Shown: positions 1 through 64,000 of the stretch, in pieces
Layout of the letters: each line of letters begins with the position of its first letter
Numbering within the stretch: the stretch's first letter is position 1
Source: Octopus sinensis
Taxonomy: Eukaryota
NCBI RefSeq assembly: GCF_006345805.1
Contig: NW_021832374.1
Location: 310,001 to 374,000 of the forward strand
Length of the DNA stretch: 64,000 nt
Reading direction: 5' to 3'
The notes under the pieces: model-generated
Told to the model about the DNA's origin: nothing
Seen by the model: the letters and a program-made list of their open reading frames with translations, nothing else
Database searches by the model: none
Program-made: the position numbers and the translations under genes

Positions 1-129
1 TTTTTTTTAATAATGATTTTTCTTTTCGATATCAGAAAATTCGTCACCCCAGATACCAAATAGCATTTTAAAGTAAAAATAACCATCTTCTCTGAAAAAG
101 TCTAACAATTAATAGAATAATAATAATTT

Positions 130-935
130 AGCCATCTTCTCACTGGACCCGCACATTGCCTTCCCCATGAAAAGGAGTGTAAACATTTCAAAACGGCTAT
201 ACACGCTCAGCTGCCTGCCATGCTACTCCCATCCTGGAAACCTCCCTAAAATCGTCCACGGAAGCAGTTCTGAACATCGCCTTCGACGAAATCAGTTGGA
301 CGAAAGACAAACTTCCTGTCACGTTTGGAGGGATCGGTCTCCCAAAGACCTGGCGCCGCATACTTACTTCTCTTCAGTTTGCAGAAGCCGTCAGCTTGTC
401 CAAGAAGTTCTACTTCCCTTCAACGAACTTTCCTTGGACTTACCGGCTGATAACCTGCAAAAATTTTGGACCTCCGCCAAGCTGGCAACTTCTTCTGAGA
501 TGTGCAGACAGAGGGACTGGGACGAGATCTGGGCAGCACACTCCGTCACCAAGCTACAGCCCTTATTGGACCAACAACACCTGGCGTGCTTGGTTTCCGC
601 AGAACATAAATCAAGTGGCGCGTGGCTCGAGGCCTTTCCGTGGGCATCAACGGGCTCGTTGTTGGATGACGAGACCCTCCCGATTAGAGTTGCTCTCCGA
701 TTGGGACTTGCCATCTGCACGCCCTCTCGTGCCGCCGGAGCACTCACGAAGCACTCAACGACTTCATCTCAAGAGCACTCAATGCTGCCGGTTTCCCGAA
801 TGTACTCGAACCAGTCGATCTGGACAGGGGAGACGGCAAGGGCCCCGATGGGATGACAACCTTGCCATTCCGAAATGGCAAATGCCTGTCTGGGACACAG
901 ACACTTGGTCCTTATCGGCGATGCATGAGGATCCT
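130..935 (+). mobile_element. CRE-like (RLE) non-LTR retrotransposon fragment, degenerate
   Basis: GC-rich island translating to SSGAWLEAFP...[17 protein letters not shown] and later [19 protein letters not shown], matching the other CRE-like copies in the window; frameshifts and deletions present. Confidence 0.8.
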
Positions 936-1254
936 CTTGTTGAGACAGAGAATCTCTGAATCTCTGAAAACTATCCGTTTGACTGATATCTAACAATTCT
1001 CTGGTAATGATCGCAGATCGAGCTCGTCTTTCCTCTCGGACTCTTTTTGTATCTATTAAAAAAATGTTTTCAATTCAAAGTCCCTCTTAGGTTGCAAACC
1101 TATCGACAATAAAAAAGTCTACTGTTTAAAATTGGATATAAAAATTGGCTCGCAATAAAAGAATTTCAAAAAGCATTTAAAAAATTTATTAACACAAATT
1201 TTTTTTTTGAAAAGTTCCACTTTATTCTAAAAAAAGAATTCGGTCAAATGTTCG

Positions 1255-1775
1255 AAAGCTTCATGGGCGGGAAGCCGACGCGATCGAGAAAGAATTAGAG
1301 CGTACTATCGCAAGGGATATCCGCTCGAAAAACCATCTCGATTCGCGGGCGTCGCCTGTGATAGCCGACATGCGGGACCCGATCTCCTGAACAAAGCTGA
1401 TTGCCTTACTGCCCAAGGAACCGGAAGTCCCAACCGCGAATGAAAGGAATTGGAACTTCTCCGTAAGTGAGGAGTACTTCCGCATCTTTTTGCATTCCGC
1501 GGTTGTGACAATAGGTCCAGGAGCGGAGGCGGACATCAGCAGGTTCTGAGGCGAGAAAGAGTCCACACACGTGGCATCCCAGGCAAGAGGCTTCCCCCTG
1601 TTGAAGGGAAACACAGTGATCCCGTCAGGCATTTTTCCGTCCCCCCGATCGATCCCAGAGGGTTCAAGCAGGGAGGGGATTCCGGCCATTTCCAGGGCTC
1701 TCCTGATAAGGTCGTTAAGAGCCGCGTGACGCGGGATGCGGCCAGCACTGCGTCTACACGATAGAGCGTGCAAAA
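1255..1775 (-). mobile_element. CRE-like retrotransposon 3' fragment (zinc knuckle end and PD-(D/E)xK endonuclease)
   Basis: ORF 1261-1773: CRRSAGRIPRHAALND...PDGITVFPFNRGKPLAWDATC...ERISLAIVRSNS. Confidence 0.85.
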
Positions 1776-2339
1776 TTAGATTTGACTGAATTTCATTAAA
1801 TTAATTTATATTACAAATAATATCGTTTTTTCACACTTGAGAAAAAAAATGGTCATCTCATCAGAATGTTGCCTATCCCCACGGTCTACCCGAACAGGTT
1901 GGAGTAGTGAAAGAAATACAACCTCATCTACAGTTCATTTCACGATGTCATTGAACAATGCATGTCGTATAAACCTCCAAGCACTATGCATGAACGAGAG
2001 AAAATAAGCATTGATAGTCGTAATTTTTGAAACATCTTAGCATCTTTGATTTTTCAATTAAAACAGGCTTTAGTTTGTGATTCCCAGACATATTTGCACA
2101 CAACATTACAGATACCCGATCCTTAAAATCTTTATATCTTTCAAACTGAGTCTTTAGGGGTATTCACTGTATATTAAAATCGTTTTAATAAAAGCTCGTA
2201 ATTGATCTCGGTATGGTAGTATGTAATCACATGCTAGCGTGCCTTTGCTGTAGTTAGACAGGCTTTAATTTAAACAAAATAAAGTAGTTACGGAAAGCCT
2301 TCTATTAGAATATCTCAACATGAAATAATGGAATAAAAT

Positions 2340-2575
2340 TTTCTAAGACTTCTGATTTTTATAATTAATAAATTATAAAGGAAATAAATTGAAAGCAAAA
2401 CTTCAACAAACGGTCTGGAAGAACAAGCATCAAAAAAATACTTCGTTTGGAAGCAACTTTATTGTGTCTCCTGAGATAATCGCTGATTAAAATGTTTATT
2501 ACACTGAGAAACCAAATTTTCAACAATTTTTTTCTGGCAATGACTCTATAGTGCAAACAAATTACTATCAAGTTA
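2340..2575 (-). mobile_element. Heavily deleted R4-like retrotransposon remnant
   Basis: ILISDYLRRHNKV matches MLISDYTRRHNEIV (4308 copy) and LNSDYLRRHNEVV (33999 copy). Confidence 0.4.
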
Positions 2576-2984
2576 GTATCAAGTTACTAAACTTCGTTTC
2601 GTAAGCCATTATTTTTTTGATAGTTAACAACAACAAGAAGCCCTGCCGCAAGATGAGAACGGAATGTTAACATCTCGCTTGTGCCAGCCACATAAGATTA
2701 AAACAGAGAGAGAACATGTTATTAGGAAACTAACTAATCCAAAGGAAGACGACCCGAACGAAGACATGTGTCTCTGCTAAATCTATTATTTCTTTTCAAG
2801 TGTGGCTGAAGTAGACATTCGGTTCCGCAGTAGTATCACTGATGACGGCATCACTCGTCAATCCTAGTTAGTTTTATTTTATTTTTTTATTTATTTAATT
2901 CAAGAATCACCAACAGTTAATTAGGGTAATATTAGGTAATTCCAACATCCTCAAAGTTTGAAAATACCTTTGCGGTCCGAGTTA

Positions 2985-3245
2985 TTTTTATTTATTTATT
3001 AAAGACCAAACACGGGCAAAGCCAGTTAATTATAGTTATTCCCGTGATCGCCGATCCAAACGAGGGAGATCCTTCTGAAAGGTTCGATCCTGCCCGCATG
3101 ATCGGCCTGAGACGACGATGTCCCAGGGTCTGAGAGCTAGAGGTCCTTTTTCGGTAGGCATTAAGTGCCTCCTGAGCGTTGCCATATCCGAATGGAATTT
3201 TCCAACTGACATGGTGGACCCCATAACGCCACGCTAAGACCGGAA
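2985..3245 (-). mobile_element. Probable LINE 3' end with (TAAA)n tail
   Basis: GC-rich island ending on the minus strand in TAATAAATAAATAAAAATAA; no domain recognised. Confidence 0.3.
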
Positions 3246-3690
3246 GGTAAGAGTTATATGATTATTTGATATATTTTGATAGTTATATGATTATTATAAA
3301 TAAATTCAAGAAAAAATTTTAATTCTATTATAATAAAATATTCACACGTTTTTATTTGTATTTTGTTTTGTTGTTGCTTATTGTTTTATTTGTTTAATTT
3401 ATTTTCTTGTATTAATGGTTAATTTTGTATTAAAATTGATTAAATATATTGTTGGCTTACAGAATTTCTTATAATATTTGATATTTTGTAATTGTATTGG
3501 TCTTATTTTTGCAATGATTTAATCTTTTTTACATTTTAACTATTCAATACATTTTTTGACTTTTCTACAAAACCTTATTTCTTGACGATTTCTATATTTA
3601 TTTAAGAAATAGATTATTGTAAAATTGAAAGAAACATTCATTATTAATAATGTCAGTTAATAAATTCAGAGAAGAGATTGATTTGAGAAA

Positions 3691-3800
3691 TCAATTGAGG
3701 AAGCCCGCTGCCTGTATGGAAAGCGAGTTCCCTCGGAGTATGGCTATTCCGATCCTTTGTCTTAGCCAAACTCCTTCACGAGGATCATTTTTCTTTGTGG
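3691..3800 (-). mobile_element. CRE-like 3' terminal fragment
   Basis: NDPREGVWLRQRIGIAILRGNSLSIQAAG, the C-terminus shared with the other CRE-like copies. Confidence 0.65.
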
Positions 3801-4299
3801 CGAGCATTGTTAAGAAATAAGGAAAACGCCGCAACGCGTTTAAACCAGTTTTTGTTACGCCCGTGTTACTAAAGTGGCGATTATGAAAGGAAGAGTCCTT
3901 TTGTTTATTTGTGACTGAATGACCTGACAATGAGTAAAAGCTTATTTTCAAGCATCCGGGATTATCTCATAAATGTGATCGATAAGTTTATTTAATATTC
4001 AAATAATAATTCAAGTCATTAAACTGACATTAGTGTGGTATTTTAGACAGCTAGACACTTCTGGCAGTCTGCGACATATCTTTGATAAAGGGTTTTATGG
4101 TCTGTGCCTTGCATATATCCACAGTGTGGTGACCATACGATCAACGAATCTGGATTTATTGATAGTTGTTGTTTTTGTATCAATTCCCATCAATAAGACT
4201 CTGACAATCTCCTTAAATTAATTCGGTCTATTCACAATCCTATTCCTTTTTTTTTTCTAAAATTAAGTTTTATTATCCACAATTTTGAAATTTAATTAA

Positions 4300-5320
4300 T
4301 TAACTAATTAACTTTCCTTTTCCATATTAGTTTGCTCCGCCAAGTTTACTCTCGGAATCCTCTTCCCGCTATCTGTTCCCACTTCGGAGTTGTTTCCTTC
4401 ATCGGCGGAAACTACAGAATCTCGCCGTCTCTTCACCGATTTCCGTCCTTCGTCAAATGAGTTACCTGAGGTAGACATATTTTCGAAGCCAAATTTGTGT
4501 TCTACTATCATGCTTTCCATTGTTTTTTTCAAACCAACAGTCTGGATGTATGCTTGCACACTTTCTTTGATTTTAAGAAGGTCCATATATTTTCTGAAGA
4601 ATGTAGAGACTATCCCATCCCACGTGAGGACAATCGGTACAATCTTTACCTTAGCCTTGTGAATTAATTGTAATTCACTGGCTAGAATGTCGTATTTATG
4701 CATTTTTTCCACTTCCACCGATTTCAAATTATCTATCGAGGTAACACCCACTTCAATGATCCATATCAAATTTTCCTTCTTGTCATACAGGAATATATCA
4801 GGCTTGTTATATTGTATTTTTAGTTCAGTTGGAATTGTAGTATCGACCCGAATTTCCGCAGAGCTATTCGACATTATACACTGCACGGAGTGGTTTTTCA
4901 GTCTCTTGGACTTCTTCATTCCAAATCTCCGACACAAGTGCATGTGAACACACCTCACAATCTCGTTATGCCTTCTGGTATAATCTGAAATTAGCATTCT
5001 ACTGCATCGCGTCGCAAGATGGTCCACGGTTTTAGGCGAGGATTTACAATGTGGGCATTTTTCATCAGAGTTTCTGAAAAAGACGTTTCTGTCTTGAAGA
5101 AAAGAGAACATTGCCTCAGATTTAGGAGATATATTCCCTTTCTTTAGCCATGTTGAAGATGTTGGGATATCAAAAGTATTATTCTCAAGCGACTCAAATA
5201 GCTTCGAATGCAACCTTTTCTTTTTAATACTAAGCAACAGTGACTCTATCTGCAAGTCACGTAGTGATTTAGCAATCTCATCGAGTGTGGTTGTTCCATA
5301 TTTACAATGCAACAATCCTA
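4300..5320 (-). mobile_element. 5'-truncated R4/Dong-like RLE retrotransposon
   Basis: ORF 4308-5315 with CCHC knuckle (CPHCKSSPKTVDHLATRC) and RLE motif (KPDIFLYD...IIEVG...K); homologous to 33999-34910. Confidence 0.85.
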
Positions 5321-5573
5321 TTAAAATTTAAATCGTCATTATTGAAATTATCATAATGTACTGGTATTTATCGATTTCAAATAACACAACATTTACATTT
5401 GTTTACTCTATTTATATTCTCAAGCCTACTCCACCACCCTACAAATATGATGGAATAATCGCCAGACTTTTTAATTAATTGCACTCATTGAAACAAGTAT
5501 ATTCTCGAAGTACGAAAAATATTTAATTAAAATGGGGAATAAGTTATACACGAATTAATAAAGAGCCTGGAGG

Positions 5574-6290
5574 TCAGCTCAAAGTCGCCGCACTGCGTAT
5601 CGAGTGGCAGTTTCCGCGGAGCACTGCGACCGAGATTCGCTGGAAGAGCCAGCTCGTCTCCCTCCGGTCGTTGGTCTTCTTGCCGATTCTCCTGGCAATG
5701 TCGGCAAGAAGGCGAGTCGCAGACCTGCCGACAATTCCAGATGTTTCGAAGGCGAGGGGGACAAACTCGTAAGAGTCCGAAATATTTCCATACTTCGACC
5801 TCTTAGCCTCCTCAGCCTGAGCACTGGCGGAACCCGGGTTAGTGATGGACTTGAGTAACACCGACGCGGAGAACGAGTCAACACAAGTTGCGTCCCAAAT
5901 CAGGGACTTGCCTTCCCTGAAAGGGAAGGTAGTCATCCCGTCAGGACGCTTTCCATCACTCCGGCAGAGACCGACTGGCTCTAGAGTGGAGGGGAAACCT
6001 GCCGACTCTAGAGCCCTTTTCACGACGTCATTGAGGTGAGTGTGGCGAGGAATTCTGCCAGCACTCTTCTTGCACGAGAGGGTGTGCAAACCGTTCGGAG
6101 AGATCGTGGACCCGCACCGGCATGGGTGGGGCTGACAGATGTCCAGGCCCAAGCGTAAGCAGACACCAATCCGTAAGGATTCGTCGTCCAAGAGATGTCC
6201 CGTACTAGGGGTAGGGAGTGCATTGAGCCAGTCTCCCGTATGCGGCTGGCAAGCGCAGTTGAGAGATGCCAGTTGGACTTTTGACTTCTG
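5574..6290 (-). mobile_element. CRE-like retrotransposon 3' part
   Basis: DWLNALP...LLDDESLRIGVCLRLGL, then CRCG...HTLSC and RPDGMTTFPFREGKSLIWDATC. Confidence 0.85.
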
Positions 6291-6329
6291 TGATTTAAGA
6301 TTTTTGACATCGAATTTCTGTGATTTCCG

Positions 6330-6900
6330 TTTTGGTTGTGTTCACAGTGAGGAACCATTTTCCAAGCTCTGCTGGGGCAACAAACATAACAGAGAAATCG
6401 GCCTGAAAGATGTCAGGTCTCCTCTTGGTATCCAGGCTTCAGTATCGGTCTTATTAGGGCCTGTTTTCATATTGACGGAATCACATTGTTGTTGATTGAA
6501 TAGTTGATGATAGATGTTAGGAACCTGACTCTTTCGACGCCAAAGTTTTTTAATAGACTGACCGGATTTTATCCGGGCCGTGAGAATACGATGATTTTGT
6601 GGAGTGCAAGGCAAAGGTGAGCAGAGCAAGCTTTCTTAGCTGGTGTGGAGTGGGGTGAATATTTTTGTGGAGTGGGGTGAGCAAAGCAAGCTTTCTTAGC
6701 TTTTCCCGATGTTGGACTCTGGACCAAACGCAAGTGCGGAACGGACGGGGAACATTTGTAAGGAATTTAATCGGGGTGATGCGCTTCTGGTTGCTAAAGT
6801 CTTGGTCTTTTGACAGTTGGTCCTGTTGAATGGCTAAGAAGACCTTTCCACCTTCCTGGTGGTCAAGTGGGCTTGGAATAATATTGTTCAATTTGGAAAT
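6330..6900 (-). mobile_element. Degenerate APE-RT LINE fragment containing a short tandem duplication
   Basis: IPRGDLTSFRPISLLCLL is the motif that precedes RT domains; GGTGAGCA(G/A)AGCAAGCTTTCTTAGCT occurs twice in 6617-6701. Confidence 0.4.
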
Positions 6901-6904
6901 TGTC

Positions 6905-6965
6905 GTCGTTTGAGACTGCGAATGGCAGCCCGGACGTCACCCACGGCTAGTTTGACACAAACACG
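6905..6965 (-). mobile_element. CRE-like internal fragment
   Basis: Reverse complement AAACTAGCCGTGGGTGACGTCCGGGCTGCCATTCGC closely matches 16748-16783 (KLAxGDVRAAIR). Confidence 0.55.
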
Positions 6966-7019
6966 ATCAGTCAGGGTGTCCTCCTGTGAGGGGTTCCGTG
7001 CGCCAGTGGGACAAAACTG

Positions 7020-8900
7020 ATTAGACGAGGTCATGCTTTCCAACTATTAGACGTGAGACGTTGATGAAGGAAGTAAGACATTTGGAAACTTGTATCCTTG
7101 TTGACTTTGGAATGCGAAGGGGAATTTTCAAAGAACTTCGAAAGCAGGACAGTTTGAAGAAGAATGAGTTGACGTCCAATTGATGAGAGACTACTTTATT
7201 GAAAAATGGGTACTTTGCCATACACAATAAATGCTGAAGACGTCCATGTTTCCTCCTTTTTAACCATTAAACCCATCTGTTCCACACCATAAAACACATC
7301 CCGTAAGAACATCTTCATGTGAGTGGCAATGTCTGATAATTCTCTTTGCCTTACTGCTTCTGAGTCACCAGACACCAGTTTGTATGTGACATTCTCTCTA
7401 TTCAACGCTGTATTCGCCCTCGTGTCGTCATTTACAGTTGGCTCAAAAAGTCATAGCACCACTTAATAAATTTTAGTATTTTACGTTTTTACCCATAAAA
7501 TATGAAGTATTTTGACTTTTAATTATTTTTTCAAAAATTAAAGCATAACTCACTTTAAAATTTGAACGAACCTATATTTTTGTACTAAAAATTGACTTTT
7601 TTAATTCTTAAAAAAATATGCCGAATAAAATGAGGCATTAAAAAATATCTATCAAAAAAGATTAAAAAATTGCTCATTTTAATTATTCAAATGTATTGTT
7701 TTTATCTGTAAAAAATCCAGTTCAATTAAAAAGACAAATTTGTAGGATACATCCTGCAAGATCCCTCTCTCCATGTTCACTTCACCAATCTCTTTTTGAT
7801 TAAATCTCAGCTTGATCTTTCATTTCGTGACAATTTCCTTGATAAAATCCACAATCCAATGGGGAAGGCCGGAGTTATCGAGGACTTGATACAGAAACTC
7901 GTGATCGTAAGTCAAAAGCCTTCTTTACATCAATCCAGGCAGAAGGCAAATTATTCCCTTTTTGTTGATGGACACATTGGTTGAGAAATGCCTGCTCTTT
8001 GGCTCCTTGGCACATTCTTCTTGTCGCTGATCAAATTGTATGCTTCAATGTAGTTCGTCAATTTTCTGTTCACACATTTTGTTACAAGTTTATATAGATT
8101 TGACATGCAAGTAATCGGCCTCAGGTTCTTGGGTGAGTCACAAATTTTATTTTTGGGAGTAAGATGGGTAATCCCTGTGTAGAACCACTCACCAGGTGTG
8201 TACTTTCCATATATGATATTCGCGACTTTCTTACAAAGGTCATCGTGGACCGTAGTAAACTTTTTCAAGAAAAAATCGTATACGTCATCGCATCCACAGG
8301 CTCTTCCATTTGGCAGCTGATTAATGATCTCAATAATGGTGTCTTTTCCAAAATCAGCAGTTGTGTCCTCGGCACCAGTCACCCAATTATCCAATAAAAT
8401 CGAGTCCCCTACGGGCTCATGTTTTACCCAAATACTCTCCCAGAATGAGAGACACTGACTCTGGTCAAACATAAACTGTGTATTCTTTTTCTCAGTCAAG
8501 TTTCTGTAAAACGTTAAGTTCAAAACACATATTGTCCCTCCGGAATTTTTCCCTTGTTTCATGGGTTGCCAATTTTTTTGCAACAATCCTTACCTCATCC
8601 TGGATGCAGGTGACAATTCTAAATAAATCTCCTTTTTTGGCCTTCCGGTATCCATATTTGCTCAAAATGTCTCTCAATTCGTCACTGAATGATTTTCTCG
8701 TTTTGTCATTATTAGTTAGTGGTGTTACCAACTCGAGTTCCTTCCTAAGTTTGTCAAGCTTCGCGTTCATAATTCCAATCCACTCACTTTTTTACCGACT
8801 CGGTGGGTCAATGCATCATATGCTCGTTGGCCAGCATAGAGGATGTCGGCAATGTCATTGAGATTAGCCGGTTGATTTTCTTTCATAAATTTCCCTTAGT
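7020..8900 (-). mobile_element. R4-like retrotransposon, degenerate RT region
   Basis: FYRNL, ACGCDDVYDFFLKK, LRPITCMSNLYKLVT and AWIDVKKAFD...ERGILQ parallel the element at 35062-36866; stops and frameshifts. Confidence 0.8.
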
Positions 8901-9278
8901 GGTCTGAAACTTTTCATTGAACGGCCTTGTTATATGAGGCCATTTACCGCGAGGAATCCTTCCAAATCTTTGTCTGGCAGAATGAACCACTTCTGTGGCC
9001 CACTGAATCTTATCGGAACTTTAAATTTGGCAATGTAGAAAATTACTTTATAAGTTTTTATAAAAAATTCTATTGTAGTAATGTTATTTTTATGAAAAAT
9101 AAATGTCACTTTCGGTTAGCGTGGCAATACTATTTGTATTGACAAAAGTCGGAATGCACCGAGGATGTGAAATCAGGAATCACATTTGCCAATATTGGAC
9201 ATGGGAGGCAATTTATATAGAAGAAGAAGAATATGGTTTATTTAATACAATAGGTCCAAAAGAAAAGTGGCCGAGGAA

Positions 9279-10890
9279 TTAGAGCTTAGGGGGCGTGATA
9301 ACGAGAGCCACGAAGGTCTCAACTTCGGTTTTGCCCCAGGAGACTGTCTTATCTCCCTCAGCGAATTCGAGTTTTTGCCAGGATCGCGTCAATCGTGTCA
9401 ACACTCCGCTCATGCAGGTCTTCCAGCGGACTGCTGAGCTCCAGGCCGAATGCCAGTTTGATGGCAAATCGTCTGGTTTTTTCGAGTTTGGCGATTAGAA
9501 GGTCCCTTTCATCAGTTTGGTACCAGCCCTCCGAGCCATAGATTATTAGTGGCTGAACACAAGTCTGGTAGATGTGTAGAAACGTTTCTGCGCTTAGACA
9601 AAAACGCCTTAGTCCTTTTAGGATTTTCGCTCCTTGTTTCCGCTTTGCATGCACATGGGGTTTGTATGACCCGGTGGGGTCTATAGTTACTCCCAGGTAA
9701 CGTAGGTTCTTCGATATAATCAGGTTCCCATAATCCTCGAAAGTCGGTTTTTTTGTCACGACCCATTGAAATCCAACAAATGGTACTTTTGTCCAGAGCG
9801 AGATTCAAGCCTTTACCATTGCACCAGATTTCAAGTTCCTCCAAGTACGGTTCTAGTCTGCTCCAGGACAACCTTCTTCTGTGTCGGGGTCCCCACATCG
9901 AGACATCCGTAACCAAGATATCGTCCGCGTAGATAATTAGTCTGCTCGTAGGAAAATGTGGTTTCGGGACGTCGGCCAGAAATATATTAAAGAGCAAGGG
10001 GCTGAGAACCGATCCCTGAGGAACACCTCTCCTCAGATTCACGGCCTTCGATAGCAAATTTCCACAACGAATGAACGATTTTCTCTCGCACAAGAAGTCC
10101 TTAAGCCATCTGACAGTTTTTCGCCCAGCACCCAACTCCGCTACTTTATCTAACAACCCCAAGTGCCAGACACTGTCAAAGGCCTTGCAGACGTCCAGGC
10201 AGACCGCCGTTAGGCAGGCTTTATGGAGTTTGGCCCGAGACAGTTCTTCCTCAAGAAGCGAGAAACAGTGACCGGTTGATCGACCAGGTCTAAAACCCCA
10301 CTGTTCCTCCGCGAGTATATTATTTTGTTCCACGTAAGCCGATAAATGATTGAAAATAATTCTTTCCATTATCCTCGACGTTGTGCAGATAAGGCTAATT
10401 GGCCTATAACTTCCTGCCTGCGTCTTTGGTTTTCCAGGTTTTGGGATCATTCGGACGATTGTTCGTTTCCAGCTAGATGGGACGTGACCATTGTCCCAAA
10501 TGGCATTGAATAGTTTCACCAGAATACGAAGCAAGCATCCGGGTGCCTTCTTGAACACCTCCATAGGGATAAAGTCAAATCCAGGAGCGTTGTTCTTGCA
10601 ACCTCTGATTGCTTCGAACGTCTCTTCCGTGGTTATTTCCCTGCACAAGAGTCCATCCAAAACAAGTTTTGAGCGGGAATTTCGGGTCGACTCCTCAAAT
10701 ATTTTCAGAGGCAGGATAGACGAAGGGTCCACCTCCTGAATCCCTGCTAGCTGCTGGCGGAAGACCTCCGGGACTTCCTCAGTAGGAACAAAGCCTCCAT
10801 CCACCGATTTAAGAATGATTTCTTCTCCTTTCGCCTCCGTCCCGTTCATTATTTTGTATAGTTTCCAGAATATTCGAAAGTTGATCAAAA
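9279..10890 (-). mobile_element. APE-type LINE, RT region (5'-truncated)
   Basis: ORF 9512-10888: PGFDFIP, YRPISL, QWGFRPGRS, DVCKAFD, GVPQGSVLSPLLF, YADD; continues after a frameshift with YLGV (9358-9759). Confidence 0.85.
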
Positions 10891-11333
10891 TTCAAAGAGG
10901 ATCCTTAATTAAAAAGATAAACTCAAAAGTCTTAAAAAAACTCTTTTTAGCAGCGTGAACCACCCCCGCATATTGACGTGTCGTCGTAATCAAAGTGGCT
11001 TAATGATGGGAATAACTCTTTCTGATCAGAAGCGTTATTCTAAGATGCAGATCCTTTCCTGATATTTGGTACTTGTCGTTGTAATTTGCTATTTCTCTTC
11101 TGGTGCCAGGAGTTTGTCAAAATAACCCTACATGCTTAGTTATTGGAAAACTTAAATTTTTTATTTCTAAACTATCTTCTTGGTGGTTATCTCGCCATAA
11201 TCTCAATTACGTGTTTTATCGAATATATTTGTTATGTATTCTCAATTACAGCCAAAGTTTTTTGGTGGTTAATTTAAAAACACGTTAAAGAAACATACGT
11301 TTGTAAGTTATAACCAAAACGTTTCATTAGTAA

Positions 11334-12521
<1,188 letters not shown>

Positions 12522-13250
12522 TGATAAGAAATAGGTTAGATATGTAGTTCAAATATTTTATTAGTTTTTAGCCAAACAAAAAATAAACCATTAAATACCA
12601 ATAAAATAAATAATTTTTTAGGGTTTTAGGAAATCTGCAATTTCTTCGTTCTTTCGATCCCATTGATCACGACAAATCTTGTACAGCACAGGAAACAATA
12701 AGAGTTATTAGTTTGGTCCATTTCCTTTTATCTAAGTCTTTCCCTAGACTCCGAAGGTCTCTATCTATTATCTATATTGTTAGTAAAATAACATATTACG
12801 GGTTTCATTAGAAGAATATGAATTTCGCGTTATTCTCGTGTCCAATTCGACCGTTATTTTATTTGAAAATTCTACACGAAAATTACGACGAATAAGCTGG
12901 ATAAGTATTGGAAAAAATATCATTGATATATGTAAGCAAAATATATTACTCTGGAACGCAAATTATTTTCTATTATTAATTTTTTGACCAGATGACCAAA
13001 ACAACCATCATCCAGAAAACCCGATGGCAATGGTGAATCCAAAAATCCAGGTATGATGCTATCGTGGTTATCTAAATTTATAATAAAAAAGACATATTAC
13101 GGATTTCATAAAGATTGTCTGTTTTCATAAGGAGTGTTTTTGTTAGTCTTGTGTATTACGCGAGTACGACTCCATTCGGGTACGAGATGACCACGACCGT
13201 TGTTTTACTTTGAAAATTCTACACAAAAATTACGAATTAATGACCCACTA

Positions 13251-13862
13251 ATTCTAAAATTATTTTCAGCATAACACGTTATAGCGTTATTAAATATAGT
13301 TTATTTTCAGCTATAGTTAAACATTAATAATGACTCAATATTGAAAAATCTAGTTGGTTTTAAGAAGAGATTAAAGAAATATTCAAAAGTTTCTAAAAGT
13401 ATTGCCTTGCCTGCTTTCAAAAACAGCGAAATTAACAAATATTGATTCCGACAATTCAAACAATGATTTTTATTAAACATTAATCTTTTAGTCCTCTACT
13501 AATGCCTATTACCATGGTATCTGCTTTTTCTTTGTTTCCGGTCCTATCTGTTTTGAATTTCCCAATCACACGCTTCTAACATGTTTTTAATCATTAATCT
13601 CTTCAAAGATAATAATAACTCCTCCAACACCAAAATTCAAAAGCATCAATTTTTCATCTATTCGCCTTTTCAGTATTCATATTTAAGCGCCGTATATAAA
13701 AATTCTAAAATTATTTTCAACATAACACGTTGTAACGTTATTAAATATAGTTTATTTTCCGCCATTGTTAAACATTAATAATGACTCAATACTGAAAGTT
13801 TAGTTGGTTTTAAGAAAAGAGATTAAAGAAATATTCGAAAGTTTCTGAAAGTATTGCCTTGC
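13251..13862. repeat. Approximately 160-bp direct repeat pair (13251-13412 and 13702-13862)
   Basis: Near-identical blocks ATTCTAAAATTATTTTCA...AAAGTATTGCCTTGCC. Confidence 0.8.
13485..13700 (-). mobile_element. RTE/BovB-like LINE 3' remnant
   Basis: KIDAFEFWCWR resembles the RTE C-terminal motif RIDAFELWCWRR; deleted and interrupted by stops. Confidence 0.5.
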
Positions 13863-14129
13863 CAGTCTGATTCGGTTTAAGCAAATATCTCTGCTTTTCC
13901 ATATATTATTTTTCTTTATAATTTCTTCAGAATTTTATACAAAAGTTAAAAAACTAAAGATCCTTAAGAATCGACGAGTAAGTAGAAATTTAAAAAATCT
14001 CTTATTGTGCTACAAAAGGCACAATTGTAAAATACACAATCAAAAATGAATGGCCATTTCTTTCAAAAATAAATTTTGAATTTACTACCGGACAAGTATA
14101 AACAATATTTACTTATAGATTTAAGAATA

Positions 14130-14473
14130 CTGGCATTCCTATATGAACTAACAAAGCAAGTCTCTCGTTTGAAACGCCACTTTTCGGCAACCATGCTCCC
14201 CAAGACTTGCAGCAACCCGGCTTCGGCAGTGCTAAAGCCGAAGAGTCAACGAGGACAAAATACATATTTATTCCGGACTCTTTTGAGCTATGCCTCCTTG
14301 CTTTCACAAACTCAGGAATCTTAGAAAAGTCGGCAATTCAACTACTCACTGACATTAGTAGGAGAATCTCCTCGAGAACAAACGACCGGGAGGGGACTAG
14401 CTGGTTTTTTCAGCGAACCTCGGTGACCGTGCTTAGTGGACCCTCTCGACTGCTATTTCAGCCACTTACGTAG
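14130..14473 (+). mobile_element. CRE-like 3' fragment
   Basis: AEESTRTKY...FELCLLAFTNSG...TNDREGTSWFFQRTSVTVL. Confidence 0.7.
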
Positions 14474-14545
14474 GTAGCATCTAACTTTGTTGAAAGAAAA
14501 AACATATTTCCTGAACTAAATAGTAAATAATTATATATTTAAAAT

Positions 14546-14940
14546 TTATTTTTTCAAAAATAGTTTTTTATCTTTAATAAATTCGGAGATCATTTTCAGG
14601 ACTTGATTATCGAATTGAGGAGGTGGTTTGCTCCTCCCTGAATTCAAAAAAAGAAATATAAACCCACAACCCAACAATAAAGTTCTATTTCACTGTCAGT
14701 AGAATTTAATAAATCACTGAATTGATTTAATTGTTCATCTGTCATTTTATTAATATATTCGAGGGCAAACTTGCTGAAATATATTTGGGAATAATACCTC
14801 ATTATTAAATCATTTTCCAGCGTTCCCCTCTTTCCTGCCTGATAAACAAGTCTACTTCTTATCCTGTTCTTTATTTGGCACAAGCTACGTATATTATGTG
14901 AATTAAAAAATAAAGTTCGTAACGTGCCACCACCAAACAT
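14546..14940 (-). CDS. SDHAF2: Succinate dehydrogenase assembly factor 2 (Sdh5)
   Basis: RSRLVYQAGKRGTLENDLIM motif; a 24-nt intron (14774-14797) and a 26-nt intron lead to a last exon GRSKPPPQFDNQVLKMISEFIKDK*. Confidence 0.9.
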
Positions 14941-15240
14941 AAAATAAATAAAAATAAATAAATTATTTTATTATAAATAATGAAAAAGATATTATTTTAT
15001 TTTTATATAAAAATATTGCTCAAATTTTTTAAATTTTTAGACGGAAATGTTTAGTTTTGAATTGACTGATAAAAATTATCATTCAGAATATTTGTCAGTT
15101 TTTACAGTGAATTGTTAGAATGTTTGAAACTAATATAATAATAAATATTTTTATTATATTAATTACTAACAATTTAGAATATAAATAAAAATTATATAGG
15201 TTACTGTCCCATTTAGTGTTGTTCTGGTGATTACAGATAT

Positions 15241-16135
15241 ATGGATTATCCTGCAGATACTGACAACTATTACGATTTTACTGAAAAGTCAGTCCGACAA
15301 GGTAACTTAATTATTATTCTAATATAGGATTTATAAGAAAAGTGTATTCCATCTTGACAATCCAGTTAATATATACTATTGGAGTGATATCCTTCTGCAT
15401 ATTCCAGTATAATTTATATCATAAATATGCCAGAGAGAGTGTAAGGGATTACCTCAATCAAAATCCATGGTTTATGTATACTAATCTGTATTTATAAACC
15501 TTTTATTTATAGGGCTTTGATGGTTGTTTTTATGCTTGCCATTTCCTGCTTTAGAAATAATGTGAGAAAAGTGCCGAGAAATTACATAATGCTATCCTTC
15601 TTTGTATTCGGTTTTGTCTATTTTAGACATTTTTCTTTGCAAACTACCTCGGAGCTGTCAGTAGGTTTGTTTTTTAGTATTTGTATCTCTCTGAGTTGTA
15701 TTTTTGATATTTTCAGTTTTTACTCAATTATGGCCGTTCTGCTGTCTATTGGGATCACAGCTGTTGTGGTTGTTGGATTGACTATTTTCAGTTTCCAGAC
15801 CAAAGTAGACCAGTTGGCTTATTGTAGATTGATTTTACGAAAACATCAGGCGCTGCCTTCTGTCTTTTGATAGTTCTGATTATATTTGGACTTATTTTTC
15901 CAATTTCTGGTGTTCCAATTCTTCACAAAGTGTATTCCTGTATTGCGGCTTTGCTTTTTTCGTGGGTTGGTGATTTGGTGCTTTGTGTTAGTATATTGTA
16001 ATTGACACACAAATGGTTATGGATGGACAGAAAAAGTACACCATTTCCCCCGAGGACTACGTTTATGCTGCACTCAATTTATATGTCGACATTGTCAACT
16101 TATTCCTTATCGTCCTTAGTTTTTTTAATGAATAA
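15241..16135 (+). CDS. Protein lifeguard / TMBIM (Bax inhibitor-1 family)
   Basis: FTEKSVRQGFIRKVYSILTIQL after removing the 26-nt intron 15302-15327; C-terminal SPEDYVYAALNLYVDIVNLF; start codon uncertain. Confidence 0.9.
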
Positions 16136-16559
16136 TTACTAATCTTTCGTTTATTTGTAACACTTTGTGTTTTGGTGTAGAGAAACTGTTTAGTAAATTA
16201 TGAACTAATCAACTTTGATGTGGAAAGAGACTATTCGAGTAAACGCGCTAAGCAGCAAAGTAGTATCAACAAAGAGTCAATCTGTCCTTTTTTTCATTTT
16301 ATTGTATTCTATTCCACGCTCGGAAATCTGGTCGTCTTTGCGTTTAATGTAATGAGTATTTTTATCTTTTATGTGTGAAACTCACAAAGCGTGATTTGGC
16401 GTCAATATTTGCATAAAAGTGTCCCAAATGTATTCTACACCCTTTCAGAGGTCCCTAAGATGACAGGACTTGTCCAACTGGTTCTGTTGATCCCCTCTGG
16501 ATATCAACTTATTAAACTGTCTCGTCTAATCAGTTTTGTCTCACTTACGCTCGGAACCC

Positions 16560-17990
16560 CCTCTCGCATTGGGGAAATCCACTCCCTCTCTCGACATTGA
16601 TCAAAGAGAGCATTAAAAATATCTTTTTGTACCCAATAACAATCTTTCCAGAAGTTGTCCACAAACGTCTTCAAAAGTGCAAAAATAACCTAAAAAGAAC
16701 ATTCCACACGGTCTGGAAAACACCCTGAATGAACTTGTCAGTATCAAACTAGCCGAAGGTGACGTCCGTGCTGCGATTCGCACAGTTTCAAACGACGACA
16801 CAGTGGTAAATCAGAGTGCTGATGTCCTTGTCCACTTGAGATCAAAACATCCAGACCCTCCTCCTGATGTACGACCTCGCCCATCTGTGCCTTCCACCCT
16901 CAACCCCTCAGAAGAAGAAATCAGAATTTCAATCAAATTATTCGGGAAGAGCAGCTTACTCGATGGCTTAGGCTCGGGCCATATCAAGAAACTCACTTCT
17001 CCCTCAACTGGAAAGGCAGGTAATGCTCTGATCTCTGCTATACCCGCTCTAATCGGTAAGATCCCACACTTTGCGAGGAACATGCTCTACTTGCATTCCG
17101 GGAAAAGGACGGCGGAATCCGTCCCATAGCAGTTGGAAACTACTTCCGCCGCCCGAATTTCCTCCTTTCCAACTGGGGATTGCCAACGGTTGCAAAACCG
17201 CAGTTCACGCTGCCAGAAGCCTTTTCTCTTGCCTTTTCTCTTCTAACGGAGCGCTCAGCTCCCTCCACGCAGTTGTGAAGCTCGATTTACGCAACGCCTT
17301 CAACCGTATAAGGAGAGATCAGATCCTCGAGGCTTGCCTTAAAAGAGCTCCGGATATCGCCCAGTTGGTTTTCCTTTCCTACAGCTAAGAAAGCACGCTT
17401 ATCTTTGGGAACCAAGTCGTCCTCTCATAGACAGGAGTTCAGCACGGTGACCCAGTCGGGCCGCTCCTCTTCGCCCTTGCAATCGATGATGCCGTACACT
17501 CCCTAAACTCTCTTTTCAACTTATGGTACTTGTATGATGCATTGAGTCCATTTTCAAGACCTCTCACATCTCATTCCTGTCCTTGGACACTTCGGGCTAT
17601 AATTAAATGAAGGAAAATGAAAACTTTTGAATATCAATTATCCTCAGACAAATTTTCTCGATTTGAGAAAATCAATAACCGATTTTATTTCCAGAGTTCA
17701 GACTGCCAACATGTCCGAAGTCACAATTCTCGGCTGCCCTCTCAGCCCATCTGGACTAAGGGCCCACCTGGCTAAGAAGGAACTGGATTCCGTCATCTCA
17801 CAAACAAGCTTCTGACATTGGACTCGTACATCGCCTTCTTCCTCATGAAAAGCAGAATGCACATGCCGAAACTGCTATACATGCTCCGCTGCCTGACATG
17901 TTATCTTCTATGAAAACCTCCCTGAAATCGTCCAAGGAAGCAGTTCTTAACCTGACGGAAAGTTTTCATTTGGTCCAACCGATAAAATTA
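16560..17990 (+). mobile_element. CRE-like retrotransposon RT region, degenerate
   Basis: GDVRAAIR, LRSKHP, VVKLDLRNAFNRIRRD, GVQHGDPVGPLLFALAIDD; several frameshifts. Confidence 0.8.
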
Positions 17991-19611
17991 AATGACTATG
18001 CCACCTAATGTTTGTAGTAAGAATATTATTTCTATCTATAATTTGAGTATTCAGTCGCTATTTAGTCGTGTTCATATTGCTCCACGTCTTGATTGAATGA
18101 TGGTTGCTGATTCACCTCAATTAATGTATTGTATTTCTGGTTTTGTTTAACACAAATATGGTGAATTTATTTGAGATTTTGATTCTTGTGTTGTGTCTAT
18201 GTGTATTTCCATGTGATTTTTTACTAACTACACATTTAGTTTTAGATTTTTATTTTGCATTGTCTACAAAGATGAAAATGGGCGTGTTTTAGCCATCATT
18301 GTTGATCATTTCTGCCACATCTATTTGCAACATTTTTTTGTACAGTTGGGTGATTAAAACATGTACCTTTGTCGGTAGGGCAAACACAAAGTTGACCTAA
18401 AAAATCAAAAATTTATCTTTAAAAATACTAAATTGATTTAAAAAAGAAAGTTGATTAAAATGTAGATCTAAAAACAGGTGATAATTTTGTTCGAAATTGC
18501 AATTATAATGAATCATAGAATATTCGACTCTTTTTGTTTTAAAATTTAAGTCTTTTGTAAAAATTTTATAAAACAAACGCTCCACCGAGTATGTAGTGTC
18601 CTGGGATTAAAGTAGTCGCAATTTTTCCAAAAGCGAATGATTTTCATCTCTGTTAACAATTTTCAAATTCCATTTAAATTCATTCTTTTGTTAGAATATT
18701 TGTTTATTTTAAAATTATTTTCGATTAGATCGAGTTTTCAAATATTGTAAGCTTCCTGGATAGAATAGTTAGTAGACTCAATATCACGAAGAGTATTAAC
18801 ACTGGAGAATTTTTATTTCGTATTTCATTACGAGAACTGCTTATTTACAAGAACAGAATTTATTAAAAAACGAATTTGGTGTATGAGCCAACTTCTCTGT
18901 GTACAAGTAAAATAACCACAGTGGGACAATGACATTGTACAAAACGATATAATTCATGAATGAGGTGCCAATAGTGCTGGAATTTTTAACTACATAATCT
19001 AGAATACTATTATATTTAGGATTCAAAATATTGTTTTCTAAATGAATATATCAAAGATTCAAATCAGTATTTAAATTCAAAAATGTATGTTAAATTTTTT
19101 AAATTTTGCGTAAATAAAAAGATAATCGCCGTTGCTTGTTATTTCAGGAAATAAAAGATTTCATTATTTACAAAGATACAATGAAGTCTTTCGTATCATG
19201 AACGTTTACTGGTCTGTAGCACTCATTTTGTTTATGTGGACTTGACAATGTAGCAGAATACATCCGGATAGCATGATAATTTTTCCCTAATAATGCAAAA
19301 AGTCTCTTATCTCTTAAATGAGAGAGAAAAACATAAACTTTATTGGCAAAGACACGCTCATTTATTCTTCTTTTATTTGAAAACGGCCGTGTCATTCGTA
19401 ATAATGAGAAATCCATTGACTTTTATTTGTTAACAGCCAACTCTCTGATAACAGCCAACTTTGACTTTTATTTGTTTCAAAAGTTTATGAAAAAGTAAGA
19501 AGCAATTCTTTTATGGGTGGAGTCCTTAATGTTTAGTTTTTATAAATAACTACAAATTTAAAATTCAACGAATAAACTAAAATAGAATTAAAAAATTAAA
19601 ATACAATTTTA

Positions 19612-20078
19612 TTAATTTTTTATCAAAAAAATGAAACCAGAAACTTGAACACAAAATATGAGTACAAATAACAAAATAATAATTATTTTAAAATATTTTT
19701 TGTCATGACTTGACTCTAAAATAACAAAGTTTTAAGAAACTTGATTTTATTATAATTGAAGCTCTATAAATAAATCCATCTATTGAAAGGGCACTGCATG
19801 TATACTTTCCATAATTTTCTTCACTTGCATTAAAGATTGAAGCCATCACCAAATTATTAGAAATAGACTTTGAATGTATAAATGATTTTGAGTCGGAATG
19901 TTCGATTATTAGTTCACTAACGTGTATTTCTGGAGATATTTTGCAATATACATAGAGCCTGTTGTCTTTATTATTATATGACTCCTCCTCGTATGATAAA
20001 AAAACAACTTGAATTAGACTTATATTTCCTTAAAAGTAAACTTGATGTGCTACTTATTATGAAGAAAAGAATCCACAT
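19612..20078 (-). CDS. Small Ig-like type I membrane protein (about 138 aa, two introns)
   Basis: Not in the ORF track. Hydrophobic N-terminus MWILFFII, main exon VYCKI...NASEENYGKYTCSA, 25-nt intron 19716-19740, TM segment IIIILLFVLIFCVQVSGFIFLI, then KN*. Confidence 0.6.
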
Positions 20079-20409
20079 TAGTATTCGATTATTATTCTGT
20101 CATTTATATGGTTAATAATTAGATAAAGCGTACGATAATTGCCATTCTTCTCAATTGACAAATTGATGGCCATCAATCATACAAAATAGCATTTAACAAT
20201 TAATATTTATTTAATCAGATTTTTGTCTCTACATGGTGTTTTAGATTTGCATTTGAAAGACAAGGAGAGCTACGATGGGTTTCTAGATCTTTGTTGCTTT
20301 TTCGGTAGAGAAATTCGGTTTGATGAGAGCACTAAAATTGTTATTTTAACTATTTACGAAAAAATGTGTAAATAAACAAAAAATTTTTTATTAATTATTG
20401 TCACCGGTT

Positions 20410-20600
20410 GAGAATGATACCAAGCGGAGAGCATGCAGGCTGAAGAGAGGCATGGTATATCGATACTTAGTGAGGAGAAAGCTGACACGGAATGTCAACC
20501 AAGGGCAGCCTCAGAATGTGGAGTGTGCTTCGACGAGAACACACCCATACGGTCACTGGATTATGGGCCCAAAAAGAGAAGATTAAGCTAATTAATTACT
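20410..20600 (+). mobile_element. 3' tail of an R4-like element
   Basis: ESMQAEERHGISI...GPKKRRLS* parallels ESMMIEHKHG...KRRR of the R4-like copies; the last ~85 bp recur at 39206-39290. Confidence 0.55.
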
Positions 20601-20719
20601 TTTAAGAAATTGTGATTTTTGAATAATTTTATTATATAGAAAATATTAATATATCCAAAATCTGATCAAGTGACTCTCGTCCGGCGTGAATCACGTCTGG
20701 ACTGTGACAGTTGTCGTAA

Positions 20720-21907
<1,188 letters not shown>

Positions 21908-22789
21908 TGATAAGAAATAGGTTAGATATGTAGTTCAAATATTTTATTAGTTTTTAGCCAAACAAAAAATAAACCATTAAATACCAATAAAATAAATAAT
22001 TTTTAGGGTTTTAGGAAATCTGCAATTTCTTCGTTCTTTCGATCCCATTGATCACGACAAATCTTGTACAGCACAGGAAACAATAAGAGTTATTAGTTTG
22101 GTCCATTTCCTTTTATCTAAGTCTTTCCCTAGACTCCGAAGGTCTCTATCTATTATCTATATTGTTAGTAAAATAACATATTACGGGTTTCATTAGAAGA
22201 ATATGAATTTCGCGTTATTCTCGTGTCCAATGCGACCGTTATTTTATTTGAAAATTCTACACGAAAATTACGACGAATAAGCTGGATAAGTATTGGAAAA
22301 AATATCATTGATATATGTAAGCAAAATATATGACTCTAGAACGCCAAATTATTTTCTATTATCAATTTTTTGACCAGATGACGAAAACAGCCATCATCCA
22401 GAAAACCCGATGGCAATGGTGAATCCAAAAATCCAGGTTTTATGCCATCGTGGTCATCTAAATTTACAATAAAAAAGGCATATTACGGATTTCCTAAAGA
22501 TTGTCTGTTTTCATAAGAAGTGTTTTTGTTAGTCTTGTGTATGACACGAGTACGACTTCATTCGGGTACGAGATGACCACGCCCGTTGTTTTAATTTGAA
22601 AATTCTACACAAAAATTACGATTTGAAAGTTTCTAAAAGTATTGCCTTGCCTGCTTTCAAAAACAGCGAAATTAACAAATATTGATTCCGACAATTCAAA
22701 CCTTGATTTTTATTAAACATTAATCTTGGCTGAAGACTAAGCTATGGATAATGGATCTGGACAGTCGTGAGTTCGATTCCGAAGGAGGC

Positions 22790-22986
22790 TAGTTTTCATC
22801 CGGGGGTCAATCGGGTGCGCTCAGTCCAAAGACTGAAAAGTTCCTCCGCAAGCTCGGAGCCAAAATCTCAATGCGCACTCACGATCCTCGGGAGGTGGAC
22901 TGGCTATTGCCACGTTTCTCGATCGCCGTTATTCGGAGAAACAGTTTGGCAATCCGCCAGGCTGCTAGCCTTCCCTTCGTTTAATC
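22790..22986 (+). mobile_element. CRE-like 3' tail
   Basis: GALSPKTEKFLRKLGAKISMRTHDPREVDWLLPRFSIAVIRRNS; duplicated at about 41965-42141. Confidence 0.7.
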
Positions 22987-24342
22987 CAGGGGTGCGCAAG
23001 CTTTTTGGGTTCGGGGCCGCATAGCATATTTTTTTCCTTCTCTTCCACGGCCGCACATTTTCTGCATTATTTTTTCGATATTAATATAGTAATTTTTTTT
23101 AATTATTAAAAGTGACCGCATAAGTTGCCCATTGTCATCGAGACCGAATGAGTTCTTGGACAGGAAATGCTCTCGTTCATCAGGAACATCATATTATTAA
23201 AATAAATAATTATTTCATGGACAAAAGATAAGAAAGAAGGAAAGTTAATTAAAAGAAATGTATTATACAAGTTATTCTAATGACGGCCAGGATCTTTGGT
23301 ATTTTTTGCGAGCTTATTGAAATCCACTGGTAGGGTAGATATCATTATGCGCAAACATGACTCTACGTTTGCATCCGTTATCCGAGATCTATATTGACTT
23401 TTTAAATATTTCATTTTGGAAAATGTAGACTCACATAAATATGTGCTTCCGAATAAAACGAGAATATTTCTTGCCATTTCACGTAAATTTGGATAATCTG
23501 TCGCTGATTTCCATACATCCAACAAATCTTCGCTTTCATTAAATTTATTTATCAAAATTAAATCATTTTTTAATTTCAATAATTCAATTTGAAATTCCAA
23601 TGGCGCATTCTCAATCGAAACATTATGTGGTTCTGCAGTTAATTAAAGTTTGAGTTCAATTTTTTTAAATTCGTTAAATCGCTCTTCAAATTGTTTCAAA
23701 ATATAATCGAATATAGTATTAAATGTATTTGGTGTAAGATCGTCATAATTAATTATTTTGTCATCAATAAGATGTTTGACTTTTTGAGAATGAAATAATT
23801 CATTTTTTTCTATGTGAATCTTCAGTAGGCGGCATGTATCCATAAAATCGTTAATTTTTTTTATACATTCGACAAATTATTTGGTCTTTACCTTGCTAAG
23901 ATATATTCAAATTATTGATATGAACAAAGTGCTTGTTGGTGAAATGAAAAAGAAAATAATTGTGTTTTAAAAAATTCAAAATAAGTAAAAAAACGATAAA
24001 AGAAATAAAATCGGAAAATATCACAAAAATGATGAAATTTCAAATAATTTAACTATTAAAAGAAACTACATCCCAAAATATTCCTTTGAATCCAATTAAA
24101 TATATAAATAAAGGTAAACCAAATAAAAACAACAGCGGTACATAATGCAAATAAATTAAGCCGTTTATGAAAATTACCTTTAATAAAGGTTAACCATTAT
24201 ATAAAAATAGAATTTTATTTAATATGAATATTTTTAATTATTATTTAGGGTTTTTCTTGATTAATTAACACTATGAGCATTATATTTAAGATTAGTTGCT
24301 CGATGACCTAATTGTGCCCACGGCCGCACTTGCGCACCCCTG
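22987..24342 (-). mobile_element. Internally deleted hAT DNA transposon
   Basis: 14-bp TIRs CAGGGGTGCGCAAG / CTTGCGCACCCCTG, 8-bp TSD GTTTAATC on both sides, hAT dimerisation domain YPNLREMARNILVLFGSTYLCESTFSKM (23277-23600); empty site at 42134-42141. Confidence 0.95.
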
Positions 24343-24850
24343 GTTTAATCGATATTAATTGATAACGAATCATTCAATAAATGGGGTGCGTTTACCATCT
24401 AAAAAATTATAAAATCATTTTAATAACAGATGTTTGGATTCTACTATTCACATAGCAACAAAAAGACAACAAATTTCTTTCCCATCGGTAAGTGTCACCT
24501 GACTTGCTCCGAGTGGCTATTGAGCACGCACAAATCTATTGCTTACATTCGTTACTTTTGCTCCCTGGTGACATTAAATCAAATTCAAGACCGAAAGAAC
24601 ATGAACATTTTCTTTCCATCATGCAACTGAACTTTTATGGCATTCATTTTCGGGGACGAGATACAATTCCTATTTTTGATAAGTTCGTGGATATGGAGGG
24701 GATATTTGCAGTGGATGTACATATATTTTTAAGAAAGTAGCCTCTAATGAACAGTGGTAAGAGTGCTGCCGTCTTTGAACGCACATTTTGTTTCTAAACA
24801 TGTGTCACTTTCAGTAATAAGTGGACAGTCGCTGTAAAATTAATACACTA

Positions 24851-25030
24851 CAGTAAAGTCTCTCATATTCGCCACTCTCTGATAACAGCCACAAAAATAT
24901 ATTTTAAATAGAAAATTCTGATATCTGTTAAAAGAGGATGAGCATGTTGATGAGCTAAAAATTGTCACTAATAAGAATGCTATTAAGCTTCACAAATAAT
25001 CAAAGAAATGAACCTTAAATTAAATAAGAC
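24851..25030 (+). mobile_element. Truncated copy of the pogo-like MITE
   Basis: TA followed by CAGTAAAGTCTCTCATATTCGCC, identical to the MITE at 42644; right TIR absent. Confidence 0.55.
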
Positions 25031-25113
25031 TTTCAACTTTGTTTAATTTTTTAGCCTTTGGAAAAAATGAGATAAAAACAGGTATGTTTAGAAAAGAAAA
25101 TTTTATTAAAAAT

Positions 25114-25590
25114 CTACAAGTGTCCCAAGACTAATTTGACCCACTGTAGATGTGTTGTTGTTGAGTGCTGTGGTCGGAAACCATGTTGTGACTTTGAGAG
25201 AGTGAGGAAAGGGTAAATTGATTTCAGGACAAATTTTTCTAGGATTTTTGATATGACAGAGATAAGTGAGATTGGCCTGAACGAGGCGGGGTCGCAGGGG
25301 TCCTTATTGGGCTTCAAAATTGGAATTTTAATAGATTTTTTCCAGACCATAGGTATTAGACCTGAGTTTAGCGATGTTTTGAATATATCCGATAGTGCAA
25401 TCAACCCATTTTGGCCAAGATTTTTCAGATGGTATATGCAAAGACCGTCGGGTCCACAAACGTGAGAATTCTTAGCGTTTTTGATGAGTTGGCTTATTTC
25501 AGAAATCGATATAGTGATTTCTGGAGAGGGGATGTCCTTGTGACTGTAGTAACTTTTATAATGTGAATACAGACACATTTTCAAGTTTAA
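25114..25590 (-). mobile_element. Ingi/Vingi-like LINE internal fragment
   Basis: GPDGL...WKKSIKIPILKPNKDPCDPASFRPISL...SQHGFRPQHSTTTHL, homologous to 28500-28850. Confidence 0.8.
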
Positions 25591-28500
25591 GATATGTTTA
25601 ACAATCTAATTTTATCATTACAGTTCCATCTCAAATAATACGATTTTTAAGTTCCCAAAAGTCAACCGTACGCGATCTATTATGTATTTTAAATTACTTA
25701 CTGTATAGGCTTTTTTCAAAACAGAAAATGTCTAAATTTACAAATAGGTCTCAGTCAATAATGTATAATGTATAATTTTTTTATACTTAGATATTCTCAT
25801 ATTAGGCCCGAAAATAGAGGGCTTGAGAAAAGTATGGAAATAGACACAATTTGAAAGAATACTGCAACATTAGAAAAGAAGAAGCATATCGTCCGTTAGT
25901 TTACTTATAGTATCCTTAATCAATCAATATGATATGCAAAGAGCAATCCATCCAATCAAATATTCGATGTCGCTAATTTACTATATTTCCTTGTTTTACT
26001 TTTTATCTTTAATAAGTTTCAATTGCTACATACAGTAGTCACAATTAAATATACGATCACTAAAGATACATGTGTAGTACTTGACTCTATAAAATGATTG
26101 TTAATTCCACAAATGGTGCTACTTTAGTTTTCTTGTATTTAAATACCTGAATTTAATAACCTGTAAAAAAGAGTTTAGTATTGAGTAACTTTACAGTAAC
26201 ATGCAAATAAATACAATTTTTGTGCTAATTAATATCATTCAACTAAACCAATATTTCTCAACTATTATTGTAAACAAATGTATTTTCATAGAAAATCTAG
26301 ATGAGAGCAAAATTCCGAATTTTTAATCATAAAAATATGTATCAACATTCGGACATGTAATACTAAAAACATAGGAAGCATTGATCAATTACTTATTATA
26401 AAAAACAAATAATTTGGTGAGCAATTGAAATCGCACTTAATTAAATATTTGGATGCTACTAATTAATTAACACGGTTATTGATAATGCTCCGCACTTTCG
26501 CAATTAATTAGTACCATATATTAGATACAGGAGTCACAGTACGTACAAAACGTTAACGTGGATTACTTTGATAAATTAACTAACTGGTCCAAGGTTCCCA
26601 GCAGTTCTTCCAAAGCAAATACATCCTCACTTTGACGGATTCTGATATACCAGCTGCTCTACAGGAAAGATTGGAGGAAGGCACGACTTTGATTGTGATA
26701 GAATATTCGTCACTTCAGTTTCTCAGTTCGAATGCTACTACTGGGATATACAGAAACAATAAATTGTCCAATCATTCATACGTACGATTGATGTTTGACT
26801 AAACACTCGACGAAAGAAGACCCTATAATATAAATTTGTATTAAAGTTTATTAATTTTAATATAAACTAATTTTACTAACCAATAATTATTTCATTACGG
26901 TCAACATAGATATAATAGATATACTATCGCGCTCTATTTGTTGGTTTATTAATTATTTATTTTGTTATAGTGAATGGAGAGTAATATACTGTGGACTACT
27001 CACTCTTTGGTGGACTGTATAATAAAAAGAGACCCAGAAAAAGAACCGAAATATGAACCGAAATATACTCCTTTCATCAATCTTATTATTTATTTATTTA
27101 TTTATTACCCCCGGCCCCTTCAATTGAAGGAAGCCGGTGGCTAACAGAACGTTAGGGCAATGTCGGACGCTCCCAAAGATCCCCGATCGTGATCCGGTGT
27201 TCCGAGGAAGTAGAAGGCGGGCCTGGACAGGAGAAAAGGTCGTTGAGGGAATAGGAAGGGGTTATTTCACCAAGACCGATTTTTATGCGATAATCGTGTA
27301 GGCCAGTATGGTGGCCACAGCGGAGACGAGCCAAGTTCACTCGGGCTTCTCTTGAGAGGGAGGATTCGATCTTATTAATTGGCGGCGGAAGGCGTCCCAG
27401 AAGCTTGTTTATTCCAAGACATCTGATTGCCCTCGTAGCCACCAGGTCGTGAATCCCCTTCTGGTTAATGTCCGGAGGGGATCGTATAAGCTTGCGGACT
27501 TTGTCCGCGAGGGTCGGAACTATTCTCCTGTTGTTAGTGGAGTGCCAGAGGAAGTAGCCAGGGTGATTTAGGGTTCGGCATTTGTCAAGAAATTGCAGCC
27601 CGAGCATTTCAAAATGGTCACTGATTGGGAGGATTTTCGATTCCCAATGTAGGTGGTCGGTAGGTGTCGTTTTTAGACAGCCGGTAATAATTCGTAATGC
27701 TGAGTTTTGAGTTCTCTGAAGTTTTTCAAGGTTTGTATTAGATAAGCAGGAACCCCAAGCAGGGATGGCGTAGTTCATAGTTGTTCTAATAAACTGCTTG
27801 TATACAGTTGTTAGACTTTCCTTATCCTGCCCAAATGAAGTCCCCGCAATAGCTCGGAGCACATTGAGTTTTTTCTGGGATTTTCCACAGATATATGAAA
27901 CATGTTTCGAGAAGGACAAACAGCAATCAAATATCAGACCCAAGATTTTGGGGGATTTTTCAACTGGGAGTGGAGTGTTGTCTAGGAATAGTTTAGGCTC
28001 TAAGTTGAACTGACGGCGGTCAGTTGTGAATAGCGTAACAGATGATTTGGAAGGAGAAGGTTGAAGAAGATTGCATTTCAGCCAGGACGAAAGAGTGTTC
28101 ATGTGTTCCTGCAGAAATCCAGAAGCGGTGATTATGTTTTGGTGGCGGGAGGCAAAAATTAAGTCATCAGCGTAGGAGAGGAGTAGAGTATTATTGTTCG
28201 TCGGGATATTTGACAGATGTAAGTTAAATAAGGCAGGTGAAAGGACCGAGCCTTGGGGAACTCCGTTAGGCAAGTATTTGTAGCGTGAGTAAGAAGACAT
28301 GATTGTGGTGCGACCAAGACGCCCAGAGAGAAAAGAGAGTAGCCATGACTTTATTTGGTGGGGGAATTCCGTATCGGTTATTTTCCTACACAGAACGTGT
28401 CTTGACGTTCTGTCAAATGCCTTTTCAATGTCGATGGATGCAATAATTGTTCTTTGAGGTGGCTTATGATTGTTAAACCCATCCGCAATGAATTGTGTCA

Positions 28501-30179
28501 GTTTTGAAAGATGGGTGGAAGTGGAATGCAAAGAACGAAAGCCATGTTGAGATTCAGCAAATGGGAGGAAAGGTTTTATGATGCTCAATACAACTCGCTC
28601 TGTTATTTTTGAAACCACTGAGATCAAAGAGATAGGTCGAAAAGAGGAGGGGTCAGAGGTATCACGATTTGGCTTTGGGATAGGGATGATGGTAGATTTC
28701 TTCCAAAGCATAGGAACCAGACCATGGTTGATCGAGTATTCGATTAAATTGGTCAGAGCCAGAAAGCCATTAGGACCCAGATTTTTTAGGTGGTGGATGG
28801 CAAGGCCATCAGGACCTCTGGCGTTAGAATTCCGCGAGTTAACAACAAGTTGCCTGGTAAATGATTCTGGGATGTTAATATAGTCAGTAGAATTGTCATT
28901 TGACTTATAATGTGATTTTCTTACGAAACGGAGATCCTTTGGGGTAGGAAGGTGACTGATTTTTGCATAATGGCGAATTAAGATGTTGGCTTGATCCTGG
29001 AAAGATAGGACAGACTTTTTGGTCGAGATACCGGTGGCATGTGAGAGGGGACATGTTTGCCTCGTGTGAATTTTCTTGAGGGTTCTCCAGAAAGCACGGG
29101 ATCCAGTATTTGGGGTTATTGAAGTGATAAAATCATTCCATTCGTCAGTTTTATGTTTCTTGATTAATTCGTCAATTTGTTTGTTGATTTCTGCTAGGGA
29201 TTCTCCATTTCCATTGATAGAAGTCGTCGATTTGATCCTCCTTCGTTTTTTGAATAGTTCAATGATAGGTGGGGGGAAGTGGAGGCCGTGATTTCGGATG
29301 AAGCCGCGGGGAATAAATTTTTTGTCCGCAGAAAGAAGTGTACTAGTAAAGAAAGCAACGGCAGCGTCAAATGATTGAATGGAGGAGCAAGAAAAATTAC
29401 TGAATATACGTTCAGTTTCACTCCTGAACGAGTCCCATTTCCACGTTTGTAGTTAATGTAGGTCTTCGTAATTCTCTTCTTTACAGGGTGATGGTTTATT
29501 TTGATTAGAATAGGATTGTGGTCCGTTGGTAGGTCGTACAGAACTGTCCATTTGGCGTCGAGGGCGATGTTTGGGGAACATAAGGTAATGTCAGGAGAAG
29601 TGTTTGAATCTCCAGGTCGCATTGCACAGCGGGTGTGTAGAAGAGGGTCGTTTAGAGTGACCAATTCTTCCGCATCCGTTGTGATTTGCTGGCCACGTTT
29701 GTCAGTTTTGTTTGTGGATAACCAGAGAGGATGGTGGGCGTTGAAGTCGCCACATAGAATACAGTTTTCAATTGAAAAAAGAGGCAGTAAGTTCGGTGTA
29801 TAATTGGGAGCACATGACGAAATCGGGGGGATATATGTGTTAACAACAGAGTAACATATCTTGTTAATGTTAATTTGAATAGATGAAATTTCGGTAAATC
29901 GATCATTAGTTAAGAGAGATTCAATGTTGGCAGTTGAGTCTGCAAAGGGAATGGCCTCGTGAATGAGAGTAATGAGACCACCGCCAGGCTTTCCAGACTG
30001 GCGGTCACGACGAATGGTGGAATATCCCTTAAAACGGGGGGTTGGGATTTTGGAGTAAGTTTGGTCTCTTGAATAAGAGCTATATCAATAGAGTTCGTGT
30101 GTAGAAAGTAGCGTAGGTCATTGCATTTCTTGGAAATCCCGTTGATGTTCAATTGAAGGATGGTTAGTGTTCTAATAGG

Positions 30180-30250
30180 CTCAGGTCCAGGGTTTTGTTC
30201 CACATCTCCACACCGAATCAACAATAGAGTCAGGGAACGTAAGCTTGGCG
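30180..30250 (-). other. 2A ribosomal skipping peptide motif
   Basis: SLRSLTLLLIRCGDVEQNPGP fits the D(V/I)ExNPGP consensus directly upstream of the APE domain. Confidence 0.85.
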
Positions 30251-30309
30251 CTCGTCCCGTAGCCACTACCAACCAAACCGTTGACAGGTTGGTTGGCAAG
30301 GGGGAAAAA

Positions 30310-30381
30310 TTGGTTCTGTTTGTTGCTGATGAGAAATCAGCATCCAATCGTCTCCACGAGAAGGTGAACCACATGACGATC
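30310..30381 (-). ncRNA. Candidate HDV-like self-cleaving ribozyme at the retrotransposon 5' end
   Basis: P1 GAUCGUC/GACGAUU with a first G-U wobble starting at element nucleotide 1; P3 UUC/GGA; L3 ACCUUCUCGU; GG after P1; P4 UGCUGAU/AUCAGCA; P2 pairing is weak. Confidence 0.65.
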
Positions 30382-31279
30382 TTCATCAATCTTATTAAAA
30401 AAATGTCTTCAAAACACCAGAAATACCTCGACTCTGTAACCTCCCAATTGGAGTTGATAAATTCCCCTTTCGATACCACTCTCGTTTCTGTACTCGAACA
30501 AATGTTTCGAACAAACTCAGTAAATAGTTGGGGAGGACTGGTCATGCTATTTTTGTTAGCACATGATTTGGCGGAAAAGAATCCCGAATATAGTGGACTA
30601 ATAAAAGATGTATTCATCGAGCACATCAATCGGGTGTATTCTGGGTGGGTGTCCAGGCAGGGAGGATGGGTTTATATTCTGCCATCATTTATAGCACAAA
30701 CTATTCGTGGCTAAATATTTGGCAGTGGAGAATACGTTTAGTTTGGTTGGGTTTCTGTCATCTAAAATAACCAGTTTGTTTGTCAATTAATTATTATTGT
30801 TTTATTTATAAGATCAAAGTAATTGACATTTAATGTGGCCAGTTCGATCGGTTAAATCGATTTGGTTTTATAAGATAGTCATGTCCTATCGATTCTAAGG
30901 ACGATTTGGATATTGGCATTTGTAAATATTAATTAATTTTATGTTTCGTGGGGATGTTGCTCTTTGTCTATTATGGTCTATAAATACTTAATTGCTGTTT
31001 AATTTTAATCAAGTCGTTTAATAATTGTTGTAATAAATACTTCCAACTGTTTATTTATAGATATTTTAATAAGGTTTTAAAAAGAGATATGGCTCGAAAT
31101 GAAAACAGATTTTTGTGCCTAGTAGAAATCTGTCTTTTTCAAATAAAGATTAATATTATATAAATAGTGTTTATTGGAACTATATCTACTATAAAATTTT
31201 TATAATTAAAATAATTTTTGATTCTTATTAAAAATTTAATAAATTCATAAATTAGTACCCTTATGTGTGTAATTTTTTA

Positions 31280-33472
31280 ATGACTGAAACGATCAACTTA
31301 ACGGAGAATAATGAACCTAATAAAATTCAAAAAGAAATAATAATTCATTTTGATCGAAATAAATACTCAAGCACTGATTTCCCAACACTCGAATTCTATT
31401 ACGACGATCTCCTGGCTTCTTCTGACCAACTCAATTTAACCAGCAAAATACCAAAAAAAGACTCAAAGAACTAAGGGTATCGAAAAGAATTCAAAAAGAA
31501 TTTGTAAACAATCAAATCCATTTTAGAGTAAACTAATTGAAGACAGAGGAGTCAACGAACGGGAAGCTTTAATGCTCATGGAAAAATTTCCCCACCTCAA
31601 CTACGGTTATGACACATCCGACCCGTTCGTGGACGACTCTGAAATTGTATTTATCCCTAAAAACGTGTTGTAGTATGATGAATGCATTCCTTTCGATATG
31701 CGAACCAAAATTGAGGGGTTTTACTTGAATGACGGACCTGTGGAATATTATTTCGAAGATTCTGAACACTCCGACTCCGTGTTTACTCCCAAATCCAAAA
31801 GAAAGTGTAAAAACGAGGACAAACATCCAGAAACTGAAGCAAAAGACAAAAAAATAAACACAAAAACAAACAGTCTTCGAACTCATTTAAATCAACAGTT
31901 TCCGGATTTATAGCCAATTATGTGGAGAAGTGGTATTATATCATCGAATCAGCCTCCAATTTGGTATTTGGGGATTCTTTCGACCCGATTGATAGTCTGC
32001 TGTCACTAATCCCTTCAAAAATGTCCCAAACTATCGACAAGCTCATAACCCCGTTGTTTAAGACAAATGGTGGTGATCTTCTTGACGATTTGGTGGCCCA
32101 CAGTCCGCCAACCCGCCCTTCATTGACACATTTGGCCTCGGAACTGCCTGCTGGGTATTATCAGCCCGTTATTGCTGCTTTATATCGTTTTTTGGAGGTT
32201 TTGATGTTTTTGCAGTCTCTAGTCCATGGAATTGAAAGGTGGTCGTCTGGACTGCCCTCGCAAACCGGATTTCGAAGACACAAAAACATTATTTGTGTTA
32301 CTAAATAAGTAATATAAATTAGGTTATTCGTCAACTATCGACGATTTGGGCTGTCTGAGCAACAGTGGGAGACAATACAAAATATTATTTCAACTGGACT
32401 TAACTTGTCTCCAAAAACTGACAAAACATCGATTTTGAAGATATTGTGAAATGTTACTGCGGGGGGATTGACAAAGGGTTGATAGCTTGTTAGTAGTATT
32501 GGCACTACTGTCTAGATTTGCAGGACATTGAGAGGAGGGGCACAGGAGGAATCCACTCAAGTTTTTGTAAAAAAGCACAAATTCATATTTTCGTCTTGTC
32601 AAATGTACATATTTGTATATTTGTTTGTAGAAAGTTGATAAGAGCGGTATTTATTAATATATTTATTGGCCATCAATGTGGAGACCATGTCGATCGAGAC
32701 ATTTCTCCACCAAACAAACACGTTTTTGAATCATCTGGTCTCCGAATTTGGCGGAGTGGTTTGTGGAATAACGAGGAATGGACTGATGAAACAAGCAGAC
32801 ATTGATTTCAGTCCATTGAGACGTATTGTGAAGAAGAACGCACAGTAGTTCTCCATTTATATTTTAGATTGTCAAAAAGTGCCACAGAAGTGGGACAAGG
32901 CACTGATAAAACGAATTTCGGAGCTATCGAACCCACAAATATGTCACTTCCCGATAATATGACTGAAAAAGCAAACATTTGTGACAAGTCTGTTAATTTG
33001 GGGACAGTCTTCCTGAGATTTATACATCTCCGATTAAAACACCCGCCAACTGTGACCCCGAGAATATGATTTTGCCGAGCAGTTCTAATTCACTCATATC
33101 CCAACCGATTGCTATAAATTCGGGGAAAAGTAAGGCACAGACGTGTGTCCCCGATTCTCCCCCTGTGAAGAGGTCTTCCCTTCCAAATTCAGTTGGGGAT
33201 ACATCATATGGGGGGTTGTTTTCTCCTGTCCAAAATACGGGCTTGTTGATGAGGCCTTCACAGAATGTGCATATTGGTGGGGGACTGCAGTCGAGTCCGT
33301 CCGACATCCATTTAATGGGGAGAATTATTGGCAGTCGCTGAACAGAGCGTTTTTGAATCCTCGGAATAATTTGTTTTTTACTCCAAGTTCCAAGTATTCC
33401 TCCTATCTTTGGAATCCATCACGACCAAAACAGAGACCTTCCAGCTATCAACATAATCGACCTCCATACTGA
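31280..33472 (+). CDS. UBN: Ubinuclein / yemanuclein-like histone chaperone (multi-exon)
   Basis: HUN motif YGYDTSDPFVDDSEI-YDECIP...TKIEGFYLNDGPVEY across a 27-nt intron, followed by a Ser/Pro-rich tail; the 3' extent is inferred. Confidence 0.72.
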
Positions 33473-33959
33473 TTCACTATTTGTACATTTATGTATTATG
33501 TGTCCTATAATTTTTGGAAATTTCTCAGTGACAGATTGTTTGAGCAGGGTTTTTCAGTAGTTAAGAAATCAAATGTTAAGGCAGAGTTTGGATGCGATGT
33601 AAATATGAAATTATTTTTATAAAAAATACTAGATCTGGTTTCCATAAAAATTGTATATTTCCAGCTCTGTTTATTTTAATCTGTTCCCCGATTCGAATTC
33701 TTTTTTGGTTTACTATAGACTTCATTATTTAAAGTTGTTGAAAAATTTTAGCCTAATGAACTTACACTACATTTTGAAAGCGTAAATCTTGATTCATCAT
33801 CATTGAGTTTGCCTTAATTGGCATTTACAAATCAAAGAATGTTAAGTAAAACGATTTTATTTTTATATTTTGAAAACACGACTTTTTTAAACTAAAATCG
33901 AGGTTAATCAACAAATTTTATTCGTTGCTTATCATTGCAGTAGTTGCCGATTTTTAAAC

Positions 33960-36900
33960 CAATAATAACTTAATAGTTAATCAGAAACTAAGCAGATCTC
34001 ACTCCAGCTCGCTGATATCCACTCTCCTTCTCTTGGAAGAAGAGTCTACTTCCAGCTGCCTCTTACTCCCCACTACCACATCTGATTCAACCATTGCATC
34101 TTCTTTAGCATTCATTGGGTCGTCTTCATTTTTGCATGCCATCTCCACATACCGGTTGGAAGCAGAAGCGTATTCTTCACCAGATACCTTCATTCCGTGC
34201 TTGTGTTCGATCATCATACTCTCGAGCGTTCTTTTCAGTACAACGGATTGGATGTATGTCCTCGTTCCTGCTTCAATAGATAATTTCTTCATATAATTTT
34301 TGAAGCATTTCGAGACAACTCCATCCCATGTCATAACCACAGGAATTATTTTTACTTGACAGCTATACAGAAGCGAAAGCTCACTTGCCAATAGGTCATA
34401 CTTGTGACACTTTTCAACCTCCACTTGCTTGAGGCGATCCTGTGAAGTAATACCCACTTCAATTAGATTTATTTCGTTTCTGACTTTGTCGTGGACAAAG
34501 ATATCTGGCTTGTTATATTCTACTTTTGTTTCGGTGAGGATTGTAGAATCAACCCTGATTTCAACTTTTCCCGTCGACAGTGTTGACTGAACAGAATGTC
34601 CCTTCAATCGTCTTGCTTTTTTGAGTCCATACATTCGGCACAAGTTAAGGTGAATACACTTCACAACTTCGTTGTGTCTCCGGAGATAATCACTGTTGAG
34701 CATTTTACCACACTGAGTAGCCATGTGGTCAACAGTTTTCTTGCTTTTCTTACAATGATTGCATAATGAGTCAGCGGATGCAAAGAACAAGTTTCGATCT
34801 TGCAAAAGACAATACAATGCTTCGCTTCGTGGCCCATTATTTCCATTAGATAGCCATTCTGAGGATGCAGGTAAATCAACATTAGGTTCATCCACACATT
34901 TGAAAAGCACAGAATGTAGTGCTTTAGAACTAATTTTCTTTTGTAAATATTGTATCTGACTGGACTTTAGAGACTCTATAGTAATACTCTTCTATCAATA
35001 ATTGCATATTTGGAGGATAGAAATCCTGCGATCATAGCCAAATGCCATTTATTCATTTTAATTACACGCAGAATCCCCGCCCTCCGTAAGCATATAGTTG
35101 ACATATTTTCCAGACTCGTAAGGAACTGAAAAGCATTAGTTCACTTTTGAAAGTAACTGATGAAAGCCCTCTTCCAAGAGCCTTCCGGTTTAAATACAGT
35201 CTCTCTTTATTTGCAGGTTTGAGATGTAATCTGAGCGACGTAAGCAATTGCCGTATTTGTCTGTCAATATCATCAAATTCAGAAGGTTCAATATTGATTA
35301 GCCCAATATAATAATTATATAGTGACAATGCATATTCATTTATAGCACGAAACAGATTCACAGAGTTGAGTTTTGTTTTCGATAGCATAGTTATCCTCTT
35401 CTTAACATTCTCAAAGATAGAGTCCATAACTCTATTCTTAAGAACATTGCTTCCACCATCTTCAAGTACACCCAAATACCGATATCCATTGATTCCGTCA
35501 ATAGTCTTACAACATGATAATGATTCCAAATTAGACGCTGATTTTTCTGAATTCATCTCCAAACCAACAATTTTAAAAAATCCGTTAACAGCTTCCATCA
35601 TTTTGAGTAAAGTGTCTTGTTTGAGAGCAAATATTTTTAGATCGTCAATAAATAGCAAATGATTAGTAGAATATGTTAACATATTGGGATCTTCCTGGTT
35701 AATTTCAAGTTTTGGAAACACGGAATTAAGGATCCTGCTTAGAGGATCTAATACCATAACAAATAGTAAAGGAGACAATGAGTCTCCCTGTAAAATTCCT
35801 CGGTTTAACTTCACTGATCCAATTCTTCTACCTTCCATATGCAGCTTTACTGCCCACTTCTTAACTACGCTCTTCACAAAGTTTACGATCCAAAGCGGGA
35901 TTCCAGAACAATCCAAAACGTGAAACAAAAAATCATGATCAACTGAGTCATATGCTTTCTTCACATCGACCCAAGCAGAATAAAGGCCATTCCCGTACTC
36001 CTTGTTCAAACATTGGTTAATGAGAGCTTGCTCCTTGGCGCCTTGACAATACTTCCTCGTTCCAAGTTGGTTGTCTGAAATTAGGCCAAATGCCTCGACA
36101 AAATCAGCCAGTTTTACATTAACACATTTGGTGACAAGTTTATACAATGTCGGCATACACGTTATAGGACGTAAGTCCTTCGGGGTCTCACAATCATCTT
36201 TTTTAGGAATCAAATATGTTATTCCAGTGTAAAACCAACTTTCAGGCATGTACTCTCCATTAATTATTCGGGTTATCTCGTGACACAGAAATCCATGTAA
36301 TGACTCCATCTTCTTAATGAAAAAGTTATATATCCCATCACATCCACATGCCTTCCAGTCAGGAAGATACTTAATAACATTTCCAAAAAACTCTTCCGTA
36401 AACTCTGGAAGCATATGTTCAGCACAAGTAGTTCGTTTTCCAACAACGTCATAAGATTGAGGCCTCCATTTCTCTCGCTCCAGACTTTTTGCCAAAAAGA
36501 GACACATTCTTCATCATCAAATCCATACAGCGTCACTTCCTCTTTCTTTGTTAAGTCTCGATAGAATCTTTTTCGATTTAATTCAAAGCACTGATTATCC
36601 TTACGAAATTGCTTCCTTGAATTATGAACTTCTATTTTCTTATTGTTAATCCTAATCAGGTCTTGCAATAATATCTGAATCCTCGACAGCTCACCTTTCT
36701 TAGTTTTCTTATACCCATAGCGACAGAGAACATCCATTACCTTTTGCTTTTCAGATGGAGGTAGTGTTTGATTGGAATGGGAATTAACAATTTCCAATTC
36801 TGCAGATAATTTTGAAATTTTCTTTTCAATATTTTCTACCCATGTGCTCTGTGCTTTGTCTCTCATGGTTAGAGATAAATACGCACATTGAGCAGCATAT

Positions 36901-37600
36901 AGAATATCAGAAATGCTATTGATATCATTAGGATGATTATCTTTCGTATATAATATATCGCCGAATTCAATCCTGTCAATATATCAGTTTTCAAATATTT
37001 ATTTTGAATTTTTGGAGTTGGTTTACGTGAATCCCTTGGAATCGATTCAATATTCTTAATTTGTATATTCAACTCTTCTAGACACTTTCTAAAAGTGGAA
37101 ATTTCTGAGCTCTCAAGAAATTGCTTCTGATGGCAATTGCTTCCATAATTATTATCCACTCTCATTGGTTTAACCATTCCTTTGAGTTGACTGAGACTTG
37201 CACTCTTCGAGAATTTTGAATTAAACTTCTCACGGATAAGGTTCCATCCACCTCTTGGTATCCTCCCAATTCTTTGCTTCGTGGCATAAACAATCTGAGA
37301 CACCCACTCAGCTTCAGAAACACAAATAGCATCATCGATAATGGCCGAAAGGGAATGCAAGTTAGTTGGGATAGTAGGATTCCCAGCAATTGGATTGTCA
37401 TGAATACTAGTCCTTGTGCTGTTATCCAGCCCCAGAGACGACACTCCTGCACTTGTTATGTTATTTTTATCCTTTTTCGCAGGAAGGCCCCTAGGATTCG
37501 ATTTCCTCATATCATTAGGAACGGACATGCACAACACCACAACAACTAATTCTTTCCCCTTATCATTGCATAACAAAGTTTATTTTAAATAAAAAAAGTA
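33960..37600 (-). mobile_element. Near full-length R4/Dong-like RLE retrotransposon
   Basis: Consecutive ORFs 36869-37576, 36273-36866, 35062-36507 and 33999-34910: Myb-like N-terminus, RT (DVKKAYD, GILQGDSLSP, LFIDD, YLG), CCHC knuckle, KPDI...IEVG endonuclease; broken by small indels. Confidence 0.9.
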
Positions 37601-37929
37601 AAGTTAAATATTTTGTATTTGTCAGCTAACTTTTTGTACTCTATGAATCAATGTTAATTTCAAGAATTATTTCCTAAATCCTTCATAAAATATTTTCTTC
37701 TTACATTGAATCAAGATTTGTTTACAATAATATTATACACTATATCCAAAACACCATTTCTATATACACCCCTCGACAAAAAAATCCGGACATTTTTATT
37801 ATCAAATTAAAAAAAACAAACTTTGAGCACAATATTTTTGTCTATGTTTTTATATAATAGAATGTTGTTTATTGATCAAAACACAGAAACCGAAAGAAAA
37901 GAAGGAAAGATAGTTAACGAGGAGATTAA

Positions 37930-38660
37930 ACGAGGCACCGAAGTGTCTCTTTCAATGCGTATCCCCAATTATTGTCGGTGTCGACAACTTTTCCGGATCA
38001 TGGGCACAGAAGAACTCTGCAAGCTTTCTAGCCTTGCGTCAAGTTGTACTCCATAATCCAGTTTCAATGCCAAAAGTCTTGTTTACCAACTGTTCGACAA
38101 AGTAGTCACTCTTCCATGGTATATTAATGGACGTGTAGCCTTCAAATTCCACTTTCATTGCTTCCTTCAGCTTAGTCTCATTAATGACCAACATGTCAGA
38201 CTTCTCTGAGGATAGGTGATCGTTAGTATGAACAATCCTTCCGCCGTCGACTGACCTCCCGTGGAAGCGCCGCCACCTTGGCTAAAGGAGGCGTATCAAC
38301 GGTTGGCTTTCCAGACATTTCGAGGGCTTGCCCCTCTATCAAGTCCAGAGTTTCACTTTGGCTTCCTTCTGGGCGTTCTTGTTGCGGGGCCCGTTTTCAC
38401 ATTGCTCACTTTCTGTAGATCTGTTTGCATGCCAAATTCGACAGTCATCGGCAATCCACTGTTTCGAGGAATTCAGCGTCCGTCTGTTCACCAATTGATT
38501 ATTAGAGATGTCCTCAGAAACTTTCCATTGACAATTGTGCTCCTGCCATCAGATGGTGTCACTGAGGTTCCCCAAGTAATTTTTGATTGTCGCATTTGTC
38601 AGATTTTTCTCTCGAGTGACTGTTTGGCAACCTCCCCAATTGGCTCTGTGCGTCGACAGA
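37930..38660 (-). mobile_element. Degenerate APE-LINE 5' remnant
   Basis: DMLVINETKL...FEGY and TIIGDTH resemble APE motifs; upstream GC-rich ORF1-like sequence. Confidence 0.45.
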
Positions 38661-38689
38661 TATTTGTTATATAAATGATGAAAGATAAA

Positions 38690-39200
38690 GATCAATCATT
38701 TTTTCAGATAAGTGTTCCTTCAAAGTTTATAATGCACCAAAAAGAAAATTTATATACAGAAAAAGAGGAAATGATTATAAAAATTCAAATTCTGTCCCAA
38801 CTGTTAAATGTGGTGGGAAAATTATGGTCTGGAGATGTTTTTCTTATTTTGGCATGGGTACATATTGTTTTACTAAAGAAAAAATTAACTCTGGTAAAAA
38901 TATAAACATTTTGTCGAACAATCTTAAAAAATCAGCAATTAAAATGGGCTAAACAGCTACATGTTTCAGCATGACAATGACCCATGTCATACTTCCAATG
39001 CAACAATGGAATATTTTTCTGCAAATAAAATTAATTTACTCGATTGGCCGGCACAGTGAATCCAATTGAACACATTTGGGCTAAAATAAAATATGAATTA
39101 TCGAAGGAAACTATAGAAAATCAACCAAAAAATAGAGAACAACAAAAAGATAAAATTAAATTCCAATTGACTATATTAAAAAATTGATAAATTCGATGAA
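38690..39200 (+). mobile_element. Tc1-like transposase remnant
   Basis: IFSD, VPTVKCGGKIMVW, FQHDNDPCH, LDWPAQ and NPIEHIW (the SPDL segment is deleted). Confidence 0.75.
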
Positions 39201-39205
39201 AAGTG

Positions 39206-39290
39206 GAGTGTGCTTCGACGAGAACACACCCACACGGTCAGTGGATTATGGGCCCAAAAAGAGAAGATTAAGCTAATTAATTACTTTAAA
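39206..39290 (+). mobile_element. Short R4-like 3' tail
   Basis: Near-identical to 20521-20605. Confidence 0.55.
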
Positions 39291-39326
39291 AAGTCAATAA
39301 TATTATTTGTGTGTTTATTTGTTAAA

Positions 39327-39880
39327 TTAACAATCATAAAGGTCTTCACCACGAGTAACTGGGGGATAATATTTTTCAACCCGGTTAACAAATCCCATCA
39401 ATTTTATTGGTGTTAAAACCTTTTTAGCGTCTACTACAATTTCTTCTAATATTCTTAGCATATATTCAGAAATTGAAGTACCATCCGGAGTTTTTTTATA
39501 ATTGAGAATTATTGACATTTTTTCTTTTTGAATCTTTTTACTTCTGCTTTAAAAGTATTCCAGGCTAATTCAATCGGGTTTAATAAGTACGAATATGGGG
39601 CCAATCGTAAAAGCTCAACATTTTCTTCCTGCTCCACAACCGATTCCAATTGATTGTGAACAGAGCATTATCAATTATTAAAGTGGGATCTTGTATACAT
39701 GAAGACCTGAATTCATTAATTAACTCTTATTCATTTTTTACAATCTTCTCCTCTATAAAAACCTCTTTTTCATTGAAAATTAAGCAATGTTGAAGCAGAC
39801 ATTGCATTTATACAATGTAAGTTAGAACCTCTCGAGATCTTAATTTTTATCGTCCTTCTTTTCTCTTACAATATAAATTA
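39327..39880 (-). mobile_element. IS630/Tc1-type DDE transposase remnant
   Basis: LIWIDESNFNL, LIIDNA, LRLAPYSYLLNPIELAW; frameshifted. Confidence 0.7.
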
Positions 39881-40454
39881 AAATTGGATTCATCGATCCA
39901 AATTAAAGTTCTTCCAGCAGACCTTGCTTTAAACAAGCAATCCAAAATTTTCATTTGTTTCAATTATTATTTTTTTGTGTCATCACTATATTTGCGATAT
40001 CTTGTTTTTCAGTCATCTATAACAATTTTTGCAGTATTTTGCGCAAAATTTTTTATACGCAACATTGATTTTCGTAATTACAAATAAGTTTATAGGTGGA
40101 AATTTGATTTTGTGATTACAGTTTGAAGTTTTTACTTAAAAATTTGATTTTGTGATTGCAGTTTAAAATTTGTAATAGACAAATTGACTTGAAAATGGTA
40201 TAGTATCGGGTTCATCATATTAGATAGTTTTCAAGTTACATTTTTGGCCAAAAGAGATGTCGTGCACGCGCAATACAAAATAATTTTCTAACGAGGTGAC
40301 TGTCTTCTCAGTCAGTATCTCGCTACAATCTAAATTTCGTGTTCTGTGGAGGACATCTTATATTTAATCCCAATTAAAGCAAAATTTTTTGGGTGGTAAA
40401 CATTGTTTATAAACAATTCAAACAAAAGTAGTAACCAAAACGTTTCATTAGTAA

Positions 40455-41645
<1,191 letters not shown>

Positions 41646-41964
41646 TGATAAGAAATAGGTTAGATATGTAGTTCAAAAATTTTATTAGTTTTTTAAAATA
41701 GTCAAACAAAAAATAAACCATTAAATACCAATAAAATAAATAATTTTTCAGGGTTTTAGGAAATCTGCAATTTCTTCGTTCTTTCGATCCCATTGATCAC
41801 GACAAATCTTGTACAGCACAGGAAACAATAAGAGTTATTAGTTTGGTCCATTTCCTTTTATTTAAGTCTTTCCCTACACTCCGAAGGAAATCTGGAATTT
41901 TTTATTTTTTCAATTAAACTTTAAAAAACGATGAATAATTCGTAGTGCCGATAGCGGCGGAGAC

Positions 41965-42141
41965 GTCGGGTGCTCTCAGTCCAAAGACTGAAAAGTTCCT
42001 CCGCAAGCTCGGAGCCAAAATCTCAATGCGCACTCACAATCCTCGGGAGGTGGATTGCCTATTGTAACGTTTCTCGATCGCCGTTATCCGGAGAAACAGT
42101 TTGGCAATCCGCCAGACTGCTGGCCTTCCCTTCGTTTAATC
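41965..42141 (+). mobile_element. CRE-like 3' tail (duplicate of the 22790-22986 tail)
   Basis: Near-identical sequence, followed by the hAT empty site. Confidence 0.7.
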
Positions 42142-42643
42142 GATATTAATTGATAACGAATCATTCCAATAAATGGGGTGCGTTTACCATCTAAAAAAAT
42201 TTTAAAATCATTTTAATAACAGATGTTTGGATTCTACTATTCACTTAGCAACAAAAAGACAAAAAATTTCTTTCCCATCGGTAAGTGGTCACCTGACTTG
42301 CTCCGAGTGGCTATTGAGCGGGCACAAAGCTATCGCTTACATTCGTTACTTTTGCTCTCTGGTGACATTAAATCCAAGACCGAAGGATCATGAACATTTT
42401 TTTTCCATCATGCAACTGAACTTTTATGGCATTCATTTACTGTCGGGGACAAGATCCAATTCCTATTTTTGATAAGTTCGTGGATATGGAAGGGATATTT
42501 GCAGTGGATGTACATATATTTTTAAGAAAGTAGCTTCTAGTGAACAGTGGTAAGAGTCCTGCCGTCTTTGAACGTACATTTTGTTTCTAAAAATGTGTCA
42601 CCTTCAGTAATAAGTAGGCAGTCGCTGTAAAATTAATACACTA

Positions 42644-42963
42644 CAGTAAAGTCTCTCATATTCGCCACTCTCTGATAACAGCCACAAAAATATATTTTAA
42701 ATGGAAAATTCTGATATCTGTTAAAAGAGGATGAACATGTTGATGAGCTAAAAATTGTCACTAATAAGAATGCTATTAAGCTTCACAAATAATCAAAGAA
42801 GTGAACCTTAAATTAAATAAGACTTTTAAGAGAGACGAAATTTACATTATTTAGGGTGATTAAAAAATAAATATTGCTTTGAAATTTTTTATGGATTCTT
42901 TAATCCACGATTTTCTAATATTTTTAGAAGTCTCATTTTTGGCAGAAATAAGAGACTTTACTG
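42644..42963. mobile_element. pogo/Tc1-mariner-type MITE (320 bp)
   Basis: TIRs CAGTAAAGTCTCT / AGAGACTTTACTG flanked by TA on both sides. Confidence 0.85.
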
Positions 42964-43199
42964 TATATCTAAAACATTGCTTAATAAATTATCTTGTGCT
43001 AAATAAATCACGAGAATTAATTTTTTTAACTTAAGGTTTGTTGCTTATTTTTAAACCAATATATTTATTCAATCTTTTTCTTGCTTTAAAGTATCGATGC
43101 ATAAGTCAGCAAACTTGTAAAATCAAAAGATAAAAATTGTGAAAATTTTGCCATGGCCATTTATCTCTTTTCATAATCGTTTGGAAGAAAAAGAATCCA

Positions 43200-43630
43200 C
43201 TACTAATGACCCAGACATTATGTTCTTATCCTATGCGGACGACCTGATTATCGCTGCAAGAGATAAATCTCCTTCTGTGGCTGTTGCAATGGTCCAGTCA
43301 CACCTTAACCGTGTGATTGGGTATCTGCAAATATGTTGTGTGTGTCTGCATCTGAATCCCAATTCACCCTCTTCACTACTGATAGAAGATTCAAGGATGG
43401 ACCGGAACTATTCATTGGAGACAAACCTATTCCCTCTTTGCGTACCCAGAAGATCCTTGGCGTAGTTTTCGACTCCTTAATGACGTTCTCAAGTCACGGG
43501 AGGAGGCTCTAGCTAAAGGTCCTCGGAAGTGGAACGTCTTGAAAGCGCTGTTAAAGAAGAGTCCCTTCCCCCTGAAAGATTGTCTACCAACAAGTGATTG
43601 CCCCGACGGTTGAGTATGCCTGCTCACCCT
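43200..43630 (+). mobile_element. Ingi/Vingi-like RT fragment
   Basis: FLSYADDLIIAA, KILGVVFDSLMTFSSH; parallels 27850-28170. Confidence 0.7.
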
Positions 43631-43822
43631 GGAGGTTTGCAATTAAAAAAATTTTTTAAATTTTTGAAGTTTTTTTTTTCACAGTACCAAATCAGATTAA
43701 AATTACAGATTTACTCAGGGGTAAAATTATTTTTGGCTTTTAGAATTTAATTTTAAAGCAGAATTTAAAATTTGCCGGACAAAAAAAATTGGATTTTTTA
43801 TTTTAATGAAACAAATTAAAAT

Positions 43823-44650
43823 TTAATAAGTTGATATCTCTCCACGTGCTTCATAAACTTCCAAACTTCTTTTTTTCATTGACATAACTAAATTTTCTAG
43901 GTATTCTTTCGGTATTGACTCCCATATCACAACTAATTTTTTCTCCAAATCTTTCAAGTTTTTTGGCGGTTTTTGCAATAATTTTCTCTTCATCATTGCC
44001 CGAACATGCTCAATTGGATTAAGGTCAGGTGATTGAGACGGCCAATCAAGAATTTTATATTTTCTATCGCATATAAATTCTTTAACTACTCGAGAACTGT
44101 GGCATGCAGCATTATCTTGTTGAAAAATAAATGAGTTTAACCCCCTTTTTTAGAGCTGATTGCTCCAGATTATTCGACAAAATGTTTAAATAATAAGCAC
44201 TGTTTAATTTTCCATTTAAAATAACAAGATTGCCGACGCCTTCATATGAGAAACATCCCCAAACCATTAACTTTCCTCCACCATACTTAACAGTAGGTAC
44301 GATATTGGACTTTTCATAGGCAGTACCGTTTTTTTTGCTGTTATAGATCCTTATTTTGCTGTTATAGACTTCAAAACATGACTCATCGGAGAAGATGACT
44401 TTCTTCCATTCTTCGTCAGATATGGCTAGAAACTTTTTCGCAATTAACCATCTGGATTCGATGTTTTTGGATGTTAAAAGAGGTTTGTGTTTTGCAGCTC
44501 GGGCATGTAATCCAAATGAATTTAGTATACGACCAATTGTTATGGGAGATACGTCCACATTAAATTGATTTTTTGTTATCTCAGAAAAAGACACAGCAGA
44601 AATTGAGGGTTCATCCCTTTTGCTAGTTTCATGCTGTTTAACCATCAAAA
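43823..44650 (-). mobile_element. Tc1 DD34E transposase, 5'-truncated with one frameshift
   Basis: VIFSDES, KYGGGKLMVWGCF, QDNAACH...WPSQSPDLNPIE with 34 residues counted between D and E. Confidence 0.88.
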
Positions 44651-46039
44651 TACTAACAGAATCATAAATTTTTATTAAATAAAAGATTATTTTGATATTT
44701 ATTAAAAATTTTTTCAACAGACTCGAAGGAGTTAAAAAAAATATCATCAAGCTTAAATATCAGATCTGTATTATAACGAGCCTGCAAAAATTAAGGGAAT
44801 TTGTAAAAAAAATTCGGTAACTTTTTTTTATATATTGCGGTATATGGAAAATAATATTTCGTGCATTAAATCAAATAAACAGATTGGCGAACCACAATAG
44901 CATAGCAACATGGCAATTAAATATTAATTAAATCCACAAAAGGCTACCTGCTCAGTTAAACATTAAATCTAATTAATTGATTATTATCATCGTCTTATTA
45001 GCAAAGATCATAAATGCGAAAAATGGGAATTAATAATAAGATTATGATAATCGAATAAAATCGTAATAACCTCATTTGTTTAATTAATCATCTTGATCGG
45101 ATAATGAGCTTTGATTTTATCGATGATTCATAAAATAATTACTATCGATTGAAAGGATAAGAGGCTATAAATCCAGCTGTTAACACATTTACTCAAAAAA
45201 TATTTTAGACAAAATCAATTAAATTGATTTCCAGTCATGACTATCGAATGTCACTCAATAAATTAAGCCCATTGATAACAGCGGGATATCATAAACTTAC
45301 TTTTGAAATATGTCTTAATGTGAAATTACCTAAATAAGTACATTTGTTATTAAATAGGTTATTAGACAATTATCTCCATACCGACCTAATTGACCGAAAT
45401 TCTTAATAATTTCATTAAATGATACAGAATTCCTGACAGTGAATTGGTTTGGTGTGGTTATATTTCGACGTATAAAATGTGGTTTGCGGATTTACAAAGC
45501 TTGAACAGATTCGTGCATTCTAAACCCGTAAAATCAATTAAAATTCCATTAAAAATTTGAATATTCCCCAATACGTTCTTGATCGATAGAACGATTTTTA
45601 ATTAATATTTATTTTTATCTCTTAAGCAAGCATATTTATTGACATTATTATATCCGGCAATTAAACTATTTCAATCACTAGTAGACATTCAATTTGTCTG
45701 GAAAATATGTCACAGCCTATCACTCTCAAGAGATTCAAGTGCGCTCTGTGACAATTTCATCAATTGACAGAAGGAATAATACAAGACATGACATTCAACC
45801 TATTATTAGGAGCCATAGAAAACTAAAATCTCATCCTGCTACAATATTGCAGGTAGCAATTATCTTAATTTAACGTTGCCTTATTACACAAACGATTACA
45901 AAGCAACACCAATAAAACGTAATTACTCAGCGGCGATTGCGTTCAAGTCAAAATTACTGCAATTTGCGCTTATTTCACTCTTTATTTCATTGTGCCTGAT
46001 GCATCCTGGTTCCAGACAAGTTACTTTGTACATCTTACA

Positions 46040-48613
<2,574 letters not shown>

Positions 48614-50352
48614 TTCTTTATTCACATTAATTAGAATGCGAAATGATTTATTTACGTGCTTTAATCTTGTGTAATAAATCAGGAATATTTGCGTTTTCTG
48701 AACTAATTCACCGGCTACCGTCAATTATATAGATTTATGTGTTTTATTATACTATTTCGACGATTTTCAATTTGTTTGAAAATGTATAGGCTCAGTTGTT
48801 TAACCCCAGTATATTCAAAAAATAAGTTACCCTTCAGAATGCCATATCCACATCAGAGTGGCATATGAACTAGCCTTTACAGGTCATTTGAGTCGTTTCT
48901 ATTTTATGGACTCCTGTTAAAATCATTATTCAAAATGATCAGTATTGTTGATCTTGGCACTTCGGGAATTTCTGACTTAAAAATTAAAATACTTTAAATC
49001 TATTGGCTAATTCTATGATAACAACATTTCGACAAACGTACGTATTTTGGCATCTTCTTCGACCTTCGATTTGACCATATTTATTCAATTGTGTTTTTAG
49101 AGTTTTCTTAAACAAACAGTTATTTTTACTTCACTACTTATAAAAACCTATATCAAACTGATGCCCTTAATATTAGTTGAAATATTTCATTAGTATTATT
49201 TGTGCTCACGTTGTAACTAATTTTCGGAATGTTTGATAAATTTAATAGACTAAACAAGATATTTGAACCAAATTTGTATAATATGTCGCATCCCATGCTG
49301 GATACATGTCACCTGTCAACACATCATTTTTACGAGGTCACTGATTGTCAGATGTTATAATTAATGTGGTTTTTATCATGCGTTACTCGAGCGGGACATA
49401 TTTAATATTTTTTAGCGTTATTTCTGAATTTTCAACATATCTTCTCTAAAATGTTTTCGATACAATTATTAAACGAAGCACTTTCATATATAACATTCAT
49501 TCTTCAATAAACGAAACATCATTTAAAATCTGAAAGGAGTTTCTGGAATAAAGTCATTCATGAGTATAAAAGTTTTTCAATTTTTTTAAATTTTAAAGAA
49601 ACTGAGAGTTTGGATGATTTTTATCCACTATTGGATGTAGAAAATATTTTAGATGTTTCAGGTAAATTTTGTATAAAGTATGCTAGGAAACTTGGATGAT
49701 AATGACTTTATTAATTTTTCTTAACCGAATTTAAATTTCATTGTATTTTAAACAGATGAATAAAAAATGAATGTTCATCAATCCAAATACGATTTTACAA
49801 TTGGGGATGAAGTATGTTTATTGAATATTTGGTAGGTTCACAACCAGCCGAAATTATTTAATTTTTGTCATACAATCGACTAGTAGTTTATTTCTTAATT
49901 ATGTATATCAGATTGAGACACGTTCGGGGAAATCTAAAATAATTAATGTAAAAACATAAACGCTTAATTTTGATAATTTTTTTTATTTTTGAAACGGTTA
50001 TTGATTAAAAACAAATGGAATTAAAATTTTTTGGAATTAATTCTTCGTCACTGTGACAGGCATTATGACAGATTGACGGGTGATATATATGGGTAGCTCG
50101 TGCTGGACGCGACATAATACATAAGTTCTCTCTATATAGCTCTTCCATACTTGAATGGTTTGGAAATAAAAAATTGCAAATTATCTAAGATTGATTTTTT
50201 GTTTTAAATTTTTATCTGTAAATTAATGCTGATGTCCCATAGACAAGAACATTCGAAAAAATATACAGAAATGACTTCTACTCACCATAAATTAAATTAT
50301 TATTTAAAGTTTAATTTTGATGAAAAATAGTTTCCATAGTTTTTATTTATAA

Positions 50353-53300
50353 ATGGAACAAACGTCGAGCTCAACCGTAAAAATAATCGTGACAATAAAC
50401 AAGTGCGAAGGAATTGTATTTCTAATTTATTAATATATTTTAAGATAAGTACAAAATCTTCAAATTTTAATTTACTTTTAAAAAGTGAATTTTGCGGTAA
50501 AAATTTTATCGAGTCAACAAAAATTCCCTGTTCAGAAGAAACTTCTTCCTTTGATTATTCAATAGTTCTTCCAGTAACCATAAATGACATTACAACTGCC
50601 AATGAACTGGCGAATAATCCAATAGTCGGTGAAAATAATTTTTTTAAGTTTTTAGTCCAGGCCTATGAGATTTTGTCTAAAGAAAAAAAACAAAAAGAAG
50701 AAAAAATGAATCTTTTAGGATATTTTGAAATTGATCTTTTACAAATCATTGAGAATCAGCCTTCAGTCTCGAATTCAGTCTACCTTATCCCAAATGAGTT
50801 AATTTATACGGAAGAATTGATGAAATCTGCAAATAACGTGATTTTATTTTATTTACTACAAATAGTTTATATTTCACTATGAAATTAAATGTCCGGAAAT
50901 TATTTTTTCAAAAGATCTTTTAAGTTCTTGGACAAGATTGTCATTCACAGTTGGAACACTTTTTGCAATTCCAGAAAATATGAATAATCCAAATAATATT
51001 TTTATTGCTTCAATATTGTTACCCTTGGAGAATGAAGTAAATTTAATTTTTATTTTTTAGAAAGAAGAAATAGCATGTTATTTTAACGGACAAATCAGAC
51101 AAAGCAACGAAACTTCTAATTGTGGAAAAAGATATCCAAAATTATCGACGTTTTCAAAACCTTTAAACCGAAGAATAGCCTTTGATCAAAATCTAAAAAA
51201 TTGTCAGAATTGCCTCGCAGAAATGAAAGATATTCCTTTTGGAAAAGAACGACGACTTCTGGAGACAAGAAACCCTCGTATAGAATGGAACATTGAAATT
51301 AATTTTTACATCACCACAGAAGGAATTTCTGAGTTTTTTTTATTTCTAAATTGAAAAGGCTTAAAAGAAATATCACAAAAAACAGGTTTTTACCAATCGA
51401 AATCTGCGCTTACAATCCCAATCCAGGTATCAAAGGAAAAAAGGCATTTTCTGAAGTGATTACTTTCAGTTTGATGACGATTCTCAGGTTTTGTTTCACG
51501 GATTATCTTTCGTCAATTTCTGGCCGCTGTTATACCCAGGGGAGACCGATTTTGAAGGTGCCTTTTTAGTGAAAAACTTTGACAAGACTGAATTGTTAGC
51601 CAAGGTCAGTTCCTCTTTCTTAATTATTAGGGAGGACGAAAGAAAATTTTTACTGACGACTTCATAACTACTTCATATGCTACTTTCATGTCTCCAAGTC
51701 CTTCAAAGACTAAAAGAGATGACAAAAAAGAAATGAAAAAAATTCCTCCAAAGTTAATCATGACTCCATCTGAAAGAACTGAGCAAACCAGTTTCGAGGA
51801 TGGGAAAAGCTTTTTGACAGTTACGTGCTCAATAAACAAGCCTATGGTCCCCAAAAGAACTCGAGATCAGTTGGGGGATAGGTATTCTGTAAATGTCTAA
51901 TTTTAATAGTGTCTACAAGTATGTCGTCTCTAAAAGACCTAAGCCGTCACAGGAATCATTAGCTGATAAAGTTTATTTAAAAAATAAAGTTTTAGGCTGT
52001 TGAAAATTTTCAAAATGTCATTTCGTCCGTTTCTGATTCTATTTTAAGCGAGTTGTGCAAAATGATGGATTGTGCCTCTGTCGATGAACTCACTGCAGAA
52101 AAATGGTTTCACAGTAAATTTAAATATCACAAAGGGAATCCAAATTAGTTATGGAAATGAATTCTTCCGATATTTATTACGAAATCAAAGAAAAAGTGAA
52201 ATTTGCAATCATCAATATTGTAAGAGAAAAGTGTTTGCAAAAGTCAAAGTTTAAAAGTGAAAGCGAATTTAACGTTTATTTATATTTAATTAGAATTAGA
52301 CTTTTTTGTCTGATTTGTATGTTTTCTTGATGGATCAAATACACATTTCTCTCAATAAAAAAATCTCCGCTGTCGACGTTGTCCCCGAACCTCAGCCGTC
52401 TTTGTCAATAGAACAACTTGAATTTTTTGCAGACGAAGCCTACTCGATAAATAAATTTCAACTCTCAGCAGATTACATAAAACAAATTCTTTCCAGAATA
52501 CCAAATTCAGCCAAACATTGGCTCAAGTTGGCGGTTACTTCACTGAGAGTAAACGACATGGAAAGTTCCCTCTACTATGCTGAACAATGCCTGTTCTACG
52601 ACCCTTTGAACTACGACGGGTAGATTCTGTCATGAAAATGGTATATAGGCAAATATTTACATCAATAATGACCGCTCTTCAAAATGACTATCAACGAGCT
52701 GAAGAGATTATGGAATATAACGTCGAATTGAATCAAGAAAATAACACTTCGCTAATTATTATGGGTTACTGATTGAATTATAACAAAATAAAAGGACTTC
52801 TTTATGAACAAAATGGGAATGATCTCAAAGCAGAAATGGCATTTCGATATGCCAATTTAAATACTGACAAATGTGAAGATTTTCCTCTTTCCACAGCCGA
52901 CATTTTTCTAAAAAATGGTTTTTTAAATCAGATTTTAGAAATGTCAGAAAGGAATTCTTCAGTCAAAAAATTTAGTTTTGAAAGCATGGTCTTAAATTCT
53001 CCAAAAATTAGCGAAAATGAAGTGAAAATTTCCTCAAATAGAGACTCTAACGATCCCGCCTTTTTGACAGCAGCAAATTGCTTATTTTCCCTCAATCTAA
53101 TTCTTGTTAATTCCCCCCAAAATTAATTTTTCAGTATGCAGAGAAATCTCTCTCAAAAATATACACAGAAAAATCTCCAGAATACAACATTCTTAAAGCC
53201 CGAATTGCCTTATACAGAAAAGAATATGCTCAATTTGACAGCATAATTGACACTTCATTGGTCGAATTGGTCGACGAACCTGCCATTTGGGCTCTGATTG

Positions 53301-53832
53301 GGCATAGTTTGTATGAAAGAGAAGATTACAGCAAGGCAGTAGACGCCTATAATCGCTATATCGACATGTTGGGCGAGAAAAGTGAAATGCATGCAGTACT
53401 TCTACGTCTTTCGGAGATATACCTGAATAAAGAAAAGTACTCCGAAGCGAAATATGTATTCAAATTAGCCACACAAAATAATCCGACATATATGACGTGG
53501 CTTGGTTTGGGAATTTGTTGTTATCGGGTTTGAATTGAACAGGAGATAACTAATGAGTAGATTGGAGAGATCGAAGAAGCTGAAATGGCACTCTGTGAGG
53601 CAAATTGTTTGAACAGTCTCGATTTTAAAGCGTGGGCATATCTTTGTCTGATTTCTATCAAAACAAAAAGGCAAATGGAGGCGGAACAGTCATTTAAATA
53701 TGCGATAAGAGTTGATTTTATTGTTATTGGTTTTTGTAGTTGGGACTTGAGGAATATCCGGAGTTGTATGGGGAAGTCACTGACTTACAATCGAGTAGTG
53801 GATTTGGAAATCCACAATTTAATTTTAGTTAA
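50353..53832 (+). CDS. CFAP70: Cilia- and flagella-associated protein 70 (TPR protein)
   Basis: EILSKEKKQKEEKMNLLGYFEIDLL near the N-terminus; C-terminal TWLGLGICCYR, EAEMALCEAN, RQMEAEQSFKYA, GFGNPQF; many mini-introns. Confidence 0.85.
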
Positions 53833-53900
53833 ATAATAATGAAATTTCTAATCAACAATAATTAATTATATTAAAATGTTTAAATTCATTTTCTGTAGGT

Positions 53901-54391
53901 ATGTTTCTACCCGTGTTAAGTAACGCCTTTAAAAGTTTTGGCTTAAGAATAAGAAGTTCCTCGACTAAAACGAGCGAAATTGAGTAATAAAATAATTCTA
54001 AACATTCAGCTATTATTTCAAAATGTACGAAAAGAGACTCTCAGTGATACCCCCTGCTCCAAAACTGAAACACGAAACAGTCATCAAATACGGAATTGAG
54101 GACGGGAAAATGATATCCTGCAAACAAGTTGTCGACAAATTTTACAGACTCAACAGCGGGTTATGGATAAGGACTTTTGGGACTTGCAAAAATTATTTAA
54201 AGCCATATAGCGAACGTAAAAGAATGAGAGAACATATTTTTTGCACAAAAAAGCAATGCAAAACACTCGATAAGATGGTCAGTCCAGAATTCAAGCGAAG
54301 ACGATATTATCCCGATGATATTTACGAAAATTACCACCATCGAAGTAATTTGAGTACAGCCCCCACTCGTCCACGCCCATTTTGGCCTTGA
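53901..54391 (+). CDS. MRPL35: Mitochondrial ribosomal protein L35
   Basis: VVDKFYRLNSGLWIR...RKRMREHIFCTKKQCKTLDKM...RRYYPDDIYENYH; the 5' exon is approximate. Confidence 0.85.
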
Positions 54392-54741
54392 AAATTATTT
54401 TTTCTTTACTTTTATTAAATTTGCAGTAAATAAAAAGTTATTTCTTTTTTTACAATCCTTTTTATTAAAACTTGAAAAGGTATTATCTGTACCCAGCATA
54501 TTCCTATATGACGTTTAAAGCCCCACATTCTCATATTCAGAAATAAAATTACATCAGTAGAGGAACGTGGAAGAAGAATTTGTTTCAATATAAAAGAATT
54601 TTGTCGACATTTTGGATGTAAAAAATCATGTTCTCCAATAACAGCACTATTCTACAGAACAGGATTGGGGCAACTGAAGTGAGGAATATGCAATTCCAGG
54701 TTCTTAAAAAACATAATAAAGACTTGTATTTCAAAATAATA

Positions 54742-55623
54742 TTATAAAGCAGTTCCAGACAGAAAGACCTTGCCTTTGTGTTTATCACAATAAATAGTGA
54801 AATTATCCTCGATGAAAAGGCACTCTAAACATAAAACCAAAAAATCCAGCCTGCTTCGTGGGCACATTGAAAATGATAAAACTTCTTACAGCCTTTTTTT
54901 ACACATGAAAGAGATGCTCCGACATTCCTGCACACGTGACAAGTCTATAAAATTTAAGTCTTGAACTACATTTTGCTTAGCAAAGGAAACAGCCTCCGCA
55001 AGACCGAAAATGATTTTACTGCTCACGTAAACACCGTTCGTCCACACAGCACAGTCTTCGTGAGTCCATATTTCATAATCTTTGTTATCCTCACTGCGAT
55101 ACGGCCCAAAGAGGTCCCCGAGGTGGATGTCCCCTCTTCGTCTTCCACAAAAAGAGCAAGAGTCCAATTTTACTTCTCTGCTGACTCGTGGCATATGGGC
55201 GACGGAATTGGGATGTTTGGGAGGTAGAGGCATTCTATTGGGGCACTCGTAGTTCATTACTTCCACTTTGGTTGGATTCTGTAAATCGGGACCAGTTATT
55301 TTAACATATGGAGAGAACTTTATATTTCGTTTTTTCGGTTTAATTTTTAAAGACGGGGGTAATTTGATATTCAAATCTTTGATACGTTTTGCTTTGGGCT
55401 GGTTCTTTGCATTTTTTGGTTTTCTTTTGTATGTTTTTTTAACTTTAGTTATAATCGTAGAATCAGGGATATCATGTGTTTGAGAAATATCTTCAACAGT
55501 CTTGTCCTCAGAATTAATCGAAGAGGTTTTTTCAGTATTCAAAGCAACTTGATTGGGGCATTCAAATGGGTGACCAATGTTGGGTAATTGTTCATAATTT
55601 AAATCATAACGGGGCGTTGACAT
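54742..55623 (-). CDS. TCF20/RAI1-like extended PHD finger protein
   Basis: CSFC...LGDLFGPY...WTHEDCAVWTNGVY...CHVC...GASLSC...YHFQCAHEA-ECLFIEDNFTIYCDKHK after a 25-nt GT-AG and a 26-nt GC-AG intron. Confidence 0.78.
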
Positions 55624-56316
55624 TTACTAAATTAATAAATTTTTATTAAAATGATATCGAAAATGTTAATTTCTTTATTTGTATATGTTAAGTGATATAT
55701 TAACCAAAATATTGTTTTACACTATTTATAATTCGTATAAATTAAATATTTATGTTAAGAATACATAAAATAAATATAAACTTATTTGTTTTATTCTTAA
55801 TCAGTAAAATAGTTAATTAAAACTTACAGTTTCAACAACTCACTTGACCAAACAGACAAGAATTGTGTATTTCTTAATTTTGCTGATAATAATTTTATGA
55901 TTAAGAAAATATACAAATGATTAAAATATTTGTATTGAAGACGAATTTTCAAATTTTTTCATATTCCACTAAATTTTAGAAAGTACAATATACCATAAAA
56001 GTATCTTCTACTATATAAGTAATGTTTAATCTAAAACATTATTTAAATTAAATAATTTTAAGCACTTTCTAAATTATTTTAGATCTTTTAATATGATAAA
56101 TCAATTTGAAAATGCACCTACAAAATATATTCGCATAAACCTACATTTTATAATTACTAAGTTTAAATATTCTTTAACTTTCTATTACCATTTAAAATGT
56201 TGCTTCCACGCAATATTGGTTTTATTTATTTCTAAATTATCTATTTTAAGAGAGTATCAATTAAGTAATTAAAATGTAACTAATCCCAATATAATTTGTT
56301 ATTTCGTCCTCCAAAA

Positions 56317-58971
56317 CTACTTGTGATAGAAAAGTGGTTGCCCCTCAGAGTCGCTATTGAAATTCCTGGAACAACCATTGCTTCTCCCGAGACCCTTTTC
56401 GTCTTCTTGCGATGAGTGGCTTAAGTTATTTAAAAAATCTAATGACTCACCCGTGAACTTTATTAGATTATAAATATTTATTGTCCTTGCAAGAGATTTA
56501 TTAAATTTATAAGAAAGAACTCTACTCATAGCACAGAAGACAACTTCCTACTTAGGTCAGAGCATGTAAAGTCGGATTTGTTGTACAGTTCCTTTGAGCC
56601 ACAAAATCAGGCAAACACGCCAAAGATGGGGCATATATCGCAAATCAATATCTCCGTGGAAAAATAATTCTTTAATTCCAGGTCAATGACTTTAAATCAA
56701 TACAACAATTGCAAGTGGAAGAGACTACTCATTGGATAATCAGGTGCATAATTTATAAAAGTATACAATGAGGGTTTCTTCTGTCAATAAAGACTAAACA
56801 AAAAAGAAATAAAAGTAAAGTACTCTAAAAACAACTAAAAGTCAGTCTTGAGCTCTAAATTAATATAATCAACAACAAAGTATACATTCTCTTGGAATGT
56901 CCAGGTGAATTACACTCCGCCGAAGAATGCTTACTCTGAACACACATTCTATTCAGGATCTCATCATAAAACTCTTTCGTGTCCTCATTCTTCGACATCT
57001 ACAGATAATGGATCCAATTTTTACATATATTTGAAACATCCCGAAACTGTCGTCAAGTTTGGTAGCAGTAATTATCACCTTATTTCCCGAATACCGTACA
57101 ATAGTCGAATCAGATATGACATGATCAACCAATACAGACTGAACGTTGGTTAATTCCTTTATAACTAACACAAATCAAGCGCACACTCCATACTTAAACG
57201 AGAAGACAACTCCTTATCAACCAAACAACACAAAACCCTCTTCTGTGTTCCATACTTTTTCGAATAAAGATTCAATTCAATCAACGTCCCCTCAGCCTGG
57301 AGAAATCAGTCACAACCCAACTCACCTTAAAAGCACAATCTTCACAAATCAACGATTCACAGCCGACATCCAAATTATTCAGTTTTACATACGAATCAAA
57401 TATATTCGTGGATTCGACTGTTTTATCACCACATTCATTGTGAGTATTTTCGACCTCCATTGGACTAACTATGCCAGACTCGTATGTTTTGAGACAGTCA
57501 GAATCCCCTTCCTCGGCACACTCAGGTTGGTCTTCCTCTTTAGTGATATTTTCGTTATCATGCAGACTATTCTCGTAGAACGCGTCCATCGAATTATGGC
57601 GAATTGATTCAGCTTCAGACACAACTTGATTGACAGGAGTGATCACTCCAAAGGATGGCACTTCACATGGCTCCATTTCTTCTGTGCAAGACATGACATC
57701 TTGACAGGAATTCGACTCCTCACTACAGGAAACTACTTCCCCAGGCGAGGAGATTTGCTCAGTGGAGGAAGCCACTTGGTCGACACATGGCATATTCTCC
57801 GTACATGACATCACCTCGTCACTGCAGGACATCATTTCATCCCCGGAGAATTCTTCAGTGGAATCGCTTTGGTCAACATCCAGTTCTTCCTCCGATTCTA
57901 TGTTGAAGCAGCAGTGACAAACCACTGTGAATGGAAATGACTTCGGGGGTCTCCGAATCTGAATTGACTGGCAATAATCACAAATATCCAAACCAATCTC
58001 ATTCCGGGGTGCAGCAACAGAGGGAGAATTCGCAATCCTCGTGTTGATGTCATTTTGTAGTGAGAGAACACTCTCTTGGTTAACCTAAATATATAATAAT
58101 TAAATACAGAAATGTAATAAAATTCCAATTCTCCGTCAACATTGACGACAGAAATGGTCATTCCATTGGTCCCCTTTACCCACGCTTTGAGTTCTCTCCA
58201 AATCATAGAATTTACATACAACTCCCCATTTATCAACGACCGGATTACTTTTAAACAATTTTATAGGGAATACCTATTCTTGATCTATTTTGATCAATCA
58301 GATCACTCAGAATGAATGAGCAGGGCCCACATTCCTTGTAAGTATTCGTAGATTTCACTAGATTCCAGACTTTGCACCGAATCTACGAATTTAGTGAACA
58401 AACAGTCACCGAATGAACAGAAATCTCATTTTTGTCGACCTCTTCCTCTTCTTTGGGTTTGATTTCTTCAACTTCGGAGAGAATCGGCTTTAGTGGGGAC
58501 AAAGAATCCAATTTGACTACAAAATTATATTTTTTGACAACTCTTTGCACGATCGTCCAGAAATGTTGATCCTCCACGGAAAATCAGTTTTCCTGAAGGC
58601 GACTCGTCAAATAACTTTAAAGAGTCCTCGGGTTGTTCTCCCGGTTCACATTCTTCCTGATTTTTGACTATAAAGTTAAAAATTGACAAAATATCCACCA
58701 TTCTCAATTTCGCTTGGTTTGGTCAAGAAAAATTGTTCGGTTAATGTCGAATTGCTAAACAAATCCGTGACACTAATCTTATATGGATTTGTCAATTACG
58801 GTTTAGGATTTGTAGGTAAATTGTTGTTTATTAATTTTGGAAGGCAAAAGTTCGCCATAAATGGTGGTTGGACTGCATTTAGCTGATCCGTGGAGTTTTG
58901 TGACTCTAAACAAACAGAAAATGTAATTAATATATACCATTTAATTTATTTGAGTTATTAACTTGGTCCAT
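56317..58971 (-). CDS. Multi-exon gene, possibly a FANCM-like C-terminal region (ERCC4-like and HhH) without a helicase
   Basis: Clear mini-intron exon structure and an acidic central ORF (57281-57991); weak by-eye resemblance of DQHFWTIVQ, VLVDHVISDSTIV and TKEFYDEILNRM to FANCM segments. Confidence 0.35.
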
Positions 58972-59320
58972 TTCTGTGAAAATAAGAAAATAAACGTCAC
59001 ACAAGAATACAAATACGAAAAAGCTATAAACATTTATTTTTTAATTTAAATAAGTGAAATACTATATTTATTTAAATAAAAATTTAATTAATATCAATTT
59101 TTTCAGTTTAATTTCATTTTTCTCTTGTCTTTTTTTAATAAAACAAACAATTTACGTTAAAAAAAGTTTAATGTTTAATTTAAGATGAGGTATTTGTTTA
59201 GAACTTACGAATTGCGGATAATACTTTATCGACGCTTGCCGCTAATACTTTCCACTTTATTGGGAATCATACTAATCAATTTTGAACGCTTCGAATATCC
59301 GGAATTCAATAAAATAGATA

Positions 59321-60628
59321 CAGTCAACCCTCTCTATAGTGAACCCTCTCTATAGTGAACAGGCCATATTAATGCAATCTACAATAACAAATATTAGTAA
59401 TTCTCATTAATATATTAATTATAAAATGAGTATTCCCTTTAAAAATGTATAATATCATTTATTTAAATATTTTGACGTTCACTATTAAAGAATAGTGAAT
59501 TTTTTTGAACATAAAAATATTAAATTTAATATTTTTACATATATATTTAAAATTCTTTAAAATGAATAAACTACACGTTCTACAGTTGTTAGCATGGTGG
59601 AAAATCGAAAACGCCTGTCATTTTTTCAAAAGAAGGAAATAATCGAATTTTATCATAAAAATAGACATTACACACAGCGCGATTTATCCCTTTATTTCAA
59701 TGTTTCTCTGGGCTGCATAAACAAAATTTTGAAAAATTCTGAAGGAATACTTAATGTTCAAGATGACCAAAAAAAGAAGAAATTTAATTGCCCAAGTCTC
59801 AACCATTCGACAGAGATTTATTTGAATGGTTCGTTAAAAAACGATCATTTGGATTTACAATCAATGAATATCTTTTGAAGTCCATGTCTCTAAAAATGGC
59901 GAAAGTTTGTAATATTCAAGGATTTCAAGCATCAAATGGATGGCTTGAGAAATTTAAAAATTGATATTGCATTGCTTCCCGTGCTTTATGTGGGGAAAAT
60001 CAATTTGTTGAAACCTCTGTGATTGAAAATTTTACAGAAAGCCTCAATAGAAAATTAGAACAATATTGTTCAAAAAATATTTTTAATTTGGACGAAACTG
60101 GATTGTTTTTTAAATTTTTGTCGAAGAGAACATTAGCTGTTGACTCGGACAAAAATCTGTCTAAAAAACCGATAAAAGAAAGAGTAACTGTTATGTTTTG
60201 CGTTAGTATGATGGGAGAAAAACTTGACCCATTTGTTATTGGAAAAGCCAAAAATCCACGCTGCTTTAAAGGAAGAAGAAATTTAATTAATAATTTACAA
60301 GTGGAATACAAATCAAATAAAAAAGCATGGATGACATATGGCTAGTGAATATGAAGCTAGTGAATATGCGAAGGCGCTTGAATTATGGTTTCTTGAGAAT
60401 GATTATGAACAAAGAGGAAAAGTATACGAAATACGAAAAATTTTAAGAAATTATCAAACTAATAATTCTCAAAAAATCACCGATTACATGATTAAAATTT
60501 CTAAATAATCTTTGTAATTATACTTCAATATTGTTTATTGTTATTTTGATTCCTTTTGTTCACTATAGACAATAGTGAACATGATGTTTTGACGTGGACA
60601 TTTTGTTCATTATAGAGAGGGTTGACTG
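59321..60628 (+). mobile_element. pogo/Tigger DNA transposon, internally deleted
   Basis: 24-bp TIRs CAGTCAACCCTCTCTATA(G/A)TGAAC with TA TSD; psq HTH (KRLSFFQKKEII), CENP-B-type HTH (FQASNGWLEKFK), DDE_1 start (NLDETGLFF...ERVTVMFC...KKAWMT). Confidence 0.92.
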
Positions 60629-60939
60629 TATAATAATTTGTTAATTATTTTTTTAGAATCACGTGAATCGAGACCATTTTGATGATTTGTAATTTTGTAA
60701 ATTATGGAATAGGGATCTTATTAATTTTTACTTTTGATGATAAATAATCATTGGTGGTAATAATGTCACTAATCTGCTTCGATACGTTGGGTCACTTATG
60801 GGAAGGGCGACTCCCGAACCACCTGATAATTGGTATTTCGCCGAGCGAGTTCCCATGGCTATAGTCAGGATTAATGCCTATCCGCCAATAATTAAACTAG
60901 AATGATTAACCATGACTAATTAATTATCGGCAGAGGACA

Positions 60940-61072
60940 AACTTATCCAAAAAATGTCTTTTTTTCAAAGTCTTTGAATTCGTAATTTGTAATTCGTAGT
61001 CTTTGAATTCGAATTCGTAATTAACTTATCCGAAAAATGTCTCTTTTTCAAAGTCTTTGAATTCGTAATTTT
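60940..61072. repeat. Approximately 50-bp direct repeat pair with nested GAATTCGTA subrepeats
   Basis: AACTTATCC(A/G)AAAAATGTCT...TTCAAAGTCTTTGAATTCGTAATTT at 60940 and 61023. Confidence 0.75.
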
Positions 61073-61249
61073 TATTGAAATATAGTATGTGGTCTTAGAA
61101 AAGCAATTTTACGAGATAGTCTGCTCACTATATCAGCATTAATTATTCAAAAATATAAGTAAAATTTTTCAGGTTCGCAGCTTGCATGCTCTCTATAGAT
61201 TTCCAGAAAATTAGTGTCTGGATATATAGCTACCTACCCTAGCAAGCAT

Positions 61250-61900
61250 ATATCCTTTGTTATTAGTCATCTTGCATGCTGATTGATATGAGGAAATCAA
61301 TTGATTCAGTCAACCACCAATTCTTAATCCATGTCCTGCAAAACTCTAGTCTTCCGTGTTGGATGGTAATGTTTATCTAAAAATTCACTACCAAATGGAA
61401 AATCAGATAAATTTGGAAAAAGAACACTGGGTGAAGTTAAAATCAATTGATGATACTGCAAAGAAATTCCCTCTCATCTTTGTGTTGTAAATAAACCCTT
61501 TGAACCCAATGCTTGACGGGAAATTCCCGAAAGTAATGACGTAAACTAGGCAGGGGGAAGCTGCATATGTCAATACCCACCTCTTATCTATGAACAAAGC
61601 AAAGCTGTTTTAGCATCATAATGAAGTAATGGAAATGATGGTGGAAGAAGTTGAATCGTTTTTTGACCTAGCTGGGTTAGAAAGAAACGTTGAAAAATCT
61701 GCGACGAATGTTAAGTCTTTGTTTATGAAAGCTTGCATACTCGATGGGCCAAATGGATACCGATATCTAAAAAGTTTTGAAGAATAACAACGATTTAAAA
61801 AAGTTATGGAGAAATCTATGAAGAAACATCCACGAGGATTAAAAACTTGATCAAAAATGAATTAAACTCAGTAAACTTGTTCAAGGCTATAAACGAGCAC
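61250..61900 (+). mobile_element. R4-like RT remnant
   Basis: DMRKSIDSVNHQFLIHVLQNSSLPCW, GLERNVEKSA, GYRYL. Confidence 0.55.
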
Positions 61901-62409
61901 ACATATTCTTAAAAAAATGAACATGTGAAAACATTGTTAATAGAAATAAGATAATTATCCATATTGAACACTTTTCTTCACAAAACCAATTTAATATTTC
62001 TCAATCTAGAATCGAGTCAGGTTTATAAAAACTGTCCTTAATTCCCAGATTTATTAACTAATAGTCTTCTGTTATGAATTTACGAATCAGATAATGTTTC
62101 AAGATTGTCATTGCTTAGAAACTAAATTCATTTTTGTGGCTAAATGGCGGTTAAGCGATATTCTATTATTCCTTGTATTTTTTCTCATAATATACTTTAT
62201 TGTTTTGTAAATGTTCAATCTAAACCACTGTAACAGAATTCATTAAAATTATAAAGTCAGACAAAATGATTTTTAAAATATAGTTCTCTAACCATATTTA
62301 ACGAAATTTATCAAATTTATTTGTGCTGTTTACTAAAATCTTTATGAAAACGAATTGGCAATCACTTAAATGAAGGATTATAGTATAGATGTCAATAATT
62401 TTTAATAGA

Positions 62410-62575
62410 TGCGAAGTACTCTCACTTACGGAAAGTTCAATCCTTCCATTCGAATTATAAATCAGCTTCGTCAAATCGGATCATGTCTATCACAGGCGCA
62501 AATCGAATGTTTTTCGGGATATTTGCGATAGTATCTAATTCTTTCTCGATTGGCTCCCGCCTTGAAGCTTTTAAT
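62410..62575 (+). mobile_element. CRE-like 3' remnant with multiple micro-deletions
   Basis: Aligns by eye to the reverse complement of 1255-1490. Confidence 0.55.
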
Positions 62576-63299
62576 TAATTAACTTGTAGTTATTGGTTGG
62601 TTTTCATTAAAAATCATAAATTTTTTATTAAAAGATTCGAAAATCTATCATCAGGCTTAAAAATGGAATTATATGTTGTAAATCAGATTAGGCAACCTGA
62701 CTTAGATAAAATAAAATTATTGTCATGAATTGTCTGTCAAAGGCTTTTTTATAATCATTAAAATCAAAATTTTTAAAGAATATAATCAAATTTGATTTAA
62801 GAACAAAAAGATAATAGATTGAAGTCAAATAATTTTATTCTTGAATATAAAAAGTCTTAAGCTTTTTGTTAACGTCGTCACTATTTCTTATCTCCAAAAA
62901 TTCGTGGTATGGTACCACGCTGATATTATCCGCAATATCTGTCACTCGGAAGCACTTTTGATTCCTTTTCATAGATTTTATTAATATGTTCTAATTGAAA
63001 TTATAAAAAATATGTCTTTACATCGTTAATTTTGTCACCAGAGTTGTAAAGTTGATTATATGTATGAAAATGTTCTATCTTCATTCTCTTTGTGTTCAGA
63101 ACAGTTTCATATAAGGACAAAATTCTGCAGAATAAATAGTTTCGAGATCTATTTCCCGCTTTATGCAATCTTACATACAAACCAACCTGGAATATTATTT
63201 AAATTTTTTATGTTTACCGAATATATTTTAGATTTATGTTTTAGTTTTTGATAATATTTTTTCTTCGCACGACCCCGCATTCCTTTTGTGATACTACTT

Positions 63300-63730
63300 T
63301 CACCGATCCAGCTCCATTCTTGTTTAGTATCTAATACCTTATTATTTGTATTGAGATGCCTCCATATATATTAAGATCAGAATTCCTCCTATCTTCTATT
63401 TTAATAGGATGGGTAGTAATATTAAAAGGAATTTCCAAGGAATTAAATGTTAAGGTGTTCAGTAAATCTAAATTGTAAAATTGTGACTTACTATGATCAC
63501 TAGTTTGTGAAATAATTTGTGACAGATTTGTTAAAGGGTAATTTTGGTTCTGGGCGGAATAATTTTTAATATTGTGTAAACACATGTCCAAATGATGCAA
63601 TACTAGTAGAAAGTATTTGTTTAAAATACTTTGATTATTCAAAATAAGACTCAGGTACTGCGCTATCGGAAATTGTAGATATTGCATCATTTGACTCATT
63701 TGCTGGATGTAAAAATAGGTGAATAAAGGG
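63300..63730 (-). CDS. Possible exon(s) of an unidentified host gene
   Basis: 122-aa ORF ending near a GT donor; no motif recognised. Confidence 0.2.
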
Positions 63731-64000
63731 TTTTGGCCGAGTAATTGATAATTTATTTGGTTATAAGCTTATTTGATTAAACTAATTATTAATCGAAATT
63801 TACAGATTGACGTATTGAGCGGATTTTCTTTCGATATATTCTCCAAAATGTTTTCAGGTTGCCAGTATTGTGAATTTTCGGTATTGTTCCTTTTTTCTTT
63901 TATAGAACAAATTAAATTATTTAGTTTTTGTATTAAAAAAATACAATTTGAGGTTAATTTCTTTATTTAATATTTAACTGACTAGCTTATATAGTACCTT

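Follow-up and report, generated by a model that had tools for sequence, protein, structure and literature searches.

A Bcl-2-like gene is interrupted in its first exon by a full-length retrotransposon in the window, a stretch of 64,000 nucleotides from the assembly of Octopus sinensis (GCF_006345805.1, contig NW_021832374.1, positions 310,001 to 374,000 of the forward strand). The interrupted form is likely a null allele of very recent origin and low frequency that segregates in a population of dicyemid parasites, sequenced along with the octopus they inhabit. The features of the locus are presented in Table 1. The insertion itself is an ordinary event, in which a young LINE disrupts one, probably rare, allele of a Bcl-2-family gene. 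The surroundings, most likely a hidden dicyemid genome, possibly duplicated, with a Bcl-2 family that looks expanded and divergent, are more interesting than the insertion.

Table 1. The interrupted Bcl-2-like gene and the inserted element (positions of the window; C7755, contig with the sister copy; X2 and X3, sequencing runs)
Feature	Positions	Strand	Basis or remark
Bcl-2-like exon 1, 5' part: ATG, predicted helix 1, start of BH3-position helix	26974..27088	+	Aligns in order with the C7755 copy, which lacks the insertion
12-nt tandem duplication (4 codons twice)	27043..27066	+	Not present in C7755 or in the X2 and X3 contigs of the empty site (joint 27054-30382)
Target-site duplication, left copy	27073-27088	+	Exact 16-mer
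Full-length Vingi-like non-LTR retrotransposon, 3,293 nt, antisense to the gene	27089..30381	-	Other copies share both ends
(TAAA)n 3' tail of the element	27089..27107	-	Sequence
Reverse transcriptase domain	27935..28681	-	Pfam RVT_1, E 5.7e-33
APE endonuclease domain, part matched by Pfam	29509..29850	-	Exo_endo_phos_2, E 2.4e-14
Putative 2A-like motif DVEQNPGP, residues 57-64 of the element ORF	30183..30206	-	Sequence
Candidate start ATG on the antisense strand of the element, reading in frame into the Bcl-2 3' half	30373..30375	+	Second such ATG at 30160
Target-site duplication, right copy	30382-30397	+	Exact 16-mer, same as left copy
Bcl-2-like exon 1, 3' part: BH1-position SWGG at 30526-30537, BH2 ending in GGW	30398..30669	+	Pfam, PDB
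25-nt GT..AG intron directly after GGW	30670-30694	+	Conserved in C7755; read contigs 25 nt shorter
Exon 2, coding for a 31-residue tail, with stop	30695..30790	+	C7755: 3 residue changes in 31

An earlier note, made from the sequence alone, had proposed the Bcl-2 identity of the gene, and the profile search confirms it. The 3' half scores 40 bits against Pfam PF00452, above the gathering score of 31.4 bits, and its best PDB sequence matches are Bcl-2, Bcl-xL and Bax; the 5' part of exon 1 alone has no Pfam match. The BH2 motif W-x(4)-GGW is present with a conserved intron behind it, and an exon boundary directly after the BH2 GGW is described as a kept feature of Bcl-2 genes in the available text of PMC8998228. 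The canonical BH1 motif NWGR does not occur: the segment is SWGG in the interrupted gene and CWGG in the copy on contig C7755, with Trp-Gly kept and Arg lost. The pro-apoptotic BH3 signature L-x3-G-D is likewise absent, its Gly/Ala-Asp pair being replaced by Ile-Lys. The gene lacks both the Gly-Asp pair of BH3 and the Arg of BH1, and its role as an apoptosis regulator is putative.

Removal of the element and one copy of the 16-mer leaves an open frame, as the earlier note had described. This empty-site frame stops after 143 amino acids without splicing and gives 160 when spliced. Other GT..AG pairs are formally possible. However, the proposed 25-nt intron is preferred because the C7755 copy has an intron (29 nt) in the same place, because the boundary follows GGW, and because two read contigs (records 17 and 26) are exactly 25 nt shorter over this part of the gene, a difference in total length and not a gap mapped to the intron itself. 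The hydrophobic tail that had been claimed for exon 2 is borne out only in part: some hydrophobicity is present, but the best 19-residue Kyte-Doolittle mean is 1.35, compared with 1.98 (host protein), 2.03 and 1.54 in three reference proteins. The corresponding values for two intronless paralogs are 0.57 and 0.45. The exon 2 tail is only moderately hydrophobic and is weak as a candidate membrane anchor.

The insertion lies in the BH3-position helix, as had been suspected, since the duplicated 16-mer aligns with the BH3 helix of the host protein. The gene was concealed by an open reading frame at 30157-30714, which joins the antisense strand of the element to the Bcl-2 3' half, again as noted earlier.

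The comparison with contigs assembled from reads covered runs X1-X4. The empty-site joint is found in these contigs, directly in runs X2 and X3 and, judged from lengths, in X1. Runs X2-X4 are taken as RNA runs only because their contigs skip introns; on that basis the expected spliced empty-site transcript is represented by record 17 of X3, an independent run. This contig is uninterrupted, has 4 differences in 304 nt (98.7% like the interrupted gene), and is 25 nt shorter. In X1, which is likely the DNA run of the source, record 3 is identical to 30382-30792 (411 nt, 0 differences). Its remaining 374 letters lie outside the element, and the empty 5' flank available in the stretch is 373 letters long. 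The bin depth in X1 leaves <3 of ~34 for the filled junction, an allele frequency estimated from contig depth and not from reads. Among the read-contig matches listed, none bridges either junction of element and gene, and assembled contigs drop rare variants; the filled allele is known from the assembly alone. The depth of X1 climbs from ~34 over the Bcl-2 gene to ~205 at 31033, which a rare allele does not account for.

The polymorphism that the earlier note had considered possible is thus seen in the contigs, while the knockout that it had suggested is not a meaningful one: the empty allele appears dominant in the likely source DNA run, a sister copy in synteny is present, and at least four paralogs are intact. 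Uninterrupted versions exist and several related genes are still present, so that what is seen is likely one rare disrupted allele and not the loss of the gene. It is improbable that the insertion is instead fixed in a single clone or cryptic species of the parasite, as a lineage-level knockout, with the empty alleles coming from other lineages in the same host. Record 3 of X1 is identical to the window over its 411 nt and seems to enter the empty flank, and the depth left for the filled junction is very small. These observations argue against such a lineage even though the assembly has the filled form, sequence types that are 99%, 93-95% and ~86% alike co-occur in the read contigs, and mixed dicyemid infections are reported in the available parts of PMC6736024 and PMC12953835.

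The element is full-length and belongs to a very young, currently active family, in agreement with the recent insertion proposed earlier. The family has 48 matches, with 18 full-length places including the window copy; the 17 others are 97.9-99.6% identical and have both ends in common. Target duplications of 8-16 nt flank 17 of the 18 places (16/17 without the window copy), and two places, L021 and L025, share flanks. A single open frame of ~1,094 codons is found in 2 of 20 element loci. In the natural copy L015 it encodes 1,093 amino acids, where Pfam (E up to 1) matches only RVT_1 and the endonuclease. In the window copy, gaps of a single base split the ORF into three frames; the reads lack these gaps, which are therefore likely assembly errors. 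A contig of 3,149 nt in run X4, which comes from another study, matches the element with 13 differences. The presence of APE and RT, a simple-repeat 3' tail, variable target-site duplications and 5'-truncated siblings corresponds to a non-LTR element inserted by target-primed reverse transcription. The profile scan with Pfam gave no match to the RNase H domain that characterizes the Ingi clade, and no Rfam family lies within the window, so that no HDV-like ribozyme was detected at the 5' end of the element. The single ORF with APE and RT and without RNase H suggests a Vingi-like element, an assignment made from domain content and not from RT phylogeny. In all 854 kb of contig C7755 the young family was not found, only an 86% copy, which is uninformative at such copy density.

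The exact duplication also bears on whether the filled site could be a chimera made during assembly or library preparation. The chance of an exact 16-nt match at a given place is ~3e-9, and the 16-mer adjoins the (TAAA)n tail at one end and the 5' start common to the other copies at the other end. A mis-join would not give such a duplication at the exact 5' start and 3' tail of the family, and the same anatomy is found at 16/17 other full-length places. A chimera is therefore very improbable, despite the lack of a junction-bridging short-read contig among the matches listed and the many indel errors in the contigs.

For the segregating null allele, the following sequence of events may be proposed. 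The single APE and RT protein would have nicked the AT-rich target, reverse transcription would have been primed from the (TAAA)n tail, and the staggered cut would have left the duplication. This course is taken from established target-primed reverse transcription, while the element ends and the duplication are seen directly. On the filled allele, translation from the gene ATG would stop after 56 codons inside the element, at the stop at 27142 in the sequence, and therefore no Bcl-2 fold should be made. The empty allele is likely transcribed and spliced, and the effect of the loss is likely softened by the syntenic sister copy together with four or more distant paralogs that are intact. Mammalian Bcl-2 protein without BH4 turns pro-death, and the antisense frame of the element, which has two in-frame ATGs, continues without a stop for 75 codons into the Bcl-2 3' half. 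Yet it is most improbable of all that the filled allele is not null and that an antisense transcript from the element 5' end is translated from ATG 30373 or 30160 into a Bcl-2 protein without helix 1 (BH4), since no contig across 30381/30382 is among the matches listed, promoter evidence is absent, the Gly-Asp pair of BH3 on which killing depends is missing, and the filled allele seems too rare for past selection.

The contig most likely belongs to a dicyemid, a tiny kidney parasite co-assembled with the octopus host; the earlier note had spoken of a reduced animal. The chromosomal Bcl-2 in the assembly is 100% identical to an Octopus protein. A separate 18S sequence of 1,667 nt on the small contig C1618 carries the site of the dicyemid primer F3 with 2 mismatches (the exact F3 pattern has no match in the assembly), while the host-type 18S is ~2,600 nt. 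This 18S is on a contig other than that of the window, which makes it circumstantial for the taxon, and the Rfam 18S search scored 12 of ~4,490 candidates, from which parasite species are not countable. Very short introns were found, with gaps of 23-27 nt in read contigs and introns of 25 nt in the interrupted gene and 29 nt in its C7755 copy, although the sample is small; the dicyemid median is 27 nt in the available text of PMC6543705. The short introns thus occur together with a cephalopod host and a dicyemid-type 18S in the same assembly. A homolog search with a Groucho piece gave two matches, and named dicyemid proteins did not appear among the results of the homolog searches. A myxozoan origin of the short introns was dropped because the host is a cephalopod and myxosporeans are without Bcl-2 according to the available part of PMC6343361. 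The unplaced contigs of the host assembly would therefore include a long-read genome from one of the least-sampled animal phyla, to be filtered from host analyses and mined for its own sake.

The uninterrupted syntenic sister copy on C7755 confirms both the empty-site join and the intron, with dN/dS of 0.19. In view of a 1-nt gap and its longer branch (0.25 vs 0.03), this copy may not be functional. The genome search proposed earlier also located at least four intact intronless paralogs of probable Bcl-2 fold. A Pfam scan at E up to 0.1 missed all four, a PDB sequence profile search gave no Bcl-2 match for three of them, and a word-index homolog search with paralog L004 found no match. The model of paralog L052 (pLDDT 83.5), built with an alignment containing Bcl-2 homologs, is closest to zebrafish NRZ (Z 13.0, rmsd 2.8, 131 aligned), and the top 36 rows of the comparison are titled Bcl-2-family or poxvirus Bcl-2-like proteins; this fold result is for L052 and not for the whole protein of the interrupted gene. 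Foldseek gave no match at E up to 0.001, though every listed row was a Bcl-2-family chain. The Bcl-2 tree is poorly resolved and was built without the host rows L011 and without the broken loci L056-L058; it places the six parasite rows together on one side of a branch, with support of only 84/21. The Bcl-2 family of the likely dicyemid looks expanded and highly divergent. Dicyemids keep the Bcl-2 domain in the available part of PMC6343361, and a literature search of a limited set of papers found no description of their repertoire.

Two syntenic scaffolds are ~86% alike, have in common transposons that are much younger, and are equal in read depth. This allows a tentative and rather doubtful wider reading: a parasite of ~30 cells with a duplicated genome would have expanded, not lost, its Bcl-2 family, to five or more proteins that look intact, are of viral size and mostly escape Pfam, without BH3 Gly-Asp or a clear membrane anchor, and spare copies would allow cost-free knockout by an active 2A-bearing Vingi-like element.

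It is important to compare these features with known systems. The Vingi clade is defined in the available text of PMC13708176 by a compact single ORF with APE and RT and without RNase H, and Vingi-1_Acar serves there as a gene-writing tool. The present element resembles it in these respects and in its dispersed insertion. However, its ORF has 1,093 amino acids compared with 993 in the available part of PMC3708506, which found no 2A-like sequence in Vingi; the Vingi-like single-ORF family with a 2A-like motif is thus a combination absent from that text. In Ingi and L1Tc the same source describes one ORF whose 2A-like motif lies 40-80 residues from the N-terminus and immediately ahead of APE. 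The element is similar in its single ORF and in the position of its N-terminal motif before the APE domain, but differs in having no RNase H by profile scan and no Rfam match.

Myxozoans have lost Bcl-2, while the family in the likely dicyemid looks expanded. The parasite protein, at ~160 amino acids, is as short as many viral Bcl-2 proteins. It shares with the multi-motif family (Bcl-2, Bcl-xL, Bax) the PF00452 match, BH2 and the intron position, and the modelled paralog L052 appears to keep the helix order; it differs in BH1, in the BH3-position helix and in its weakly hydrophobic tail. The locus as a whole is similar to polymorphic exonic LINE insertions, with a full-length antisense insertion, a target-site duplication, an early stop and an empty allele, and the difference is only in the organism, a likely dicyemid hidden in the assembly of its host.

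The Bcl-2-like gene on the plus strand of the window is divided by a retrotransposon on the minus strand. As the earlier note had claimed, a 16-mer occurs in identical copies at 27073-27088 and 30382-30397; the computed probability of such a match at a given place by chance is about 3e-9. The copies are separated by 3,293 nt, whose minus strand codes for APE endonuclease and reverse transcriptase (Pfam) and terminates in a (TAAA)n tail. When the element and one copy are removed, the reading frame that starts at ATG 26974 stays open for 143 codons without splicing and, as was also foreseen, for 160 codons after removal of the 25-nt GT..AG intron at 30670-30694. ORF 30157-30714 is indeed a hybrid, in which the antisense strand of the element is fused to the 3' half of the Bcl-2 gene. 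The tail of the 160-residue frame, proposed to be hydrophobic, appears weak as a membrane anchor.

The 3' half by itself scores 40 bits against the Pfam Bcl-2 cut-off of 31.4, and the top matches in a PDB sequence search with it are Bcl-2, Bcl-xL chimeras and Bax. The BH1 Arg and BH3 Gly-Asp are absent from the protein. Another contig of the assembly, C7755, carries a Bcl-2-like gene without the element and with the target sequence present once; the empty-site join in the window is the natural one. Of the 161 codon positions compared between these genes, 99 are the same in both; silent differences account for 31, residue changes for 25 and gaps for 6. The dN/dS ratio of 0.19 (dS 0.51, dN 0.094) indicates that purifying selection acted on the gene. 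Both genes have an intron (25 nt in the window, 29 nt in C7755) directly behind the BH2 GGW, where an exon boundary is reportedly kept among Bcl-2 genes (PMC8998228). The C7755 copy shows a 1-nt gap within a run of A, which is likely an error, because element copies on comparable contigs have between 1 and 16 indel columns in 3.27 kb.

The window (C8845:310001-374000 of the 2.7 Gb assembly) lies on a contig that is very probably of dicyemid origin. A Bcl-2 gene located on a large chromosome has 100% identity to an Octopus protein. In addition to host-type 18S genes of about 2,600 nt, the assembly contains, on a small contig, a separate short dicyemid-type 18S rRNA gene of 1,667 nt (C1618:6101-7767, L066), with the site of dicyemid primer F3 at 2 mismatches. 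Single introns of 23-27 nt are skipped in read contigs; dicyemids, LINE-rich inhabitants of cephalopod kidneys (PMC6736024), are reported to have introns of median 27 nt (PMC6543705) or mean 26 (PMC2222250), and to keep the Bcl-2 domain, which myxosporeans do not (PMC6343361). No named dicyemid protein was returned among the homolog search results.

C7755 (854 kb) is syntenic with the window over the Lifeguard-like, Bcl-2, HPC2/ubinuclein and Groucho-region genes (72-87%). Overall the genes are about 86% alike, while the transposon copies in common are 96-98.7% identical. The depth at Bcl-2 in X1, a run that is likely the source DNA, is equal for the C7755 type (35.8) and the window type (33.6), and both types are seemingly present in X2 and X4, taken as RNA. 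The young shared transposons, the equal depth, this co-occurrence and the gene pairs at 87-89% amino-acid identity reported for one dicyemid (PMC2222250) moderately favor one duplicated genome. Two co-infecting dicyemid species that exchanged transposons are somewhat less probable; the duplicated-BUSCO shares of 1-4% given for other dicyemids (PMC6543705) speak against a duplicated genome.

At 31033 the depth in X1 climbs from about 34 to about 205; HPC2 is covered six times as deeply as Bcl-2. The X1 majority contig (depth 171) departs at 31032-31033 into a repeat end, which has 11 exact matches in the assembly and resembles a DNA-transposon terminus; this path is without 48 nt at 31154-31201. 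The step reflects either about five additional copies of the HPC2 segment or the loss of this Bcl-2 copy from most window-type chromosomes via a transposon-adjacent deletion.

Four of seven runs were examined, each as assembled contigs, and the joint of the empty site was seen in X1, X2 and X3. The X3 contig, from another study and organism label, has 4 differences in 304 nt and falls short of the genomic span by 25 nt; it represents an uninterrupted, likely spliced transcript of the window gene type. X4 contains a 93% type with the identical 25-nt gap and without frameshift. In X1, which as likely source DNA is not independent evidence, record 3 matches 30382-30792 perfectly, retains the intron and has 374 extra letters not entering the element, against 373 letters of empty 5' flank in the stretch. 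Since its joint is absent from the listing, we infer that record 3 is the window-type empty allele. In the bin 30396-30626 the depth is accounted for by 33.6 from record 3 plus 35.8 from the C7755 type, with less than 3 left for a filled junction, and no contig bridging the element-gene junctions is among those listed (there are 381 further pieces, and contigs drop rare variants). The insertion is therefore likely a rare, ordinary insertion allele; it is real and was correctly described. A chimera at the filled site is improbable in view of the exact 16-nt duplication.

On the filled allele 56 codons are translated before a stop at 27142. The duplicated 16-mer aligns to the BH3 helix of host Bcl-2, where the earlier note had placed the insertion, and the folded protein would be lost. 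When a distant paralog was used as query, 10 matches were obtained, which fall at 8 places: four intact intronless 160-aa frames, two frameshifted near-copies, one partial and the window itself. Because of the four intact frames the loss is likely buffered by other Bcl-2-like genes. Of the suggested polymorphic knockout, the empty allele was seen, but the filled form is likely rare and of likely buffered effect.

The four intact paralogs have no match in Pfam. A profile built from three of them matches the Bcl-2 profile with 94.6% probability, and a profile of parasite rows retrieved 8 matches, 7 being Bcl-2 proteins. A language-model search with one paralog ranked Bcl-2-like clusters first, at low recognition. 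The predicted structure of paralog L052 has pLDDT 83.5, and its matches to Bcl-2 folds reach Z 13.0 (rmsd 2.8, 131 aligned), with a bias toward this fold from Bcl-2 homologs in the input alignment. This expanded family of intronless genes of about 160 aa with a probable Bcl-2 fold (L052-L060) is located on parasite-type contigs C9076 and C8459 (two each), C6408, C10363 and C8692; it is below Pfam detection and without hydrophobic anchor, and some members are recent near-identical duplicates. An additional Pfam-positive Bcl-2 gene, of either host or parasite origin, is found on unplaced contig C2292 (L007); no short intron was noticed behind its GGW.

The interest lies mostly in the surroundings of the insertion rather than in the insertion allele itself. 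The Lifeguard-family gene is 11 kb from the Bcl-2-like gene, which places two putative cell-death regulators close together. The cathepsin propeptide fragments suggest local duplication or mobile-element capture.

Other features of the window
Feature	Coordinates	Remarks
Bax inhibitor-1/Lifeguard-family gene	15445-15975	Pfam Bax1-I, E 0.0012, below cut-off; syntenic in C7755
Cathepsin propeptide fragments, three, near-identical	12153-12548, 21540-21953, 41280-41672	Inhibitor_I29 match for the first
Retrotransposons of another type	33999-37579, 4311-5327, 7954-8858	one end 98.7% identical to C7755 copies; presumably reverse transcriptase, then a tail resembling restriction-like endonuclease
Short-intron genes	31256-33600, 46597-48823, 50340-53530, 54002-55623	HPC2/ubinuclein-like (HUN, below cut-off), mitochondrial L35-like; also, we assume, WD40 Groucho-like, TPR gene resembling ciliary CFAP70, PHD-like

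The literature search, with most subscription journals outside its scope, turned up no study that deals with this element, with polyploidy in dicyemids or with the presence of dicyemid contigs in octopus assemblies; the part of PMC11463336 covered makes no mention of dicyemids. The dicyemid Bcl-2 repertoire is undescribed in the papers found, and supplements of dicyemid genome papers may list these genes.

A DNA search with the element gave 48 matches among the best 40 of 106 candidates, with none on contigs C1-C30. The element was rightly called full-length: at least 18 full-length places, including the window, have both ends in common at 97.9-99.6% identity. Target duplications of 8-16 nt are found at 17 of 18 such places; L021 and L025, both counted, have common flanks. 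One uninterrupted frame, about 1,094 codons long, is present in 2 of 20 loci examined. The window copy has four single-base gaps (27145, 27157, 29440 and 30041), which are likely assembly errors since the bases are present in X1, X2 and X4. X4, from a different study, also contains a 3,149-nt element contig with 13 differences. The family is very young and likely active. A truncated, older relative lies 1.5 kb upstream in the window (25106-25605), and C7755 has an 86% subfamily copy 4 kb from its Bcl-2 copy.

The 1,093-aa product of L015 contains DVEQNPGP at 57-64, APE and RT; a Pfam profile scan of it gave no match to RNase H. Vingi is reported to be set apart from Ingi by a single ORF and no RNase H (PMC13708176), and a 2A-like motif ahead of APE to be typical of Ingi and not found in Vingi (PMC3708506). 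The element, which may be called Vingi-like, resembles Vingi in its single ORF and in giving no RNase H match, but differs in carrying the 2A-like DVEQNPGP; this motif it shares with Ingi, from which it differs in the RNase H result.

Follow-up and report, generated by a model that had tools for sequence, protein, structure and literature searches.

The window (the whole stretch of 64,000 nucleotides that was analysed) is very rich in transposons, with a GC content of about 0.27–0.46. A non-LTR retrotransposon was delimited on its minus strand with the following features, in which nt numbers count from the first nucleotide of the element.

27089–30381, minus strand: non-LTR retrotransposon of 3,293 bp, with one ORF (leader, 2A, APE, RT) and a (TAAA)n 3' tail
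30382–30397, no strand assigned: upstream copy of the TSD, 16 bp, 100% identical to the downstream copy
27073–27088, no strand assigned: downstream copy of the TSD, 16 bp, 100% identical to the upstream copy
30183–30212, minus strand: 2A ribosome-skipping motif CGDVEQNPGP (nt 170–199, with NPGP from nt 188)
30268–30296, minus strand: stable hairpin CCAACCAACC...GGUUUGGUUGG (nt about 86–114), seen in the MFE structure of the flank plus 120 nt

The minus strand read from 30381 is GAUCGUCAUGUGGUUCACCUUCUCGUGGAGACGAUUGGAUGCUGAUUUCUCAUCAGCAACAAACAGAACCA, and rereading confirmed this sequence as it had first been noted. The 3,293-bp element is bracketed by a perfect 16-nt direct repeat (minus-strand TAATAAGATTGATGAA), the TSD. 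The base after the downstream TSD copy is A and nt 1 of the element is G, which places the 5' end of the element at G30381; the coincidence of the first helix with the TSD-defined end, as claimed in the earlier note, was thereby borne out. The RT domain was recognized by Pfam RVT_1 (E 3e-33) and the APE homologues by PF03372/PF14529. The ORF runs from an AUG at nt 8–10 through a 62-aa leader, 2A and the APE endonuclease domain to RT, and in the frame-2 translation this AUG, which is also J1/2 of the fold described below, is the sole in-frame AUG upstream of 2A. With its N-terminal GD(V/I)ExNPGP, TSD and simple-repeat tail the element has the make-up of a 2A-bearing APE-type element. An in-frame AUG also happens to be supplied by the TSD at 30384–30386 on the minus strand (AUG AAG|AUC GUC AUG), two codons 5' of the element's own AUG, so that translation reading through from the flank would run into the element ORF as well, and 2A would resolve it.

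The copy is young, since its TSD is perfect, it lacks stop codons and its sole defects are two frameshifts (at about nt 370 and 960); given this youth, its 5' end should be close to that of the active master sequence. The insertion site is AT-rich and apparently non-specific. A blastn search of the window for a second copy of the element returned only the element itself, and no close relative above 48% identity was found in the protein database. The CCAACCAACC/GGUUUGGUUGG hairpin lies 15 nt downstream of the candidate ribozyme, within the leader-coding region; in L1Tc, the region downstream of the ribozyme attenuates the ribozyme (PMC3185411).

Other traces of retroelements were noted in the window. 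A decayed fragment of a similar element is located at 24540–24700 on the plus strand; its translation (...SLLLLPGDIKSNSRPKE...IMQLNFYGI...) resembles a mutated 2A motif and, after it, the beginning of an APE domain. The region upstream of this fragment showed no HDV-like fold, and an 8-bp helix CGCACCCC/GGGGUGCG is found at 24333–24390. A second, different RT fragment (25114–25584, minus strand; RVT_1 E 8e-6) lies about 1.5 kb downstream of the element, with similarity at the protein level only. Several other retroelement ORFs with RT domains occupy 167–10888 and 33999–37576, and C-terminal domains with a PD-(D/E)xK-like motif occur among them (e.g. at 4308–5315 and 33999–34910).

The first 71 nt of the element contain a candidate HDV-like ribozyme, the parts of which were assigned as follows.

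30311–30381, minus strand: entire HDV-like ribozyme candidate (nt 1–71), the sole strict-descriptor match in the window
30375–30381, minus strand: P1 5' strand GAUCGUC (nt 1–7), pairing with nt 30–36; predicted cleavage 5' of G30381
30372–30374, minus strand: J1/2, AUG (nt 8–10) in the frame-2 translation
30366–30371, minus strand: P2 5' strand UGGUUC (nt 11–16), pairing with nt 66–71; present in the 82-mer MFE and in the scanner matches
30353–30365, minus strand: P3 and L3, consisting of A17 C18 C19, UUCUCGU (L3, nt 20–26) and G27 G28 A29
30346–30352, minus strand: P1 3' strand GACGAUU (nt 30–36)
30343–30345, minus strand: G37 G38 A39, with G37 and G38 as putative P1.1 partners of C22 and U21
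30324–30342, minus strand: P4 hairpin UGCUGAU-UUCUC-AUCAGCA (nt 40–58, stem 40–46/52–58)
30317–30323, minus strand: J4/2, A59-C60-AAACA, with C60 (window 30322) as the proposed catalytic cytosine
30311–30316, minus strand: P2 3' strand GAACCA (nt 66–71)

In our descriptor scans the order of a nested double pseudoknot (P1-P2-P3-L3-P3'-P1'-P1.1-P4-J4/2-P2') was present from nt 1, with a P1 of 7 bp, a P2 of 6 bp and a P4 of 7 bp. The 7-bp P1 opening on a G-U pair, the 7-bp P4 and the C-containing J4/2 that had been described from reading alone were all recovered by the scanner. The first pair of P1 is the G-U wobble typical of HDV-like ribozymes, G1-U36, nt 1 of which coincides with the TSD-defined end, and P1 also appears in the 71-mer MFE structure. 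Since nucleotide −1 (A30382) is no partner for G37, an extension of P1 that would displace P1.1 is excluded. L3 (UUCUCGU) begins with U and has G as its sixth nucleotide, and the pairs C22-G37 and U21-G38 are possible for P1.1. A P3 of 3 bp is canonical for HDV-like ribozymes. In the register with a 7-nt L3, P3 consists here of C18-G28 and C19-G27 with an A17×A29 mismatch, and a P3 of 3–5 bp can form in a different register at the expense of P2. The catalytic C is placed at the first position of J4/2 (PMC10879173); C60 stands one nt past P4 with A59 between, and a U, G or A intervenes in the same way in L025 and in the L001 family (see below for these relatives).

Descriptor scans were run on both strands of the window (128 kb). 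A loose HDV-like descriptor matched six loci in the window compared with 4.3 ± 2.4 in dinucleotide shuffles (about 3e-5 per position) and was thus not enriched. The strict descriptor required CC/GG as the inner P3 pairs, an L3 of 7 nt in which the first is U and the sixth G, P1' directly after P3', and a C 0–1 nt past P4 followed by 4–8 nt containing AA. With these limits, which were drawn from the relatives and set after the candidate was known, so that the figures are optimistic, the real window gave a single match over both strands, at 30381 (minus), whereas dinucleotide-shuffled versions of the window gave two loci in 51.2 Mb and shuffles of the 5' 400 nt of the element gave none in 8 Mb, a margin of several orders of magnitude. 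The descriptor search proposed as a check in the earlier note thus singled out the same site.

Rfam gave no match in the whole window at the gathering score, nor in the 501 nt around the site at E<=10. It was equally without matches to the canonical-looking ribozymes of the relatives; its silence at the site therefore says little, the HDV-family models being too narrow here. The MFE z-score of the site was −0.81, an unremarkable value that is to be expected because pseudoknots are not modelled. As a further control the catalytic C was replaced in the descriptor by decoy nucleotides, which were also satisfied by other registers because the flexible ends of P4 allow these.

Relatives of the element were collected as nine loci by protein look-up (L001–L006 and three further copies of the L001 family) and 80 loci from one metagenome scan, which contained distant relatives only and no sister copies. 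In the protein collection the best match reached 48% identity for RT and about 40% for APE, the relatives spanning 30–48%. Many of these distant relatives have a short leader, a 2A motif and often a PHD finger, followed by APE. The strict descriptor was applied to both strands of the first 86 relative loci (0.59 Mb) and matched eight loci, of which seven are in coding orientation. Among these seven, six lie 182–310 nt upstream of the 2A NPGP, the distance in the window being 187 nt; for the seventh (L001:6124), which is near the end of its locus, no 2A was located. Most of the 2A-bearing relatives examined carry an HDV-like fold 180–310 nt upstream of 2A, with C(C)AAA or CGAAA in J4/2. The AUG falls within P4 in L006 and 50–100 nt downstream of the ribozyme in L003 and L004. 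Three examples are given here.

L003: P1 GGUUGC/GCAACC, P2 GAGAG/CUCUU, P3 GCC/GGU, L3 UUCAUGU, P4 of 7 bp, J4/2 CAAAGC
L011: P1 GGCUCC/GGAGCU, P2 GAUGUCC/GGACAUC, P3 GCC/GGU, L3 UGCACGA, P4 of 9 bp, J4/2 CAAUG
L025: P1 CCCCGAC/GUCGGGG, P2 GACCUCC/GGAGGUC, P3 (G)CC/GG(A), L3 UCAUCGU, P4 not assigned, J4/2 U-C-GAAAUU

The layout of the window site, in which CC, seven nucleotides, GGA and P1' follow one another, is common to one relative only, L025, in which a G×A is found at the outer P3. The presence of this GGA layout in L025 makes the outer P3 position, with an A facing a purine, a subtype feature and not a private mutation of the window copy.

The L001 family comprises four copies (L001, L087, L088 and L089) from one ENA assembly, with unrelated upstream flanks; similarity ends precisely 5' of CUUCCA, whose first nucleotide also opens P1 (CUUCCA/UGGAAG). 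In the three better-preserved copies P3 (GCC/GGU) is intact and P2 has 7 bp, with C-G replaced by U-G from one copy to another; disabling substitutions are present in the L001 copy itself. Exact 5' ends of this kind are the pattern expected if self-cleavage were to set the 5' end of the transposition intermediate.

No ribozyme was found at any setting in L002, which is the closest of the APE relatives that have a 2A, and no HDV-like fold was found in the more distant, 2A-bearing L012, L013 and L016. The latter three share another conserved long hairpin (CACAAUUGGGGAUGCUCUGCAC...GUGCGCAGAG.UACCCCU) upstream of 2A, at L012:520–600, L013:150–210 and L016:150–240. Further observations were made in other loci. 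A second, different HDV-like ribozyme (P1 GGAGCG/CGCUUU, L3 UGCACGC, J4/2 CAAAU) is located at L001:6124–6188, 3.7 kb downstream of the first on the same contig, and presumably heads another element. Members of the same ribozyme family occur at L020:90–190, with a hairpin of ~23 nt inserted in L3, and at L074:122–200, with two mismatches in P1 and with P2, P3, P4 and J4/2 intact. Directly upstream of the ribozyme of L006 lies a near-perfect 66-nt palindromic hairpin (L006:28–93), which gives spurious sub-threshold matches to miRNA families in Rfam.

MAFFT misaligned the 3' halves of the full-length ribozymes, and for this reason a structure-derived, N-padded alignment (A3) of the window and nine relatives was used for pair counts and a covariance model (R1) was built from 5' halves only (P1, P3 and L3) of five relatives. 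Standard pairs occupy 98.1% of the cells of A3, and sliding the partners by 1–3 columns lowers pairing to 28–47%. In this alignment, which was made by the structure scanner and leans towards structure, both partners have changed in 21 of the 25 pairs, among them all scored pairs of P1, P2 and P4, and P3 is conserved; the counts accordingly document compensatory changes and are no proof of structure. Invariant in all ten sequences are the inner C and G of P3, the U and the G at L3 positions 1 and 6, the C of J4/2 and the A two positions later. A sparse conserved core of such a kind defines HDV-like ribozymes (PMC4870747). Independent support for the fold is given by the descriptor enrichment together with the positional consistency in the relatives.

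R1 recovered three loci on which it had not been trained: L011 (33.1 bits, E 7e-6), L009 (E 0.06) and L074 (E 0.075). At the window site it found the expected register with 7.1 bits, compared with 33–40 bits for members, and with Rfam silent as well the covariance-model search that had been suggested did not detect the site significantly. Judged by R1, the window ribozyme falls outside the majority GCC/GGU subtype and belongs to a divergent GGA subtype, with L025 as the nearest structural match. The best R1 match in the window (14.3 bits, E 0.44), above that of the ribozyme site, is at 24725–24766 on the plus strand, where GCC...GGU encloses a 13-nt loop beside a weak AU-rich P1; this match is probably due to chance.

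Three lines of evidence support the HDV-like fold from nt 1 that had been proposed for the element: the end set by the TSD, the statistics of the descriptor scans, and the occurrence of the fold at the homologous position in distant relatives. Nucleotides 1–71 of the element (30381–30311, minus strand) probably hold an HDV-like self-cleaving ribozyme of the retrotransposon's own, and the fold is likely to be a genuine ribozyme derivative.

The internal register of this fold was then compared with the one originally described. By homology the better register is that with P2 at nt 11–16/66–71, P3 formed by C18-G28 and C19-G27, a 7-nt L3, P1.1 formed by C22-G37 and U21-G38, and C60 as the likely catalytic nucleotide. 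The earlier note had paired P3 as UUC/GGA, had let the CC of its L3 pair with the GG after P1 as P1.1, and had pointed to a P2 of only 4–5 bp in an ambiguous register. G37 and G38 were retained as the P1.1 partners, with C22/U21 fitting better on the L3 side by homology. UUC/GGA is a genuine alternative pairing, which is present in the 71-mer MFE and possible in L025, but the CC/GG register is better by homology. A 6-bp P2 (UGGUUC/GAACCA) is available in another register, although thermodynamics does not decide the choice: the plain MFE of the 82-mer picks the 6-bp P2 helix, and in that of the 71-mer (−17.8 kcal/mol) P1 and P4 are accompanied by a helix of 5 bp at 14–18/25–29, which is the UUC/GGA P3 extended. 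The nested substructures containing P1 and those containing P2 each have about −14 kcal/mol, as would be expected if P1 and P2 coexist in a pseudoknot.

A real ribozyme could in principle be active in the register first described, with P3 formed by U14-A29, U15-G28 and C16-G27 (maybe with A17-U26 and C18-G25), a long or rearranged L3, C18/C19 pairing with G38/G37 as P1.1, and a 3-bp P2 (UGG/CCA). Besides the 71-mer MFE, the equivalent helix UCCGC/GUGGA that L025 can form speaks for such an arrangement. It is nevertheless rather unlikely: in each of the other eight relatives L3 has 7 nt, is flanked by GCC/GGU and leaves no such alternative, the 5-bp version pairs G25, which is the invariant position 6 of L3, and it cuts P2 to 3 bp, a length associated with very low activity in a Leishmania SIDER ribozyme (PMC4035085). 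In substructure energy the earlier P2+P3+P4 register reaches −5.6 kcal/mol, compared with −13.9 kcal/mol for the revised one.

The imperfect P3 and the competing 5-bp helix favoured in the MFE, together with the weak R1 score and the position of the start codon inside J1/2, would also fit a fold that is HDV-like by descent in a subtype or copy that no longer cleaves. The structured 5' end would then serve cap-independent initiation, protein binding or a promoter, with transcription start at G1 setting the end; in L1Tc the first 77 nt are both promoter and ribozyme (PMC3383444). Loss of cleavage is quite unlikely, in that the U and G of L3 and the C of J4/2, which are important for catalysis alone, are retained, the GGA arrangement recurs in L025 and is hence no private mutation, and insertion boundaries in related families lie exactly at P1. 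Chance resemblance, in which short 5'-terminal helices happen to fit a permissive motif, could draw on the permissiveness of the descriptors (about four loose matches per 128 kb of shuffles), the z-score and the absence of an Rfam match, but is highly improbable given two strict matches in 51.2 Mb of shuffles against a match exactly at an independently defined nt 1, a distance to the 2A motif that agrees with the relatives, and conserved catalytic-core nucleotides.

With the self-cleaving ribozyme in its revised register as the preferred reading, efficient cleavage by the window copy itself is given slightly better than even chances. For catalysis, co-transcription and the mode of translation initiation we infer the following course, on the model established for L1Tc and R2 (PMC3185411, PMC3383444, PMC3774820). 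The element would be transcribed within a longer host or read-through transcript and would have no need of a promoter of its own. The RNA would fold into the nested double pseudoknot (P1, P1.1, P2, P3 and P4), and C60 in J4/2, with Mg2+ held by the U20/G25 motif of L3, would cut the phosphodiester bond 5' of G1. The released RNA would begin at nt 1 of the element, and each full-length reverse-transcribed copy would thus keep the ribozyme. Translation of this uncapped RNA would start at or near the AUG of J1/2 (nt 8–10) or enter from upstream, and 2A (NPG|P, nt 188) would shed the 62-aa leader, or a host-derived N-terminal fusion, from the APE-RT protein.

It is tentatively suggested, as a possibility that falls somewhat short of even, that a whole assemblage of metazoan single-ORF, 2A-bearing APE-type non-LTR elements carries, like L1Tc, an HDV-like ribozyme about 180–310 nt upstream of 2A. 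The pair would be an ancient two-part 'hitch-hiker module', and in the GGA subtype of the window a switch between P2/P3 registers may also control when cleavage occurs. If this were so, the ribozyme would trim host RNA from the 5' end and 2A would trim host or leader protein from the N-terminus, and the two together would let promoter-less elements exploit any read-through transcript. Two self-trimming devices, one an RNA and one a peptide, would then be linked in animal retrotransposons, and this broader ribozyme-plus-2A pattern in the metazoan relatives is the part most worth attention. The window element offers a concrete testable case of a promoter-less LINE-like element that would define its own 5' end, and the relatives offer a collection of HDV-like ribozymes that covary naturally and escape the current Rfam models.

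Several known systems were compared with the element. HDV-like ribozymes are also said to have been placed by Ruminski et al. in 2011 at R4, R6, SART, Baggins and RTE. R2 (PMC3774820) and the other non-LTR ribozymes share with the candidate the fold, the 5' processing of a co-transcript and an ORF start in or next to the ribozyme; unlike the window element, R2, R4, R6, SART, Baggins and RTE belong to other clades, several of them site-specific, and are without 2A. Perere-3 of Schistosoma mansoni carries twister-variant ribozymes at its 5' end (PMC8501958); in this non-LTR element, as proposed for that of the window, a self-cleaving RNA begins at the first nucleotide and the TSD directly adjoins the cleavage site. 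A twister identity of the Perere-3 type was considered for the candidate and rejected, the conserved blocks (e.g. GUCCCAAGC and GUAAAGGAG) being absent and the Rfam twister models giving no match.

2A-bearing APE-type non-LTR elements of metazoans have been described from the Rex1, Crack, L2, CR1 and Ingi clades (Odon et al., 2013, PMC3708506). These have an N-terminal GD(V/I)ExNPGP directly upstream of APE and a single long ORF, as here, and a PHD finger between 2A and APE, as in many of the relatives found in this work (PMC3708506); ribozymes are not mentioned in that paper (0 occurrences). In the literature found, a ribozyme and 2A had previously been documented together only for the trypanosome L1Tc/ingi elements. 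The 5' ends of L1Tc and R2 are processed by HDV-like ribozymes (PMC3185411, PMC3383444, PMC3774820). L1TcRz/Pr77 of the Trypanosoma cruzi element L1Tc (ingi clade) is an HDV-like ribozyme formed by the first ~70–77 nt, which cleaves 5' of nt +1 (PMC3185411, PMC3383444), and L1Tc carries an N-terminal 2A (PMC3708506). Like the candidate in the window, this ribozyme heads a non-LTR element of the APE type that has a single ORF and an N-terminal 2A, and the part of L1Tc given by published primers (nt ~27–77) has a P3'/P1' junction, ...GGU-GCCAGGG..., that resembles the majority subtype of the relatives (PMC3185411). The window element differs in residing in an evidently metazoan-type, retroelement-rich genome and in its non-canonical P3, and no sequence similarity between the two has been established. 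The analogy with L1Tc appears apt as a functional comparison: an HDV-like ribozyme at a non-LTR 5' end, paired with 2A as in L1Tc, is a known kind of device, of which the window element is a new example with a slightly unusual P3/P2 junction.
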